Shown here: piece after piece, positions 1-64,000 of the stretch
How the letters are laid out: each line of letters begins with the position of its first letter
How positions within the stretch are numbered: position 1 is the first letter of the stretch
Assembly (NCBI GenBank): GCA_030591685.1
Contig: JAUVAX010000008.1
Span: 1 to 64,000, forward strand
Direction: 5' to 3'
Source of the DNA: Pseudobdellovibrionaceae bacterium
Lineage (GTDB): Bacteria; Bdellovibrionota; Bdellovibrionia; Bdellovibrionales; UBA1609
Length of the DNA stretch: 64,000 bases
The notes under the pieces: model-generated
The model's input: only the letters and a program-made list of their open reading frames with translations
Told to the model about the DNA's origin: nothing
Database searches by the model: none
Program-made: the position numbers and the translations under genes

Positions 1-703
1 TAGTGATTGTTAATAGCGCTTGGTCTAATAAATTTTTAGCCCGACCAATCATTTGATCCTGCCACATAGGGCTACCGATGTACTTTGCATACATCCATTT
101 TGAACCAAAAAGCTCACTAGTTAAATACTTTAAAAATAATTTACGATACTTAGACTGTCTTGAGCGGGGTGTTTTACCTAAAATCGTATACCACTCGGGT
201 AAAGTTAACAACTTTGACCAGCTGTCTTTAATACCATGAGCAAAAAATTTGTAACTCGAATGTTTGTAAAACTTTAATTTCTCTAAACTCACCATATTGG
301 CTCTTACGGGGTTGGCTTCGATGTAAAAGTGAACCCTCATGCAGTGCTCTGAATTTTCAATTAAAGGAGTTTTAGGACGCTCATTAGCGACCTTACCACT
401 TCGATGAAAAATTTTATTAAAAGTATGTCCGAAGCGTGCATGAGAGACCCTCATAAAGCTTGAGAGATAACGAGAGTCTTCATCATAGCTCATCTGCATA
501 TGGGCATGGTTGTCCATGAGGCAATAGGTGTGGAGCTTTACTTTAGAAGAAACGCTCATGTGCTTAAGGGCGTATTCAGTGCACTTCATGTAGAGGTCTT
601 TTGTGGATGCGGCTTTTAATAAAAACTCACGGTTCTGGCAGCGCCAGAACTTATGGATAAAGCCTTGTTCGGGGTGGAGTTGGGTGGATCTTGGGATACG
701 CAT
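1..703 (-). mobile_element. REP-associated tyrosine transposase-like (RAYT / Y1_Tnp, HUH superfamily), 3' end truncated by window edge
   Basis: Manual minus-strand translation from ATG 703: MRIPRSTQLHPEQGFIHKFWRCQNREFLL...KLHTYCLMDNHAHM...RVHFYIEANPVRANMV...YKHSSY. It has the HUH motif (NHAH) and catalytic Tyr motif (YIEANPVRA) and is open to position 1. Not in the ORF track. Confidence 0.88.
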
Positions 704-937
704 ACACATAGAGTTGCAAGAAGAGGGGCATGTGCGAGCTTAAAGCAGGGAGGGGTTGAGGGGTGGTGAATGTCCGGAAGGGGTGGGGATGGGTCCGGGA
801 GGCGGACTCCGTCACTGTTGGGGTGGTGTTGGGGGATGTTGCGGGGCGCAAAAGGTTGAAAGGTCTTTATGATCCCGGCCTAGCCTTGGTATAGAGACTC
901 AACCCATACGACTATAAATCCTCAGGAGCCCTCGCAC

Positions 938-1762
938 ATGAGCCAAGAAACATGGAACGCCCTTAAAGAATACAAAGACATAAAACTTGAAGCCACCGAA
1001 GACGGTGTTGCTAAAATCACAATCAATCGCCCAGAAGTACGCAATGCCTTTCGCCCCGAAACAGTCATCGAACTTATCGATGCTTTCAATATTGTTCGAG
1101 ACAACCAACGCATTGGCGTTGTTGTTCTCACCGGCGAAGGTGAACATGCCTTTTGTGCCGGAGGAGACCAGAAAGTACGCGGCGAAGCCGGGTACGTGGG
1201 CGGTGACGGAGTACCACGGTTAAATATTTTAGATGTTCAAAAACAAATCAGAAGCATGCCTAAGCCTGTTATCGCAATGGTCGCCGGATACGCCATTGGC
1301 GGAGGACATGTATTACATGTCGTGTGTGACCTAACCATCGCTGCAGATAATGCAAAGTTTGGTCAAACAGGCCCCAAAGTCGGTTCGTTTGATGGGGGAT
1401 TAGGTAGCAGTTACCTGGCCCGTATCGTCGGTCAAAAAAAGGCTCGTGAAATTTGGTTTTTATGTCGTCAATACAGCGCTAAAGAAGCCCTTGATATGGG
1501 GCTAGTCAACACCGTTGTCCCTTACGATCAATTAGAAACTGAGACCCTAAAGTGGTGCAGAGAAATATTAGGTCACTCTCCCATGGCGATGAGGTTTTTA
1601 AAATCCTGTATGAATGCTGACTGTGATGGGCAGATGGGACTGTTAGATTTAGCCGGCAATGCCACCTTGCTTTACTATACTTCAGACGAAGCCAGAGAAG
1701 GTAAGAATGCGTTTATAGAAAAACGCAAACCAGACTTTTCAAAATTTCCCCGGTATCCGTAA
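938..1762 (+). CDS. menB: 1,4-dihydroxy-2-naphthoyl-CoA synthase
   Basis: Crotonase motifs [43 protein letters not shown]. Confidence 0.97.
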
Positions 1763-1768
1763 ATAAAA

Positions 1769-2641
1769 TTGAAAACATGGATCATTGCCAGTCGGCCAAA
1801 AACATTAGTTGCAGCGGTGGTGCCAATAATGGTGGCGATTTGCCTTGTTCACTCTCAAGGATACCCCGTAAATTGGAGTTTAAGTGGCCTGGCCCTCCTG
1901 GCCGCTCTACTTATACAAATCGCAACCAATTTTTTTAACGACGCCATTGATTTTAAAAAAGGAGCCGATACAAATGAGCGCTTAGGCCCTAAACGTGTCA
2001 CTCAGTCCGGAGACATAAGCTTTAAAAAAGTTATGATAGCTGCCCTGCTGTGCTGCGCTTTAGCTATGGCTGCCGGAGTGCCACTCGTTATTGCCGGCGG
2101 GTGGCCTATTATCGCCGTAGGGTTGGTGTCTTTATTTTTAGCCTACGCTTACACCGGAGGCCCCGCACCACTAGCCTACATTGGCTTAGGAGACCTCTTT
2201 GTTGTTTTATTTTTTGGCCTCATCGCCGTGGGTGGAGTTTATTACCTAAACACCAAAACTTATGATTTACCAACAGTCATCGCCGGGTTACAGGTGGGGT
2301 TTTTATCCACAGTACTCATTGTAATTAATAATATTAGAGATGTAGAGCAAGACAAACAAGTAAACAAAAAAACTCTGGTCGTGCGCTTTGGCGTTCCTTT
2401 TTCAAAAATAGAGGTGCTTGTTTTATATGTTTTAAGCTTTTTCTTAGGTATTTTTTGGGTCTCACACGAGGCACGCTTTGCCTTTGTGTTGCCGTTTTTT
2501 GCGTTTTCTCACGCAGTGAGGCTCGTGAGATTAATTTTCAAAACAAAGCCTAGTGAAGAGTACAATAAATTTTTAGCCAAAGCTGCCTTTATCCAAATTG
2601 TCTTTTGTGTGTTTTTATCTATAGGTCTTTGGCTTCGATGA
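1769..2641 (+). CDS. menA: 1,4-dihydroxy-2-naphthoate prenyltransferase
   Basis: RPKTL, NFFNDAIDFKKGAD, NNIRDVEQD motifs; multi-TM; follows menB. Confidence 0.94.
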   Translation: MKTWIIASRPKTLVAAVVPIMVAICLVHSQGYPVNWSLSGLALLAALLIQIATNFFNDAIDFKKGADTNERLGPKRVTQSGDISFKKVMIAALLCCALAMAAGVPLVIAGGWPIIAVGLVSLFLAYAYTGGPAPLAYIGLGDLFVVLFFGLIAVGGVYYLNTKTYDLPTVIAGLQVGFLSTVLIVINNIRDVEQDKQVNKKTLVVRFGVPFSKIEVLVLYVLSFFLGIFWVSHEARFAFVLPFFAFSHAVRLVRLIFKTKPSEEYNKFLAKAAFIQIVFCVFLSIGLWLR

Positions 2642-3633
2642 AAATCTATAAATCCCCCTACCAATTACAACTACCCTCGGCCCCTAATAGTGCGAGTAAT
2701 AATAAAACCATAAGTGGCTGTTTGTTGAAGTTTGAGTTTGAGGACCAAGTAGGATATTCAACCGCACAAACTTGGCCTGAGTTTGGAGACCCTTTGTTAG
2801 AGGATGTTCTAGAGGAGTTAAAAAATATAAAATCTATAAATGAAAACTCAAACTCACAAATTATCAATAATATTTTATCATGGGCTAAAATGGATGCCTG
2901 GGCACGAGCTCAAAAACAGCCACTTTTTGATAACAAAAATATAAAAAACAATTATTTAGTTACAGATATTTGCCAATTCGACACTCAGGCCCTCTCAGCT
3001 TTGAATAAAAAAAATATTTCAATTTTAAAGTTTAAATTTGGTAGAAATATTGCCGCTGAAACAAAAGTTTTAAAAGAAACCTCAGAATTTAAAAAGTTTA
3101 AGTGGAGAATTGATTTTAATTCCACATTTAGTTTAGATAAAATATTTACGTGGCTCAAACAAAACCCCTGGATTATTGATAATTTAGAGTACCTCGAAGA
3201 CCCCGTGCCGTTTAACGTGCGAGAGTGGAGTGAAATTAAGAGTAAATTTAAAATAAATTTAGCTCTTGATATAAAAGTGGACGAATTTATAAAAATTAAA
3301 AATTCTGAAACTGTCGTGGATATAATAATTATAAAGCCCTTTAGTGATCATGTAGAAGCACTCACTCAATGGGCCTTAGATAAAAACATTAAAGTCGTCT
3401 TCACCTCATATATGGATCACTTAATTGGTCAGAGCTTTGCGGCCGTTATTGCTCATCAACATAGTGCCTCACTAGGCGAGCAGCTTTTAGACTGTGGTTT
3501 AAGTACCAATCATGTTTTTGAGCCCTATAAATACACCCTTAATCAAGCAAATGCGTCGAAGGGCATAGCTTCAAATAATTATGGAGTTGGGTACGGTGAC
3601 CTCCTTGAGTTTGAGCCGTGGGAGCTTTTGTGA
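2638..3633 (+). CDS. menC: o-succinylbenzoate synthase (divergent enolase superfamily)
   Basis: KFK, RIDFN, YLEDP, ALD, IIKP enolase-family motifs; ATGA overlap with menA stop. Confidence 0.85.
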   Translation: MKIYKSPYQLQLPSAPNSASNNKTISGCLLKFEFEDQVGYSTAQTWPEFGDPLLEDVLEELKNIKSINENSNSQIINNILSWAKMDAWARAQKQPLFDNKNIKNNYLVTDICQFDTQALSALNKKNISILKFKFGRNIAAETKVLKETSEFKKFKWRIDFNSTFSLDKIFTWLKQNPWIIDNLEYLEDPVPFNVREWSEIKSKFKINLALDIKVDEFIKIKNSETVVDIIIIKPFSDHVEALTQWALDKNIKVVFTSYMDHLIGQSFAAVIAHQHSASLGEQLLDCGLSTNHVFEPYKYTLNQANASKGIASNNYGVGYGDLLEFEPWELL

Positions 3634-4763
3634 TAAAAATAGATTGGCTTACAGATGAGTCTCACGTTTTAATAAATCCCCTTTGGCCTTCCTTAAAGTG
3701 CGAGTTAGTTAATAGCGCCCTAGAGGTTTTAAATAGTTATAAGGGAGTAGTTTGGTTAGCCACTTCGGGTACAACAGCAAAAAGTGACCACGTAAAATTA
3801 GTGGGGTTAAAAAAACAAGCCATACTACACTCAGCAAAGGCCGTTAATAAGCACATAGGGCTAACAGGCAGAGATATTATTTTTAACTCGTTGCCGATTT
3901 TTCACATTGGTGGGCTGTCAGTGCTAGCAAGATCTTTTTGCTCTGGGGCTCAAGTCATTAGTAATGAGTCAAGTAAGTGGTGCCCCGATTTGTTTTTTGA
4001 ACAATTAATTAAAAATAAAGCGACAGTAGTAAGTCTCGTGCCGTCTCAAATTTATGACCTGGTAACTTTAGGTATTAAGGCCCCTAAAGACTTAAGGGTT
4101 GTATTTGTCGGAGGCGGTAGTTTGCCTCAAGACCTTTACAAAAAATCAATACTCCTGGGTTGGCCCCTTATTTTAACCTATGGTATGACAGAAACCTCGT
4201 CACAAATTGCCACTGGTAGAGTGAGTGATCTATTGTCGCCTCAAAAACCAAAAGCTTATTTATTAAAGCATATTATCGCTAAAAACTCTTCTGAGGGCTT
4301 GTTGTGCTTTAAGTCTGAGGCCCTTTTAGCTTACTATGCATTTTTACAACCCAAGCTTTCAGTTAAAATAGTGGACCCTAAAGAGTCCCTTTGGTTTCAA
4401 AGTGATGACTACGGGAGTGTGGCCGATGACGGGAGCCTACAGGTTACTGGTCGAAAAGGGCAGGTTATAAAGGTCCTAGGAGAGCTTGTGAACATCAAAG
4501 AGTTGAATGAAGTTTTAAGTGACCTTGTCCCTATTTGTGAGGGGGTTATTATTCCGCTCCCCGACCTGAGGCAAGGGCATCAGCTCGCTCTAGTATTAGG
4601 CCTACAACACTTGAGTCACGTTAAAAGTATTATAAAGGCCTACACTCAGCTCGTCGCTCCGTACGAAAAGATAAAAAAAATCTATTTTGTTAAAAACCTG
4701 CACACAAATGAGCTTGGCAAAGTAAATGTTGCACAATTACAAGAAGACCTAGGCTTAATGTAA
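3630..4763 (+). CDS. menE: o-succinylbenzoate-CoA ligase (short AMP-binding enzyme)
   Basis: TSGTT, LPIFHIGG, TYGMTET, GR..IK..GE and GKV motifs; GTGA overlap with menC. Confidence 0.87.
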   Translation: MIKIDWLTDESHVLINPLWPSLKCELVNSALEVLNSYKGVVWLATSGTTAKSDHVKLVGLKKQAILHSAKAVNKHIGLTGRDIIFNSLPIFHIGGLSVLARSFCSGAQVISNESSKWCPDLFFEQLIKNKATVVSLVPSQIYDLVTLGIKAPKDLRVVFVGGGSLPQDLYKKSILLGWPLILTYGMTETSSQIATGRVSDLLSPQKPKAYLLKHIIAKNSSEGLLCFKSEALLAYYAFLQPKLSVKIVDPKESLWFQSDDYGSVADDGSLQVTGRKGQVIKVLGELVNIKELNEVLSDLVPICEGVIIPLPDLRQGHQLALVLGLQHLSHVKSIIKAYTQLVAPYEKIKKIYFVKNLHTNELGKVNVAQLQEDLGLM

Positions 4764-4781
4764 TGTTTTTTAATTCAATCG

Positions 4782-4800
4782 ACTGTTCAACGTGAACAGT
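4782..4800. terminator. inverted repeat between convergent menE and thioesterase genes
   Basis: ACTGTTCA-ACG-TGAACAGT; no strong U tract. Confidence 0.35.
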
Positions 4801-4896
4801 TAGTGATGTGTTTATTTCTTTAAATAGTAGTTTTTAAGGTCAATTTTTAGAGGAGCTTTGTTTTTTTAAGAGCGTTACAAAATAATTAAAGATTCA

Positions 4897-5304
4897 CTAA
4901 TCTTGGTACTCAATGAGCTTTTTTCTGATGTCATCAGGAAGGGGTGATTTTTTAATGGTCGATTTATTTATAAACGTATGCACAGTGCTCGCTTTGCAGC
5001 AAAGGTCTTGCTGACTATTTTTAATGGTAAAATTAAAACTAACCGTTGTTTCGCTGATAGAGTTTACTTTTAATTCTATCATATAGTTTTGGCCAGCAAA
5101 CATGGGTTTTAAATAGTCGGCCTCGCAGTGTCTGATCGGGGCGGCTAGTTCAGTGTTTTGAAACCAATGATTCCAGCCGATTTTTGAATGAATAATAAAC
5201 TCCTCTAAACATTTATGGGTGAGTGAAAATACTTGAGCGTAAAATAACACCCCCCCCGGGTCGGTCTGTTCAAATGATACAAGAGTTTGAGTTTTAAAGG
5301 TCAT
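4897..5304 (-). CDS. hotdog-fold acyl-CoA thioesterase (4HBT family), probable DHNA-CoA hydrolase
   Basis: FEQTDPGGVLFYA and EADYLKP motifs; adjacent to men genes. Confidence 0.8.
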   Translation of the reverse strand: MTFKTQTLVSFEQTDPGGVLFYAQVFSLTHKCLEEFIIHSKIGWNHWFQNTELAAPIRHCEADYLKPMFAGQNYMIELKVNSISETTVSFNFTIKNSQQDLCCKASTVHTFINKSTIKKSPLPDDIRKKLIEYQD

Positions 5305-5548
5305 TTGTAGATTTCAGAGCTTCGACCTGATCAACAAGTGCCGTTCGACGGCTTCTGAGTAGATCAGTCATTTTATTAATGGCCTCAAAAGCACTCGCGA
5401 GGCGCTTTCGATTGGGGTCTGAGTCTTCAATTTTACTTAAAACACTGTCGGTCATCCCACCGGCAATCATAAGCGGGGTGGCTAAGTCGTGGATAAAGGT
5501 TCGCTCTAAATCTATTTGTTTCATAAGTGAGGTTTGGCTTTCAGGCAT
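5294..5548 (-). CDS. stand-alone histidine-kinase DHp (H-box)-like small protein
   Basis: FIHDLATPL H-box-like motif followed by two amphipathic helices; overlaps thioesterase start. Confidence 0.65.
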   Translation of the reverse strand: MPESQTSLMKQIDLERTFIHDLATPLMIAGGMTDSVLSKIEDSDPNRKRLASAFEAINKMTDLLRSRRTALVDQVEALKSTNDL

Positions 5549-5627
5549 GACGCGCAGATCCTTTATTGGTGATGAATAAGGCTAATGTACCCCATTAAGG
5601 GTTGATTTTTAATAGGGAAAGAAGAAC

Positions 5628-5655
5628 TTGACAGATAGAGTCAAAATGATAGCGT
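5628..5655 (+). promoter_or_regulatory. putative sigma-70 promoter with overlapping palindrome
   Basis: TTGACA -35, TGaTAGCGT extended -10-like; TTGAC-N7-GTCAA palindrome at 5628-5644. Confidence 0.35.
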
Positions 5656-5696
5656 TCGCCTTTTATAGAACACCGCCACAAAAAAGTTAGGGTTTG

Positions 5697-6629
5697 ATGA
5701 ACATTAGCGTCTATGACAAGAGGGACTTTCCTCCGTACTTACCTAAGCTCAACGCTCTTTATGGAGATTTGTTTTCAGGGGGCAAGGGGTTTCGCTCAAA
5801 GCTCATAGAGCGTGTATCAGGGCATTTAAAGATTGATAAAAAACAAATACACCTTATGGCACAAACAATAGAGTTTATTCATAACGCCTCCCTTTTGCAT
5901 GATGACCTCATTGACCGATCCCACCTGCGAAGAAGCAAGCCCGCTGCATGGCTTAAGTACACGCCTGAATATGCTGTTTTGGCGGGGGATTATTTACTGG
6001 CCCGAGTGATGGTAAACTTATCTCGCCACGGCAATTTAGAGCTTCTGCAATACACCTCAGAAATGATCTCCGACTTACTTGAGGGCGAGTGGATACAGGA
6101 TTCATTAATAAAAGACTGGGGGGTTAACCAGACTCAACTAGATCAGGTCCATAAATTAAAAACAGCCTCTTTATTTAAATGGTGCATTCGCTCACCTTTT
6201 ATTTGTAAGGGAGGGTACTCCAAGCAAGTTCACGACGAATTAGAAGAGCTCGGGTGCTTACTTGGCTTGTTGTTTCAAAGAAGTGACGACCTTTTAGATT
6301 ATGGGATTCGTAATTACGAAAACAAGGCCGTATTAGGTGATTTAAAGTCAGGGTATGTAAATTCTTTCGGATGTTTTTTAATTAAAACCATGACCCCGTC
6401 TCAGGTGACTCAGTTTAAAAAAATTATTCAAATAGAAGATCTTCATGAGTTACTGGGTAAAGAAGTTTTTGATAAAAAAGTGGCCGAATTTGACGAGTCC
6501 AACAAACAGTATATTGAGTTATATAAGCATCACTTACAAATACTCTTAAACGTTCTGCCAGAACACGAAAAGAGCTTAATCTTAGACCTAGAAAAATTGT
6601 CAGATGTTTTATACTGGAGAAAAGCGTAA
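5697..6629 (+). CDS. polyprenyl diphosphate synthase (IspB/HepT-like)
   Basis: GGKGFR, LHDDLID (FARM), RR, KTASL, FQRSDDLLD (SARM). Confidence 0.92.
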   Translation: MNISVYDKRDFPPYLPKLNALYGDLFSGGKGFRSKLIERVSGHLKIDKKQIHLMAQTIEFIHNASLLHDDLIDRSHLRRSKPAAWLKYTPEYAVLAGDYLLARVMVNLSRHGNLELLQYTSEMISDLLEGEWIQDSLIKDWGVNQTQLDQVHKLKTASLFKWCIRSPFICKGGYSKQVHDELEELGCLLGLLFQRSDDLLDYGIRNYENKAVLGDLKSGYVNSFGCFLIKTMTPSQVTQFKKIIQIEDLHELLGKEVFDKKVAEFDESNKQYIELYKHHLQILLNVLPEHEKSLILDLEKLSDVLYWRKA

Positions 6630-6632
6630 TCT

Positions 6633-7703
6633 ATGGAGTATATTACGCTTTTAAAATCAGACCCTAAAATTAAGACGTATCTTTCAGGGGTTTTTTCTGA
6701 CACAAAAGTAGCCCTGCCTGTGCCCCCATTAAGTGGACGTGTTCCAGAGGGGACAACGTTTAAAATTTTAGAATCAAAAAATATAGATAAACCAAATTTT
6801 ATAATTATAATCAGTAAAATCATTAGAATAGAGCTTCTGGGCTTAACGATGTTTCCGTTTATTGTATCGATGCTTTATTTTTCTGCAATGGGGCACGCGG
6901 CTCCTAAATTTGAACTGTTTGTTTCACTGTGTTCAATGTTTTTTTTGCACGCCTCTGTTTTTATGTTGAATGATTACTTTGATCACACACGAGGTGGGGA
7001 CCGAATTAGCTCCACATCAGGCAGTCAGGTGATACAACTCGGTTGGATACCGGCCTATAAAGTTCTCAGAGGGGTTTATTTAAGTAGTTTAATGGCTTTA
7101 TTTTTTGCATTGCCCCTGCTGAAGAGTCACTTTTTTCAACTTTGGCCCCTGGCTTTATTTGTTTTTGTTGCAATAGTGGGGTTTTCATTTTTTGGTAAAG
7201 GTTTTAAAAATAAAGGCCTGGGTGAATTTTTTGTTTTTATGTGTCTAGGGCCACTTGTTTTTTTTGGCACATCAACTTTATTTTCTGTTTCTATGGATTT
7301 TAACTCGATTTATTTAAGTATTACATTTGGTTGGGCAAGTGTTTTTTATCAGCAACTTAAAAACTTTTCAAATATTTACTCAGACACTCAGCTATCTGTA
7401 GGGACTTTGGTGAGCCGGTGGGGCTTTGATGCGTCTAAAAAACTACTTTATGTCCAGTTTTTTTTAGTTTTATTTTTAATTTTTGGTGGCAGCTTTCTAA
7501 CTATGCCACTTTTTTTTGCTGCTCCATGGATTCTTTTTTTAAGCACTTATGGGTTTAAGATTTATAAATGTTTACGATGTGTGGGGTCGCCACTTTCTAG
7601 TCAAATGGTAAGGCTTCCTAAATTGGGGCTAAAGCTACACTCTTTAATGTCCTATGGGTTGATTGCTTATTTATTAATATTTATTTTTCTGGGTAGGCAA
7701 TGA
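6633..7703 (+). CDS. UbiA/MenA-family membrane prenyltransferase paralog
   Basis: NDYFDHTRGGD motif, GLGEFFVF, TLVSRWG; multi-TM. Confidence 0.8.
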   Translation: MEYITLLKSDPKIKTYLSGVFSDTKVALPVPPLSGRVPEGTTFKILESKNIDKPNFIIIISKIIRIELLGLTMFPFIVSMLYFSAMGHAAPKFELFVSLCSMFFLHASVFMLNDYFDHTRGGDRISSTSGSQVIQLGWIPAYKVLRGVYLSSLMALFFALPLLKSHFFQLWPLALFVFVAIVGFSFFGKGFKNKGLGEFFVFMCLGPLVFFGTSTLFSVSMDFNSIYLSITFGWASVFYQQLKNFSNIYSDTQLSVGTLVSRWGFDASKKLLYVQFFLVLFLIFGGSFLTMPLFFAAPWILFLSTYGFKIYKCLRCVGSPLSSQMVRLPKLGLKLHSLMSYGLIAYLLIFIFLGRQ

Positions 7704-8473
7704 GCATCGATCTGTCTATTGTGTGCTTTGTGGAGGGAGAACGTGAGAGATCAAACAAACTCTCTCAACTCTACGGTTGGCCCGTGGTGGGCGAAGACAG
7801 TGGTAGTCCCTGTTTGTTTTATGACCAAGGGGTGTTAAAGATTAAATGGGCCGGCTGCAAAAATTTAAAAGATGCATTTTTTATAGACTTTTTATCAAAA
7901 AAAAATATTCATTTAAAAAAAACACTTCATCAAAACCCACAATTAATTTCTAAGGCTATGGGTAAAAAACTAGGGGTCACCCAAGTATTAGATATGACAG
8001 CTGGGAGTGGTCAGGACGCTTACTTGCTATGGCTTTTAGGCTTTAAGGTCACTGCGATTGAAGCCAGCCCTATAGTGTTTGCTCTTTTGCAAGATGGACT
8101 TTGTCGATTAAGAGAGTCCCTGGCAGGGCCTGTCGAGCATGAAGCGCTAGATAATGGTTTTAAACTCGTACACATGGATTCAACAAAGTATCTGACGACA
8201 ACAACTCATAAATTTGACGCTATTTACATAGACCCTATGTTTTCTAAAAAGCCAAAGAGTGCGCTGAGCCCTAAGCCTATGCAGGTATTTCAGTCTATTT
8301 TGCCGGAGCCCCTAAGCTCTGATCGAGACAACATGATTAAGTTAGCAAGGCATAAAGCTAAAAGAGTTGTCGTCAAGGGCCCCTTATTTGAAGAGTTAAG
8401 TGATGAAGCTCCGACTCATGTATATAAGGGTAAAAGCATTAGATATGATATGTATGCCACAGTAGTCAGTTAA
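7700..8473 (+). CDS. rsmJ: 16S rRNA m2G1516 methyltransferase RsmJ family
   Basis: VLDMTAGSGQDA, IYIDPMF, RVVVKGP, IRYDMY. Confidence 0.88.
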   Translation: MSIDLSIVCFVEGERERSNKLSQLYGWPVVGEDSGSPCLFYDQGVLKIKWAGCKNLKDAFFIDFLSKKNIHLKKTLHQNPQLISKAMGKKLGVTQVLDMTAGSGQDAYLLWLLGFKVTAIEASPIVFALLQDGLCRLRESLAGPVEHEALDNGFKLVHMDSTKYLTTTTHKFDAIYIDPMFSKKPKSALSPKPMQVFQSILPEPLSSDRDNMIKLARHKAKRVVVKGPLFEELSDEAPTHVYKGKSIRYDMYATVVS

Positions 8474-8488
8474 AGTTATTGGGCCTGA

Positions 8489-8530
8489 GTTTAAACACTT
8501 CATTAAAGCGTTACGCTTAAGTGTTTAAGC
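8489..8530 (+). terminator. stem-loop after rsmJ
   Basis: TTAAACACTT...AAGTGTTTAA inverted repeat with inner AAGCG/CGCTT. Confidence 0.4.
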
Positions 8531-8560
8531 AAGGATATAGGTTGACTGAGAACCTATTAT

Positions 8561-10255
8561 TTGATGCATTTAAGTAAGTCACTAAATTTTAAGATAAGGT
8601 ATTTTTTGGAGCAAAATTTAACATTTATATTGTCACTACTTGCCGGTTTAGGGTTAGTTGTGTTTTCTATGAAAAACTTAGCATCGGGCTTTCAGGTGCT
8701 GTTTTCGCGGCCCATAAAATTTTTAATAAACTCAATCAGCATAAGCCCTTTTGTGACCCTTCTTGTAGGGGCTGTGAGTTCGTTGTTTGTTCAGTCGAGC
8801 TTTAGTAGCTCCTTAATGGCGTTGTCTTACGCCGGGTCTGGGTTGTTAAATTTATCACAATTAATTTTATTAATTATTGGTGCAAGTTTAGGGACTCTGC
8901 CCACAGTATGGCTGTTTTCACTAGAGAGTTCAGGTTTTGATTTATACCTCATCGTTCTGGGTGTTCTGCCCATGCTCTATGCGTCTTCTGTCGTATTGGC
9001 TTCTTTAGGTAAGGTGATATTTTCTTTAGGGGTTTTGTTTTTAGGCTATAATTTAATGATTATCCCTCCAGGTGCTGAGCTGTTGAGTCTTGCGCAGTCA
9101 TCCGTTGAGTACTTGTCCTCTTTTAGTGGTTTTGCAGTTTTTTGGTTAATCGTGCCGGTGGTCGTGGTGTGCTCAATGCTTTTGAGGTCTACGGTTGCAC
9201 TTATGGCTCTTCTTATGGCGCTCTCCTACAACAACATTATACCAGTAACGTTGGCTATTATGTTGGCGTTAGCCGCAAATTTGGGGCGAACTGTTCCGGT
9301 GTTTATTTCATCCTTCAGAGCAGGGATTTTACCAAAAAGAGGGGCTTTGTTTTATTTTTTAGTAAACTTTACGGGTGTATTTTTAGTATCAATATTTTTC
9401 GGTCCGTTTTTTGACCTATTAACGCGCGCCATAGGTTCTTATTCCTTTTCACATAAGGTTGATTTAATACCGGCAGCACATACTCTTTATAATATTATAT
9501 TGGTTGTTTTCTCGTTTATCTTTTTTATACCTTTAAAGTGGTGTGTTCAAAAAATATTTAAAGATAAGTCTCAAAAATCACCTCAAAAATTAAAATTTTT
9601 AGGACAAATCTCACATATGTCACCTATTTTAGCTATAGAGCAAGTTTATCAAGAGGTTAAAAAAATGGCGGCAACTTGCGAAACCACCTTGCAGCTGACG
9701 TCACTTTATTTAAATCATCGTGAAGAAGAGATAGTTGAAAAAGTACTTAAGTACGAAAAAGTAACTGATAACATCAGGCAAGAAATTTTTATTTATCTTT
9801 CAAAAGTCATGCAGGTGTCACTGTCGAGCAAGCAAGGTGAGCAGGTGAGGTCATTGCTACGGATCTCCAATGAGCTTGAGAGTATAGCTGATCGTTGTAA
9901 GCAAATAATTTTATCTCAAAAAGAAATCATTCAACTGGGCGTCCCTTTAAAGGGTGGGCTTCATGATCAGTTTAAAAAAGTAATGGAGAAGCTCAAAGAG
10001 GTCTATGAGATGACTTTTTTTCAGCTCACATCATCAAAAGATGCCGGTAACTTAGAGTACCGAAAGTACCTGACTCAGTTTGATCAAAACTTGGTAGAGC
10101 TAAGGCTTTACTACTTACAGTGGATACGTGAAGAGGTCGATAGTGAGTACCAAATCGAGGCCAGTTTAAAGTACGGTGATATTTTATTTGGTATTTACCA
10201 AATAAGAGGCCGATCTCAAAACATTATTGAATCTTATAGGTTTGGGTACCTTTAA
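8561..10255 (+). CDS. Na/Pi cotransporter family protein with C-terminal PhoU-like domains
   Basis: VQSS, IGASLGT, AANLGRT repeats; AHTLYN; ELESIAD PhoU-like helix; start uncertain. Confidence 0.85.
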   Translation: MMHLSKSLNFKIRYFLEQNLTFILSLLAGLGLVVFSMKNLASGFQVLFSRPIKFLINSISISPFVTLLVGAVSSLFVQSSFSSSLMALSYAGSGLLNLSQLILLIIGASLGTLPTVWLFSLESSGFDLYLIVLGVLPMLYASSVVLASLGKVIFSLGVLFLGYNLMIIPPGAELLSLAQSSVEYLSSFSGFAVFWLIVPVVVVCSMLLRSTVALMALLMALSYNNIIPVTLAIMLALAANLGRTVPVFISSFRAGILPKRGALFYFLVNFTGVFLVSIFFGPFFDLLTRAIGSYSFSHKVDLIPAAHTLYNIILVVFSFIFFIPLKWCVQKIFKDKSQKSPQKLKFLGQISHMSPILAIEQVYQEVKKMAATCETTLQLTSLYLNHREEEIVEKVLKYEKVTDNIRQEIFIYLSKVMQVSLSSKQGEQVRSLLRISNELESIADRCKQIILSQKEIIQLGVPLKGGLHDQFKKVMEKLKEVYEMTFFQLTSSKDAGNLEYRKYLTQFDQNLVELRLYYLQWIREEVDSEYQIEASLKYGDILFGIYQIRGRSQNIIESYRFGYL

Positions 10256-11112
10256 TGAATTAAATTATGGGGGTTAGGCTCTAAACACAAATCATAGAAA
10301 GCTGATTGAATGTCCTCAGGAGCTAAGTTTTTATCAATATACGAAAAGTACCTATTAAGATCATCTTGAGCTTGTTTTTTCTTATTCAGTGCTTTGTAAA
10401 GAAGGGCTCTTTGGCCGAGGTGCTCTAAGTTAGAGGGGTAAAGGTGCAGTAAAGTATCAAGTAGTGAGAGCTTTTGTAGAGACTGCTCTTCGCGGTTAAA
10501 TATCTCGACTAGTTTTGAAAGGTAGATATAAATTATTTTATCAAAAGTGAGGGCTTCGAGTTCTTCTGATAAAAAGTTACCAACTTTAAATCGGTCTATA
10601 ATTTGCTGAGCTTTAAGGATAGCCCCAGAGCATGAAAGGTCTAATAATTCGGACTCTTTGGGCCTTGACCATTTAAGTAAGGTGAAGGTTTCGTAATTAA
10701 GCAGGGTGATCGGTAACTGCAAGGTTTCGGTAAAGATTAAATAAAAAAGAGTCACCACCAAGGGGTGGCCTTTGCGGTTTGTAAAAGCAGGTTCAATGAG
10801 CCAATGTCTGGGGGCGATGGTTTGAGTGACACACTTAAAATCTAAGACATTGAAAAAATAATCATTCAGAGCCTCGAATCGTTCCTTTTCGTTGAGGCCT
10901 TGGGTGTCAAACTTGAGCTTTGCTAAGTGTTGGTGAAGGTCCTGAATTGAAGGTTCAATAATTTGATCTGGCCAAAGTAACTGATTTGTTGTTTGAAGTA
11001 TTGAAACCATAGAACCAAAAGATGTTTTAGTAAGCAGGTGGATTTCAAGCTGCAGTTTTTCTTTAAGTAATGTTTTTGTAAACTCCATAGAGTTAAAATT
11101 TAAGTGATCCAT
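10252..11112 (-). CDS. SirB1/YchA-like transglutaminase-fold protein with TPR
   Basis: ALNDYFF, RKGHPL, C-terminal RALLY...AQDDL..Y TPR. Confidence 0.75.
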   Translation of the reverse strand: MDHLNFNSMEFTKTLLKEKLQLEIHLLTKTSFGSMVSILQTTNQLLWPDQIIEPSIQDLHQHLAKLKFDTQGLNEKERFEALNDYFFNVLDFKCVTQTIAPRHWLIEPAFTNRKGHPLVVTLFYLIFTETLQLPITLLNYETFTLLKWSRPKESELLDLSCSGAILKAQQIIDRFKVGNFLSEELEALTFDKIIYIYLSKLVEIFNREEQSLQKLSLLDTLLHLYPSNLEHLGQRALLYKALNKKKQAQDDLNRYFSYIDKNLAPEDIQSAFYDLCLEPNPHNLIH

Positions 11113-11241
11113 GTAAAATATTCAATTAAATTAGGTGATTGTTTTCTAGTGGGTGCAGAAGAGGATAATTTTTTAATAAAACATCCCCTCAGTACTGCGT
11201 CATAAAGTGACATTTTAACAAGTCACAATGAGAATTTTGTA

Positions 11242-12141
11242 ATGGCCAATACAACAGAAGAGCAATTATTAATTAAAGTTGAAGAGTTAGAAGGTGAGCT
11301 CACGGCACGGCGAGAGGATCTCGCGAACTATCGCGCCGAGTTAAAAAATGCAAACGTTCAACTTGAGGGGATGATCGCACAGACAAACCGTGACGTAAGG
11401 TCCTTGTCTCGACTGCAAAAGTCATTGGTGCCTACGAGTTTCCCACACATTCAGGGTTTTGAGTTCTCTACAAAATTTATAGCCAGCCATGTTTCAGGAG
11501 GGGACTATTTAGATATTTTTGAGCATCAAGATCGAATGCGCTTTAGTTTACTGCTCTCAAGTGCTTCTGGGTATAGCCTATCGGCTCTTATGTTAGGGTC
11601 TTTGCTTGGGTTGTCAGGTGAATTGGACGCAAAAACTTCGAATGCGCCTCACCTTGTTGTTGAATCAATAATTAAGGAAATCCTTAAGGACGTTTCTGAA
11701 GAAGAGCAAGGAGAGCTTTTCTTTGCACTAATTAACCGTAGAAATTTAGAGTTAAAATATAGCCTTTCCGGGCAAATCCATGGTTTTCATTATAAAAACA
11801 GAGGTCGAGGTGAGCTTGTCGCCCTAGAACCGACGAGTCCGCCTATTAATATGGGCTTTGATGTGACCAGTTTAAGCTCAAAAACAATACCATTAAACTC
11901 AAATGATTTAGTTATTTTATGTTCTAGAGGCCTTGTTGAGGCTACAAATTTGGCCGGTGAAGAGTTCGGTGTTGAGAGGCTCGTGAAGACCCTTATGAGC
12001 TCACCTAAAGAGGGTGTTCATGATATTAGAAATGAGATCTTCTTTCAGGTACAAAAACACTCAGGCGGGACTGAGGTGCCTAGAGATCAATCAGTTATTG
12101 TAATGAGCGTCAAAGACCGGTCCCTAAAACTCGCCAATTAA
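11242..12141 (+). CDS. SpoIIE/PP2C-family domain protein with N-terminal coiled coil (probably degenerate)
   Basis: LQKSLVP, VSGGDYLD, GEEFGVERL, RDQSVIV. Confidence 0.85.
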   Translation: MANTTEEQLLIKVEELEGELTARREDLANYRAELKNANVQLEGMIAQTNRDVRSLSRLQKSLVPTSFPHIQGFEFSTKFIASHVSGGDYLDIFEHQDRMRFSLLLSSASGYSLSALMLGSLLGLSGELDAKTSNAPHLVVESIIKEILKDVSEEEQGELFFALINRRNLELKYSLSGQIHGFHYKNRGRGELVALEPTSPPINMGFDVTSLSSKTIPLNSNDLVILCSRGLVEATNLAGEEFGVERLVKTLMSSPKEGVHDIRNEIFFQVQKHSGGTEVPRDQSVIVMSVKDRSLKLAN

Positions 12142-12306
12142 TTTAACATAGAGTTTTCTTTGGGGTGCCTTGTGAGGGGCTATGTTTCCCCGGACTAAAA
12201 AAGGTCTCAATTTGAGCAGAGTCTTATTTCAAAGACTATACCTTTGTTGCTATTAGTGATAGAGGTATGAACTCACTGTACTACCATTTGAGAAAGGATT
12301 TAAGAA

Positions 12307-13437
12307 ATGTCAGAAGTCTATGCTGGGGCCGTAGATAAGGGGCTTGAGGGTGTGATTGCCTGTACCACAGCCATTTCCTCTATTGTTGATGCAGCACTTT
12401 GCTACAGAGGCTACTTAATTGAAGATTTAGCTGAAAATTCAAGCTTTGAAGAAACAGTATACTTGTTATGGAATGATCATTTACCAAGCAAAGAAGAGTA
12501 TACGGAGTTTAAAAATATCTTAAGGTCTGAGTTGAGCTTAAGGTCTGAACAAATTGAGCTTTTAAAGCAAATACCGGTTAAAGATGTTCACCCTATGGCT
12601 TGGCTTCGTACAGCGGTGTCGTTATTAGCTCTTTGGGATAAGGAGAGTCAGTTAGATACGCCTGAGGCTCACCAAAACATCGCAATTCGCCTGACAGCTA
12701 AAATGGGGACTCTAGTCGCTTTATTTGAAAGATTAAGACAAGGAAAGGGCTATGTAGCCCCTAATCCCGAAAAGTCTTTTGCTTGGAACTTTTTGTATAT
12801 GATCTCAGGTCAAGAGCGTGATGATGAGATCGTAAAAATATTTGATACCTGCTTAATTCTTCATGCAGACCATGAGCTCAACTGCTCGGCTTTTGCTTCA
12901 AGAGTGACGGCTTCGTCTTTAAGTGACATCTACTCAGCGGTCACCAGTGCTATTGGCGCTTTAAAAGGTCCATTGCATGGTGGGGCTAATGAGCGAGTGA
13001 TGCGAATGTTAGTTGATATTAAAACCGTTGAGAAGGCAAAGCAGTGGGTTGATAGTGCCCTCACAAATAAAGAAAAGATTATGGGCTTTGGCCATAGGGT
13101 ATATAAAAATGGGGACCCACGAGCTAAAATTTTAAGAAGCATGAGCGAGTCTTTATGCAATAAATCCGGCAATGATTACTATAAAATGTCAAAAGTAATA
13201 GATGACACCGTCCAAACAGAAAAGGGCCTTTTGCCTAATGTAGATTTTTATTCAGCTTCTGTATATTACAGCATGGGGATCCCTTTAGATTTATATACTT
13301 CAATATTTACGGTCTCAAGAGTGAGTGGCTGGTTGGCTCATATTTTAGAGCAATATAAAAATAACCGCATATATCGCCCTCGAGGTGAGTGGGTGGGTAA
13401 GACGGGTTTAAAATACGCCCCCCTATCAGGTCGTTAA
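12307..13437 (+). CDS. citrate synthase / 2-methylcitrate synthase family
   Basis: KGLEGV, HADHELN, GPLHGGANE, MGFGHRVYK, PNVDF. Confidence 0.95.
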   Translation: MSEVYAGAVDKGLEGVIACTTAISSIVDAALCYRGYLIEDLAENSSFEETVYLLWNDHLPSKEEYTEFKNILRSELSLRSEQIELLKQIPVKDVHPMAWLRTAVSLLALWDKESQLDTPEAHQNIAIRLTAKMGTLVALFERLRQGKGYVAPNPEKSFAWNFLYMISGQERDDEIVKIFDTCLILHADHELNCSAFASRVTASSLSDIYSAVTSAIGALKGPLHGGANERVMRMLVDIKTVEKAKQWVDSALTNKEKIMGFGHRVYKNGDPRAKILRSMSESLCNKSGNDYYKMSKVIDDTVQTEKGLLPNVDFYSASVYYSMGIPLDLYTSIFTVSRVSGWLAHILEQYKNNRIYRPRGEWVGKTGLKYAPLSGR

Positions 13438-13647
13438 ATGTAAAAATGGGGTGAGTTATTACCTCTAGAGCCTTAATAGGCAAAGTGTGAAAGGCCTTGG
13501 AAATGTTAATAAGTTAAACATTTTCGGCCATATTTATTAAATCTATGAGAAACTGTAGAACTTTTAGTGGCTCTCGCACCATAAAAAAGCCCTAAAACCC
13601 TTAGTAAACCCCTGTTTTTGTCGAAAAGTACCCTAAGAGGGGGCTTT

Positions 13648-14325
13648 ATGACTAAAATTTTAATTCAGAGTAAAGATTTAACAGAAGCCAGAAAAATAAG
13701 TCACATGTTGGAGGACTATTATTTTTCAGCACAGGTGTCGTTTGGCCGTCAAAGTACTTATAACCAATTTGTACACGAATCCCCTGAGATATTTATTTAT
13801 TGTTGCAATACGATTAACTCCTTGGTCTTGGATTATGTTGTTGAACTCAGAAATCGCGGGTTTAAACTGCCCATCATTCTTGTTGTTGAAAACGTAGGTA
13901 GCTCTGATAAGTTTATAAAAAACCACTCTGGGGTTCATGTTATTGAGAGGAAGTACATTAGTATTTCCTTGAGAAAGTTGTGTTTAAAACTTTCTGAAAA
14001 GCCTAAGAGTTTATCACAAATCTTTAAACGCTATAGCACTGATCTGTCATTAGAAATTGAGAACTTATACGATGGTCGTGGGGTGAGCTCGCGCATGATA
14101 AACCTCTCCTTAGGCGGAGCCCAATGCCTTAGTGAAAAGGATCCGAAGTTTCATGAAGGGGATCTTGTTCGATTAAAAATAAAGCTCGAAGAGGTCGATC
14201 GTTTTCATAATATGAACGCTAAAGTTGTCTGGATTAATGAAGATGCTGTGACTGGCCAAATGGGATTCGGGCTAGAGTTTATCTCTGAACATGATTTGTA
14301 CACTCAGCTCATAGAGAGGATTTAA
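13648..14325 (+). CDS. degenerate receiver-like domain plus PilZ domain protein
   Basis: C-terminal NLSLGG, AKVVW, FGLEF PilZ features; SD GAGGGG before ATG 13648. Confidence 0.8.
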   Translation: MTKILIQSKDLTEARKISHMLEDYYFSAQVSFGRQSTYNQFVHESPEIFIYCCNTINSLVLDYVVELRNRGFKLPIILVVENVGSSDKFIKNHSGVHVIERKYISISLRKLCLKLSEKPKSLSQIFKRYSTDLSLEIENLYDGRGVSSRMINLSLGGAQCLSEKDPKFHEGDLVRLKIKLEEVDRFHNMNAKVVWINEDAVTGQMGFGLEFISEHDLYTQLIERI

Positions 14326-14516
14326 TCGCTCCTTTCTATTTCGAGTTAAATAAGCTCACAAGTTCGCAATAATATGTAAACTTTAAGAGTCATTTTTTAA
14401 AATGAAATCTGTAAAACAAACCCCTGACTCCGATGTGAATTTTCATTGCAAATAGCGATGGTATTATTTACGGTATTTCTTTGTGAGACGTAAATCATTA
14501 TTTTTGGAGGGTTTTT

Positions 14517-15167
14517 ATGGCTAAACATGTTGCTGTTGTATTATCAGGTTGTGGGTTTAAAGATGGGTCTGAGGTCACCGAAGTTGTGGCTGCATTTATA
14601 GCCCTCTCTGAATGCGGTTCAGAGGTGAAAGTGTTTGCTCCTAATGAGGACGGTTTAGTAAAAAACCATATAGACGATCAAAATCAAGGAGTGCGAAATA
14701 TTATGCAAGAGTCCTCTCGAATCTCCAGAGGAGAAATAGAGGATATAAAAAATTTAAGCGTAAACGATTTCGATGGTGTTGTTTTCCCTGGGGGTTTTGG
14801 TGCGGCGTTAAACTTAAGTGATTTTGCTCAAAAAGGGGAGCAGTGTTGTGTGCATGAAGAGGTTAAAAGGGTGGTGCTTGAATTTAATCAAAACTCAAAA
14901 CCCATCGTGGCATTTTGTATAGCTCCGGTAATTATAGCAAAGGTCCTTGGTGATCAGGGCGTTGCCGTGACTATTGGTAACGATGCCGATACGGCCACGT
15001 TAATAGAAAAAATGGGAGCTCAGCATGTGGAGTGCAAGGTTGATGATTACGTGTCCGACAGGGCTTTAAAAGTAATCACAACCCCTGCGTATATGTATAA
15101 TGCTAAACCTCACGAGGTATTTAAGGGCATTAAGGCCGCGATAAATGAATTTATTGAAATGGCTTAA
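14517..15167 (+). CDS. elbB: isoprenoid biosynthesis glyoxalase ElbB (DJ-1/PfpI superfamily)
   Basis: VLSGCGFKDGSE, PGGFGAALNLS, CIAP, TTPAYM. Confidence 0.93.
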   Translation: MAKHVAVVLSGCGFKDGSEVTEVVAAFIALSECGSEVKVFAPNEDGLVKNHIDDQNQGVRNIMQESSRISRGEIEDIKNLSVNDFDGVVFPGGFGAALNLSDFAQKGEQCCVHEEVKRVVLEFNQNSKPIVAFCIAPVIIAKVLGDQGVAVTIGNDADTATLIEKMGAQHVECKVDDYVSDRALKVITTPAYMYNAKPHEVFKGIKAAINEFIEMA

Positions 15168-16039
15168 GGGTGTTCTTCGAGCTGATAATTAGCTAAATAG
15201 GTGCATTCGCGAGCAAATATTTTTTGACTCGTCCAGTACTCCATACAGTGGCTCACAAGTCCATTATATATAAGCCCTTCGGGGTTAAGTTCGGTGCCAA
15301 ATAAAGGATAAAGTAGGTAGTTGAGGTAGGGGACCTGTGGGCTTATTTGAAACTTATGGTTAACGACTGTTATTTGGTTTTCTTCATCGACATAAACTTG
15401 CTTGAACTCAACTTGCCTGACGTCTAAATTACAGTCCTGTAGCCCAGGGCAACCGTTTTCAATGACTCTTTCTGGGGCCTTTGTTGTTGTCACATTTGTT
15501 TGTAAATAATGAAAGCTGAGCCCTTTAATATCACCGGTGTCACAGGCTTCTGCTTGAATGGGTTCTTCAGTGCTTAAAATTTTAAAACGAAAGGGCTTTT
15601 TTGTTGGTTTTTTAAGTGTGAAGTTAGAATAAGTACTTTGTGCCTCTAGAGGCTTTGCAATGGTTTGTAATATATCTTTTTGTACTCGGTCCACCTCGTT
15701 ATTAAAATAAGAGTGTATGGTTTGAATAAAATGGTATTGAGTTTTTGTGGCTTCGTCCTCAATGTCGTTTAAGTAAGTCTCATAATCTTGAAGCAATATT
15801 GATGATCCAGAGCCCTGGGCATTTACGCTGGTCTGATAGTGTAAGTATTCCCCTTCTTTTTTGTTAAGTATGGGGATGTTCTTCATAGGTTCGTAAAGCT
15901 CTGCGACAATAGCTTCAATAGAGGCTTGAGTACTTGAGTTAAAGGCACAAACGTTGTTCTCTTCCTCTTCGTTAAAGCAGCCCGCTGTGGCAAGAAAAAT
16001 AAATATTAAACTAATAATACTTTTTATAGGTGAGTTCAT
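15164..16039 (-). CDS. hypothetical lipoprotein
   Basis: Start re-called at ATG 16039; MNSPIKSIISLIFIFLATAG-C lipobox; Cys pairs. Confidence 0.7.
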   Translation of the reverse strand: MNSPIKSIISLIFIFLATAGCFNEEEENNVCAFNSSTQASIEAIVAELYEPMKNIPILNKKEGEYLHYQTSVNAQGSGSSILLQDYETYLNDIEDEATKTQYHFIQTIHSYFNNEVDRVQKDILQTIAKPLEAQSTYSNFTLKKPTKKPFRFKILSTEEPIQAEACDTGDIKGLSFHYLQTNVTTTKAPERVIENGCPGLQDCNLDVRQVEFKQVYVDEENQITVVNHKFQISPQVPYLNYLLYPLFGTELNPEGLIYNGLVSHCMEYWTSQKIFARECTYLANYQLEEHP

Positions 16040-16043
16040 AGAG

Positions 16044-17138
16044 TTATACCGAGTCCCAGCCCCAGACCCAAAAATGGAGGGGGAAGGCCTTTTCAATGAC
16101 CTCGCTTGTTTTAGGGTTAAATTTATGAAGAGCGTTAGCCCTTTCAGGTCCAAAAATGAGTTTAGTGATATCTTGTTCAGACTGTGTGCGATAAAGGTCG
16201 CTATCTACGCCAAAAATATATTCATCCTCATGCTTTTTTAAAACAAAATTAGATTTTGTTGTGGCGCTCACATATTCACATATTTTTTTAAACATCTTTT
16301 CGCAGTTAAGAAGTTTAATCATTCCCAGGTACCCATTATGAGGGGCTAACCCTAGGTCCTTCATTTTTCGTATAAGCCCAATATTATGATGTGATGCTAT
16401 GAGAGTTAATGGTTTTTGTTGGTCTTTATGTATAAAGTTTATAAGCGGTAAGAGATTTGAGAGCCCCCCTCCCCACTCATGTATATATCCTGTAAGGTCA
16501 GCACCCTTCCCCTCGACAGCATAGGCTTTAATTTTACCAGCCTTGTCCCAGGCCGTATAAATGTTCGAATTAGGTATTTGTAAATACTTTCTAATTTCGT
16601 CTAAAGTTCGAATGCTAGAGACGGTGTGTTGGGAGTAGATTTTAAGTATGGCCTCTGCGGCGACCTGTCGACCTTTAATGAACTTTAAATCAGGCACATC
16701 CTCAGTCGTCAGTGGGTGGTCAATGAGGTAGCTTTTTTCAGTCCCGACAAGTTCAAATCCGAGTTTTCTATAAAAATCATAAAGATCAGTCCATAAAATA
16801 GCCATGTGGCAGCCATCGCTGTCTGCCTTTTTAAGACACTTCTTCATCACTTGTTGGCTAAAACCTTTATTTCTGTATTTTTCACCGGTGACAACACTTC
16901 CTATGGCGGCCACCTTTACAAGCCCAAACGGGGTTTTAATAATAAGGTACCGCAAAAGAGCGTGGGAAACGATCGCGCCCTGACTTTCAACAATAAATAT
17001 GTTTTCGCGATTATTAGGGCTAATAGCTAATGGGTACTCATCCTCAATAGACCACAAAAAATTGGGTCGTAACTCTTGATTTAAAAAACTAATGACAGTG
17101 CTGAGTTCATGGGTTTTTACAGGCCTTGGCTCTTGCAT
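16044..17138 (-). CDS. GNAT family N-acetyltransferase (Eis-like architecture)
   Basis: IGSVVT..YRNKGFS acetyl-CoA motif; FYRKLGF. Confidence 0.85.
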   Translation of the reverse strand: MQEPRPVKTHELSTVISFLNQELRPNFLWSIEDEYPLAISPNNRENIFIVESQGAIVSHALLRYLIIKTPFGLVKVAAIGSVVTGEKYRNKGFSQQVMKKCLKKADSDGCHMAILWTDLYDFYRKLGFELVGTEKSYLIDHPLTTEDVPDLKFIKGRQVAAEAILKIYSQHTVSSIRTLDEIRKYLQIPNSNIYTAWDKAGKIKAYAVEGKGADLTGYIHEWGGGLSNLLPLINFIHKDQQKPLTLIASHHNIGLIRKMKDLGLAPHNGYLGMIKLLNCEKMFKKICEYVSATTKSNFVLKKHEDEYIFGVDSDLYRTQSEQDITKLIFGPERANALHKFNPKTSEVIEKAFPLHFWVWGWDSV

Positions 17139-17419
17139 TATTTATTACCTCCCCGACTTCTACCTATTTATATAATACAATTTAAGGAGGTAAAAAGATA
17201 AATATTGGGGGCAATTCAAGACCAAATATTTTGCAATAGTATGCTGTGTGACAGCATTGTAACTTGCTTAGCCAGACTTTGGTCAATAGATAGATTAAAA
17301 AGACACACATGTGGTCAGGTCCATTACTTTAATAAAAGTTTTTTTGTGCCTTATTAGTAAGTAAACCTTAATAAGTATGGGCTTTTGGTGGATAGGTTTA
17401 TAGGTGTCTCACGTTAATA

Positions 17420-17950
17420 TTACTGATTTCTAGATTGCTGATCATTATTATAAACTTGAAAAAGATGATTGGTTTCAAGATTTTTTACAATGCTGTTATA
17501 AAGACGTGTGCGCTCAGTAATGTTGTCTTCAAATTTTAATTTTTCAAGATCAACACTCATTTGAATTCTGCGTTTGCCGATTTCAGATATACGCATCATA
17601 ACTTGTTGAAGTTGCTCTTTTTTTACGGGCTTTTCAAAAAAATCAATAGCTCCTAGCCTCAAGCCCTCTAAAAGGTGCTCACTAGTTAGTGTTCCAGAGC
17701 AAATGACAAAGGGGGTGTCCCAGGCATAGGCGCGAACTTTTTTAAGTATTTCAAGTCCGTGTATGTCGGGTAAATTTAAGTCGCTTATAATTCCGCTGAA
17801 CTTTTCGGTTTCAATTTTACGTAAGGCTTCTTTAGAGGTTAGGCAAGTAACGAGCTCCATTCCAAGGCCTTTGAGGTGATGAGTGAGAATTTCTAAAATA
17901 ACGGGGTCATCATCAATCAACAGTATTCGTCTTTGTGATTTCACTTTCAT
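17420..17950 (-). CDS. response regulator (receiver plus short helical tail)
   Basis: LIDDD, ISDLNLP, CSG, FEKP. Confidence 0.9.
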   Translation of the reverse strand: MKVKSQRRILLIDDDPVILEILTHHLKGLGMELVTCLTSKEALRKIETEKFSGIISDLNLPDIHGLEILKKVRAYAWDTPFVICSGTLTSEHLLEGLRLGAIDFFEKPVKKEQLQQVMMRISEIGKRRIQMSVDLEKLKFEDNITERTRLYNSIVKNLETNHLFQVYNNDQQSRNQ

Positions 17951-18230
17951 ATTAACCTTTTTTATTGTGAACTTAGATTCATTTATTTTAGAAATACTAT
18001 TTAATTTTGTACATAAGTTTAACAGTAAGTGTAGGCCTTAAGTCTGTGAACAGAGGGCCAATTTTTTACTAAAAAACAGCTTTATGGCTATGGGTGTATT
18101 TAATCTTGATGAGGAGATAATTTATGATTATGCGCGCAATGGGCTTTTCAGGGGTGGCCTAAGTGTGGGGGGCTATAGCCTTCGAGGTGTTCGTTTTAAT
18201 TTAAAAACTTAATCCATAGAGGGGGGATAT

Positions 18231-18935
18231 GTGTTAAAGGTCCCCGTGGCCTTAAAAATAGAGGCCAAAGAGCTTATAGGTGCCACTTTGACAAAAAAAA
18301 TGATTAAAAAAAAAGAACATGTAAAATCGGTAATTAAGCTATTAAAAAAATATTACCCTAACCCTGAGTGTGCATTAAATTATAAAACCCCAGAGCAGCT
18401 GTTGATTGCAACAATACTCAGTGCCCAGTGTACTGATAAGCGAGTGAATATTGTCACTGAAGAGTTATTTATAAAGTACCCGACCATTGAGAGTTTCGCG
18501 GCCGCTGATATAGAGCAGTTGGAGCAAGATGTAAAGCCAACAGGTTTTTACCGTAATAAGGCTAAAAACATAAAGTCTTGCTGTGAAAAATTAATAAATG
18601 ACTTTGATGGCATATTGCCTCAAAAACTGGAGCTTTTAACACAGCTTGCCGGTGTGGGCCGAAAGACGGCAAATGTCGTGCTCGGCAACGCGTTTAACAT
18701 TAGCTCAGGGGTTGTTGTAGATACCCATGTGACACGATTGTCAAATCGTCTAGGGTGGGTGACCGGTAAAAATGCAGTTATTATTGAGCGAGAATTGGGC
18801 CAAATAGTACCCAAAAAGCACTGGATTCAATTTTCTCATTGGTTGATCATTCATGGTCGGGCTGTTTGCAAAGCGCGCAAACCACAGTGCGAGACTTGTT
18901 TTTTGCAAGAAATTTGCCCAAAAAAGCCATATTGA
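18231..18935 (+). CDS. nth: endonuclease III
   Basis: LSAQCTD, GVGRKTANVVL, VDTHV, CxxxxxxCxxCxxxxxC Fe-S cluster; true start may be 18288 or 18300. Confidence 0.96.
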   Translation: MLKVPVALKIEAKELIGATLTKKMIKKKEHVKSVIKLLKKYYPNPECALNYKTPEQLLIATILSAQCTDKRVNIVTEELFIKYPTIESFAAADIEQLEQDVKPTGFYRNKAKNIKSCCEKLINDFDGILPQKLELLTQLAGVGRKTANVVLGNAFNISSGVVVDTHVTRLSNRLGWVTGKNAVIIERELGQIVPKKHWIQFSHWLIIHGRAVCKARKPQCETCFLQEICPKKPY

Positions 18936-18991
18936 ATAATTTTGTATTTAGGAATAAAGTAAGCTGAAGTTGTTTTGAAGGAGAATATTAA

Positions 18992-19474
18992 GTGCTTGTA
19001 ACATTTTTTGATAGTGCTCGCTACGTGGGGCACATATTTCCCATCGCTTTTTTTAGAATTTACATCGGGTATTATTTTATTAACCTAGCTCTCGCGCACT
19101 CTGAAGCAGGTTTTTTAACAATGCCGCAAATTTCAGGTATGATTCAGCAGTTTTTGCCCTCAAGCGGTGCTCCGAGCTGGCTGTATGCTTTTTTAGAGGG
19201 TGTCGTCGTTCAGCATTGGCAAGCGAGTGCCTATGCCATTGTGTGCATTGAGCACTTAATTGGAGCTAGTTTTATTTTAGGTTTTATGATTCGCCCCATA
19301 GCATTACTTGGGATGTTTTTAAGTTATATGTTCATGTATATAACAGACCCAAGCACATCGAGTTTATATTTGTTTTATATCATTAGTTTAGGGACACTTG
19401 CCGCCGTTGGAGCGGGTCGGTGTTTTGGCATGGATTACTACTTCTTTAAACGACATCGTGGTATATGGTGGTAA
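18992..19474 (+). CDS. DoxX/DoxD-like membrane protein
   Basis: FFRIYIG, IEHLIG, GAGRCFGMD; four TM segments. Confidence 0.75.
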   Translation: MLVTFFDSARYVGHIFPIAFFRIYIGYYFINLALAHSEAGFLTMPQISGMIQQFLPSSGAPSWLYAFLEGVVVQHWQASAYAIVCIEHLIGASFILGFMIRPIALLGMFLSYMFMYITDPSTSSLYLFYIISLGTLAAVGAGRCFGMDYYFFKRHRGIWW

Positions 19475-19477
19475 TGA

Positions 19478-19572
19478 GCCTCTTGGGGAGCTGAACTCGC
19501 TTTTGCTCCAGGAACAAGGTGTTACCTTGTGACCCATATTAACTTGATCCAGGTAATGTTGGCGAAAGGAAT
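19478..19572 (+). ncRNA. TPP riboswitch-like element (degenerate)
   Basis: GGGGAGC...GACCC...AACTTGATCCAGGTAATGTTGGCGAAAGGAA upstream of thiB; canonical CUGAGA absent. Confidence 0.75.
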
Positions 19573-19575
19573 TTT

Positions 19576-20598
19576 TTGAAAAAATTTATTATTTTATTTT
19601 TAATGGTGAGTTTTGTTTTTGGAATTTTTTATTTTAAAAACAGCTCCGAAAATACTGATTCTCATTTAAAAAAACTCGTCATCTACTCGTATACTTCCTT
19701 TCAATCTCCTAGCGGCCCCGGTCAAGAGTTAGTCAGTCAATTTCAAAAATTTTGCAACTGTCGAGTTCAGCTCGTTAATGCCGGAGATGCTGGATTAATC
19801 ATTCAGAGGTTAAAATTACAAAAAGAAACCCGAGTCGATTTAGTTATTGGCCTAGACCAGTTAAGTGCTGTCGATGCTATTAATGTTACGGGGTGGAAAA
19901 CCTTAGACCTCTCTGGGGTGCAATGGAGACCCGAGGCTTCAGAGTTTTTAACCGCTGAGTTTGTGCCCTACGACTGGGCTCCGATGACCTTTGTTTACCA
20001 AAAAGACATCATTGACCCTGCCCAAACCCTTGATGACCTGCTTTTGCCACGATTTAGAAAAAAGTTATCCCTCCAGGACCCTCGAATGAGCACGCCTGGG
20101 CTTCAGTTTTTACTGTGGGTATTAGATGTAAAGGGTGAAAAAGAGGGGTATAAATTCCTATCCCAATTGTCATCAAGTATTTATAGGGTTTCCCCTTCGT
20201 GGACTTCATCTTATGGATTGTTTCAAAATAAAAAGGCAAAGGCTGTATTTTCATATATGACCTCCCCGGTTTACCACTGGTTATATGATAAAAATTCAAA
20301 TGTTCAGCCGATGATTTTTAAAGAGGGTCATCCTGTACAGGTGGAGCTAATGGGTATTCCTGATGGGTGCAAAAGCTGTGACTTAGCTGAGCAATTTGTA
20401 AGGTTTATGCTGACACCTGATTCACAAAAAATATTGATGACTAAAAACTATATGTTGCCGGCAATTGTTGGAGTGTCAGAGGGTACACCCTTTGAAAATC
20501 TCCCAAAGTTTAAAGTTCGAAGCATGACACGGTCGAGTAAACTCATAAAAAACAAAAAAAAAATAATTCAGCAGTGGTTTAAAAGTATTGGGGGCTAG
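19576..20598 (+). CDS. thiB: thiamine ABC transporter substrate-binding protein
   Basis: YSYTSF...GPG, DLVIGLD, FVPYDW, QDPRMSTPG, WTSSYGLF, SYMTSP.YH. Confidence 0.9.
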   Translation: MKKFIILFLMVSFVFGIFYFKNSSENTDSHLKKLVIYSYTSFQSPSGPGQELVSQFQKFCNCRVQLVNAGDAGLIIQRLKLQKETRVDLVIGLDQLSAVDAINVTGWKTLDLSGVQWRPEASEFLTAEFVPYDWAPMTFVYQKDIIDPAQTLDDLLLPRFRKKLSLQDPRMSTPGLQFLLWVLDVKGEKEGYKFLSQLSSSIYRVSPSWTSSYGLFQNKKAKAVFSYMTSPVYHWLYDKNSNVQPMIFKEGHPVQVELMGIPDGCKSCDLAEQFVRFMLTPDSQKILMTKNYMLPAIVGVSEGTPFENLPKFKVRSMTRSSKLIKNKKKIIQQWFKSIGG

Positions 20599-20599
20599 C

Positions 20600-22048
20600 T
20601 TGAAACGGCTACTCACTTTGTTATTAATATTATTTTTAATATACCCATTTATAATTTTATTGAGCCATGGTTATCAATTATCGTTGCCTGACATGGACCG
20701 GCTACTGGTCGTCGGTGCATGGAGCGTTATTCAATCAGCCCTCAGTGCTAGTTTGTCGATAGGCTTTGGAGTGGTTGGGTGCTTAGGCTTATTTAGTTTG
20801 CGATCAAAATTGGTATTAAAGGGTAGCCAGTTAGCTTTAATGCTCCCAAGCTTTATACCGACACTTTTTGTAGTGCTGTCATATATTAATGTTTTAGATT
20901 TTTTGGGGGCCTCTTTATTTGGCCTTCATTCGGTTATAATTTGTCATGTTCTGGTGAGTTGTGGTTTAGTGGCCGTATTACTGCATCAGCAAGTGAGTCA
21001 TAAACTAGGTAATTATTGTGAAATAGGCCTTGTGAGTGGTGCTGGACGATTTATTTTTTTTAGAAAAGTATTTTTACCGTTAATGAAAATAGAGTTATTA
21101 GCCCTATGGTTTTTTGTGTTTTCTATGTGTTTTTCAAGTTTCACGGTCCCTCAAATACTAGGCGGTCGAACGCCTCTAAGTTTAGATGTTTTAATTTACG
21201 AGAACATCAAAATATATTCAGACATGGGTAAGGCCTTAGGGGTTGTAGTTGTTCAATTTTTATGCGTTTTAACCTTAGTTTTGTTATTTAAAAAGCCAAA
21301 AGTTAAAGCAAAGCCCTCGCATAAATCCATGAAAATATTAAGTTTTAGGCCCGGGCTATTTGTGGGGTTGTTTTTAACGGCAGTAATAATTTTTGGTGAT
21401 TTTTTTGGAGTTCTTACGGGCTTTGTTAAGCTCTATAACTCTCAAATAGATCGAGAGTTGTTATTAGGTTTTTGTGTCAATACGGCGTTTATATCACTTA
21501 TGTCGGGGCTTTTAAGTTTGCTGCTGTTAATGATTACGGCCTTTGTGTGTGAATCTCGCCGGGTGAGTCAACTTATGATGGCCTTCATTGCACCCAGTGG
21601 CGTGCTTGTTGGTTTTTCATTACTTTTAGGGGCTGAATTTTTAGCGCCAGAGTGGCGGGTGATTTTAGGGTTTTTAATGATTAACACCTCCGTTCTTTAC
21701 CGCATGGGGATGTACTCTTATTTACAGCTAATAAGGCCACAGCTGGTTCTTGCTCGTGTGGCCTCGGCCGGTGTGGGCTTGACGTTTTTTCGAGTTATTT
21801 TCCCTCAAGTGTTTACAAAAGCACTGCACTTATCTGCAATAGCCTCTTTTTGGGCCGCAGGCGAGTACACTGTCTCTACTGTTGTTTCTGAATCTGATTT
21901 TACGTTAGCGTTATGGGTAAAATCCTTAATGGCTAGTTATCGCTTGCCTGAGGCCACTGCGGCCAGTTGGGCGATGATTTTTATAGGTTTTTTATGTTAT
22001 TTATTTTTTCAAGGAGCATCGAGTGTCTTTAGTAAAAAAACTTTATAA
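20600..22048 (+). CDS. thiP: thiamine ABC transporter permease
   Basis: Duplicated permease, QSALSA, FSSF...LGG; between thiB and ATPase (alternative start 20588). Confidence 0.82.
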   Translation: MKRLLTLLLILFLIYPFIILLSHGYQLSLPDMDRLLVVGAWSVIQSALSASLSIGFGVVGCLGLFSLRSKLVLKGSQLALMLPSFIPTLFVVLSYINVLDFLGASLFGLHSVIICHVLVSCGLVAVLLHQQVSHKLGNYCEIGLVSGAGRFIFFRKVFLPLMKIELLALWFFVFSMCFSSFTVPQILGGRTPLSLDVLIYENIKIYSDMGKALGVVVVQFLCVLTLVLLFKKPKVKAKPSHKSMKILSFRPGLFVGLFLTAVIIFGDFFGVLTGFVKLYNSQIDRELLLGFCVNTAFISLMSGLLSLLLLMITAFVCESRRVSQLMMAFIAPSGVLVGFSLLLGAEFLAPEWRVILGFLMINTSVLYRMGMYSYLQLIRPQLVLARVASAGVGLTFFRVIFPQVFTKALHLSAIASFWAAGEYTVSTVVSESDFTLALWVKSLMASYRLPEATAASWAMIFIGFLCYLFFQGASSVFSKKTL

Positions 22049-22670
22049 GTCATTTAATTTAAATTCAGGGGGGAGTTTTACTCTAGATATTCCACAGTGG
22101 GAAATCCCTGACTCTGGCATTACTGTTGTCTCTGGACCCTCAGGTTCAGGTAAAACAACTTTGTTTAAAATACTTATTGGTTTAGAGGAGTGTAAGGGGA
22201 TGAGCTGGGTGCATGACGGTGAGGATTTATCCCTTTTGCCCGTAGAGAAACGGCGTTTAGGTGTAGTATTTCAAGGGGAGAACCTGTTTCCACATATGAG
22301 TGCCGCGGAGAACATTTTATTTTCGGCCCAGGCAAGGGGTGTTTCAAAGCATGAGGCTCAAAAAAAAATAAACAACTTAGTGGAGCAACTTAAACTAAAA
22401 TCATGTATTGATAGCAACACATCAGTATTAAGTGGTGGGGAGTATCAAAGAGTGAGTTTAGCAAGGGCTCTTGTGGGGGCCCCTCGGGTACTGTTGCTCG
22501 ACGAGCCGTTTTCAGCCCTTGATACTGACACAAGAAAAGGGGCCCGTGAGCTGGTTAAAGACATTGTTCAGTTATATAACATCCCCACGTTACTAATCAC
22601 TCACGATGACGAAGACACCTTCGCCTTAGCAGACACAGTTGTGAAAATAAATCAGGGCCGTATACAATAG
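22023..22670 (+). CDS. thiQ: ABC transporter ATP-binding protein (ThiQ-like)
   Basis: GPSGSGKT, LSGGE, LLDEPFSALD, ITHD. Confidence 0.82.
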   Translation: MSLVKKLYKSFNLNSGGSFTLDIPQWEIPDSGITVVSGPSGSGKTTLFKILIGLEECKGMSWVHDGEDLSLLPVEKRRLGVVFQGENLFPHMSAAENILFSAQARGVSKHEAQKKINNLVEQLKLKSCIDSNTSVLSGGEYQRVSLARALVGAPRVLLLDEPFSALDTDTRKGARELVKDIVQLYNIPTLLITHDDEDTFALADTVVKINQGRIQ

Positions 22671-22929
22671 GTGGCTGTTTATATTTAGATATTTGAGGCA
22701 AATCAACTCATCTACAAAAGTAAACGCTTATTAGGCTAATGTAAAAATATTGGGCAGGAGCTTATCATGGATATTGGTCCAGGTATTTTTAATAGCATAA
22801 GCTGGTTTTAATAATAATTATGTAAGAGGCTTTTGATTTAATATATAATTTTTTATGTGATGTTGCGCGGGCCAAAGATTTAATCCTAAGGCCCCGACGA
22901 CCAACTAACTAACAGTAGGCTTTAGGTTA

Positions 22930-24525
22930 ATGAATAAATTTGATGTAATTGTAGTGGGCACGGGTATGGGTGGTTCTACTGCGGGGTACACACTGGCCAA
23001 ATCGGGGCTTAGGGTATTGTTTTTAGAAAAGGGCAAATCACGATTTAACAGCGATTTTGACTTTATAAAAGGCCATGAGGCTGAGAGTTATTACTATAAA
23101 AATAAAAAATCTCAGCTAGATGATGTTATGAGATCATCAGGCCGGTACAGTTGTGTAATAAAAGATAACAGTGCGTTTTTTAGCAAAAGATTTCGGCCCT
23201 TCATCGGGTCCGGTGACGGCGGGGGCTCGGCTATTTATGGAGCGATACTTCAGCGCTTTTCCCCTGAAGACTTTGAACTCACAAAATTAGAACCTGTAGA
23301 TGGCGGGAGGCCTCTTGAGTCTCAAACTAAGTGGCCGGTCTCCTACAATGAGATGCGGCCCTACTATAAAGAGGCCGAGAGTTTATATAAGGTTCATAAA
23401 TACAGTAAGAGTAGTGAACCAGAAGCACTCTCAGAGGCGAATAAGACAGTTTGGGATCAATTAAAAAAAAACGGTCTTAACCCCTACATGCTCCCGGTTG
23501 CAACTGAAAACTTAGACGAGTGTTATAATAACTGTCAGGGTTTCTTGTGTGCTAAGAATTGTAAACACGACAGTTCTAAGTGTGCATTAAAACCAGCCAT
23601 TGAGGGCTTAGGAGCACAGCTATTTGATGAGTGTGAGGTTTTAGAGCTAAAGTCTGAAAACAAAAAAGTAACTCACCTTTTATGCAACCATAAGGGCAAA
23701 ATTATTTCTTTGAGTGCCGAAACTATAGTTTTAGCAGCGGGAGCATTGGTCACACCAACATTGCTTCTTAAGTCAAAGAACATGGCAAATAGTTCTGGTT
23801 TGGTGGGTAAAAATTTAATGCGTCATTACATTGATGTTTATCAGATTAGTTTGAAGGCTCATAAAATCCCTTCATTTTCACAAAAACAAATTGGATTTAA
23901 TGATTTTTATAATGAATGCGGTGAAAAACTTGGGAGCGTTCAATCATTTGGGGTTCACCCTCCCTTTGAGGTTATATTAGATGAGCTTTTAAGTAAAACA
24001 CCCCTTTTATTGAAAGGGGTTGTGAGCTTCGCTTTAAGGTTAATGTTGCCGATGTTGAGGGGTGTATATAAAAATTATATCGACAATAAGCTTTTAATTG
24101 TTAGCCTTTTAGAGGATGCCCCGAATATAAATAATTGTGTGACTTATAAAGGCGGAGAAATAAATATAAAGTATAGAATTTTTAAAAAAGAAAAACAGAG
24201 AATTAACAAATTTAGAAAAAAAATCAAGAAGGCATTTTCAGGGTTAAACGTAACTCTTTTTAAGCAAGTTAGTGAAAACAAGCGCATAGCCCATGCATGT
24301 GGGACTTGCCGATTTGGGGCTGACCCTAAATCCTCAGTTCTTGATAAAAACAATAAGTGTCATGATTTAGATAACCTTTACATTGTGGACTCATCATTTT
24401 TCCCCACCAGTGGGGGGACAAACCCCTCTCTAACAATTGCAGCCAATGCAATACGAGTGGGAGAGTTTATTGCAAAAAAAATAAACATTCATGATAACTA
24501 TAACAAGCGAGAAGCTGAGATATGA
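22930..24525 (+). CDS. GMC family FAD oxidoreductase
   Basis: GTGMGG, GGGSAIYGA, AAGALVTP.LLL.S, VGKNLMRH, HACGTCRFG, NPSLTIAANA. Confidence 0.92.
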   Translation: MNKFDVIVVGTGMGGSTAGYTLAKSGLRVLFLEKGKSRFNSDFDFIKGHEAESYYYKNKKSQLDDVMRSSGRYSCVIKDNSAFFSKRFRPFIGSGDGGGSAIYGAILQRFSPEDFELTKLEPVDGGRPLESQTKWPVSYNEMRPYYKEAESLYKVHKYSKSSEPEALSEANKTVWDQLKKNGLNPYMLPVATENLDECYNNCQGFLCAKNCKHDSSKCALKPAIEGLGAQLFDECEVLELKSENKKVTHLLCNHKGKIISLSAETIVLAAGALVTPTLLLKSKNMANSSGLVGKNLMRHYIDVYQISLKAHKIPSFSQKQIGFNDFYNECGEKLGSVQSFGVHPPFEVILDELLSKTPLLLKGVVSFALRLMLPMLRGVYKNYIDNKLLIVSLLEDAPNINNCVTYKGGEINIKYRIFKKEKQRINKFRKKIKKAFSGLNVTLFKQVSENKRIAHACGTCRFGADPKSSVLDKNNKCHDLDNLYIVDSSFFPTSGGTNPSLTIAANAIRVGEFIAKKINIHDNYNKREAEI

Positions 24526-25160
24526 AAATGAATACCCTTGAAAAATGGGCAATGAACAACCCTGTAAGAACACTCTTTCAACGTTACCTAGAAGCACCGG
24601 TTTTAATAAAAAGAGGGGGATTACTTAGGGGGAAACGTGTTCTTGAAATTGGCTGCGGCAGAGGGGTTGGGACCCAGCTTCTTCTGGAAGATTTTAAAGC
24701 ACAGTCTGTTTTAGCCATTGATCTAGATGAGGACATGATATTAAAAGCTAAAAAAAGGCTTTCGAGTTACCCTTCCGATCGACTTGAAGTACAAGTTGGT
24801 GATTTAACTAAACTAAATTGTAGTGACCAATCCTTTGATGCTGTGGTTAACTTTGCGGCGATTCACCATGTGCCAAATTGGCAAAAGGCACTGTGCGAAA
24901 TCCACAGAGTGTTAAAAAATGAGGGCCAGTTTTTTTTTCAAGAAGTCACAGCTCAGTGGATTCATCGGTTTCCTTATTCGGTGTTGTTCAAGCATCCAAA
25001 AGAAAACAGATTTACAGGGCTCGAGTTTATTAAAGAGCTTGAGAGAGCGGGGATTGTAGTAGGGGACAACTACGAAGAGCGAGCCGGAGGAGATTTTATC
25101 TATGGCGTAGGGCGGCGGGCAGAAAATGAAAACCATAAGAATAAAAAAGAGGTTTTGTGA
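24522..25160 (+). CDS. class I SAM-dependent methyltransferase
   Basis: VLEIGCGRG, FDAV, IHHV; overlaps upstream stop. Confidence 0.9.
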   Translation: MKMNTLEKWAMNNPVRTLFQRYLEAPVLIKRGGLLRGKRVLEIGCGRGVGTQLLLEDFKAQSVLAIDLDEDMILKAKKRLSSYPSDRLEVQVGDLTKLNCSDQSFDAVVNFAAIHHVPNWQKALCEIHRVLKNEGQFFFQEVTAQWIHRFPYSVLFKHPKENRFTGLEFIKELERAGIVVGDNYEERAGGDFIYGVGRRAENENHKNKKEVL

Positions 25161-26065
25161 GTAAAACAGAAAGTAAAGTAAAGCTTGAGTCTTGCCCTGT
25201 TTGCCAGAGTAAAATAGATGATTCGTCACCTGAAAATTTAGGAAAAGTTAGAGGCAATACCGAAAGGTTTAAAAATACTGAATTTAATATTTGGAAGTGT
25301 CCGAACTGCCGAACACTCTTGGCCATTGACCCTGTTGATTTTGATGATATTTACAGTGACTACCCTTTGAATGAACGAAAACTAGATGCTTTTGCAAAGG
25401 GTACCTTTAGTAACCTGCTCGCTCGATTAAAGAAGGTTGGTGTTAAAAAGACAGATTATATCCTTGATTACGGGTCCGGCCGGGGTTTGTTCGTCGAGTA
25501 CCTCAAACAAAAGGGGTATATGAACTCATTTAGTTATGACCCTTATTGCTTGGGGTTTAAAGAGCTGCCGATATCTCAGGGTGGGTTTGACGTTGTCATT
25601 AATAATGATGTTTTAGAGCATTGTGAAGATATTCACAAAGTCATCAATCATAATTTTGAGTTACTTAAGGAAGGTGGAGTGCTGTATATAGGCACCCCCG
25701 AATCAGATCCTGTGAACATTAAAAACCTAGAGCCTGAAATTATGCGCCTTCACCAGCCCTTTCATAGAATTATTTTAACTGAAAAGTCACTTCATGAAGT
25801 TGTGTTAAATTATAATGTGAGTCTTGTTGCTAGCTATAAGAGGTCTTATCATGACACCTTGAGGCCGTTTTCTAACTATCGATTTTTAGATGAGCTCAAT
25901 AAAGCTTTAGGTCATAATTTAGATTTAGCAATGGATGAAAGCATAACAACGCGCACATTTTTACTAAACCCTCAGTTGTGGTTTTTTGCTATTTTTGGGT
26001 ACTTTTTTCCTTCAGCTTATGAGCCGGCGGTAATCGTACGAAAGTCGATCTCAAAACCCACTTAG
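25157..26065 (+). CDS. class I SAM-dependent methyltransferase with N-terminal Zn ribbon
   Basis: CPVC...CPNC, LDYGSGRG, DVLEH, GGVLYIGTP. Confidence 0.88.
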   Translation: MSKTESKVKLESCPVCQSKIDDSSPENLGKVRGNTERFKNTEFNIWKCPNCRTLLAIDPVDFDDIYSDYPLNERKLDAFAKGTFSNLLARLKKVGVKKTDYILDYGSGRGLFVEYLKQKGYMNSFSYDPYCLGFKELPISQGGFDVVINNDVLEHCEDIHKVINHNFELLKEGGVLYIGTPESDPVNIKNLEPEIMRLHQPFHRIILTEKSLHEVVLNYNVSLVASYKRSYHDTLRPFSNYRFLDELNKALGHNLDLAMDESITTRTFLLNPQLWFFAIFGYFFPSAYEPAVIVRKSISKPT

Positions 26066-26088
26066 AGAACTTTTGTTGAGGTCGTAAT

Positions 26089-27087
26089 TTATTTAGGCCA
26101 CACAGAGGCTTTTTTGTCGTTAGCAATAAAGCTCGCATCAAAAGCCACCTGATTGCAGTCTTTAAAGTCAGCTTCGGTAAAGTTAAACTGATTTTTAAGT
26201 AACTCATACTCATGAAGCATATCAATGCCAAATATCCCGGGGTCATCAGTGTTTATGGTGACCTTAACACCGAGGTCCTTTAGTTTTTTTATGGGATGGT
26301 CCTTGATTTTAGATATAGCATTTGTAAGGTAATTACTGGTGGGGCAAAGCTCTAACACAGCCCCTTGACGTTTAACGTATTCAATCATTTCAGGGTCTTT
26401 ATAAATCATTAACCCGTGGCCGATGCGGCTGGCGCCGAGGTGTTCAATGGCGTCTTTTGGGTAGGTGGGGGACTTTGGTGTATTGGCTTCGCCAGAGTGA
26501 ACTGTAATGCCTAGGCCAGCCTCTTTGGCCTTTAAAAAAAAAGGACTAAAAGGTTTTGAGTCAAAGCCCTCTTCATTGTCGGCAAGGTCTAAGCCAATAA
26601 ATGTTTCACGATTTTTAATGGCAAAATCAGCCACCTTTTCGCCAATATCTACAGGGAGTGTTCGCTGAATGATACAAATAAGACCGACAGCAAGGGGGTA
26701 TTTTTTTTCAGCCCCTTCAACCCCTCTTATAAAGGCGTCATGAATGTCTTGAAAGCTAAATTCGTTGTGACCGAGTTGTACAAAGGTGGGCGCGTATCTG
26801 AGCTCAAGAATACGGATGCCCTCTTTGAGGTAAGCATCTTCGCAGGCCTCAAAGGCAACGCGCTCTAATATTTCAATGGATCCTAAAAGTTTTTGTGTGT
26901 CTGAAAATTTATGTAAAACAGCGCCTAAGTCTAACATTTGCTCAGTGATTAAAAAATGTTCATTAAAAGAAGCCTCATCGGTCACGTTAAAGCCAAACTG
27001 TGGGGCCAGATCCAGGATGGTTTCTTTTCGAATAGAGAGTTCTAGGTGCCTGTGTAGCTCTACTTTGGGTATTTGTTTTAAGTTCAT
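26089..27087 (-). CDS. add: adenosine deaminase
   Basis: PKVELHRHLE, TVHSGE, RIGHG, ELCPTSN, NTDDP. Confidence 0.93.
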   Translation of the reverse strand: MNLKQIPKVELHRHLELSIRKETILDLAPQFGFNVTDEASFNEHFLITEQMLDLGAVLHKFSDTQKLLGSIEILERVAFEACEDAYLKEGIRILELRYAPTFVQLGHNEFSFQDIHDAFIRGVEGAEKKYPLAVGLICIIQRTLPVDIGEKVADFAIKNRETFIGLDLADNEEGFDSKPFSPFFLKAKEAGLGITVHSGEANTPKSPTYPKDAIEHLGASRIGHGLMIYKDPEMIEYVKRQGAVLELCPTSNYLTNAISKIKDHPIKKLKDLGVKVTINTDDPGIFGIDMLHEYELLKNQFNFTEADFKDCNQVAFDASFIANDKKASVWPK

Positions 27088-27253
27088 GGAGTTGAAGTTA
27101 GCATTAACTCAAAGGAGGGTCACTATAGTGTAAAAAAAGGCTCATGCCTATGCGCATAAAGAGGATGACTTTTAATTGCTGCTATTTGTTGAACAGAGCT
27201 GTTTAAAACGGCATAAGGTATATGGTGTTTGCTTTTATTATTAAGGAGAATTT

Positions 27254-29278
27254 ATGTCTACTATATCCCCCATTGCCGTAAAAAATCATCTGGCAGGTAC
27301 CCCAGGCCAGCCCCCTCAGTTTTCTGTAGAGGTGGGTTGTAAAAACGGGAGGGCTTTACAGGTGAGTGACCCCCAGTCTATACGTGCCATGATTGCTTTA
27401 ATGGATATGCAGGCTGTTATGGGTGGAGCCGCAAGTCACTGGGGTGGTCCAGCGGCACTGAGCGAAATGTGGTCTGCTTTACACGCTTTAGTTTTTGAGT
27501 CCTCTGGTGAGAGCCGCGGGGAGTGGCATGAGAACTTTCATGTTATTAACGATGCTGGGCACTGTGAAAATGGGCTCTATGCCATTAAAGCCAATTATGG
27601 ATTTGCAGACTTGAGCATTGAAAGTTTAAAGGGTTTTCGCTCTATTAAGAGCCCGTTATCGGGGCACGGTGAAGCTCATTTATTTCCGCAAGGGGTGTTA
27701 ATGAGTAATGGTCCTTTGGGCTCTAGCTTGCCTCAAGCTCAGGGCTTAGCTTTTGCGGATGCTTTAACGAGTAAAAAAAGACTCACTGTAACAACAATAT
27801 CTGATGGAGCCTGTATGGAGGGCGAAGCCAAAGAGGCCCTTTCGGCCATCCCTGGTTTTGCGGCTCAAGGTAAAATGGCGCCTTTTGTTTTAATTATCAG
27901 TGATAATAATACAAAATTGTCTGGGCGAATTGATGAGCAGTCGTTTTCAATGGGTCCAAGCTTTGAAGCTTTAGAAAGTTTAGGGTGGAGAGTTTTAAAC
28001 CTTGAACAGGGCAATAACTTGCAGGCTTGTGTGCAAACCCTTGAAGAGGCCTTTGAGTTGGCGAGGCAAAACCCCAATCAACCAGTGGCTCTTCGAGCTA
28101 AAACAATAAAAGGTTTCGGTGTTAAAAAAACCGAAGAGGCGCCCTCAGGGGGGCACGGGTTTCCTTTAAAAAAGCCAGAAGAACTCACTAGTTTTTTATC
28201 TGAAATATATAAAGGTGCTGAAGTTCCGAGTGATTTTATTCGCTGGCAACAAGAGCTTGTTGATAAGGCCAGTGCTAAGGCCTCGGCCCCGTCGTCGGCA
28301 GTTAAGACTATAAAAGTACAAGTGGGCGTGAGCGAGGCCTTATCTCAAATGGCCAAAGAGGGTTACCCTGTATACTCAGTGTCGTCGGACCTGGCGGGGT
28401 CCACGGGGTTGGCGGGGTTTCAAAAAAATTACCCCGATCAGTATGTTGATGTAGGTATTGCAGAGTCTAATATGTTGAGTGTTGCTGCTGGGCTATCGAA
28501 GGCTGGTTTTATACCGGTGGTGGATACCTTTGCTCAGTTTGGGGTTACAAAGGGGGCCCTCCCTTTTATAATGGCAAATTTAAGTGAAGCTCCTATGATT
28601 TCTATTTTTTCTCATGCGGGCTTTCAAGATGCTGCTGATGGGGCCAGTCACCAGGCGCTCACTTATTTTTCGATGACTAGTGCTGTACCTAATACTCAGG
28701 TGATTTGTTTATCGTCAAGAGATGAGGCTTATGCGCTCGTCTCTCAGGCGGTTAAAGACTTTGCTCAAGCAAGAAGGTCGGGCAAAACCCCTAAAAATTA
28801 TGTTTTCTTTTTAGGACGAGAAACTTTTTTAGCCACCTTTAAAGAGGGGCTAGAGTATAAGTTGGGTCGGGCACAAACTGTTTTTGATAACAGTGATGAG
28901 CATAAAAAATCGGTAACCATTGTGGCTGCGGGGCCACTGCTTCAGCAGGCCCTAATAGCGGCCCCTATACTTAAAGATAAAGGCATTGGCACTATTGTTA
29001 TTAATCCATCTACAATAAATGAGCCTGACATAGATACTATTCTGACCGCTGTTAAAAAAACAAAAGGACTTGTTGTGACCGTAGAGGATCATCAATTGAC
29101 CTCGGGGATGGGGTCTATTTTAGCGCATAAGCTGGCTCAAAGTGGCGAGGCCATTAAAATGAAATCTTTAGGGGTTAATGGAGTGTTTGGGCAAAGCGCT
29201 TACACAGCCATTGAGTTGTACTCAAAACATGAAATGGATAGTTTAGCGATAATTAAGGCCGCAGAAAAACTAACTTAA
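27254..29278 (+). CDS. transketolase-family TPP enzyme (fused N and C domains)
   Basis: SGH, SDGACMEG...DNN TPP motif, GIAESNM, DGASHQ, VEDH. Confidence 0.88.
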   Translation: MSTISPIAVKNHLAGTPGQPPQFSVEVGCKNGRALQVSDPQSIRAMIALMDMQAVMGGAASHWGGPAALSEMWSALHALVFESSGESRGEWHENFHVINDAGHCENGLYAIKANYGFADLSIESLKGFRSIKSPLSGHGEAHLFPQGVLMSNGPLGSSLPQAQGLAFADALTSKKRLTVTTISDGACMEGEAKEALSAIPGFAAQGKMAPFVLIISDNNTKLSGRIDEQSFSMGPSFEALESLGWRVLNLEQGNNLQACVQTLEEAFELARQNPNQPVALRAKTIKGFGVKKTEEAPSGGHGFPLKKPEELTSFLSEIYKGAEVPSDFIRWQQELVDKASAKASAPSSAVKTIKVQVGVSEALSQMAKEGYPVYSVSSDLAGSTGLAGFQKNYPDQYVDVGIAESNMLSVAAGLSKAGFIPVVDTFAQFGVTKGALPFIMANLSEAPMISIFSHAGFQDAADGASHQALTYFSMTSAVPNTQVICLSSRDEAYALVSQAVKDFAQARRSGKTPKNYVFFLGRETFLATFKEGLEYKLGRAQTVFDNSDEHKKSVTIVAAGPLLQQALIAAPILKDKGIGTIVINPSTINEPDIDTILTAVKKTKGLVVTVEDHQLTSGMGSILAHKLAQSGEAIKMKSLGVNGVFGQSAYTAIELYSKHEMDSLAIIKAAEKLT

Positions 29279-29520
29279 GCCTTGTCGGTTTCTTTTTTGG
29301 TTTCGGTTTCGGCTTCAGAGTTAGGGACTTTATCTTTATCTAATTTTTCCTGAGAGGCGCTTGAGGAGTCGGTGACATCAATGGCGTCCTCGTTAAGCCC
29401 TTTTTTAAACCCTCTAATAGCTTCGCCCAGAGATTTTCCAACCCCAGGGATACGCTTTGGGCCAAAGAGTAGTAAAATAATAACTAGTACAATTAAAATT
29501 TGCCAAATTGAAGGACTCAT
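29275..29520 (-). CDS. tatA: twin-arginine translocase TatA/TatE
   Basis: LLFGPKRIP...LGEAIRGFKKG. Confidence 0.93.
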   Translation of the reverse strand: MSPSIWQILIVLVIILLLFGPKRIPGVGKSLGEAIRGFKKGLNEDAIDVTDSSSASQEKLDKDKVPNSEAETETKKETDKA

Positions 29521-29622
29521 ACTTTTTACCTCTTATAGAGTGTTTTTAGATTCTATCTTGGTTTAGTTAAAATTTAAATCAAATTTTATTTTTGACCCTT
29601 AAATGTAAGGGCAAAAACAGGG

Positions 29623-30834
29623 TTATTTTCGCCTCGGCCGTCTTTTGCGCCTAGTTTGGGGTTTCATAGCTGCAATTTCGGGTAAAATTTGCTCATATTT
29701 TTCGCTCCAAAAATCCCAATCTGTGTCATTAATGAGGGCATCGGTATGGGCGAGGAGCATAGCGCAGCGAAAGGCCGGGTTTTTGAGCACAGGGAGTAAT
29801 CGGCGGTCCTCTTTTTGTTTAAAATCATCAGCGGCAAGTAGGTGAGTTTGCATTTTAAGAGCTTTTTCAGCCACCTCTTGCTCTAGATTGTACATACCCA
29901 GTTCAAACTTCATTAATTTTTTTAAATCCTCACAGTCTTCAATCATCTTATTGGTGATTTTTTGAGTGGGGTCGGGCCAAATTTTAATACGTACGTAGGC
30001 GTGAATTAAGTAAACAAACAGCTCAGTAGGGTTATCTGCATTGAGGTGAAGCTCGTTTATGTTTCGTAACTTTGCAACAAACTCGTGTCGCTCTTCGCTG
30101 TTATTAAATAAGTCATTCAACGTGGGGGCGATAACCTTTAGTACCCCTAAATCATAGGCCTCTAAAAAGGGCTTTGAGGGGTCTTTAACTCGTAGAAACT
30201 TTAAAAGCTCTTCGCGTCGCCTGGGGAGCGCCGAGTCAAAAAGGGAGTCCGCATTACTTTGCATAGCTGCACGCAACTGAGGATCTAGAGAGAAATTAAT
30301 TTTATGAGCCAACCTCAGTGCTCGAAGTATTCGAATGGGGTCCTCTTTGAGGCGTCGATTAGGGTCTCCGATCATGCGGATGATTTGGTTTTCTAGGTCT
30401 GTAATCCCCTTACAGTGGTCTAGAAGGTCTTCTTTGAAGGGGTCATAAAACAACCCATTGACGGTAAAATCTCGTCGAAGAGCGTCCTCTTTAGAGGTTC
30501 CAAAGGCATTGTCCTCCTGGGGGAACTCTTCGTTTTTCTCACTCTCGGGGACTTCGCGCCTAAAAGTGGCGATTTCAAAAAAACCATCCCCCCGCTTGGC
30601 GAGGACGAGTCTAAAGCGCTTGCCAATAATATAAGAGCGAGGCACGCACCTTTTTACCTCATTGGGTTTAGCGCTCGTAGCAATATCGAAATCTTTTGGT
30701 ATTATGCCAATGAGTAGATCACGAACGCAGCCGCCCACTAAGTAGGTGGTGTGCTTTTTTAATTGCAGATTTTCAACAATTCCCAGAGCATTGGGGTCAA
30801 TAAAGGATTTGTGAAGTTGTGGTTTTTTACTCAT
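29623..30834 (-). CDS. pcnB: poly(A) polymerase I
   Basis: VGGCVRD, KDFDIAT, PAP signature IIGKRFRLV, RRDFTVN, EDPIRILR; Arg-rich tail. Confidence 0.9.
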   Translation of the reverse strand: MSKKPQLHKSFIDPNALGIVENLQLKKHTTYLVGGCVRDLLIGIIPKDFDIATSAKPNEVKRCVPRSYIIGKRFRLVLAKRGDGFFEIATFRREVPESEKNEEFPQEDNAFGTSKEDALRRDFTVNGLFYDPFKEDLLDHCKGITDLENQIIRMIGDPNRRLKEDPIRILRALRLAHKINFSLDPQLRAAMQSNADSLFDSALPRRREELLKFLRVKDPSKPFLEAYDLGVLKVIAPTLNDLFNNSEERHEFVAKLRNINELHLNADNPTELFVYLIHAYVRIKIWPDPTQKITNKMIEDCEDLKKLMKFELGMYNLEQEVAEKALKMQTHLLAADDFKQKEDRRLLPVLKNPAFRCAMLLAHTDALINDTDWDFWSEKYEQILPEIAAMKPQTRRKRRPRRK

Positions 30835-30888
30835 AAGATTAAATACTTACCACGGTTCGCGTGAAGGTCAATTTGACGAAGGGAAACT

Positions 30889-31704
30889 ATGGGTTATTTA
30901 AAAAATTTCCATTACGAGGTGCTTGGAGCTGATCACCTGCCTAAGCTTGTTTTTTTACATGGTCTTATGGGTTCTGGCAAGAACTGGGCTCGAATTGCTA
31001 AGGTGTTTAACGAGCAGTTTCAAGTGCTACTATTTGACCAAAGGGGCCACGGACGCTCATTTAAGCCAGAACAAGGCTACGCACCAGAAGATTACAGTGA
31101 GGATTTGCTAAAAATTCTTCAAGAGTTAAATTGGAGCCAAATTTGTTTAGTGGGTCATTCATTGGGGGGGCGCAATGCCATTTATTTTGCCGCAGCGCAT
31201 CCTAATCGAGTTGAAAAATTGGTCATAGAGGACATAGGCCTCACCGTTCAACAAAGGCACAAAGGTAATATTAAAAGGCTCTTAAGCTTAGTGCCCACCC
31301 CGTTTGCAAGTAAAGAAGAGGCCAGGTTTTTTTTTCAAACTGAGTTTATTGAAAAGATTAAAGACAACCCAAAGGCAAAAGTTCTGTCGTCTTATTTTTA
31401 TGCAAATATTGAAAAAAAGCCCAGCGGGCTTGCTGATTGGCGCTTTAGCAAAGCAGGCATCCTTGAGAGTGTTGAACAAGGGCGCCAGAGCGACCAGTGG
31501 CCTTTGTGGCAATCCTTACAAATGCCCACGTTACTGATTCGTGGTGAGCATTCTGAGGACTTAACGGAGCCGGACTTTACTAAAATGCAGGCCACACATC
31601 CTAACGTAAAGGGGGTTGAGATCGGTGATTCAGGGCACTGGGTTCACTATGATCAACCGGGTGAGTTTATTATGACGCTAAAAAACTTTCTTATTCCTGT
31701 TTAA
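30889..31704 (+). CDS. alpha/beta hydrolase (YbfF-like esterase)
   Basis: LHGLMG, DQRGHG, GHSLGG, SGHWVH. Confidence 0.9.
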   Translation: MGYLKNFHYEVLGADHLPKLVFLHGLMGSGKNWARIAKVFNEQFQVLLFDQRGHGRSFKPEQGYAPEDYSEDLLKILQELNWSQICLVGHSLGGRNAIYFAAAHPNRVEKLVIEDIGLTVQQRHKGNIKRLLSLVPTPFASKEEARFFFQTEFIEKIKDNPKAKVLSSYFYANIEKKPSGLADWRFSKAGILESVEQGRQSDQWPLWQSLQMPTLLIRGEHSEDLTEPDFTKMQATHPNVKGVEIGDSGHWVHYDQPGEFIMTLKNFLIPV

Positions 31705-31790
31705 AGGGGCTAGCCTTTGACAAAGTTATAAGTTCGAGGGTAGAAAGTTGGTTATATTAATTTCGCATTGGATCAAAAAAAGGCTATCTA

Positions 31791-33407
31791 TTGAAGTTTT
31801 CTGAAATAAATTTGCACCCGTCTTTGAAGGCAAACATAGAAAATTTAAAATTTGAAAATATGACTCCTATTCAAGAGAAGTCTTATGAGCCTATAGTGTC
31901 AGGTAAAGACCTGGCGGGACTGGCTCAAACGGGCACGGGTAAAACAGCAGCTTTTCTAATACCTCTTATTCAAAGAATATTAATTCAAGAAGTGCCTGAA
32001 GAGGGTAGCCTTATCAAACCCTTTGAGAATTGGCTTAAAAAGAACTTTATTCTCATACTTGTCCCTACAAGAGAGTTGGCATCACAGGTTCATGATAATG
32101 TACTTAAGCTTTGTGAGGGGACCGACTTAAAGTCAGCCGTTATTTTTGGTGGCACAGGCTACGAGGAGCAAAAGCAAGCCCTGAGTGCTGGGGCTGATTT
32201 TGTGGTCTCTACGCCGGGCCGATTGATTGATTTATACAAAGAACACCATGTAGATTTAAAACAGGTCCGAGGGGTAGTTTTTGATGAAGCGGACCGTATG
32301 TTTGATATGGGCTTTAAAGACGACATGAAGTACATTTTGCAAAGAATCCCTAAGGACCGTCAGTACCTTGTGTACAGTGCGACCTTAGACTTTGAAGTGA
32401 CAAATGTGGCTTATGAATTTGGTGCAAACCCTGTTGATATTAACATATCAAAAGACGAAGCTAAGGCTGAAAATGTTCAGCACGAAATATTTCATGTGGG
32501 TCAGGGGGATAAGCCTAAATATTTACTATCTCTGATTAAAAAATATAACCCTCGTCAGGCCATTGTTTTTACAAACTTTAAAGCCAACGTCGATAGAGTG
32601 GCTGAGTTTTTAAATAAAAATGGTTTAAAAGCACAGGGGATCTCTAGTTTATTAAACCAAAGTCAACGCACTCGAATCATGAAAGACTTTAAGGGTGGAG
32701 AAAAAATTCATATATTAGCCGCAACAGATGTAGCGGCCCGAGGCCTGGACGTTAAAGATATTGACCTTGTTGTTAATTTTGACCTACCAGAAGAGGCCTC
32801 TACCTATGTTCACCGTATAGGCCGAACAGGGCGCGCCGAGGCCAAGGGGCTCGCGTACTCACTGGTGAGTGATTATGATGTCACAGCATTAGAGCGTATT
32901 GAAAACCTACTTGATGAAAAAATAGTGATCGGTTGGCTCGAAGACAATGAGCTTTTAGAAAAATTTGAACGCTTCCCTGAGCGAACTCGTGCAAAAAGAT
33001 TTAATGATACTGAAAAAAACAGACAGCAAAGAAGTAACTCCTCTTCTGGGGACCGAACAAAGCGCTATTCGAAAGATAAACCAAAGGGCGAGCGAAGGTA
33101 TAAAACAAGAGCCGAAGGCGAAGCCGAAGCCCCACGAAAAATGTATACTCGAAAACCAAATAGAAAAAGTTTTTCTAAAGATAATGATAAAGATGAAACT
33201 AGAGTTCATAGAGATCGAAAGTCTGGTCGTCATAAATCTTCAGAAAAGCGCACTTCGTCGGCGGCGTCTAAACCTAGACCAAAAAAGAAGGTTTCGGCGA
33301 ATACAAGAGTCCGAAGCTCTAGTAACTCCAAAAGATCTACTCAAGTGCAATCACCTGGTTTAGGCCAAAAGGTGAAGGGCTTTATTCGCGGTATTTTTGG
33401 AAACTAA
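31791..33407 (+). CDS. DEAD-box RNA helicase (RhlB/RhlE-like) with basic disordered tail
   Basis: AQTGTGKT, PTRELA, DEAD, SAT, HRIGRTGRA. Confidence 0.95.
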   Translation: MKFSEINLHPSLKANIENLKFENMTPIQEKSYEPIVSGKDLAGLAQTGTGKTAAFLIPLIQRILIQEVPEEGSLIKPFENWLKKNFILILVPTRELASQVHDNVLKLCEGTDLKSAVIFGGTGYEEQKQALSAGADFVVSTPGRLIDLYKEHHVDLKQVRGVVFDEADRMFDMGFKDDMKYILQRIPKDRQYLVYSATLDFEVTNVAYEFGANPVDINISKDEAKAENVQHEIFHVGQGDKPKYLLSLIKKYNPRQAIVFTNFKANVDRVAEFLNKNGLKAQGISSLLNQSQRTRIMKDFKGGEKIHILAATDVAARGLDVKDIDLVVNFDLPEEASTYVHRIGRTGRAEAKGLAYSLVSDYDVTALERIENLLDEKIVIGWLEDNELLEKFERFPERTRAKRFNDTEKNRQQRSNSSSGDRTKRYSKDKPKGERRYKTRAEGEAEAPRKMYTRKPNRKSFSKDNDKDETRVHRDRKSGRHKSSEKRTSSAASKPRPKKKVSANTRVRSSSNSKRSTQVQSPGLGQKVKGFIRGIFGN

Positions 33408-33418
33408 GTTTTTCAGTT

Positions 33419-33943
33419 TTAATTCCAAGTGAAATTTTTAAATAATTGATTACACTCAACGACAGTTTGAGTGAACCTCTCCATATGAGAACGACAAGTT
33501 AAAATAGCCGCTTTTTGATGTTTAAAAAACACTATTTGCCTTAGTTTGCGTTGGCTTGCTGAGCTGTAGATATCGATAAGATAAGCCAGCTGATTGTTAA
33601 TTTTTAAGGGCTTTTTTTCAAGAGTCTTAAAGCCAAAGCGTTCGTATTCACTGAGGGATTGTTTCATATACGATTTTAGAGTTTTGTTTGGGGACTCATC
33701 TACACGAACTGTGAATGAAGGTTGAACTCCTTTGTAGGACTTAGGTGAGCGATACTCAAGTATAATGTGAGGAGAGCGTCTTCGGTCAACAGCCTCCCAT
33801 TTTGTGTTTTCAGAACTTATAGTAAACCCATGGTTAGAAATAAAAAAGCCAGGCTTTGAGCTTATCAAAGCGGAGGTCGATGTTGCTGGCATGGGGGCCG
33901 CATTTAGAATTTGTAAAAAAACAAAGAGTTTTAGTAAAAGCAT
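33419..33943 (-). CDS. secreted hypothetical protein (PsbP/DcrB-like pattern)
   Basis: Signal peptide; GFTI...W, PSFTV, INNQLAY, RQIVF pattern reminiscent of PsbP-like fold. Confidence 0.55.
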   Translation of the reverse strand: MLLLKLFVFLQILNAAPMPATSTSALISSKPGFFISNHGFTISSENTKWEAVDRRRSPHIILEYRSPKSYKGVQPSFTVRVDESPNKTLKSYMKQSLSEYERFGFKTLEKKPLKINNQLAYLIDIYSSASQRKLRQIVFFKHQKAAILTCRSHMERFTQTVVECNQLFKNFTWN

Positions 33944-33959
33944 GTCTTATTCTAGAGGG

Positions 33960-34985
33960 CTATTTAATGTTCAGGCAAGTTTTATGAAATTTTAAATTGA
34001 TAATATAAGGCTTGTAGGCGCCTGTTCTGTTTGAAACAAAAAGTATCTGATCTGAATTAGGCTTAAGTGTTGGGTTAATATCAAAGTAAGGGCTATACGT
34101 AAGTCTGTGTAGGCATTTTTGTTTAATTTGAAAAGCATAGAGTTCAAAATTATCAGCATGTTCAAAGTTTGAACTAAACAAAATAGTATTGTTGTCTTTG
34201 TACCACTGAGGAGAGATGTGAACCCCTTTTGGGAGCTTAAGGGTGGTTGTGCTTTTGAGCACTCGGTTTGCGATGTTAATAGAGGTAAAGGTTTCATTAT
34301 TTTTATAGTCAACATAGGCAACCTTTCGGCCATTTTGAGAAAAGCTAATTTGCCTCTTGTTGGATTTGGAGTTTGTGAGGAGCTGCTTTTTATGATTTTT
34401 TAAATTGAGTTTGGCAAACTGATAATAATCACCCCGAAAAGAAGAATATATGCCAATGGTACTTTTGGGGCTTATGCTGAGCTCTCCTTCAAACCCCTTG
34501 TGATTTGTGATTTGAGTTAACTGGCTTTGGTTGAGGGAAATACTAAAAATGTCCCCTATGGTTGGGGTTGCCAGCAAGGGATGTGGAGCCCAAGGGGCGA
34601 GGGATTGAGACTCGGAGGCCTCAAAATTTGAGAGAGAAATTTGGTGACCCTCGCTAATAAAACTTGTGTAGTAGATGAGCTTGTTTTCTCCCCAGTACCT
34701 GGGTGAGTAATTTGAGCGTTTTTCGTAAGTCACTCTTCTCAGAGTATCGTCATTTAAATTTTTAATAAATATTTGATCAACAGGACCAATTTTTTTTAAA
34801 AAAATAATGGAGTTAGAGTCAGGGATAAATTCGGCATAAGTGCTGACCTCATCATGTGTCAGCGGGGTAGCAATGCTCGGGGTGTACCCTTTCGGGGGCT
34901 TAATAGGCATTAATTTGTTTTCTTTTGAGGGTGCCGTTTCACAGGCTAATAATAAGAGAGGCAGTAAAATTAAAATCAACTTCAT
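33960..34985 (-). CDS. TolB-like (PD40 beta-propeller) lipoprotein
   Basis: LLA-C lipobox; repeats SFSQNG, PQW..D..ILFSS, ILFVSNRTG. Confidence 0.8.
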   Translation of the reverse strand: MKLILILLPLLLLACETAPSKENKLMPIKPPKGYTPSIATPLTHDEVSTYAEFIPDSNSIIFLKKIGPVDQIFIKNLNDDTLRRVTYEKRSNYSPRYWGENKLIYYTSFISEGHQISLSNFEASESQSLAPWAPHPLLATPTIGDIFSISLNQSQLTQITNHKGFEGELSISPKSTIGIYSSFRGDYYQFAKLNLKNHKKQLLTNSKSNKRQISFSQNGRKVAYVDYKNNETFTSINIANRVLKSTTTLKLPKGVHISPQWYKDNNTILFSSNFEHADNFELYAFQIKQKCLHRLTYSPYFDINPTLKPNSDQILFVSNRTGAYKPYIINLKFHKTCLNIK

Positions 34986-35000
34986 TTTTTAAAAACCTTT

Positions 35001-35981
35001 TTAATCTAAAGCTGTCATTATTGCTTTAGTGACTAGTGATGCGGGTATGTACTGTTTAATGTCATCTCGGTGGACCCATTTATATTTTTTAGTTTTCTTT
35101 GAGGCTCGTTTGAGAGAGACATGTGCGTATATTTCATATTTAGTAATGCTGTGCTTGAAGTCAAATTTTGTGGGTTTTTTTGGTTTTTTTGAGGCCTCAC
35201 CAGGCAAGAGCCATGATTTTTTTAAAAAAGGAGCATAGTCATTTTTTACAAGAGCAATATGGTTTTTTAAAACTCTGACCTCAGCACTCCAGGTCCAAAT
35301 TTGTTTGACGGCTTTGGCCTTTTTAATGGGTAGTGTCGAGAGGGTATCTTTTGAAAGCCCCGCACAGGTCCTATTTAGCGGGCAAATAAAGCACTTTGGG
35401 TTTTTAGGTAGACAAATGGTTGCTCCCAACTCCATAAGGGCTTGGTTGACCTCTGAACTTTTGTGGTTTTGTACCCAGTTGTCGGCGGTTTCTTGTAGGA
35501 GTTTTTTATCTTGAGTTTTCCACCAAACAAAGGCTTTCGAATAATAACGGCTGAAAACTCGAATCACGTTACCATCAATAACTCCTACGGGTTCGTTAAA
35601 GGCAATGCTACTGACAGAGCGTGAAGTATAGGGCCCAAACCCTGGGAGTTTGATAAGTTCTATGTATGTTTTAGGAAAGGCCTCCGCCTTATTGAGTTCT
35701 TTTGAGGCCTTATGTAAGTTGCGGGCCCTTGAGTAGTAGCCGAGCCCCGCCCATGCTTGGAGAACTTGGCTTTCGCTAGCGAGGGCCAAAGACTTAAGGG
35801 TGGGGAAGTCATTTAAAAATCTTTGAAAATAAGGGATTACAGCTGTCGAAGTGGTTTGTTGCAGCATAGACTCTGAGATCCATATGGAGTAAGGGTCTTT
35901 AGTCTTTCTCCAAGGCAACGGTCGCTTGTTTTGTGAAAACCAGGACAGTAGCTGCTTTTGATTTTTCAAAGTCACTTTCAT
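35001..35981 (-). CDS. mutY: A/G-specific adenine glycosylase
   Basis: RPLPWR, SESMLQQT, WAGLGYYSRARNL, DGNVIRV, MELGATIC plus Fe-S Cys cluster. Confidence 0.95.
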   Translation of the reverse strand: MKVTLKNQKQLLSWFSQNKRPLPWRKTKDPYSIWISESMLQQTTSTAVIPYFQRFLNDFPTLKSLALASESQVLQAWAGLGYYSRARNLHKASKELNKAEAFPKTYIELIKLPGFGPYTSRSVSSIAFNEPVGVIDGNVIRVFSRYYSKAFVWWKTQDKKLLQETADNWVQNHKSSEVNQALMELGATICLPKNPKCFICPLNRTCAGLSKDTLSTLPIKKAKAVKQIWTWSAEVRVLKNHIALVKNDYAPFLKKSWLLPGEASKKPKKPTKFDFKHSITKYEIYAHVSLKRASKKTKKYKWVHRDDIKQYIPASLVTKAIMTALD

Positions 35982-36089
35982 CGGATCTTATTTAAACAGG
36001 AGTTAGTTAAATCTTCAAGGGCTTGAGGGTTTTAAAAAAAAGTATGATGTAGACTTGTTTTTTAAAGTTTTTAATTCGTATAATTAATA

Positions 36090-36590
36090 ATGCGTTTAAG
36101 AGTACTTTTACTACTGATGACTGTTTTTTGTAACCTTAGCTTTGCAAAGAGTAAGGTGAGATGCTCCGCTGAAGAGCTTAAAATACAAAACTGCCACATT
36201 AAGTCAAAAAACTACGAACTCACTTTGTTAAAAGAGCATATTCGAGTTTACGATAAGGTGCGACGTAATGTTGTTGATTTTCCGATTAAGGATGTTGCTC
36301 AGTGGCACAAAATACAGTTAAAGCATGTTGCCGATCGAACACTTTTAGAAGTTTATGCATGGTCTAAGCCCTTTAGTGAGGTCGGGCTACAAAATTTGCA
36401 TTGGAGCTTTTTAGAGCTTATAAATGAAAAATCAAAGGTTGTTTTAGATAAAGTCATTCAAAAGCGAAAGCTCAATACACAAAAAAGTACAGGGGACTAT
36501 ATACTAGACCCAATACTCACTCACTCGATTAAGCCTTTAAAGGGTCGTAAAATCCACTGGTCGGCGGGTCGCTTTTCAGGGTTATTTTAA
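36090..36590 (+). CDS. secreted hypothetical protein
   Basis: Sec signal ending SFA; 166-aa basic ORF. Confidence 0.7.
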   Translation: MRLRVLLLLMTVFCNLSFAKSKVRCSAEELKIQNCHIKSKNYELTLLKEHIRVYDKVRRNVVDFPIKDVAQWHKIQLKHVADRTLLEVYAWSKPFSEVGLQNLHWSFLELINEKSKVVLDKVIQKRKLNTQKSTGDYILDPILTHSIKPLKGRKIHWSAGRFSGLF

Positions 36591-36602
36591 AAAACACATT
36601 TA

Positions 36603-39317
36603 TTAAATAACAAGTTGTTTGGCTTTTTCAAAGGCCGCTTGTAATTTTTCACGGTCAGGGGCTGAGCCTTGAGCAAAGTCGGGCCGTCCCCCGCCTTTAC
36701 CGCCCATTTCTGTGGCCATGGTTTTAAGGAGTTGTCCGGCGTTAATGTGCTTTGTAAGCTCTTTTGAGACCGAAACGATCAACGGGCTAGGGCCGCCCTC
36801 AGGGCCCTTGCCAATAACAATCACCACTGCAGGTTGAGCTTTATTTTTAAGCTGATCACTGATGTCACTTAATATTTTTCGATCGTCTAAGGGGATGTCC
36901 GCTAAAATTAATTGGCCTTTAATGCCGCTTTTTTCAAAACTCACCGCAGCCTCTAAAAACTCATCGATGTTTGTACCTTTAGATTTTAATTGTTGAATTT
37001 TTTTTTCAAAAGTTTTTACCTTTTGTTTTTGTGTGTCGATCCAGTCACTGAGTGTTGAAGGGGTCGAGTTAAGGTAGTCGCTCCAATTTTGTATACTGCC
37101 AATAGCGTGTTGAGCCTCTAAGGCTTCGCGAGTATTTTTAAGCACAAACTCTCGTGCGGTTTTTCCGGTGATGGCCTCTATGCGGCGAACACCAGAACTC
37201 ACACCCGACTCGCTGACGAGTTTAAATAACCCAATTTCTGATGTGTTATTAACATGCGTGCCTCCGCAAAGCTCCATTGAAAATTCGCCCATTTTAACAA
37301 CTCGCACTCGGTCGCCATACTTTTCGCCGAATAGTGCGGTGGCCCCATGATTTTTGGCCTCAGAGGGGGTCATGATTGTGGTGCTTACAAGCTCATGGTT
37401 GTCGATTTGTTTGTTCACTAAATTTTCAATGGTTTCAATTTGTTGCTTTGATAGTGGGGCGTTGTGAGTGAAGTCAAAACGTAAACGCTGTGACTCAACC
37501 AGAGAGCCCGCCTGCTGGATGTGATCCCCTAAAACCTGGCTCAAGGCTGAGTGTAGCAGGTGAGTGGCCGAATGATTACTGGCTACAGACGTGCGTTTTT
37601 CTTTTAAAACAAGCTGCTCGCAGCAGTCCCCATTTTTTAATTCACCGTCAGTGACTTTTATATGTAATAGGTGAATATCATTTATTTTTGAGCAGGCTAA
37701 GACTTCGGCAAAACCGTGCGCACAGGAGAGCGAGCCTGAGTCTCCTGTTTGGCCACCGCTTTCACCATAAAAACAGGACTTATCAAGTAGGGCCAGGCCG
37801 GTGTCTCCAGGTTTAAGAGAGTCTACAGAGTCGTGACCATTTGAGAGCTTTATGATGGTCCCCAGATCACTTAGACTTTCATAGCCCGTAAATTCTGTTG
37901 GGCCTGAGATTTTTAAAGTTTCAGTAGATAAAGTAATTAAATGAGCTTGGTCAGAGCCAAGGGCATCAGACTTCCAGCTTGCTCGGGCGAGTTCTTTGGC
38001 CTTTTTCATGTGTGTATTAAACTCATCCTCGTTAACTTTTAAACCCTGCTCTTTAGCCATGAGTTGAGTAAGATCCATAGGAAACCCAAAAGTATCATAA
38101 AGCTTAAAAGCTGACTCCCCGGAGAGAGAGTGGCCGCCAACAGATTTAACGAGTTTTATTTCATTATTGAGCAGGTGAGTGCCTTGGTCGAGAGTTTTTA
38201 AAAAACGTTTCTCTTCGTCTGTTGTGTGCTGTAAGACAAGGCTTTTTCGATCAATAAGCTCGGGGTAATGAGGGCCCATTTTTTTAATAACAGCCCCAAC
38301 AACTTCAGGCAGTAGTGACTCTTCACTGAGAGTGCGACCGTAGCGGATGCCACGTCTTATAATTCTTCGTAAAACATAACCGCGACCTTCATTAGAGGGC
38401 AGTACGCCGTCGGCAATTAAAAAGGCCGCACTTCGAGCGTGATCGGCTAATACTCTTAGGGCTGTTCGGGTCTCGAGCACCTCTTTGAGTGCCTTTTCAG
38501 AGAGAGCTTTAGGGTTCTGGATGTACTCTTTTTTTGAAATCAGGCAGGCTTTTTGTATTATTTCTTGAAACACATCTGTGTCGTAATTGTTTAATTTTCC
38601 CTGTAAAATAGTGCATAATCTTTCAAGCCCAGCGCCGGTATCAATAGAGGGTTTCGGTAGGGGGTGTTTTTGGCCAGAGCTGTCTTCGTTATATTGCATA
38701 AAAACAAGGTTCCATATTTCAACAAAACGATCTCCATGCCCCCCCATGACGTTGCTCTTTGGATCTCCGCCTACGTCGGGTCCGAAATCATAAAAAATTT
38801 CAGAACTAGGGCCGCAGGGCCCGGTGTTGCCCATGCGCCAAAAATTATCTTTTTCACCAAAGCGGTAAAGGTGATCTGAGGGTATGCCTTCTTGAGTTTT
38901 CCAAAGGTCAGCGGCTTCATCGTCGGTTTCAAATACGGTGATGTAAAGTCGATTTTTATCAAGCCCTAAGTTTTTAGTTAAAAACTCCCAGGCAAAGTGG
39001 ATAGCTTCTTTTTTAAAGTAATCTCCAAAAGAAAAGTTACCCAGCATTTCAAAAAAAGTATGGTGTCGGGCCGTGTGGCCGACATTTTCAAGGTCATTGT
39101 GCTTGCCGCCAGCGCGGACACATTTTTGAGCACTAGCGGCTCTCGTATAGTCTGGAGACTCTAAACCTAAAAAAACATTTTTAAACTGGTTCATCCCCGC
39201 ATTTGTAAATAATAAAGAGGGGTCGTTTTCGGGGATGAGCCTTGAGCTCTCTACAATGGAGTGACCGTGAGTATTAAAGTAGTTAATAAATGAATCTCTA
39301 ATTTCATGACTTTTCAT
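36603..39317 (-). CDS. alaS: alanine--tRNA ligase
   Basis: LFTNAGMNQFK, RHHTFFEMLGNFSFGDYFK, HSATH, ELCGGTH, GGGRPDFAQ. Confidence 0.98.
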   Translation of the reverse strand: MKSHEIRDSFINYFNTHGHSIVESSRLIPENDPSLLFTNAGMNQFKNVFLGLESPDYTRAASAQKCVRAGGKHNDLENVGHTARHHTFFEMLGNFSFGDYFKKEAIHFAWEFLTKNLGLDKNRLYITVFETDDEAADLWKTQEGIPSDHLYRFGEKDNFWRMGNTGPCGPSSEIFYDFGPDVGGDPKSNVMGGHGDRFVEIWNLVFMQYNEDSSGQKHPLPKPSIDTGAGLERLCTILQGKLNNYDTDVFQEIIQKACLISKKEYIQNPKALSEKALKEVLETRTALRVLADHARSAAFLIADGVLPSNEGRGYVLRRIIRRGIRYGRTLSEESLLPEVVGAVIKKMGPHYPELIDRKSLVLQHTTDEEKRFLKTLDQGTHLLNNEIKLVKSVGGHSLSGESAFKLYDTFGFPMDLTQLMAKEQGLKVNEDEFNTHMKKAKELARASWKSDALGSDQAHLITLSTETLKISGPTEFTGYESLSDLGTIIKLSNGHDSVDSLKPGDTGLALLDKSCFYGESGGQTGDSGSLSCAHGFAEVLACSKINDIHLLHIKVTDGELKNGDCCEQLVLKEKRTSVASNHSATHLLHSALSQVLGDHIQQAGSLVESQRLRFDFTHNAPLSKQQIETIENLVNKQIDNHELVSTTIMTPSEAKNHGATALFGEKYGDRVRVVKMGEFSMELCGGTHVNNTSEIGLFKLVSESGVSSGVRRIEAITGKTAREFVLKNTREALEAQHAIGSIQNWSDYLNSTPSTLSDWIDTQKQKVKTFEKKIQQLKSKGTNIDEFLEAAVSFEKSGIKGQLILADIPLDDRKILSDISDQLKNKAQPAVVIVIGKGPEGGPSPLIVSVSKELTKHINAGQLLKTMATEMGGKGGGRPDFAQGSAPDREKLQAAFEKAKQLVI

Positions 39318-39332
39318 GTAGTCCTCGTGTTT

Positions 39333-39791
39333 TCATTCGGGGTCACTATTATTTATCACAAAACAGATGGTTTCAAAATCAAAACCTCTGTTTGCCAGTA
39401 GGCGCTGAGCTTTTTCTTTGCTTTTTGTGCTAAGGGGTTGTGTTAATTTAACCTCAAGCACTCTTTTGGCCTTTTCATACTCTTGCTCTTGGTCTTTTTT
39501 AATCGCCGGAAGGCCTTTGTTGTGCAGATACTTTTGAATATACAAAAAACCCTTGTTTTTGTGCCCTAATTGAAGGCTCACCTTTGCTGCTAACTCCTCA
39601 GGTGCTGGCAGCCATTGTTTAGATTTGACGTCTAAAAGAGCTTTTTTGATAGCTTGATCTGTAAAATTTTTAGCTAATTTTTGTTGCAACTCTTTTTCAC
39701 TATGGTCACGCTGGGCGAGGTAGTCGGCGACCTTATGGAGGGCCTTTAGGGGATCATTAATAAGTTTTGTTCTTTTTGTATTAAAAGGCAT
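39333..39791 (-). CDS. recX: regulatory protein RecX
   Basis: LAQRDHSEKEL, LANRGF; upstream of alaS. Confidence 0.85.
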   Translation of the reverse strand: MPFNTKRTKLINDPLKALHKVADYLAQRDHSEKELQQKLAKNFTDQAIKKALLDVKSKQWLPAPEELAAKVSLQLGHKNKGFLYIQKYLHNKGLPAIKKDQEQEYEKAKRVLEVKLTQPLSTKSKEKAQRLLANRGFDFETICFVINNSDPE

Positions 39792-39850
39792 AAAAATGAA
39801 ATATCATATTTTTTCATTGAAGCAAATATTAAACCTCTTTGGTTAACGTT

Positions 39851-41104
39851 CTAGGCCTTTTTTTTGCGTTTGGCTTTTCGACTTGCAGGCGCTCTTTGGG
39901 TCCCTGTTTCTTGTGGGAGAGGGTTCACTTCAATATCTTTAATTTTATGCCAAGCTTGCTCACTTTCTATAGATGTGGCCTCGCCCCAATGGCGATTACT
40001 GTTTAGGTTCGAAATCCCGCTTAAGTGAACTTTAAAATCCTCAGGGTTATTGCTTGATGCAATGGCTGTTTCTCTTGAGATAAATCTATTTCTCACTAAC
40101 CCAATAAGGCTTTGATCAAAGGTTTGCATCCCGTAAGAGTCGCGGCCCTCTGCAATGGCAAGGGGGATCTCACGAGTTCTTAGTGGGTCTTCGATCATAC
40201 TTTTTATTCGCGCACTGTTGAGCATAACTTCAACAGCTGGGATAAAACTTTTATTGTCCTCCTTGGGGATCAGCCTTTGACTAACCACAGCGTTTAAAAC
40301 AGAGGCTAATTGCAATCGGATTTGATTTTGCTGGTGAGGTTCAAAGGCCGAGAGGATTCTGTTAATGGTCTCTCCGGCATCGAGTGTGTGGAGTGTTGAG
40401 AGTACAAGGTGACCTGTCTCGGCGGCGATAATTGCGGTTTCTATGGTTTCGCGATCTCTCATTTCACCGATGAGAATAACATCTGGATCTTGGCGTAAGG
40501 CGGCTCTGAGGGCGAGGGTGTAATTAGTCGCATCCACCCCAATTTCTCTTTGGGTAATGATGCTTTTTCGGTCTTGAATTAAATATTCAATAGGGTCTTC
40601 AATAGTTAATATATGCTTGTTTTTAGTGTTATTAATATGGTTGACCATCGCAGCTAAAGTTGAAGATTTACCTGAGCCGGAAATACCCGTCACTAAAACA
40701 AGCCCCCTATTTGAAGACGCAATTTTTTCGACAATTGGGGGCAGATTCAGTTCACTGATTTTTGGCACTATGTGTGGGATATTACGAATGACGAGTCTTG
40801 AGGAGCCTCGCTGTTGAAAGATATTAAATCGAAAGCGCCCTAGCCCCGTGATGCCGAGCCCTAGGTCAATTTCCTTTTTTTTAAGGTAATCTAATTTTTG
40901 CTCCTTACTTAGCAGAGTATCTACAATGGACTCTACTTGTTCCGGAGTTATTTCATCTAAAGAGGACGAGAGTTTTTGTAAATTACCCAGTCGGCGGATG
41001 ATGGGGACAACCCCCGCCTTTAAGTGAAGATCACTAGCCCCACTTTTAAGAGAGTCTGTAATGAGCTGCAAAAGATAGGGGTGTATATTGGAGCGTTGCT
41101 TCAT
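39851..41104 (-). CDS. pilT: type IV pilus retraction ATPase PilT/PilU family
   Basis: ASDLH, GSGKSST, TIEDPIE, ALRQDPDVILIGEMRD, AETGHLVLSTLHT, GMQTFDQ. Confidence 0.92.
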   Translation of the reverse strand: MKQRSNIHPYLLQLITDSLKSGASDLHLKAGVVPIIRRLGNLQKLSSSLDEITPEQVESIVDTLLSKEQKLDYLKKKEIDLGLGITGLGRFRFNIFQQRGSSRLVIRNIPHIVPKISELNLPPIVEKIASSNRGLVLVTGISGSGKSSTLAAMVNHINNTKNKHILTIEDPIEYLIQDRKSIITQREIGVDATNYTLALRAALRQDPDVILIGEMRDRETIETAIIAAETGHLVLSTLHTLDAGETINRILSAFEPHQQNQIRLQLASVLNAVVSQRLIPKEDNKSFIPAVEVMLNSARIKSMIEDPLRTREIPLAIAEGRDSYGMQTFDQSLIGLVRNRFISRETAIASSNNPEDFKVHLSGISNLNSNRHWGEATSIESEQAWHKIKDIEVNPLPQETGTQRAPASRKAKRKKKA

Positions 41105-41391
41105 AGTGGTCCTCAGGTATTTATCGGGTGTTTATGTGTTTAAATAAAGCCTTGTTATATCAAGGGGTTTTAGGGGGGCATCCAACTTTGTGATTGAAAA
41201 ATGGGCAAAACCAAACTCAGTCAGCGCCTTTAAAATAGACATAAAATATAGGGCCCTCGAATTTGAAAAAGCTTTTTAATATTAGCGAGTTACCAAAGCT
41301 CAAGAGGGGGGCTAAATATTGTTGGGATTCCATTGCTGAACTCTTAGAATTGATATAAGCCTATAGTCCTAAAAGGGGTGATTCATTGTTG

Positions 41392-41421
41392 TTGACTTAC
41401 ACACAACTTACACAATACGGT
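41392..41421 (+). promoter_or_regulatory. putative sigma-70 promoter of pgpA-cinA-recA with overlapping 9-bp direct repeat
   Basis: TTGACT-N18-TACGGT; ACTTACACA at 41395 and 41406. Confidence 0.4.
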
Positions 41422-41456
41422 GTGAAGGTACTAAAACAACATTGTTAGGGTAAAAA

Positions 41457-41921
41457 ATGAAAACTCTTATAAACATGCTCGCCACAGTTTTTTACGTGGG
41501 CAAGCTACCTAAGGCTCCGGGTACTTTTGGTACGCTCGCGGCTTTGCCTATTTGGTGGGGGCTGTCTTGTTTAAGCCCTGTAGGGTATGTGGCTGCAGTT
41601 TTGGTTTTTTGTGTTTTTGCTATATATGTGTCTAACGTCTATGAATCAACAGCACCAACACATGATGCCTCTGAAATTGTGATCGACGAAGTGGCCGGTT
41701 TTTTAGTTGCAGTGGCTCTTTTGCCTGTAAACATTAAAGTGGCCATAGCAGGATTCGTACTATTTCGCTTTTTTGATATTTTAAAGCCACCCCCTATTAA
41801 GCAGCTCGATAAAAAAGTTAAAGGGGGCTTTGGCGTGGTTGTTGATGACCTTGTTGCGGGGCTAATGGCCAATATTTTATTGCAATTTGTTATGCAAACA
41901 AAACCTCAGTGGCTTATTTAA
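41457..41921 (+). CDS. pgpA: phosphatidylglycerophosphatase A
   Basis: APGTFGT, IVIDEVAG, FRFFDILKP, GVVVDDLVAG. Confidence 0.94.
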   Translation: MKTLINMLATVFYVGKLPKAPGTFGTLAALPIWWGLSCLSPVGYVAAVLVFCVFAIYVSNVYESTAPTHDASEIVIDEVAGFLVAVALLPVNIKVAIAGFVLFRFFDILKPPPIKQLDKKVKGGFGVVVDDLVAGLMANILLQFVMQTKPQWLI

Positions 41922-41932
41922 GGGTATAAATT

Positions 41933-42427
41933 TTGATGGACGAAGTAAAAGAAATACAAGTAACACAGGTGGTGAATGCGCTTAAAAGCCGGGGGCAAAC
42001 CCTTGCTCTTGCGGAGTCTTGCACAGGAGGCCTGCTATCGTCTTGGATTACTCGTATACCTGGAGTATCAGAGGTGTTTAAAGGGGCCGTGGTTTCTTAT
42101 GCTGGAGAGGTGAAGCAAAATATTTTAGGCGTGCCTGAAGAGCTTTTAAAACTACACGGTGAAGTGAGCCCACTTGTGGCCGAAAAAATGGCTCAAGGGG
42201 CCCGTCGGGTATTATTGTCAGACTGGTCCATAAGCATTACGGGCATTGCTGGTCCGACAGGCGGATCTGATGAGAAGCCTATTGGCACTGTATGCTTTGC
42301 CGTTGTTGGCCCGGATATTGAAAAGAGCTATAGAAACAACTTTGACCCCCGCTTGTCTCGTGAAGAAATCCAAGAGCAAGCGTCAGTTTTTGCATTAAAT
42401 TTATTATTAGAATTTTTAAAATCTTAA
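41933..42427 (+). CDS. cinA: CinA C-terminal / PncC NMN amidohydrolase
   Basis: AESCTGG, SITGIAGP.G...KPIGTV. Confidence 0.92.
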   Translation: MMDEVKEIQVTQVVNALKSRGQTLALAESCTGGLLSSWITRIPGVSEVFKGAVVSYAGEVKQNILGVPEELLKLHGEVSPLVAEKMAQGARRVLLSDWSISITGIAGPTGGSDEKPIGTVCFAVVGPDIEKSYRNNFDPRLSREEIQEQASVFALNLLLEFLKS

Positions 42428-42442
42428 AACAAGGGAGCACAC

Positions 42443-43543
42443 ATGAGACAAATAGTAACTGGCAGCAACAAAACACAAGCACTCGATTTAGCGATTGCGA
42501 ATATTGAAAAGCAATTTGGCAAAGGCTCAATTATGAGGCTTGGCGAAAACACCCCTATCGAAGCTGTGTCAGTATACAGTACAGGCTCACTGGGTTTAGA
42601 TATTGGTTTAGGTACCGGTGGTTTGCCGCAGGGGCGGATTGTTGAAATTTACGGGCCTGAGGGTTCGGGTAAAACAACATTGGCTTTATCGACTATTGCA
42701 CAAGCTCAAAAATCAGGGGCCACTGTAGCTTTTGTAGATGCCGAGCATGCCTTAGACATTGCCTACGCACGAAGATTAGGGGCCAATACTGAGGATATGT
42801 TGGTTTCGCAACCCGACACTGGTGAGCAGGCCTTAGAGATTGTTGAAACTTTAGTACGATCAGCGGCAGTGAATGTGATTGTTATTGATTCTGTTGCAGC
42901 CCTAACACCAAGAGCAGAAATCGAAGGGGACATGGGAGATAGCCATATGGGTTTACAGGCCCGGTTAATGTCTCAGGCTTTACGAAAACTAACAGCAATT
43001 ATTAACCGTAGTAATACTCTCGTTATTTTTATCAACCAAATTAGAATGAAAATTGGCGTGATGTTTGGTAATCCCGAAACAACAACGGGCGGTAATGCTT
43101 TAAAGTTTTACTCGTCAGTTCGGTTAGATGTAAGGCGTATTGGTGCCATAAAAAATGGCGAAGAAATAGTGGGCAATAGAACCACAGTGAAGGTTGTTAA
43201 AAACAAATTAGCCCCTCCGTTTCAAAAAATTGAGTTTGACCTTATGTATGGCGAAGGTATTTCACAAGAGGGCGAGCTACTTGATCTTTGTGTAAAAAAA
43301 GATCTAGTTGAAAAGTCAGGGGCTTGGTACTCGATCAACGGTGAAAGAATGGGTCAAGGGCGCGATAATGCCAAAAAGTGGCTTAAAGAAAACCCAGAGG
43401 TCTTTAGTTCTTTAAGAACCAAAGTACTCACCTCCTATGGTATTCTTAAAGAAAAGGCCGCGCCCTCAAAGGATGCTCCAGCTAAAGAGAGCCCAAAGGT
43501 CACTTTAGAAAAAGCCACAAAGGGCAAAGTTAAAAAGCAGTAA
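42443..43543 (+). CDS. recA: recombinase A
   Basis: [43 protein letters not shown]. Confidence 0.99.
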
Positions 43544-43577
43544 AGAAGACTTCACTTTAAATTTAAGTAAGTATAAT

Positions 43578-43609
43578 AGGCCGAAAGTTAATTGCTTTCG
43601 GCCTTTTTT
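43578..43609 (+). terminator. intrinsic terminator of recA
   Basis: AGGCCGAAAG-N7-CTTTCGGCCT followed by T tract. Confidence 0.9.
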
Positions 43610-43815
43610 ATATGGATCTAAGGGCAAGATAAGTTTTACATGAGTTGGGGCAAGTCTAGTGTGCATTTTTAACAGTATTACAGAGTGGTCAGATTTTGCG
43701 TTACGGGGCACCTTTCTATTGATATACCCAATAAAGATAGGGGTATATAAAAGGACAGACAAATAGTAAGTAAGGCTTGAAGCAAGCATAATTAGTAAAT
43801 GCACAGGAGTTTAGA

Positions 43816-44307
43816 GTGAAAAAAATATTAGTTGGATTAGTAATTTTATCTTCAGTAGCTGTTTTTGCAAGTGTAGACCTTAAGGATATTAGAGTTATTC
43901 GATATTCAGATCTAACCTCACAGGAGGCACAAAAATACTGCAAGTCTCAATCAAATTACGACTCAAGTATATGCCTAATGACAAGATATGGTGCGCAAGA
44001 GTACTGTGAAAAAAGAGGGTTAAGGCTTCCATCGGTCGTGGATTTCGCAATTATGACAAAAGCGTATGGTGCTTATGTCGGTGCTGAGGACTGCGGAGTG
44101 AGCAGAACTTGCCAAATGATTACCCCAGTTAACGAAAGAGGTTTTTATTATAACAGCATCGGGGCAGATATAAGGGGGCTTTTGCCAGGCTACTGGTTTC
44201 ATACTTCTTCTCGGCGAGAAGGGGGGGGGAGTTTTCAATTTGGCTCTCATTCTGGGTTCATGGCGTCTTCTTCAGACAAAAACCCAGGAAACGTAGCGTG
44301 TATTTAG
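43816..44307 (+). CDS. secreted Cys-rich protein, C-type-lectin/FGE-like fold suspected
   Basis: Sec signal; AQEYC...GLRLPS..D, YWF.TSS, terminal VAC pattern; SD AGGAG. Confidence 0.7.
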   Translation: MKKILVGLVILSSVAVFASVDLKDIRVIRYSDLTSQEAQKYCKSQSNYDSSICLMTRYGAQEYCEKRGLRLPSVVDFAIMTKAYGAYVGAEDCGVSRTCQMITPVNERGFYYNSIGADIRGLLPGYWFHTSSRREGGGSFQFGSHSGFMASSSDKNPGNVACI

Positions 44308-44611
44308 ACTTAGTTAAAGCAAAATCCTGGTGCGTGTTGCTTCATATCACAACTCGCCAATGGAACGACAATAGGCCTTGGGCCCCGGCTAATATTTAAG
44401 AGCAGAGTCCTAAGGTACGTAATTCAGGTAGTTTAGCAACGTTACTGTGGAATTATTTTAGACAGAATCTAGTGATTATTTTAATTCAGGAAAAACTATT
44501 CGTTCTTAAGTAACCCTATGTGTTGTGAATGTTAACATTATATAAAAAGACAAATAAAAAGTGAATAAGTAGTCCACGAAAAACATTACTTAAATAAATA
44601 GGGGAATACTT

Positions 44612-44989
44612 ATGAAAAAATTATTAATAGGATTAACACTTTTAGCTTCAATGTCGTCATTTGCTGCGGAAAAGCTTGAAGTAACAGTGAAAATGTTAAA
44701 AAGTAAAAAAGAAATGACGTGTCTAATTGATTTTGAAACTCTAGATATAAGCAGTGAGTTAGGAGCTACAGGGTACTATTTAGATGCAGGGATAGCCTCA
44801 GGAGTTCTAAAAGTAACAAATGCCAAAACAGAAAACATTATGGCCCTCGCTGAACCGGTGTATCCAGTCAGATTAGTATTAGGTAGTGCTAGAAGTGTCG
44901 ATGAAAACTCTGTTGAAATTATGGTTATTGAAAAAACTGATTCTAATGCTGAAAAATGTTCAGGATACAATCACTTCAAAAGCCTCTAG
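44612..44989 (+). CDS. small secreted hypothetical protein
   Basis: MKKLLIGLTLLASMSSFA signal; SD GGGG; one Cys pair. Confidence 0.75.
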   Translation: MKKLLIGLTLLASMSSFAAEKLEVTVKMLKSKKEMTCLIDFETLDISSELGATGYYLDAGIASGVLKVTNAKTENIMALAEPVYPVRLVLGSARSVDENSVEIMVIEKTDSNAEKCSGYNHFKSL

Positions 44990-44994
44990 ATTAA

Positions 44995-45032
44995 AAAACA
45001 CCTCCGAGCTATTAAGTGCTATGGGGTGTTTT
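44995..45032 (+). terminator. probable terminator
   Basis: AAAACACCTC...GGGGTGTTTT stem just after stop. Confidence 0.55.
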
Positions 45033-45487
45033 ACTCTGAAATTGAAAACCTTGATACATCTGTAATTAAAGCCTACGAGGACCTCTTTAATATAGAGGCG
45101 ACTCTTCTGGATCAATATTTTAGTCCGGGCAAATACTTTCATGGCCATCATAATCCATGTAAGCACAAAAAGAGGCATTAATATTAAGTAAAAGGGTCAG
45201 GTATAAAACCAGGATTGATCAGAGGGCCCAACAGTCTCAAGTGTTCTCTCAGGGGCTGGCCACCGGCTTGAGGTATTCTAAATAGTTAATAATATAATTA
45301 TGAACTGAGTAAAAAGCGCCAAATTTAAAGGTAGAGGTGTAGAGGCTTTTGATAAACTTTTCTTTGTCTTCACGCGCTAAATAGTATCAAAATTACAATT
45401 GTACTTGAATAGGGTTAATCGTTTGCTAACAACGGGGTCAAAGATTAAATCTTTAATATAATAATTAAATTATGTATGGAGGTAATA

Positions 45488-46204
45488 ATGAGGTCATCGG
45501 TAATAGTTTTGATGTTTATATTTAGTTTATCAGTAAGTGCCAGTGATGTACTTGAGGGTATTTGGGACATGGACACTCGCGAAAACTCTTCAGCGGGTAT
45601 TTTAACCGTTGATTTTACTGGTGAATTTACGTTATTTATGCCAGGTAAACTCACCGCCGCTGACTGCGATATATACTCTTTAGGCCCTGAATTGCTAGAA
45701 GAGAGATTTTCGTACAAGATGTCACACTTTTTAGCCTGCAACCAGTCAGATGATTATAATTTAATTTTTATGGGACTTGATAATAAAGACTCTGAAATGG
45801 GTTTTAACTTTGTTAATCGAGTTAAAAAATCAAAATTTAATGAAACTAAAAACGAGGGCTTAAAAGTGGGGACTCATACTTTTCTCGAAGGCGAGAACCA
45901 TGTTGAGTACACTTTAGATAAAGAGGGGTATTTATCTTTATTTGTTAAGTCTAAAGGTGAAATCAGAACGGTAATGAGCTGTAACCCTCAAAAAATAAAG
46001 CGTCAGAACCCAAAAAATGCAAAGCGAATTTCGTTTGATAAATTGTTATTTTGCAAAGTGAGTCACATTAATTCTGGATACTTAAATGTTGAGCATAGTG
46101 TTTCTGTATTAAAAAGCATTAAGCCTAAAGAGTTTTCACTTAACCCAATTACGGCGCTAAGTGAAGAGACAGTCCCTGAGGCTTACGCAAAGAAATTAAA
46201 ATAA
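45488..46204 (+). CDS. secreted hypothetical protein with possible internal duplication
   Basis: SD GGAGG before ATG 45488; signal ending VSA. Confidence 0.72.
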   Translation: MRSSVIVLMFIFSLSVSASDVLEGIWDMDTRENSSAGILTVDFTGEFTLFMPGKLTAADCDIYSLGPELLEERFSYKMSHFLACNQSDDYNLIFMGLDNKDSEMGFNFVNRVKKSKFNETKNEGLKVGTHTFLEGENHVEYTLDKEGYLSLFVKSKGEIRTVMSCNPQKIKRQNPKNAKRISFDKLLFCKVSHINSGYLNVEHSVSVLKSIKPKEFSLNPITALSEETVPEAYAKKLK

Positions 46205-46251
46205 AATTCTTTTTTTAAAAATCTTAATTTAAAATTTTATAGCAGAGCTGT

Positions 46252-47403
46252 TTATAAAAGAGCCTTTTGTAGCTCTTTTATAAACAGGCTTTGAAGATCT
46301 TTTTCGACAACCCAATGGGCAGCCAGTGGTGTTGAAAAAAAGCTATTAAATTTTAAAGTGACTTTTTCCTGAAGGCCTTTAATGAATTCAGGGTTTTCAG
46401 AGTTCATTACAAGGCTCACTGTGGAAAGGGGTGTGGATTTAACCACCTGAGGGCCTGAGAGAAAGTGATTTTTAAACGGCTCTGAGGGCTCATCATTTGT
46501 TTTTATATAAACCAAACTATCATCAGAATAAATAATATTTTTTTTAAGCGTTATTTGCTTTTCAGTGGGCAGACCCTTAACCCATGAATCAACATCAGTG
46601 TTTAATTGCACACAAAAAATATCTTCAAACCCTGTGAGTGCCGCAAGTGGTTTATCGGGGGCCTCTAGCGACACTTGAGTGAGGGGTAGCTGAGTATTAA
46701 TGCAATGGCCGATAGTAAAATTAATTTGTTTTTTGAGGGCATAAGCAACACATCGAGGATGTAATATTTTTGAACCCCAAAGGCATAAGTTATATAAAAA
46801 CTGATGAGACAGAGTCGGTATATGCTTAGCGCTTGATATAGCATTGGGGTCAGAGGTAAATACCCCCTGAACATCTTTCAAAAATAAACACTCATTAGCG
46901 TCAAAGTAATGGGCAAAGGCCATGGCTGTTATGTCACTGCCACCACGACCAAGAGTGGTGATTTCTTTTGTAGAGGGATCGACACCCTGAAACCCTGCGA
47001 TAATAACAACCTTACCCTGACCTAACGCTTCTTCAACCCTTATGGGTTTGAGCTCTAAGATTTCGGCATCATTATGGTTTGGAGTGGTTAAGATCCCGGC
47101 CTGTGAGCCTGTGAAGCTAATGGCATCGACCCCTAGGTCATGTAGAGCCATGCTGAGCAGCGAGATGCTAATGCGCTCACCTGTGCTTATGAGCATGTCG
47201 AGCTCGCGGGGACTTGGTTTGTCAGAAACCTTAAAGGCTAAATCAACAAGTGTATTTGTTGTTGTGCCCATGGCGCTGACAATAACAATAACTTTTTTGT
47301 CTAAGCTACGAATGTCTTTCACTCGTTGAGCGGCGGCCTTTATTAAATCGGGGGTTTCAAGGCTAGAGCCACCAAATTTTAAAACAGATATTTTTTGATG
47401 CAT
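46252..47403 (-). CDS. aspartate kinase
   Basis: KFGGSS, VSAMG, STGE, TTLGRGGSD, DVQGVFTSDP; C-terminal ACT region diverged. Confidence 0.92.
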   Translation of the reverse strand: MHQKISVLKFGGSSLETPDLIKAAAQRVKDIRSLDKKVIVIVSAMGTTTNTLVDLAFKVSDKPSPRELDMLISTGERISISLLSMALHDLGVDAISFTGSQAGILTTPNHNDAEILELKPIRVEEALGQGKVVIIAGFQGVDPSTKEITTLGRGGSDITAMAFAHYFDANECLFLKDVQGVFTSDPNAISSAKHIPTLSHQFLYNLCLWGSKILHPRCVAYALKKQINFTIGHCINTQLPLTQVSLEAPDKPLAALTGFEDIFCVQLNTDVDSWVKGLPTEKQITLKKNIIYSDDSLVYIKTNDEPSEPFKNHFLSGPQVVKSTPLSTVSLVMNSENPEFIKGLQEKVTLKFNSFFSTPLAAHWVVEKDLQSLFIKELQKALL

Positions 47404-47457
47404 AAATTATATTTAATAACATACTTCAACTTTTAGTAGGTCCTATGCGTTGAAGGA

Positions 47458-48378
47458 TTATAGGTTTTTAGCCTGTTTTTGTGTGAAATTTTTAGAGAGG
47501 AGCCTTCTAATAAAACGAGAGGCGTTAGGGGCGTGCCCTTTAGGTATGCGTATCCAGTAACCAGATATTTTTTGAGGCACGAGGTTATATTTGAGTGCTG
47601 GGTTTAATCTTTTAAAATATTTTTTAGAAAACCCCATAAAGCGTGACAATAGGTTTAAATCCGTGCCTCCGGGGGCAAAAAAATACTCATATTTATAGGG
47701 GCGTTTAGGCTTTAAGTTTTTAAAACCATAAAGCTTAGGAGCCTTTGCGATCATTATAGTCGCCAGAAGTTTGGGTATGTATTCACGGGTTTCCTTTGGA
47801 AAGCCCCTTTTTTTAGAGAGGACCCAAAAGTTTTTAGTTTTATATTTTTTGATTAATCGCTGCAGACGGTTTTCACCCATATTATAGGCGGCTGCGGTGA
47901 GGTACCAAGAGTCAAATATTTTGTAAAGTGTTGAGAGATACCTTGAGGCCGCATCTGTACTTTTAAAGAAATCATGTCGCTCATCAATCCACCAATCTTT
48001 TTTTAAACCAAAGCGCTCTCCGGTACTGCTAATAAACTGCCAGTACCCAACGGCATTAGCGTGGCTTACAGCCTTAGAGTTTAAACCGCTTTCTATAATT
48101 GAAATATAAGCAAGGTCCTGTGGGAGACCCCGTTGTTTTAAAATAGCTCTCATTTGTGGCAAATATCTATAAGAGCGATTGAGCCAAATCCTGAATCCAT
48201 ATTTTCGGGGGCCTTGAAATTGTTTAATCCAGTACTGTACTTTTTTATTATAGGTAACGGGAAGATCAAAATAGGGGTTCTGATTAACGGGGGTGTACTG
48301 CTTCCATTGAGCTTTAACTGCCGAGTGCGTTGTTAGGGGTAAAAATAGTAATAGGGCAATAAACACAGTTCGTGACAT
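47458..48378 (-). CDS. lytic transglycosylase (MltD-like SLT domain), secreted
   Basis: IIESG...AVGYWQF, AAYNMGE, ETREYIPK; probable start ATG 48378 with signal peptide. Confidence 0.9.
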   Translation of the reverse strand: MSRTVFIALLLFLPLTTHSAVKAQWKQYTPVNQNPYFDLPVTYNKKVQYWIKQFQGPRKYGFRIWLNRSYRYLPQMRAILKQRGLPQDLAYISIIESGLNSKAVSHANAVGYWQFISSTGERFGLKKDWWIDERHDFFKSTDAASRYLSTLYKIFDSWYLTAAAYNMGENRLQRLIKKYKTKNFWVLSKKRGFPKETREYIPKLLATIMIAKAPKLYGFKNLKPKRPYKYEYFFAPGGTDLNLLSRFMGFSKKYFKRLNPALKYNLVPQKISGYWIRIPKGHAPNASRFIRRLLSKNFTQKQAKNL

Positions 48379-48543
48379 AAATTTAATTATGTCGTTTAAA
48401 GTTAAAAAGCTCAATAGCATTTGGAGTGAATATTTATGCTCTGTGTTCGGACTAACGTCTAAGAGAAAGCATTAACCGTACGTATAAATAAGTTTAGGTT
48501 TATTAAAAACACCAGAAGTATCGTCAAAATATATTTTATCTAT

Positions 48544-48557
48544 GTCAAAACTCTGAC
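48544..48557. promoter_or_regulatory. putative enhancer (FleQ-box-like palindrome)
   Basis: GTCA-AAACTC-TGAC about 150 bp upstream of sigma-54 promoter. Confidence 0.4.
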
Positions 48558-48709
48558 TTAAATATGAATTTATGGGACGAAAGTCAGCTAAGTACAGCAG
48601 GAAGGGCGGCCCTTAACTGCGTTTCGGAAGTTAACAGGAGCCTCTTAAGGCTAGTTTATACTAAAGCTTCAGGGCCTTTAGTCTTGAAAACCACAAAACA
48701 TACAGTCAT

Positions 48710-48725
48710 TGGCATAGCCCTTGCT
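48710..48725 (+). promoter_or_regulatory. sigma-54 promoter of flgF operon
   Basis: TGGCAT-AGCCC-TTGCT matches -24/-12 consensus. Confidence 0.85.
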
Positions 48726-48764
48726 CATTAAGTAGTTGGAAAACCTTTAAAGCCTGGATGGTTT

Positions 48765-49577
48765 ATGAGTAACAAGGGTATTTATACAGCATTAAGTGGC
48801 GCGATGGCACAGGCTCAGCGTCTGGATACTATTGCTAACAACATTGCTAACGTAAATACCACGGGTTTTAAAAAAGACAAGCAAACATTTTATGAGTACT
48901 TAACGGCTAATGAGAAACCACCAGATGTTATTCAGGTCCCTAGAATCCCAGCAAGTATAGAGAGCTTTTACGATATGCAAGGGGGGGACCGTGGGTTTGT
49001 TGATACGGCAGGGACGTACACCGATTTTTCTCAAGGGCAACTGAAGCAAACAGGGGGCAAGTTAGATATTGCTATTTCAGGTAAGGGTTTGTTTGAAGTT
49101 CTGACCCCTCAGGGTATTAGGTATACTAGAAACGGAAAGTTTCAACTAGATTCACAAGGTCGATTGGCGACAAAACAAGGGTATCCAGTTCTTAAAGAGG
49201 GCCTCGGGCAACCCGCCACGGCTCGCTTTATACAAATATCATCAGGTAACATAGCGGTTTCTGAGGATGGAAATATTTATGAAAATAATGAGCCTCTGGC
49301 AAAACTTTCAATTATAGAGGCACAAAATAAAGATGCGATCGGTAAAATTGGCCAGTCACTTTTTATGGAGAAGCCAAACATGCAGGCCGGTATTATTGCT
49401 TCTCAAGAGTCAAAGACTCATCAAGGGTTCATAGAGTCCTCCAATGTAAATGTAATCAAAGAAATGACAGAGATGATTCAAGCCACCAGAACCTTTGAGA
49501 GCACTCAAAAGGCCATTCAGGCTTTTGATATGATTAATGAAAAACTTGTAACTCAAATACCAAAACTTAATTTTTAG
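48765..49577 (+). CDS. flgF: flagellar basal-body rod protein FlgF
   Basis: ANNIANVNTTGFK, YTRNG, ESSNVN; precedes flgG. Confidence 0.9.
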   Translation: MSNKGIYTALSGAMAQAQRLDTIANNIANVNTTGFKKDKQTFYEYLTANEKPPDVIQVPRIPASIESFYDMQGGDRGFVDTAGTYTDFSQGQLKQTGGKLDIAISGKGLFEVLTPQGIRYTRNGKFQLDSQGRLATKQGYPVLKEGLGQPATARFIQISSGNIAVSEDGNIYENNEPLAKLSIIEAQNKDAIGKIGQSLFMEKPNMQAGIIASQESKTHQGFIESSNVNVIKEMTEMIQATRTFESTQKAIQAFDMINEKLVTQIPKLNF

Positions 49578-49588
49578 GGGATAGATAG

Positions 49589-50374
49589 ATGTTAAAATCA
49601 TTAAATACAGCAGCAACAGGGATGCAGGCACAACAGACCAATATGGATGTTATTTCAAATAATATTGCCAATATCTCAACAACAGGGTTTAAAAAAGGGC
49701 GAGCTGAATTTGAAGACTTACTTTACCATACTGAAAAAGAGCCAGGAGCGGCAACGGGGCTAAATTCGGTATCACCTACGGGTGTACAAGTTGGTATAGG
49801 GGTTAAAACCGCAGCTGTGAATAAAGATTTTTTGCAAGGCTCATCAAAAATCACAAAAAATGCATTTGATATGGAGATACAGGGGGCAGGGTTCTTCCCC
49901 GTACAGCTCAGCAATGGTCAGATTGGATACACAAGAGACGGAGCATTTAAAAAGGGCCCCGGTGGAGAACTTGTCACTAAAAATGGTTTTTCTCTACAGC
50001 CTCAAATTGTGATCCCGCCAGTAGCAAGTGGTATAGAGATTTCTCAAGAGGGGCAAATAAGTATTATTTCGCGACTAAATGCAGCGCCTCAAAACATTGG
50101 GCAAGTACAGCTGGTTAACTTTATTAACCCTGCCGGGTTAAGAAATATGGGTCAGAATATCTATATGCCCTCAGCAGCGAGTGGAGTACCACAGCAGGGT
50201 GTGCCGGGGCAAAATGGGCTAGGATATGTGTCACAAGGGCAATTAGAAATGAGTAACGTTAACATTGTGGATGAAATGGTAAATATGATCACCGCACAAA
50301 GGGCCTACGAAACAAATGCTAAAGTCATTCAGGCCTCAGATCAAATGCTGCAACAAATAAATAACATGAGGTAA
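49589..50374 (+). CDS. flgG: flagellar basal-body rod protein FlgG
   Basis: SNNIANISTTGFKKGRAEFEDL, YTRDG, EMVNMITAQRAYE. Confidence 0.96.
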   Translation: MLKSLNTAATGMQAQQTNMDVISNNIANISTTGFKKGRAEFEDLLYHTEKEPGAATGLNSVSPTGVQVGIGVKTAAVNKDFLQGSSKITKNAFDMEIQGAGFFPVQLSNGQIGYTRDGAFKKGPGGELVTKNGFSLQPQIVIPPVASGIEISQEGQISIISRLNAAPQNIGQVQLVNFINPAGLRNMGQNIYMPSAASGVPQQGVPGQNGLGYVSQGQLEMSNVNIVDEMVNMITAQRAYETNAKVIQASDQMLQQINNMR

Positions 50375-50377
50375 TAA

Positions 50378-51310
50378 TTGAAAACTTTTTTGATAACATT
50401 ATTAATTTTTAGCATCACCCCTGTTATTTATGCGGGTCAAATCAATGTTAAATCATCGGTTTCTATAGTGAATAAAAAATACATTTCACTCAAAGATATT
50501 GTGGAGTTTAAAAATGTAAGTGCTCGTTTAGTTAAAGACATAGGAGACATAAAACTGAGTGACGCCCCGGCAAAGGGAGAGCGAAAAATTTTTACAAACC
50601 GTGCTATTTCAAAAATATTAAGAAAAAAACTAAAAGGTAAGGGCGTAAAATTTAAAATCCCAAAGTATATAACCGTTGAGAGCCCTGTTTATACGATTAC
50701 AAGAAATAGTGTTAAGGCTAAGCTTATAGGTTTTTGGAAAACCCTTTGTGATGAGTGCGAGTTTAATATCACTCAAATAAATATGCCAACAATCCCCGCT
50801 CAATACAAGTCGAACAACTGGTCTCTGCCTGAGGGGGGTCAGCTGCCAAAGGGCAGTTTTAATCAGCACTTGAGGGTCGAGAATGGCTCACAAAATGTAA
50901 ACTTTTGGATCACAGGGCAGGTGAAAGTTTTAAAAATAGTACCTGTACTTAAAAGAACACTGTTCGTCGGGCAAAAAATTCAACCCGGTGACTTTGAGTA
51001 TAAAAAACGTGAAGTTACATTTTTACAAAACAGAGTAAACCCTGACAAGAACCAAATCGTTGGTAAAAGAGTACGCAGAGGCCTGCGCTCTGGAGAAATC
51101 ATTTGGTTAGACTCTTTAGAGAGAAGCAAAGCCTTAAGAAGGGGCGACGTGGTGACCGTTGTCTCTAGTAATAGCAGTTGGTCCATAGCGATTAAAGCGG
51201 TAGCACAACAAGATGGCTTTGTAGGGGATTTAGTAAGGTTACTCAATCAAGTTTCAAATAAGATTATAATGGGAAAGGTTATAAGTGAAAACCTCGTGGA
51301 GCTACAATGA
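50378..51310 (+). CDS. flgA: flagellar P-ring chaperone FlgA
   Basis: Signal peptide; RRGDVV, AQQDG..GD.V...N. Confidence 0.88.
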   Translation: MKTFLITLLIFSITPVIYAGQINVKSSVSIVNKKYISLKDIVEFKNVSARLVKDIGDIKLSDAPAKGERKIFTNRAISKILRKKLKGKGVKFKIPKYITVESPVYTITRNSVKAKLIGFWKTLCDECEFNITQINMPTIPAQYKSNNWSLPEGGQLPKGSFNQHLRVENGSQNVNFWITGQVKVLKIVPVLKRTLFVGQKIQPGDFEYKKREVTFLQNRVNPDKNQIVGKRVRRGLRSGEIIWLDSLERSKALRRGDVVTVVSSNSSWSIAIKAVAQQDGFVGDLVRLLNQVSNKIIMGKVISENLVELQ

Positions 51311-52047
51311 CTAAATATACAATTTTAATATTAATTTTTATAAGCCTAACGGGTTGTGCAAACTTTGGTAAAAAAATGAAGGCACTCGTGTCCGGTAAGG
51401 ACGCCAAAAAAGGGCCGGTTAAAATAAAGTCAGTAAATTTTTCAGATAAAGATTTTCATAGGTCAGGGCCTCGAAGGCAGTACACCAGGGTTACAAAAAA
51501 ATCATTAGAGCAAGCCAATCAGTTAAATTCAAGAGCCGGATCACTTTGGGTCATGGAGGGGCAGGGGTCTTATTTATTTTCACAAAATGTTGTTCGAATG
51601 ATTGGTGACTCTATGTCTGTACGCTTAGAGGGCGACCCGCGAGACCAACTAGAGGCGAAGGTGCAAGTCATACAAAACTTATTAGATAAAATAAAAGAGC
51701 GAAAAAAACAAAAAGCACGTCGATTGGCTTCGAAAAGAAACAAAGTAAAGGGTAAACAAAAAGCCGAAGAGCCCTCGGCAAAAAAAGTAGATACAAAAAA
51801 AGTGGCCTCAAAGGAGGGTGCATTAAGTGTTAAAACCGTACCTACAAGAATCGTAGAGAGAATGTTAGATGGAAATTACCGCATAAAGGGGAGCCAACCC
51901 TTCATGCTCGATAAGTACGAATATAAGGTGATTGTTATGGGAGTTGTTAGGTCAGAGGATTTTAACGAAGAAGGGGTCAGCGCATCAAAACTCCTTGATC
52001 CAAAGTTTGAAATTGTGAGTTCAAGAAGGAGTGTATCCAGACTATGA
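51307..52047 (+). CDS. flgH: flagellar L-ring protein FlgH
   Basis: LTG-C lipobox, GSLW, DGNYRIKG, GVVR.ED; between flgA and flgI. Confidence 0.85.
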   Translation: MTKYTILILIFISLTGCANFGKKMKALVSGKDAKKGPVKIKSVNFSDKDFHRSGPRRQYTRVTKKSLEQANQLNSRAGSLWVMEGQGSYLFSQNVVRMIGDSMSVRLEGDPRDQLEAKVQVIQNLLDKIKERKKQKARRLASKRNKVKGKQKAEEPSAKKVDTKKVASKEGALSVKTVPTRIVERMLDGNYRIKGSQPFMLDKYEYKVIVMGVVRSEDFNEEGVSASKLLDPKFEIVSSRRSVSRL

Positions 52048-53045
52048 AAACTTTAACTGTATTTCATGTAGTAATGTTTGTATTAACAATAGGCATAACG
52101 TCAGAGGCCGCACGATTAAAAGATGTAGCTAATATTAGAGGCGTTCGTGCAAATCAGTTAGTGGGCTACGGCGTAGTTGTCGGGCTTAAAGGAACAGGGG
52201 ACAGCAAGGCAGAGTTTACTAATAAAAGTATCGAGAGAATGTTTGACAAGTTGGGAATGAAAACTTCAAGTAAAGATATTGCCAGTAAAAATGTGGCCGC
52301 TGTGATTATAACAGCAAAGCTCCCGCCTTTTTCAAGGGCTGGGAACGAAATTGATATCACAGTAAGTGCTGTGGGTGATGCTTCGAGTTTAAAGGGCGGT
52401 ACGTTAATACAAACGCCACTTAGAGCTGCCGATCAGCAAATTTATGCAGTGGCACAGGGCTCAGTACTTGTTGGGTATAGTGCCGAAGGGGTTCATGAAA
52501 CAGTGGCTCGTTTACCTAACGGAGCTATGATTGAGCGTGATTTAGGTGGAGATTTTTCGAAACGAAAAATGTTCAGGCTAACGTTGCATAACCCTGACTT
52601 TACCACGGCGGCTCGTGTAGCAAAAAAAATAAATATTGATCTTGCTGGTAAGTACGCCAGTGCAAAGGATGCAAGTACAATTGATTTAATCTCCCCGCCC
52701 GCTTATGAAGGTCGAGGTGTTGAGCTCTTGGCATTAATCGAAAGTCTAGAAGTTCTGCCTGATATTAACGCTAAAGTTGTGGTTAATGAAAAAACAGGTA
52801 CGGTAGTTATAGGGCATAGAGTGAAAATTTCTACAGTAGCAATCATGCATGGTGACCTTTCTCTGAGGGTTGGTAAGAAAAGTAAAAAAGGCGGAGACAG
52901 GGTTATTGCTTTAAAGGAAACGGCAAATGTAGGTGAACTTGTCAAGGCTATGAATAGTCTAGGTGTCTCTCCTAAAGACCTGATAACAATACTTCAAAGT
53001 ATTAAGGCAGCTGGAGCTTTGCAGGGGGAAATCGAAGTTTTATGA
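52044..53045 (+). CDS. flgI: flagellar P-ring protein FlgI
   Basis: RLKD, NQLVGYGVVVGLKGTGD, KNVAAV, AAGAL. Confidence 0.96.
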   Translation: MKTLTVFHVVMFVLTIGITSEAARLKDVANIRGVRANQLVGYGVVVGLKGTGDSKAEFTNKSIERMFDKLGMKTSSKDIASKNVAAVIITAKLPPFSRAGNEIDITVSAVGDASSLKGGTLIQTPLRAADQQIYAVAQGSVLVGYSAEGVHETVARLPNGAMIERDLGGDFSKRKMFRLTLHNPDFTTAARVAKKINIDLAGKYASAKDASTIDLISPPAYEGRGVELLALIESLEVLPDINAKVVVNEKTGTVVIGHRVKISTVAIMHGDLSLRVGKKSKKGGDRVIALKETANVGELVKAMNSLGVSPKDLITILQSIKAAGALQGEIEVL

Positions 53046-53359
53046 AAAATAAATTTTATTTTTATGATTTTAATTTTAAAATATTTAAAGGGTCGTTTTA
53101 CACATGGATGTGTAGCGCCTCTGGGGATGGTGAGTTAGAGAGCGTTAACCAAGGACGGATAGCTGATTACAGTTTCTCGCAGGAAACGGTCGGCAAAATT
53201 AAAGTTCAGTGTAGGTCAAGGATTGACCACATACAGACTTTACTTAAGAGTGCAGGATGCACGTTGGTTTCTGGCTCATCTACCCCCTTTTTTTTTCATT
53301 TTGGTAGAAGACAATCATTGATATATAAAGCAGTAAACACCCCATTTCTGGCGGTATAG
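53042..53359 (+). CDS. hypothetical protein inside flg operon
   Basis: ATGA-coupled to flgI and ends 2 nt before flgJ; no recognisable motif. Confidence 0.4.
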   Translation: MKNKFYFYDFNFKIFKGSFYTWMCSASGDGELESVNQGRIADYSFSQETVGKIKVQCRSRIDHIQTLLKSAGCTLVSGSSTPFFFHFGRRQSLIYKAVNTPFLAV

Positions 53360-53361
53360 TT

Positions 53362-54069
53362 GTGGGGTCGATACCTATTAAAGGTGCACTGCCAATTAAC
53401 CCTAGAGCACAGTTGAAGCCCTCTGAGTTTCAATTGAAACAAAAACAAAAACTCAGACAAGCCTCTCAAATGTATGAGCAAAAATTTCTAAATACTATGG
53501 TTGCGCAAATGCGAAAAACCGTTTCTAAAAGTGGGCTAGTAAAACAATCTTTTACTGAAGGTTATTTTCAAGATCGCTTAGATAATAATTATGTAGAAGC
53601 GTGGACAAAAAAGGGAGGGATAGGTCTGGCTGATTTAATTTATAATCAGCTAGAAGAAAAAATATTCCCTAAGCCTCACCGAATGCTAAAGCCTCAGGGG
53701 CCGCTCCCTGTAGCTCCAGGTAAAGCACACCCTATAAAAACGAACAAGGTAGAGCCAAAATTTAAAGTCATAGAGTCCCCTCCAGCTGATGGTTCGCGAG
53801 GGGTAAACTTTCATATACAAAAGGGGTCACCCCTAAATGACAACATTGCGCTCACCGCACCCTGGGGGGGAGAGGTGACAGATGTTTCATCGAATGGTTT
53901 AATAAATACGATTAAAATTTCACACAAAGACGAGTTACAAAGTGTGATTAGTTTTAATGGCACAATGCAGGCCTTAAATCGGGGAGAGTTACTACAACCT
54001 GGACAGGAGTTGGGGCAATTAAGCGGGGCCTCGTCTGGTTTTTTTTGGGGAGTACGGTTAAAGTCCTAA
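53362..54069 (+). CDS. flgJ: FlgJ-type rod-binding protein with degenerate M23-like C-terminal domain
   Basis: LRQASQMYE..F...M...MRKTV and GGIGLADLIYNQL rod-binding motif; position between flgI and flgM. Confidence 0.8.
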   Translation: MGSIPIKGALPINPRAQLKPSEFQLKQKQKLRQASQMYEQKFLNTMVAQMRKTVSKSGLVKQSFTEGYFQDRLDNNYVEAWTKKGGIGLADLIYNQLEEKIFPKPHRMLKPQGPLPVAPGKAHPIKTNKVEPKFKVIESPPADGSRGVNFHIQKGSPLNDNIALTAPWGGEVTDVSSNGLINTIKISHKDELQSVISFNGTMQALNRGELLQPGQELGQLSGASSGFFWGVRLKS

Positions 54070-54155
54070 AACGGCTATAAAGCTGTATTAGAAGGGCTTT
54101 TACCATTTGGAATTAGGTCTCATTATGGTACAATTAACTGTGTATTGGAGGAATT

Positions 54156-54473
54156 ATGAAGATTTCTAATAACTTAGGCGCTGACAGTAAACTGTCAAAC
54201 CTAGACAAAGCAAAAAGTAAGTCGGACGACAATCTAGGGGCGTTGGGTAAAAATAAGCAGGGAACTAGCAGTGCTGATATTAATTCGGCAGCAAAGGTGA
54301 ACCTTTCTGAGTCAGCGCAGAGAATGAACAAAGCTAAGGCTATCGCTAGCGAGCCATCTATTAATGATGCAAAAGTAGAGAGGCTTCAAAAGTTAATTGA
54401 TGGTGGTGAGTATAAAATTGATGCTTCAGCAGTTGCGGATCGCTTAGTAGATGAACATTTGTTAATGTCATGA
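54156..54473 (+). CDS. flgM: anti-sigma-28 factor FlgM
   Basis: VNLS, KVERLQKLIDGGEYKIDASAVAD. Confidence 0.92.
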   Translation: MKISNNLGADSKLSNLDKAKSKSDDNLGALGKNKQGTSSADINSAAKVNLSESAQRMNKAKAIASEPSINDAKVERLQKLIDGGEYKIDASAVADRLVDEHLLMS

Positions 54474-54495
54474 ATTTATAGTTAGGGGTTTTAAT

Positions 54496-55011
54496 ATGCA
54501 AAAGTCACAACTAAAAAGCTATGATAATTTAATTTGTAGTCTTCAACAAATTATTAAAGTCTACAGGGGCCTGCTAGATAACTTGCGGTCAGAAAAAAAC
54601 ATATTAATTCAAGCTGATTTGAACGACCTTAACAAAAACAATGTGGCCAAAGAGAAACTACTGGTACACGTCGGCCGACTTGAAAAGCAAAGAGTTCTTT
54701 TAACAAAAGAATTCGCTACTGTAATTGAGTTTAACTCTGAAGACCCCCGATTATTAGATATAGCCAATCATCTTGGTGGAGAAAGCGGGGACAAGTTAAG
54801 AAACCTTCACTCAGTGCTTGTGTTGTTATTAAAGCGAGTGAAAGAGCACAATGATCAAAATGATGTTTTAGTGCGTTCAGCCCTTGAAAACGTAACGGGC
54901 GCTATGAAGAGCATAAAAGAAACTGTGTCGGAGGGCTCGACGTATAAAAGAAAAGGAAACGTGCTGAAAGGCACAACCCAGTCAGGACGACTGGTCAGTA
55001 AAGAGGCTTAG
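54496..55011 (+). CDS. flgN: flagellar export chaperone FlgN
   Basis: Helical, N..N..L motif; between flgM and flgK. Confidence 0.85.
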   Translation: MQKSQLKSYDNLICSLQQIIKVYRGLLDNLRSEKNILIQADLNDLNKNNVAKEKLLVHVGRLEKQRVLLTKEFATVIEFNSEDPRLLDIANHLGGESGDKLRNLHSVLVLLLKRVKEHNDQNDVLVRSALENVTGAMKSIKETVSEGSTYKRKGNVLKGTTQSGRLVSKEA

Positions 55012-55039
55012 GGCTTTTTAAGGACTGAAAGGCGACAGG

Positions 55040-56467
55040 ATGTCGAAGATTAACTCCATGTTGAATATTGGGCGCAGATCTATGCAAAATAGTTCTTCTG
55101 CGCTACAGACCGTCAGTCACAATATTGCCAATAAAAACACCAAGGGCTTTTCAAGACAAAGGGTTGAATTTGAAACCAACGAACCTGTTGGGCACGGTAA
55201 TACGCGCGTAGGCATGGGGGCTCGCCCAGGAATGATTAGAAGAATTAACAACCCCTACCTGGAGAAGCAAATAGAAAAAGAGGGGATGGGCTTAGGCCGC
55301 TCTGAGGGGCGTTCTGAGAGTCTTTCAAGAGTTGAAGAAGTCTATAACGAGCAAGTCAACAAGGGTTTAAATCGATTTATGGGTGAATTTTTTAACGCCT
55401 TTAGAGAGCTTTCAAATAATCCAGAGAGTTTAGCTTCAAGAACAATGGTTAAAGAGTCGGCGGATTTTTTAACAAAAGATTTCAAGCGCGTTGGTACACA
55501 GCTATCCGGTATTCAAAGGGATATAGATTATCAATTGGCTGCACATGTTGAAGAGATCAATCAAATGACAAAAGAAATTGCTCAACTCAATGAAAAAGTA
55601 CAACTTGTAACTATGCAGGGCGGCCCCGCTAATGATGAGCGAGACAGAAGGGATGTACTTTTAAAAGAACTCGGCGAAAAAATTAATATTAAATACGGCG
55701 AAAGCGATGATGGTTTAATTTCAATAACAGCCGGCTCATCGGCGGTTGTGGTGAGTGGTCTTGGTAGTCGAGAGTTATTTGTCAGTGCCACGGGTGCAAA
55801 GGGTACAAAGGGTGAAGGTAACTTTGATGTGTTTTATAAGCCGACAGACACAGGAACCCCTGTAAATATCACACGTCAGCTCACTGGTGGTAAAATAGGT
55901 GGGCTTTTAAATGTTCGTGATGAAGTTATTAATGGATTTAAAAGAAATCTGGATGAAATGGCCTATACTTTAGCAAGTGAGGTGAATGAAGCTCATGTGT
56001 CAGGGTTTGACCATTATAACAAAAAAGGCGGGGCCTTTTTTGCCCCATTAAAAAAAGTAGAAGGTGCCGCTAATGAGTTGCAGGTTAATAATCAAATTTT
56101 AGGTGACGTGGGTTTTATTGTGTCTGCCGCAAGCCCAAATGCTCCTGGTGACAACACTATTGCTAATATTTTGTCTTCGTTACAATATAAATCTGTGATG
56201 AATGGTGGCAAGGCCACTATTGATGAGTTTTATAACTCTCAAGTGGGCAAGGTGGGCATACTTTCTAATAGGGCCAACAATGAGAGGGAATCACAGAACG
56301 CTCTTGTAAAACAACTTGAACGAATACGAGAAAGTGTGAGTGGTGTTAATTTAGATGAAGAGACAACGAAACTCATTGAGTATCAAAAGAGTTTTGATGC
56401 TTCGGCGAGGTTAATACGTACGGCGGACGAAATGATGGATACAGTTTTAAACTTAAAAAGGTTTTAG
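55040..56467 (+). CDS. flgK: flagellar hook-associated protein FlgK
   Basis: SHNIANKNTKGFSRQRV, SVSGVNLDEE. Confidence 0.96.
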   Translation: MSKINSMLNIGRRSMQNSSSALQTVSHNIANKNTKGFSRQRVEFETNEPVGHGNTRVGMGARPGMIRRINNPYLEKQIEKEGMGLGRSEGRSESLSRVEEVYNEQVNKGLNRFMGEFFNAFRELSNNPESLASRTMVKESADFLTKDFKRVGTQLSGIQRDIDYQLAAHVEEINQMTKEIAQLNEKVQLVTMQGGPANDERDRRDVLLKELGEKINIKYGESDDGLISITAGSSAVVVSGLGSRELFVSATGAKGTKGEGNFDVFYKPTDTGTPVNITRQLTGGKIGGLLNVRDEVINGFKRNLDEMAYTLASEVNEAHVSGFDHYNKKGGAFFAPLKKVEGAANELQVNNQILGDVGFIVSAASPNAPGDNTIANILSSLQYKSVMNGGKATIDEFYNSQVGKVGILSNRANNERESQNALVKQLERIRESVSGVNLDEETTKLIEYQKSFDASARLIRTADEMMDTVLNLKRF

Positions 56468-56477
56468 GTAAACGATT

Positions 56478-57584
56478 ATGAGAATAGCTGACACAATGGT
56501 ATTTGAGCAAACGAGGGAGAATTTAGGGACGAATCGTTCAAAATTAGCTCATTTACAGAACAAAGCGGCTACTCAAAAAAGAGTCACAAAGCCCTCTGAC
56601 GATCCTGTGGCGGCAGCGCGAGTGCTGGCCTCAAGAATTGACCTCTCCGGGCAAAAGCAGTACTTAAAAAATTTAAATTATGCAAAATCATTTTTAGACT
56701 TTACAGATCAATCCTTAGGCGAGCTCTCAGAGCTACTGATAAGGGCCAAGGAGCTTGTATTAGGTCAGGCCTCAGACGCTTCATCAAACACCGAATCCCG
56801 AAGGGTTGTCGGCACAGAGGTAGCTCAGTTATTTAGACAGTCTGTAAACATAGGGAATAGAAAGCTCGGTGATCGCTATATATTTGGGGGGTACAAAACA
56901 ACAACCCCACCATTTTCGTCTAAGGGGCAATACGAAGGGGATAAGGGTGAAATATTAATTCACGTAAATAAAGACTCATTTATGGCTATGAATATCCCTG
57001 GCAGTAAAGTTTTTGGCGGTGAGGGTTTAACAAATGGTGGGGCGGGACATGTGGCTAATGTTCAAGCAAAAACAGTAGAGGCCCTTAAAGAGCAGCAGCT
57101 TCAAAAAAAGCAGGCCACAGATCAAAAAAATGACCCCGGTTATGATTCAGTGTCACTAAGGGGGCCAGCATCTGTCGGGGGCTCTCCGGGTAGTACTGAG
57201 AGTGAGGCGCCTCAGAGCAAAGGGGTAGAGAGTGAGGATAGCGGTGATGGCCAAAATCTATTTGTCATGTTGCAAAACCTTGAAATCAGTTTAATGGCCG
57301 ATGATAAAGCGGGGATTCAGGACTCTATTGATGAGTTAGACTCTGCTATTAATCAAGTTGTGCTCTCAAGGTCCCACGTGGGGGCCCGTGTGACGGCCAT
57401 TGATAATACTTTTGAGTCACTTCAAAAAGCGAAGGTCGATAGCCAGACTACAATCTCGCAATTAGAGGATGCTGACATTTATGAACTAGTCAGTGACATA
57501 ACTAAAACAGAGAGCGCTTTACAGGCCACCTTATCCACTTCAGCCAAAATTCTACAACCTAGTTTACTTGATTTTCTAAGATAA
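56478..57584 (+). CDS. flgL: flagellar hook-associated protein FlgL
   Basis: KPSDDP, RYIFGG, SLLDFLR. Confidence 0.95.
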   Translation: MRIADTMVFEQTRENLGTNRSKLAHLQNKAATQKRVTKPSDDPVAAARVLASRIDLSGQKQYLKNLNYAKSFLDFTDQSLGELSELLIRAKELVLGQASDASSNTESRRVVGTEVAQLFRQSVNIGNRKLGDRYIFGGYKTTTPPFSSKGQYEGDKGEILIHVNKDSFMAMNIPGSKVFGGEGLTNGGAGHVANVQAKTVEALKEQQLQKKQATDQKNDPGYDSVSLRGPASVGGSPGSTESEAPQSKGVESEDSGDGQNLFVMLQNLEISLMADDKAGIQDSIDELDSAINQVVLSRSHVGARVTAIDNTFESLQKAKVDSQTTISQLEDADIYELVSDITKTESALQATLSTSAKILQPSLLDFLR

Positions 57585-57879
57585 AAGTAAAAATCCAAAA
57601 ATAATTTAAAAAAATTATTCTTAAACGTAAATATATTAGTCCACGACTATGCTTTAAATAGATTCGCTGAGAAAACACTACGACTCTTCTCAACCAATCT
57701 TAGCCTTTGTGATTAAGGACTCATCACTACAAAATTATCCATAAATTAGTATTATATTCCTAAATTTCGGACAAATTTCATAACAAGGCTCCCTTGTTAC
57801 ATAACGCAAAATCTATATTTCCTAAATATTAACAGATAGTTAGGGTCGTCCCGTCGAAGTCCCAACAAATTAAAACTAA

Positions 57880-57895
57880 TGGCATATTAATTGCT
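57880..57895 (+). promoter_or_regulatory. sigma-54 promoter of the orphan secreted-protein operon
   Basis: TGGCAT-ATTAA-TTGCT; same -24/-12 boxes as flgF promoter; about 50 nt upstream of ATG 57944. Confidence 0.8.
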
Positions 57896-57943
57896 ATAGA
57901 GGTTGTTAAGGATCACTCGAAAACAATAAGGACACAGTAAATA

Positions 57944-59038
57944 ATGAAATTCCTCACTTTATTAATTACTCTTAATGTAGCTTTAGCCTCGTTGGCCCAG
58001 TCAGTGGGGTTCCAAAAGAATGATCTGTTTGCTGACCTCTTTAAGTACAGCTACAATTCATCAAAACTTATTAAAAGCGAATTTTATAATCTAGCAGATT
58101 ATATGATGTCAGAATGTGAAGCACATGATCATAAACTAAACTTTCTATGTGAGTTCCCCATCTCGGTCTCTGAATTCAGGCAAAGAGAACGTTGGATTAC
58201 TGAAAATACGCTTGATCCTATGAACCCATTAAGTGGCGGTCAAATTTATCTAGCTCAGGATGAATGGACAGATCATGATATAAGGACTCTCAGCTGGAGT
58301 CTCGGCCTTGCACTTACAGGATTAGACGAACAAACATCTATTGTAAAAAAGACTCTAGGTTGGTTACTCCTAAAGGAATCTGTAAAGTTTGAGGCTAAAA
58401 AACTAAAGGACCTCTTTAAATGGCGATCATCCAAAAAAGCCTATCAATTGGAATATACTTCTCTACCGCATATAATATCGAGTTTACAGAGCCCCTACGC
58501 TTTTTCTCAAGCCATCGACTTTGCCGAACAAATTGAATGCAGAGATCTTGTGATTTGCCTTGATATAAAAAGAGCACTGAAAAATATGGCCATAAATAAC
58601 ATTTTAAACCCAAGTATTATGGGAAAATCTAAAGCTATTTTGAAGGGGCTAAGGGCGGAGAACGAGTATACCTCTGGCCGAGTAAAAGTGGCCTTTGAGA
58701 GGGTCAGCCTTATAAAGAAATTAAGTAAGGCTGTCTATGAGAAAAAAGACATGGGGGATAACCAGCACTTACTTAATACTCTTGTCGAAGTATTAAAAAG
58801 GGATGTTGTTTCATATAGAAGGCTCACCCTTTCGTTACATATAATTAAATTAGAAACTCTAATTGAATATCAAGAGAAGTATAAAAACCAAGTAGTCACA
58901 AAAGATTTACCTTATATAAAAAACTACCCCGGGTATAAATTATTAGAGGATAAAATTAAAAATGACATCATAGAAACATTTAGAGTTCTGTCTCATGAAT
59001 TAGAAAACACACAAAATGGCCTTGAAAATGGAGGGTAA
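57944..59038 (+). CDS. secreted hypothetical helical protein (operon gene A)
   Basis: Signal ending SLA; SD AAGGA; two Cys pairs. Confidence 0.8.
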   Translation: MKFLTLLITLNVALASLAQSVGFQKNDLFADLFKYSYNSSKLIKSEFYNLADYMMSECEAHDHKLNFLCEFPISVSEFRQRERWITENTLDPMNPLSGGQIYLAQDEWTDHDIRTLSWSLGLALTGLDEQTSIVKKTLGWLLLKESVKFEAKKLKDLFKWRSSKKAYQLEYTSLPHIISSLQSPYAFSQAIDFAEQIECRDLVICLDIKRALKNMAINNILNPSIMGKSKAILKGLRAENEYTSGRVKVAFERVSLIKKLSKAVYEKKDMGDNQHLLNTLVEVLKRDVVSYRRLTLSLHIIKLETLIEYQEKYKNQVVTKDLPYIKNYPGYKLLEDKIKNDIIETFRVLSHELENTQNGLENGG

Positions 59039-59039
59039 A

Positions 59040-60218
59040 ATGAAAAAGCATAAATATATAAACACAAGTCTATCTTTAGTAGTACTTTTAACCTTAAGTG
59101 CTTGTACAAAAAAACAACATGATGATTACCCTGCTCAACAAAAAAATAATATAGGTAAAAAGATAAACTCAGAGCCGCCGCGCTATAAATATGAATTAGA
59201 AAATATATATAGGCACGTTAAATGGAATATTGAATTAACAGTAAATGAACCCATACACTTTGAGTCAAAAGCTGAATGCATATTCAGCAGTGTATATAGT
59301 GATACTTGTAATTTAAGGGAAATAGTGCGAGTACAGCAAGGGCCTAAAATCTATTACTTAAAGCAGGCACAGCCGGCCTCCGAAGCCTCATCAGCGGTAA
59401 AATTAAATGCAGGTGAGCGAATTTATAAAAAATCTTATAATTTATCTACAATTAAAAAACACAAAGCCGATTTTAAAAGTCTAGAATCTGAATTCTTTAA
59501 CCTTTTAGACAATTCAACACCAGTAAAAATTATTGAATTTACAGACAAAATTGACATGCCTCTCTACAGAAGGGCACTCAAAATACAGTACCACTACCAA
59601 ACGAATCGTTGTAAATCTGAGATACTTACTGAGTTGGCTCAACAGTGCCCTATAAAAAATCGAAGTATATATTTAAGCAACCTGGCTACGAGCCTTTCTA
59701 GTATTCTAGTTCCATCAAACCTACAATTAATTGAAATTGATATTAATAGTTCTAACTTTCTAGGTTTACCGAGGATAAAAAACAACAGACATTACCCGCA
59801 TAATCGATATGCGCCAGGAATTTTTATAGAAAACCCCAGACTTAAAACTGTTCGTATTCAACTGAATAAACTCATTGACGAAAACAACCTTGTTGATTCT
59901 GTCCAGCCTACATTTCAGACGGGTTTAAAGTTTTACTCAATGTTCTGCTCTGATATTTATCAAAGAATATATATCGAGGATCTTGGAAATAAAGATGGGA
60001 GATATTTCTCTGACGATGGAGACTATTATAACAAGGATATCGATTACAAGGCGGGGCAAGAGATTAGTTTAGAATGGGATAAAGAATTTGAAATAGTTGA
60101 ACTTATAAATTTCATATCCGATGATATTTTTAATCCAAAACAAATAGTTAGTTATTTTAATGTTAATTATAAATATGACTTTAAAAAGACCATTAACCTG
60201 GGAGCCCCTTGTGAATAA
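59040..60218 (+). CDS. hypothetical lipoprotein (operon gene B)
   Basis: SD GGAGG, ATG 59040; MKKHKYINTSLSLVVLLTLSA-C lipobox. Confidence 0.8.
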   Translation: MKKHKYINTSLSLVVLLTLSACTKKQHDDYPAQQKNNIGKKINSEPPRYKYELENIYRHVKWNIELTVNEPIHFESKAECIFSSVYSDTCNLREIVRVQQGPKIYYLKQAQPASEASSAVKLNAGERIYKKSYNLSTIKKHKADFKSLESEFFNLLDNSTPVKIIEFTDKIDMPLYRRALKIQYHYQTNRCKSEILTELAQQCPIKNRSIYLSNLATSLSSILVPSNLQLIEIDINSSNFLGLPRIKNNRHYPHNRYAPGIFIENPRLKTVRIQLNKLIDENNLVDSVQPTFQTGLKFYSMFCSDIYQRIYIEDLGNKDGRYFSDDGDYYNKDIDYKAGQEISLEWDKEFEIVELINFISDDIFNPKQIVSYFNVNYKYDFKKTINLGAPCE

Positions 60219-62091
60219 CTAATATATATGTAGACTCAAAAAATTAACTATAATTGCACTAAGTTGCGCTTATACACCAATAGCACTGGGTAATCTATCC
60301 GTGGCAGTTGATGTAGATGTGAGCATGAACCTAACTGGCTCCCTTATGCATCACATAAAGGCCAGTCAATTAGACCCCTGCTGGCGCTTAAATGGAAAGA
60401 GGACGCCGTCAACATATGGTCCTAAAGAGGCAAGTAAAAAAATAAAAATAAATCTAGAGACCTCTAAAACACTCACTTATCATTTATATGCCTCTGGGGT
60501 AAATGCCTCGTCAAGGTTACTAACTCATAAAATTTCTGACGATGGTGAATACCACACACTTAGAAGTTTAACCCTTAAATCAACAATAGAAAAAACTAAC
60601 AATACTGAATCTGTCGAGTTAGACCTATCTGAATTAAGACCCATAGATAATAACAAGGGTCTTGGCACATACTTTAACAATAATACTTGCGAAAGCTTTA
60701 ATTACAATTACATTTTTTCACAACCAAAAATTTCAGGTCATATTTTAGTGAAATATAAAATGCCTAAAAATAGTTACCTAGTTAAGGTCACAAGAACACG
60801 TGCTGAATCACTTTTGTCTATAGAAAACAGTAAGGTTAATGGGTTTAGGGGGCTTAAAAACGCCCTTAACAGAAATCTTGATAAATCAGTGATTAAACAG
60901 ACATACTATATTTGGGCAAAACCCGGCAGCACATTAATACAGGATTTTGAATACAGAGAAATGAAAGATGACTTTAGCGGTCATTTAAAATTTAAATTCG
61001 AACCTATAATTGCGAAAGATGTAAAAATTAATACCAGTTCGTTTCGTAAGTTCACCAAAAAATTAGAAAATCTTCTAATGGCAGTTAACACTAAAGTACA
61101 AATTAAACCTAAGGATTTTCATCTAATAGAAGAAGAATTTGCAGAAGAAATGGCAGGAATTGTAGGGAATGAAGAAAACATACAAGAGATAGCTAAAATA
61201 CTTTCACTTAAAGAGTTATCAAGATTTCTTAATATGTTAATAACGTTAAGGGATTCAAATGTCAATCAGGCCGAATTTTCTACTGTAAAATTGGGCATAA
61301 GTATATTTACCCATCAAATGACTCAGGCCTTATTGGCGGACCTTTTGCCTTTATGTGAAAGTATAACGATAAAACTGCCGTATAAGGATAAAAAAATTAC
61401 TACAGACATGGTTCGAGTTGCGAGTTATTTATTAAAAAAAGCGGCATTGAGGTTAGAAAACACAACCATAAAGCCATTTGAAAGCCTTATTTCAAATATT
61501 TATGAATATCAAAAAAAAGGATTATCATTTAGTCAAATTAGAAATAACATGTCAGAGTACGAAAAAATATTAAAATCGTATTATAATGTCGCGGGCGCCA
61601 TAGATGTAAGGCAAAGTCCGATCAAAGAGGCTTATAATAATATTGCATATATTTTAGATGAAACAAATAAATTAAAAATAAAAAATAAAGACCATGAAGA
61701 CATACTTTTAAAATTAGAGCAGGCGATGGAATTAGAGAATAATTTCACAAATGAGCTGTCTGATTTCATTAGACTATTTTCAGGCACAAACACTGACCCT
61801 ATTAATATATCTGAATTAAAGAGAGGGGCTGAGAATATTGAAAGACTGGTGAATAAAACTATAGAAGAACTTAAATCAAACAGGGGGGTATTTGCAGTGT
61901 CTAATAACGGGGTTCTGTTTGTTTATAACTTCATAGCATCCCTCGGAGCTCATGAAATTGATCCCTTAATAGAGCCGCTGAAATCAGACTTAGAATATTT
62001 CAGACGTGCATTTTATGATCAGAAGTATCTAGTCAAAACATCAGAGAAAATTAAATTATGCCGCCTAGGAGTTGAAAATGAGACAGATTAA
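60211..62091 (+). CDS. secreted hypothetical protein, beta-rich N half and helical C half (operon gene C); in-frame TAA at codon 4 of the probable true start
   Basis: GGAG SD plus GTG 60211, TAA 60220-60222, then in-frame signal-like RLKKLTIIALSCAYTPIALG into the 60301-62091 ORF. Confidence 0.72.
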
Positions 62092-63901
62092 AAATATATT
62101 AACACTAATTATATGTATATCTTTAAGCACGCCAGCTTTTTCTAAAAATGAGTTTATGGAGAACGCTAAGGAGTCCATTGTTGCGGCAAACGAAGCGGCA
62201 GATAATCTGGTGGATACGTTGGTGGCACAGAATATTGCTGGCGCTCTCAATGAGGCTATATCTAAAGTTTCCTCACTAGAGGAGAATAAACACAAAAGAG
62301 ATAGTTTTGTTTTAGCTATGAAGAATCTAAAGATTAAATTTGAGAATTTTCAATCTAAGCCGCAAGATAGTTATGAAGTCACTAAAGAGGCCATTGAGGT
62401 GGCCTATGCTCAGTATATTAACTATTATAGAGAGGTCATGGATAGCTCATGGAATCCTATTTCAATTGACCATCAATTTAAATCATTACCTAAAGTTTTG
62501 TCCTCAACACTGAGTCATATTAGGGAGCAATGCGATGCGGGGATCTCGATTGATAATTTTGAGAATATAGTTCAGTCTTCAGAGGATTTACCGAAATATG
62601 AGTTTGATTGGGAGATAATGTTAAATCTTTCAGCAGATTATACCCCAAGTTACGCCGACTATCAGGCTTATAACTATTTAGAAGAGAACAGCACTCGTAC
62701 ATTTTTATTTGATGCCTCAAAGTATGCCTTTGCAGGGTCTACAGGCGTTGCAAGCATTCAGGGGGCGGCATATTTAAATACTTTTATGGCCGGCGGGACA
62801 CTGGCTTCAGCCGAACTCACTGGCGCAATAGGTACGGCCTCTAATGCTGCAATGGCAATTATGCCTTACGCCGCTGCAGCTATGGTTGTAATGGCTCTTA
62901 TCATGGACATCTCAGCAAGAAACAAGTTAGACAAGTTACAAAGACAAAAGGCCGCCGCTGATGTGTATAAAATAAAAAATACAAGGCGATCACAATGGCT
63001 AAAGGCTGAATATGCCACCCGCTGTGAAACAATGAAGGGATTACTAAGCACACTAATTACTGACTTAAATTTTGTAGCTAATAATATTAGTAATCAAAAG
63101 GCGTTGAGTGATTATTATACAAATGACCTTATGGACTTAAAAAATGCCTATAGTAAAATGGAGGATTTCAAAACCGCTAAGCAAATGCTAAAGCTTGAGT
63201 CACTATATAACAAGAAGCTTTGTGTCAGTGAGGGTGTGTATAAAAATATCGACCCAGACCTTTTTGTGTCAGCTAAAAGCAGTATACCTAAGTGTTATGC
63301 CTCTCCAGATAATTCAACCCTACATCTTGTTGACGGCAACCATTCACAACTTTTAATTAAAATTACTAAAAGTGGAAAGTTAGACATTGATCAAAAATTC
63401 ATTCAATCGTCATTGAATGAATTTAAATCTAAGGATGGCGATACGTTTTCTGACAATAAAAAAATATTCGCCACCAATAGCATGTACATAAGGTATAAAA
63501 TTTATGAAATGTTCGTAGTACAAAGAAAGAGTATTATGAATAGTATGAAGTCATTTTCAGGATCATACCTGTCTAAAGTTCAAACGCAGGCTTTTAATAG
63601 ACTTCTAAATTTAATTTCAGTTTATAGAAATTTTAAATCTAGGCCAATTGATAAAATTCTTAATGACGAGCTTGATGCTCAAAAGGAGTATAGTACCTTA
63701 GTCAGTGAGTTTAATGATCTCCTTAACTTAAGTACAAACTATATTTTTGGAAAGGTTAAAAAATCAGTTGTTAGACTTAAGAGCATGGCTTTAAATCAAA
63801 AAATGAGTAGTTTCTATGATAGATACGTATACATCGCTGAGGTTACAGACCTGATGAGAGACTTTAAAGGGTATAAACAATCACTTGGCTTTAAACATTA
63901 A
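62078..63901 (+). CDS. secreted helical protein with long hydrophobic segment; candidate pore-forming or membrane-inserting subunit (operon gene D)
   Basis: SD GGAG, signal ending PAFS; about 60-aa Ala/Gly-rich hydrophobic stretch flanked by coiled-coil-like regions. Confidence 0.78.
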   Translation: MRQIKNILTLIICISLSTPAFSKNEFMENAKESIVAANEAADNLVDTLVAQNIAGALNEAISKVSSLEENKHKRDSFVLAMKNLKIKFENFQSKPQDSYEVTKEAIEVAYAQYINYYREVMDSSWNPISIDHQFKSLPKVLSSTLSHIREQCDAGISIDNFENIVQSSEDLPKYEFDWEIMLNLSADYTPSYADYQAYNYLEENSTRTFLFDASKYAFAGSTGVASIQGAAYLNTFMAGGTLASAELTGAIGTASNAAMAIMPYAAAAMVVMALIMDISARNKLDKLQRQKAAADVYKIKNTRRSQWLKAEYATRCETMKGLLSTLITDLNFVANNISNQKALSDYYTNDLMDLKNAYSKMEDFKTAKQMLKLESLYNKKLCVSEGVYKNIDPDLFVSAKSSIPKCYASPDNSTLHLVDGNHSQLLIKITKSGKLDIDQKFIQSSLNEFKSKDGDTFSDNKKIFATNSMYIRYKIYEMFVVQRKSIMNSMKSFSGSYLSKVQTQAFNRLLNLISVYRNFKSRPIDKILNDELDAQKEYSTLVSEFNDLLNLSTNYIFGKVKKSVVRLKSMALNQKMSSFYDRYVYIAEVTDLMRDFKGYKQSLGFKH

Positions 63902-63971
63902 GGGAATGTTTTTTAATTATTATTTACGGTTCCCTTGTTTTAAAGGCTCTAAGTTACTTAAGGAGTACAAT

Positions 63972-64000
63972 ATGAAGAATTTTTTAAAAATCATATTAGG
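63972..64000 (+). CDS. start of next probably secreted ORF (operon gene E), truncated by window edge
   Basis: AAGGAG SD then ATG; MKNFLKIIL signal-like start. Confidence 0.6.

What the first reader, a model, noticed from the sequence alone, without database searches (positions are those of the whole stretch)
57880..64000. Sigma-54-driven operon of five or more large exported orphan proteins: candidate novel multi-component envelope-attack complex
Seen: directly after flgL, a -24/-12 motif with the same boxes as the flgF promoter precedes genes A-D, which abut or overlap, plus the start of gene E. All have export-type N-termini: A Sec, B lipoprotein, C cryptic Sec, D Sec, E signal-like. The region looks more AT-rich than the core genes, none of the proteins has a motif I recognise, and D has a membrane-insertion-like segment. 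Known: multi-subunit alpha-PFTs (Hbl/Nhe, YaxAB, SmhABC) are co-transcribed helical proteins where only some carry the hydrophobic tongue. csrA-fliW often follow flgL in related taxa but are absent here, suggesting an insertion. Inference: a stoichiometric secreted or surface-anchored complex, plausibly for prey membrane attack and possibly co-regulated with motility.
Basis: partly seen in the sequence, partly recalled or inferred. Interest (0 to 1): 0.85.

Follow-up and report, generated by a model that had tools for sequence, protein, structure and literature searches.

The report
New six-gene toxin system of Bdellovibrionales
Four exported proteins of unknown family sit in front of a toxin gene with a swappable enzyme tip and a small antidote-like gene in many predatory bacteria, and they likely form an undescribed machine that delivers the toxin into rival cells, with one part predicted to insert into membranes.

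Summary
The contig continues past the window. Gene E (737 aa) ends in a bacterial EndoU nuclease domain, and an 84-aa MafI-family immunity gene follows. The order A–B(lipoprotein)–C–D–E–small gene recurs across the order Bdellovibrionales: D is found in 27 of 384 genomes. E keeps a conserved core but carries 9 tip clusters in 23 proteins (EndoU, RES, and a tip shared with RHS and PT-TG toxins). The downstream genes change with the tip. This is a polymorphic toxin system. A–D match no Pfam, NCBIfam or PDB sequence family. D has a conserved hydrophobic stretch at the same place in all 103 aligned homologues (median uncharged run 47 residues). Its predicted helical bundle weakly resembles ClyA-family pore protomers (Z 9.1, inconclusive). 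A sigma-54-type site precedes A in 13 of 21 loci. csrA-fliW are displaced 11.7 kb, not absent. Here C has a stop at codon 4, either an error or decay. Best reading: a Sec-exported, multi-protein delivery apparatus with D as membrane translocator, aimed at related bacteria. Binding and translocation are inferred only.

The parts
57880..57895 (+). sigma-54-type -24/-12 site (TGGCA-N7-TGCT), about 50 bases before gene A
   Evidence: similar site upstream of A in 13 of 21 loci; rpoN present
57944..59038 (+). Gene A, 364 aa, Sec-type N-terminus, four conserved cysteines, no known family
   Evidence: homologous in 19 of 20 positional members by leave-one-out
59040..60218 (+). Gene B, 392 aa, predicted lipoprotein (LSAC, Cys22 invariant); likely membrane anchor
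   Evidence: lipobox pattern in 17 of 20 homologues; 18 of 21 homologous
60211..62091 (+). Gene C, about 625 aa: signal peptide, N-terminal domain of long beta-strands, C-terminal helical bundles; in this assembly a TAA at 60220 (codon 4) separates the likely start from the rest
   Evidence: (AF2 pLDDT 80); 22 of 22 homologous
62078..63901 (+). Gene D, 607 aa: signal peptide, long helical bundle, conserved hydrophobic hairpin at about residues 205-280; candidate membrane translocator
   Evidence: (AF2 pLDDT 87)
63972..64000 (+). Start of gene E, a 737-aa polymorphic toxin that runs on past the window to G000:C35 66185: signal peptide, conserved core (about 300-445), Gly-rich helical region (446-575), C-terminal EndoU nuclease tip with His642 and His653. 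It is followed, beyond the window at G000:C35 66190-66444 (+), by an 84-aa MafI-family immunity gene.
   Evidence: (PF14436, E 1.3e-9, above cut-off); immunity gene: (NF033691, E 1.5e-11, 43.9 bits against cut-off 31)

Best explanation
This is a six-gene cassette of Bdellovibrionales in which E carries an exchangeable toxin tip followed by an immunity-like gene, and the four exported proteins A-D likely form its dedicated delivery apparatus, with D predicted to insert into the target membrane so that the tip would reach the cytoplasm of a rival cell. Steps: (1) the operon is likely transcribed from the sigma-54-type site (motif shown, activity inferred). (2) A-E are likely exported by Sec and disulfide-bonded (hydrophobic N-termini shown; conserved Cys shown in A-D). 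(3) Lipoprotein B would tether or stage the complex, and A and the beta-rich C would act as scaffold or receptor-binding parts (inferred). (4) E would be loaded through its system-specific core; D's roughly 47-residue uncharged hairpin would enter the membrane, alone or as an oligomer, and with E's Gly-rich region would pass the tip across (inferred). (5) The tip would kill, here as an EndoU RNase (family shown) and in about half of the relatives as a RES domain. (6) The cytoplasmic immunity protein would protect producer and clone-mates, so the likely targets are other Bdellovibrionales or neighbouring bacteria. Confidence by layer: polymorphic toxin-immunity system about 0.93; A-D as its dedicated delivery module about 0.75; D as membrane translocator about 0.5.
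For: E tip EndoU and downstream MafI both pass curated cut-offs. Gene order: C (whole or part) lies directly before D in 26 of 26 loci examined. A and B precede C in 21 of these 26; four end at a contig edge and one has only a C fragment. E follows D in 23 of 26; two have no room and one is split over two contigs. The E core is found in 26 of the 27 D-positive genomes. D and E-core pairwise identities correlate (rho 0.59, 0 of 2000 permutations; shared descent is enough to explain this). Tips form 9 clusters among 23 E proteins. The window's EndoU-tipped E is sister (98/94) to a protein with another tip inside a 100/99 clade of that other tip, and identity falls from 31-38% in the core to 13% in the tip. 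That other tip also ends RHS and PT-TG proteins, which lack the E core. RES matches in 12 of 26 tips, 10 at or above cut-off. A small ORF follows E in 25 of 28 loci; the multi-member clusters of these ORFs never mix tip classes, and only 1 of 22 has a hydrophobic N-terminus. D: the hydrophobic peak falls in the same region in 103 of 103 sequences, KD19 is at least 1.6 in 93, and the median uncharged run is 47 aa; A, B, C and E have no such run. The best natural match to the D model on re-alignment is the ClyA pore protomer (Z 9.1, rmsd 8.1, 220 of 285 residues), with AhlB, SmhB, AhlC, MakA and XaxB also in the top 50.
Against: The structural match of D is weak: Foldseek best E 0.027 with TM 0.13/0.22 and rmsd 19; a designed three-helix bundle scores higher (Z 10.4); the wide search is headed by generic bundles, best Z 9.2. 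The tongue is modelled with pLDDT below 50. Two E-like toxins sit behind different upstream genes rather than D (L118, L120), so E-type proteins are not strictly tied to A-D. In this assembly C is interrupted, and C or A is split in other loci (L045, L059, L025), so some copies may be decaying. No arrays of orphan tip/immunity cassettes were seen, and there are no paralogues in this genome. How the proteins cross the producer's outer membrane is unexplained.
Confidence: 0.7

Rival explanations
1. A-D only anchor or display toxin E on the surface or in vesicles (a MafA-like role spread over four proteins). E enters targets by itself through its Gly-rich helices, and D's hydrophobic hairpin anchors it in the producer's own membrane.
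For: E has its own Gly-rich pre-toxin region, with weak Atlas leads to MafB and PT-TG clusters (0.86 and 0.84, leads only). E-like proteins occur without D. In Neisseria, MafB is secreted without MafA (PMC4287609, passage).
Against: D's uncharged run (median 47 aa, small-residue rich, between long helices) and its nearest folds fit an insertion hairpin better than a plain anchor. Four large conserved partners exceed what an anchor needs.
Confidence: 0.17
2. One reading: A-D form a multi-subunit alpha-pore-forming complex that attacks prey membranes, and E is a passenger effector used on prey.
For: D resembles ClyA-family protomers weakly. All parts are exported. The hosts belong to a predatory order. 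The sigma-54-type site is conserved.
Against: The cassette is patchy (27 of 384 genomes), low in GC here and found at varying sites, unlike core predation genes. It ends in tip-swapped enzymatic toxins with matching cytoplasmic immunity-like genes. C is not ClyA-like beyond a four-helix bundle, and A and B lack long hydrophobic runs.
Confidence: 0.09
3. The window's own copy is a dead or dying island (C interrupted); only relatives' copies work.
For: In-frame TAA at codon 4 of C; split C or A in three other loci.
Against: The rest of C (622 codons) and all five other genes are open and full length. The only run holding the region has a depth of about 2-6, so a base error is plausible. This rival concerns this copy, not the system.
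Confidence: 0.04

Closest known systems
Neisseria Maf system (mafA-mafB-mafI)
   Same: Signal-peptide toxin with a lineage-specific N-terminal region, EndoU tip, MafI-family immunity gene, upstream lipoprotein (PMC4287609 and PMC3482391, passages).
   Different: No DUF1020/MafB hit in any of 21 E proteins. Four upstream partners instead of one. A membrane-inserting-type partner (D). No downstream arrays of spare tip cassettes seen.
Streptomyces umbrella toxin particles (UmbABCD)
   Same: Secreted multi-protein particle built around a polymorphic toxin (PMC11062931, abstract start and passages).
   Different: Umb uses Tat export and ALF repeats in Streptomyces and relatives. E has Sec-type N-termini and no ALF hit. 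The D-to-Umb1 match is only coiled-coil level (Z 6.3).
ClyA-family alpha-pore-forming toxins (ClyA, AhlABC, SmhABC, YaxAB/XaxAB, MakABE)
   Same: D is a long helical bundle with a central hydrophobic tongue; these are prominent among its natural fold neighbours. Family features from PMC9558359 (passages).
   Different: No sequence match. D is 607 aa with extra domains and a signal peptide. Its partners are not ClyA paralogues. It is encoded with an enzymatic polymorphic toxin and an immunity gene.
Sec-dependent polymorphic toxins with lineage-specific N-termini (Zhang et al. 2012)
   Same: General class: signal peptide, variable tip (Tox-RES is a listed tip), cognate immunity gene.
   Different: That paper's table lists no signature neighbour genes for the Sec route, and 'Bdellovibrio' occurs 0 times in the 300,000 characters held. 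Here four conserved neighbour genes define the system.

Membership tests
Polymorphic toxin system | Conserved N-terminal/core region with a variable C-terminal toxin domain | tested here: met
   9 tip clusters in 23 E proteins; core conserved in 21 of 21 by leave-one-out
Polymorphic toxin system | Tips shared with unrelated delivery systems | tested here: met
   EndoU and RES Pfam hits; third tip also on RHS and PT-TG proteins
Polymorphic toxin system | Adjacent cognate immunity gene that varies with the tip | tested here: met
   MafI hit here; small ORF after E in 25 of 28 loci; clusters follow tip class
Polymorphic toxin system | Export signal or delivery route | tested here: met
   Hydrophobic N-terminus in 21 of 21 E proteins (hydropathy heuristic); outer-membrane step unknown
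Polymorphic toxin system | Toxicity and neutralisation shown | not testable with these tools
   needs expression assay
Polymorphic toxin system | Orphan tip/immunity cassettes downstream (common, not universal, so not defining) | tested here: not met
   none after the window's immunity gene or elsewhere in G000; one locus has a duplicated immunity-like gene (L011)
Maf system | DUF1020/MafB N-terminal domain | tested here: not met
   0 of 21 E proteins hit PF06255 at E 0.01
Maf system | MafI-family immunity protein | tested here: met
   NF033691 above cut-off in this locus; 0 of 21 other immunity-like ORFs
Umbrella toxin | ALF repeats and Tat signal | tested here: not met
   no ALF Pfam hit; N-termini read as Sec-type by eye
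ClyA-family alpha-PFT (protein D) | Long helical bundle with ClyA topology | tested here: inconclusive
   ClyA pore Z 9.1, rmsd 8.1, 220 aligned; below the ~13 level needed for helical bundles
ClyA-family alpha-PFT (protein D) | Conserved central hydrophobic tongue/hairpin | tested here: met
   103 of 103 peak at reference 200-290; median uncharged run 47 aa
ClyA-family alpha-PFT (protein D) | Sequence similarity to family profiles | tested here: not met
   no such Pfam hit for 7 D proteins; none in PDB with the 103-sequence profile
ClyA-family alpha-PFT (protein D) | Oligomeric pore in membranes; ClyA-type partner subunits | not tested

The most novel reading that the evidence does not exclude
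D is a remote ClyA-type pore protomer repurposed as a protein translocon, and A-D with E form a self-contained, needle-free A-B toxin machine: a polymorphic toxin delivered through an alpha-pore-forming-toxin channel, used by predatory bacteria to poison rival predators.
Probability: 0.3. Interest if true: 0.92.

Novelty: new variant of a known kind. Interest (0 to 1): 0.78.

Why it matters
Polymorphic toxin systems are classified by how they deliver their tips, and few routes are known (CDI, T6SS, T7SS, Maf, outer-membrane exchange, umbrella particles; recalled, with Maf and Umb checked in passages). Four orphan families tied to one toxin scaffold point to another route. My searches found no such system described for Bdellovibrionales. 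It would give these predators a means of kin discrimination or predator-versus-predator conflict. It also makes a direct test possible of whether a ClyA-like hairpin protein can carry an enzyme across a membrane, and it supplies several unnamed toxin tips and immunity families.

Tried and rejected
Pfam/NCBIfam on the window's A-D: nothing above cut-off; 0 of 22 C proteins; 7 D proteins gave only weak unrelated hits. PDB sequence-profile searches for A, B, C, D, E and two tips: nothing meaningful; B's hits cover only the lipoprotein N-terminus. C as a secretin: Foldseek hits to InvG/GspD had E 2e-4 to about 1e-3 but TM about 0.1 and rmsd 26-29, and none is in the top 50 on re-alignment; I treat them as long-strand look-alikes, and C's beta domain was barely tested on its own. 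No ClyA-family chain is listed in the wide search's top 50 for D. C and D as paralogues: rejected. Atlas: no usable lead for C's beta domain (0.76); for E's core only unnamed clusters and weak MafB/PT-TG leads. Word-seeded searches found almost nothing; profile searches were needed. No D match in plasmids. Phylum sample: 14 of 401 genomes; outside the order only one strong hit (G680, which has C-D); six weak hits at E above 1e-4 were not followed. Sigma-70 and terminator scans were at chance level. No RNA holder was listed and no contigs of two same-study RNA runs lay on the region; this is no evidence on expression. Whether the TAA in C is real stays open: the listed contig pieces do not cover base 60220, and six pieces were not shown. 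Earlier findings: none returned. The 'TNT-like' label I first considered for the GGxQ-type tip is recalled only and got no support.
Full report
Setting. The window is G000:C35:1-64000 of a 2.66-Mb, 98-contig genome. The contig runs to 70,889, so the cut-off gene E could be read in full. All 8 titled records carrying a C homologue are Bdellovibrionales or Bdellovibrionaceae MAGs, and one close E homologue is named from a Bdellovibrionaceae bacterium. I infer that order for the window. The only run holding the region is a cold-seep metagenome, possibly its source.

Observation. The -24/-12 motif is at 57880. It is not significant within the window (12 of 100 shuffles reach 3 matches), but genome-wide 49 of 76 matches fall in the 21% of DNA outside long ORFs, and rpoN is present. 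A matrix trained on 48 other sites of this genome finds a site upstream of gene A at p of 0.05 or less in 13 of 21 cassette loci, about 1 being expected (mononucleotide shuffles, approximate starts). The plain pattern TGGC-N8-TGC occurs in 5 of 21 against 1.6% of background windows. The promoter type therefore appears to travel with the cassette. Genes A-E and the last gene are spaced +1, -8, -14, +70 and +4 bases. GC is 0.347, below all 1010 sampled 8.5-kb windows. csrA and fliW are present 11.7 kb downstream. In 3 of 4 relatives with an flgL match, FliW lies about 0.7 kb behind flgL; in the fourth it lies 8.5 kb behind (5 genomes searched). C has a likely GTG start at 60211 followed by TAA at codon 4. 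The hydrophobic leader lies just after the stop, and 20 of 22 family members (this frame included) have such a leader. Contigs of the one run have a depth of about 2-6 and the listed pieces do not cover the base, so error versus true mutation is open.

What lay beyond the window. E (737 aa, contig 63972-66185) ends in EndoU_bacteria (E 1.3e-9, above cut-off) with two histidines, 642 and 653. Two conserved histidines mark the EndoU site of MafB (PMC4287609, passages); I did not align them to it. The next gene (contig 66190-66444) is a MafI-family immunity protein.

Conservation. D found homologues in 5 of 60 relatives; its profile found 27 of 384 genomes of the order, in 6 families, and 117 representatives at 50% identity. 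In a 401-genome phylum sample only one strong hit lay outside the order. I examined 26 loci from 25 genomes. C, whole or in part, precedes D in all 26. A and B precede C in 21; four others end at a contig edge and one (L025) keeps only a C fragment. E follows D in 23; two have no room and one is split over two contigs. Leave-one-out profiles confirm homology for 19 of 20 A, 18 of 21 B, 22 of 22 C and 21 of 21 E cores. The E profile hits 37 genomes: 26 of the 27 D-positive ones, plus 11 others that mostly match only the tip. The 27th, G086, has C-D followed by a 747-aa exported ORF that the E profile did not detect. Two other loci hold E-like toxins behind different genes (L118, L120). Flanking genes differ from locus to locus; among the loci whose upstream flank is held, only this one follows flgL (read by eye).

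Polymorphism. The last 120 residues of 23 E proteins form 9 clusters: 12 RES-type, 4 of an unnamed type and 7 singletons, some of which may be distant kin. RES matched 12 of 26 tips, 10 at or above cut-off. Tox-RES is a listed polymorphic toxin tip (PMC3482391, passages); its NAD-consuming activity is recalled. The unnamed tip also ends RHS and PT-TG proteins (6 of 12 hits are not E proteins). On a tree of the E core (residues 300-560, 23 rows, none dropped) the window's protein is sister to G027 (98/94) inside a 100/99 clade whose other three members carry the unnamed tip, so the EndoU tip was most likely swapped in. The proteins are only 25-38% identical, so the swap may be old, and the tip classes are still clustered on the tree (4 of 200 shuffles as low). 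A small ORF follows E in 25 of 28 loci; two have no room and one shows none. The 21 compared form 13 clusters, and none of the three multi-member clusters mixes tip classes. Only 1 of 22 has a hydrophobic N-terminus, as expected for cytoplasmic immunity.

The orphan parts. D (AF2, 103 sequences, pLDDT 87, pTM 0.67) is a bundle of very long helices with a low-confidence segment at 224-256. Its hydrophobic peak lies at reference 200-290 in 103 of 103 sequences, reaches KD19 1.6 in 93, and sits in an uncharged run of median 47 residues, enough for a two-helix hairpin; the A, B, C and E families have median runs of 15-18.5. Foldseek ranks the SmhB pore first (E 0.027, TM 0.13/0.22, rmsd 19). Re-alignment puts a designed three-helix bundle first (Z 10.4) and the ClyA pore protomer second (Z 9.1, rmsd 8.1, 220 of 285), with AhlB, SmhB, AhlC, MakA and XaxB at Z 5.6-6.7. 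The wide search is headed by generic bundles. D thus looks like it could work as an alpha-pore protomer, but membership of the ClyA family is not established. C (AF2, 22 sequences, pLDDT 80) has an N-terminal domain with strands up to 21 residues and a helical C-terminal half. Secretin hits were weak and the helical part is a generic four-helix bundle. B is a predicted lipoprotein. A, B, C and D have conserved cysteines, consistent with an exported, disulfide-bonded life. A, B and E were not folded.

Mechanism. Shown: operon anatomy, co-inheritance, tip variation, immunity-type gene, export-type N-termini, D's hydrophobic segment. Inferred: A-D form a particle or surface assembly that binds E's system-specific core (residues 300-445, absent from other carriers of the same tip), docks on a target and uses D's hairpin, with E's Gly-rich helices, to pass the tip into the cytoplasm. 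Matching cytoplasmic immunity and tip turnover suggest conflict among related bacteria rather than routine prey killing, and the patchy distribution (7% of genomes sampled) argues against a core predation role.

Comparison and novelty. The closest known systems are Maf (same tip and immunity family here, but no DUF1020), umbrella particles (multi-protein, but Tat/ALF; PMC11062931, passages) and ClyA-family toxins (PMC9558359, passages). Eight full-text searches (listings only) showed no title or abstract opening that describes this cassette. 'Bdellovibrio' occurs 0 times in the held text of PMC3482391 and of PMC13483458 (passages). In 10.1101/2025.01.14.632903 it occurs 3 times; I saw one, unrelated passage. 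Supplements were not read: large tables in these surveys could list individual E proteins, and most subscription papers are not searched. Verdict: a new variant of a known kind, a polymorphic toxin system with an apparently undescribed four-protein delivery module. Interest 0.78.

Noticed in passing
G000:C35 66541-68703 (-), L001:11541-13703: 720-aa exported orphan (P0007) with no Pfam/NCBIfam hit above cut-off, convergent with the cassette and also lying between flgL and csrA.
   Followed up: partly
L118 (G126:C246) 741-4311; L120 (G325:C265) 2-3494: E-like toxins behind different exported upstream genes, not D; possibly sister delivery systems.
   Followed up: partly
L119 (G086:C27) 4195-13177: Divergent cassette: 401-aa and 528-aa exported ORFs, a 240-aa lipoprotein-like ORF, C, D, then a 747-aa ORF not detected by the E profile.
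   Followed up: partly
L012 and L045 (G010): One genome holds two cassettes with different tips; in L045 gene C is split by a stop.
   Followed up: partly
L011:6412-7102: Tandem duplicated immunity-like gene (111 and 112 aa) behind E.
   Followed up: no
P0136, P0137: Signal-peptide PT-TG toxins, one from Bacteriovorax sp. Seq25_V, share the unnamed tip but not the E core; they may mark a further Sec-exported toxin system in the phylum.
   Followed up: partly
L117 (G680:C211): C-D pair outside the order, on a 4.1-kb contig; possible horizontal transfer.
   Followed up: partly
window 2-709 (-): ORF that reads like a REP-associated tyrosine transposase (recalled resemblance, not tested).
   Followed up: no
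window 22930-26065: GMC-type oxidoreductase followed by two methyltransferase-like ORFs; possible small biosynthetic unit (by eye).
   Followed up: no
G025:C1 2137252-2146162: Another relative has about 8.5 kb between flgL and fliW without a D match; the site may be an insertion hotspot.
   Followed up: no

Follow-up and report, generated by a model that had tools for sequence, protein, structure and literature searches.

The window analysed here, a stretch of 64,000 bases (bases 1-64000 of a 70,889-base contig), ends within a series of genes on one strand, in the order A, lipoprotein B, C, D, E and small gene F, which extends past the window end. By a working definition these genes are a polymorphic toxin system, with toxin and immunity predicted, because a single cluster of toxin cores is combined with interchangeable tips and the immunity genes track those tips. 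Gene D contains a long, nearly uncharged segment, and with a confidence slightly better than even the protein is predicted to be a membrane-inserting translocator that would let the tip of E into the cytoplasm of a target bacterium. The segment had been singled out in an earlier note on this DNA; the larger result is the operon as a whole, in which a module of four accessory proteins is joined to a polymorphic toxin.

The toxin E has 737 aa (contig 63972-66185, + strand, L001:6972-9185), and only its first codons (63972..64000) lie in the window. It consists of a signal-like peptide, a variable region, a coiled coil, a conserved helical core and a C-terminal tip. The last 82 residues match bacterial EndoU above the cut-off (E 1.3e-9; H642, H653, K661), and F (84 aa; contig 66190-66444, L001:9190-9444) matches the MafI immunity protein NF033691, also above the cut-off (E 1.5e-11). 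Orphan cassettes of tip and immunity gene are frequent, though not universal, in polymorphic toxin systems; a search of this genome for EndoU and for full E gave a single match to each. When 22 complete E genes were compared, 21 of the cores clustered together, G413 being the exception, and the last 130 residues fell into 9 clusters. A same-strand gene of 70-291 aa directly follows E in 21 of 21 cases, and these genes cluster only within tip classes. RES tips are present in seven E genes at E < 0.001, some of them below the cut-off, while tips other than EndoU and RES are mostly unannotated; for the tips of G160, G540 and this genome no solved relative was found. In a quick tree of 21 D proteins with long branches, the D of this genome groups with those of G148, G540 and G648 (SH-aLRT 100), despite the fact that these three share one tip class which is not EndoU.

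Tandem paralogous small genes follow E in G140 and G763. One genome (G630) has two operons with different tips (L055, L056), and the E genes at L108:6148-8190 and L109:8850-10921 have very short tips. Behind the tip region of G824 lie an ORF of 138 aa and a hydrophobic gene of 106 aa (Kyte-Doolittle mean up to 2.5), an arrangement that resembles a membrane-acting tip with membrane immunity.

An unindexed search recovered 33 D relatives, including the query, at E up to 0.001. The D profile is found in 33 of 384 genomes of the order (29 strong and 4 weak matches) with a patchy distribution; in another order it matched 4 of 238 genomes, in most cases weakly. The C profile is found in 34 of 301 genomes of the class. 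A word-indexed protein search gave only 2 proteins, and no relatives turned up in pattern scans of contigs from genomes and metagenomes. For 30 proteins that were looked up, four clusters had a named source, all labelled 'hypothetical': a Bdellovibrionales bacterium, Bdellovibrio bacteriovorus W (BDW_12310), a MAG labelled Leptospiraceae, and one record without a taxon. The match in G312 (E 3e-4) was rejected as an apparent false match on a kinase-like gene, as judged by eye; no operon was seen around the match in G636, and the weak matches in G511, G563 and G564 (E 5e-4 to 9e-4) were left out of the locus comparison.

Of the 33 loci compared, 28 have sequence beyond D, and in 26 of these the next gene is E; G621 has a pair of Rhs/YD genes instead, and in G523a D is truncated. 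Upstream sequence is present in 31 loci, and C lies before D in 30 of them. The labels of A-E are complete and in order in 18 loci, and four more have an unlabelled same-strand gene at the position of A or B; the labels come from profiles partly built on the same loci, and pairwise searches of the first six agree with them. Two loci of a further order have A, a lipoprotein-like gene, C, D and E in the same order.

In this genome A-D come after flgK-flgL, and downstream of F there are a 720-aa reverse-strand gene, csrA and fliW. In 12 of 13 relatives csrA lies at most 1.5 kb after flgL (the contig of the thirteenth ends), in comparison with 11.7 kb here. The GC content of the operon is 34.7%, against 40.1% for the genome, and is below that of all 264 tiles of 8.5 kb. 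The insertion between flgL and csrA and the low GC indicate that the operon is most likely an acquired island rather than a flagellar unit. A flagellar role was considered and rejected, the operon being an insertion whose flagellar neighbours are specific to this site. Promoter and terminator counts are at the chance level. The 720-aa gene (contig 66541-68703, - strand, L001:9541-11703), which encodes a signal peptide and belongs to no family, also lies inside the flgL-csrA insertion and was not found near other copies of the operon.

Gene A (57944..59038, +) encodes 364 aa with a signal-peptide-like N-terminus, conserved cysteines and no known family, and gene B (59016..60218, +) encodes a predicted lipoprotein, likewise of no known family, whose lipobox-like motif is LSAC here and LxAC or xGC in relatives. 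Gene C (60226..62091, +) was listed as an ORF of 596 aa from GTG 60301. Its frame is open upstream to ATA 60226, and the family profile matches from 60268; the non-standard ATA is likely the start, because the upstream frame encodes a signal-like peptide that matches the profile. The model of C (pLDDT 81.2, pTM 0.74) combines a beta domain of long strands with a helical one, and the bundle of the latter gave generic fold matches only, none of them reliable. A secretin fold for the beta domain was rejected, since the best Foldseek E value of 7e-4 went with a TM-score of about 0.10 and an rmsd of 25-29. Residues 1-236 of C (60301-61010) nevertheless gave many weak secretin rows and are a candidate ring-forming domain.

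Gene D (62072..63901, +) is 609 aa long when read from TTG 62072; the likelier start is ATG 62078, six bases downstream of AGGAG. Its N-terminus resembles a Sec signal peptide as judged by eye, and signal-like N-termini recur across its relatives. The AlphaFold model, based on 36 sequences, is a long helical bundle (pLDDT 81.6, pTM 0.60) that includes a beta-hairpin at 178-199 and helices at 207-239 and 254-303, and it is uncertain at 224-260, where pLDDT is below 50. The segment comprises residues 218-278 (62723..62905, +). It was described earlier as about 60 aa with a single charged residue in the middle of a signal-bearing, otherwise charged helical protein, and this description holds: it has 61 aa, E248 is its sole charge, and 56% of it is A/G/S/T, in comparison with 27% charged residues and 24% A/G/S/T in the remainder of mature D. 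Only the end differs, being at 62905 and not at 62906. No 61-aa window with at most one charge occurred in 10,000 shuffles of D, and the low-charge run is the longest among 378 charged ORFs of 400-800 aa in the genome, four of which reach 50. The coiled-coil-like stretch noted after the segment is also present; it is RNKLDKLQRQKAAAD at 283-297, on the predicted helix 254-303 and C-terminal of the segment.

Hydrophobicity was calculated as the 19-residue mean on the Kyte-Doolittle (KD) scale, and means of at least 1.6 were counted as transmembrane-grade. By this measure the hydrophobic hairpin that had been proposed is lopsided. Transmembrane grade is reached by the second limb alone (about 259-278; mean 2.1), whereas the first limb is weak (0.9 here, with a family median of 1.1 and values of at least 1.6 in 4 of 58 relatives), and the model is uncertain at 224-260. 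Across 61 D sequences, a set that includes some near-identical members, the longest stretch containing no more than one charged residue measures 34-90 aa (median 55). A KD window of at least 1.6 is found in 60 of 61 D sequences, but in 1 of 18 for A, 0 of 13 for B, 1 of 28 for C and 5 of 24 for E. Among A-D, a conserved transmembrane-grade segment is therefore found in the sequences of D only. The earlier suggestion that D is the membrane-inserting subunit of the operon agrees with this comparison, the fit being a comparative one and the activity predicted.

Between the end of the strong limb and C318 there are 35-47 residues, and no block of D is better conserved than this limb (column identity 0.46). 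The first limb and the loop are among the least conserved parts (0.23-0.25). These values bear on the proposal that the segment is a buried interface which builds a D oligomer or grips E, with D belonging to a secreted particle and acting there as its chaperone or stalk. The small-residue, marginally hydrophobic first limb is consistent with such a role, as are the poor prediction of the region in the monomer, which would be expected of an interface modelled without its partner, and the fact that D 71-135 weakly resembles EsxB, a WXG100 protein (E 0.0098). However, the sequence of the first limb and loop and the length of the segment vary while the absence of charge is kept, so that the segment suits lipid better than a protein interface, and we consider the interface the least probable of the readings discussed here.

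The orientation of D may be approached through its cysteines. All 58 D sequences compared have C154, G157 and C318, and the number of cysteines C-terminal of C318 is even in 54 of 58. A disulfide between C154 and C318 is inferred from this conservation; it would close a loop (62531..63025, +) that holds the predicted beta-hairpin and then the hydrophobic segment. In a wide fold search, rows 2, 3 and 5 align D from about residue 50 to about residue 520 (rmsd 3.6-4.1), and therefore both halves pack together in the model. Since C154 and C318 are invariant, the later cysteines are even in number, and residues near 50 and 520 share one bundle, both flanks of the segment appear to be on the same, non-cytoplasmic side.

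This has consequences for the view that the segment is a resident anchor, by which D stays in the inner or outer membrane of the producer as a scaffold or export subunit for E. A signal peptide and one strong helix followed, in this clade, by basic residues (net charge +3 just after the strong limb in this D, and at least +2 in 20 of 58) are what an ordinary single-pass anchor would have, and the first limb is weak. Five exported proteins would also plausibly require an export or assembly platform, for which the weak secretin rows of the C beta domain (E 7e-4, TM-score 0.10, rmsd 27) might speak. Against this, the net charge after the helix has a median of 0, and 31 of 58 sequences have no net positive charge there. 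A single pass would moreover separate the invariant C154 and C318, split the predicted bundle of N- and C-terminal parts and place the paired C-terminal cysteines in the cytoplasm, while a resident double pass would require two good helices. A resident anchor is thus regarded as unlikely, although it is the strongest competitor of the translocator.

The earlier note had likened the hairpin to those of ClyA-family toxins, colicin pore domains and T3SS translocators, and had proposed a Foldseek comparison. The comparison partly agrees, in that pores of the ClyA type, SmhB and AhlB, are in the top rows; the first rows are SmhB pore chains with E 0.031, a query TM-score of 0.13 and an rmsd of 19.8, and no match was found at E < 0.001. 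Later rows include colicin Ia (E 0.11), AhlB, AhlC, MakB and ClyA, mixed with unrelated rows. The TM-scores are 0.11-0.17, and the best Z is 8. On realignment with VIA, D matched the ClyA pore with Z 8.0 over 240 residues (rmsd 9.1), the best long alignment to a natural protein, and soluble AhlB with Z 6.3 over 186 residues (rmsd 5.1); the VIA bar for helical bundles is a Z of about 13, and designed bundles outscore the ClyA match. In the wide fold search the matches were generic bundles, and the best 50 include no ClyA chain. Neither were sequence matches found: no ClyA-family chain is among the matches of the D profile to PDB structures at E up to 10, and no ClyA, Hbl or Ahl family was assigned to D in Pfam (36 members) or NCBIfam (58 members). 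Membership in these families is thus not borne out, and the likeness of the D model to ClyA-family pores is a resemblance too weak for it.

These results must also be weighed in considering D as a lytic alpha-pore-forming toxin, a remote relative of ClyA and AhlB with C and A as its partners and E-F as a second weapon. ClyA-family chains do recur in the best fold rows (SmhB, AhlB, AhlC, MakA/B, ClyA and XaxB), and in length (34-90, median 55) and central position the hairpin resembles the AhlB head, which is G176-L234 (PMC6602965). Apart from the missing sequence and profile matches, however, none of C, E and A proved to be a paralogue of D (hhalign probabilities 1.5, 2.5 and 0.3, with matches confined to signal peptides), in which the operon differs from bi- and tripartite toxins, and no intact operon was seen that has D without an E-like or Rhs gene after it. 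Since the genes beyond the window form a polymorphic toxin-immunity locus, a translocator for an enzymatic toxin is favoured over a lytic pore-former, to which we give a low probability, below that of the resident anchor.

Other searches gave little for any gene of the operon. Scans of A-D against Pfam, NCBIfam and PHROGs gave nothing above the cut-off for the genes of this genome, and no family common to more than one member of the D alignments. PDB sequence searches with the profiles of D, C, E and A gave nothing below E 0.009, the leads being that of D to EsxB and that of the E profile to CdiA-CT 7vmc (E 0.11). Atlas matches are at most 0.77, and the Atlas model of P0042 is poor. Four accessory families, A-D, and several tips are accordingly without annotation in the libraries searched.

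EndoU and RES toxin domains act on cytoplasmic substrates. For the EndoU of MafB, activity on such a substrate has been demonstrated (PMC4287609). Since E has an export signal while its EndoU or RES tips act in the cytoplasm, a step of membrane crossing is needed. The translocator is further favoured by the position of E after D, the swapped tips, the conserved hydrophobic segment of D with its apparently non-cytoplasmic flanks, and the likeness of this segment to the AhlB head in length and central position; the fold matches short of significance and the single strong limb with basic residues after it speak against it. With D as the translocator, A-E, all of which have signal-like N-termini, would be exported by Sec and would assemble at or beyond the outer membrane, where lipoprotein B may tether or pilot the assembly, and where C, with its beta domain and helical bundle, and A would likely serve in assembly or target binding. 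D would likely hold its hairpin folded back until contact and would then extend it into the target membrane as a helical hairpin in the manner of alpha-pore toxins, probably as an oligomer. Through this membrane the E tip would pass to cleave RNA, with F as protection for the producer and its kin. Competing bacteria or rival predators may be the likeliest targets, competition among bacteria being favoured because of the patchy distribution, the tip swapping and the immunity genes. It is also conceivable that E crosses the membrane by itself, because its core ends in a Gly/Ala-rich hydrophobic stretch.

The operon may be compared with several known systems. The MafA-MafB-MafI system of Neisseria likewise has an upstream lipoprotein, a Sec-signal toxin with a conserved N-part and a variable tip, and an EndoU tip with MafI-family immunity (PMC4287609). 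It differs in that no E scanned has a DUF1020 Pfam match, that three further conserved exported proteins (A, C and D) are present, D with a putative membrane-inserting segment, and that the phylum is a different one. The ClyA family (AhlB, SmhB, MakA/B, ClyA and XaxB) has a long helical bundle, as does the model of D, and a central Ala/Gly-rich hydrophobic hairpin of about 60 aa (PMC6602965), to which the 61-aa segment of D, with modelled helices 207-239 and 254-303 but a weak first limb, would correspond. By contrast, D is about 600 aa long with extra domains, is linked to genes for an enzymatic toxin and immunity, and has partners that are not its paralogues. In the Streptomyces umbrella particles UmbABC, several signal-peptide proteins are also encoded together with a polymorphic toxin and an immunity gene (PMC11062931); for A-E a single secreted complex is likewise proposed. 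In contrast to UmbABC, A-E have no Pfam matches to ALF repeats or to trypsin-like or lectin domains and the host is Gram-negative, and no subunit comparable to D in its hairpin was seen in the consulted part of that report.

Hydrophobic helical hairpins on long helices are found in T3SS translocators of the YopB/IpaB type and in colicin pore domains as well. T3SS translocators are encoded together with injectisome and chaperone genes and have no Sec signal, whereas D has a Sec-like signal and its operon holds only A-F, without a T3SS or chaperone gene. In colicins the pore-forming domain is a C-terminal globular helical domain that buries the hairpin. The hairpin of D, in contrast, is central, 330 residues before the C-terminus, and D has no colicin Pfam match.

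To our knowledge, it is poorly known how polymorphic toxins exported by Sec cross the target envelope. For MafB the question was left open in the consulted part of PMC4287609. It is directly testable here, because a conserved and dedicated candidate translocator shares the operon with the toxin. No published description of an A-E system was found among listings and abstract openings, nor any paper for the locus tag BDW_12310, and the main text of the PT-TG survey (PMC13483458) does not mention Bdellovibrio, although the supplements of the papers cited here could list such loci. Because the subscription literature was mostly outside reach, the novelty of the system means that no description was found, and is not proven.

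The operon points to toxin-immunity warfare in obligate predators, and a named strain, B. bacteriovorus W, is among the carriers of D relatives. A bolder reading, which we hold tentatively and at less than even probability, is that A-E form a self-contained, Sec-exported antibacterial machine of an undescribed kind, with D, a subunit resembling alpha-pore toxins, as a protein-conducting translocon for swappable enzymatic warheads. If so, the machine would follow the logic of A-B toxins in a helical construction and with bacteria as its targets, rival predators would be killed or prey disabled from the periplasm by predatory Bdellovibrionota, and the same A-D kit would also carry Rhs-type cargo.

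In G621 (L071:9328-13352) E is replaced by a signal-peptide gene with a Gly-rich linker, a charged coiled coil and Rhs/YD repeats over two ORFs, which ends in a glycine-zipper-like tip; C is also split in this genome. The A-D kit may thus carry other cargo, as in G621. Decayed operons are seen at L110:6681-10331, L114:2218-4139, L112:11991-12272 and L113:5295-5930. G651 and G820 have A-B and a cut-off C without D or E, the A-like gene of G820 being short; G425 and G536 have lone C fragments, that of G536 near a contig end; D is broken across two contigs in G523, and there is a stop in C in G630a. Divergent operons of another order, in G763 (L080:5385-14352) and G811 (L079:4062-12272), have C- or D-like genes, the D-like ones with shorter glycine-zipper hairpins, before toxin-like genes. 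The locus of G763 has a PT-TG match (E 1.3e-10) with two paralogous small genes, and that of G811 has a weak TNT match (E 0.043).
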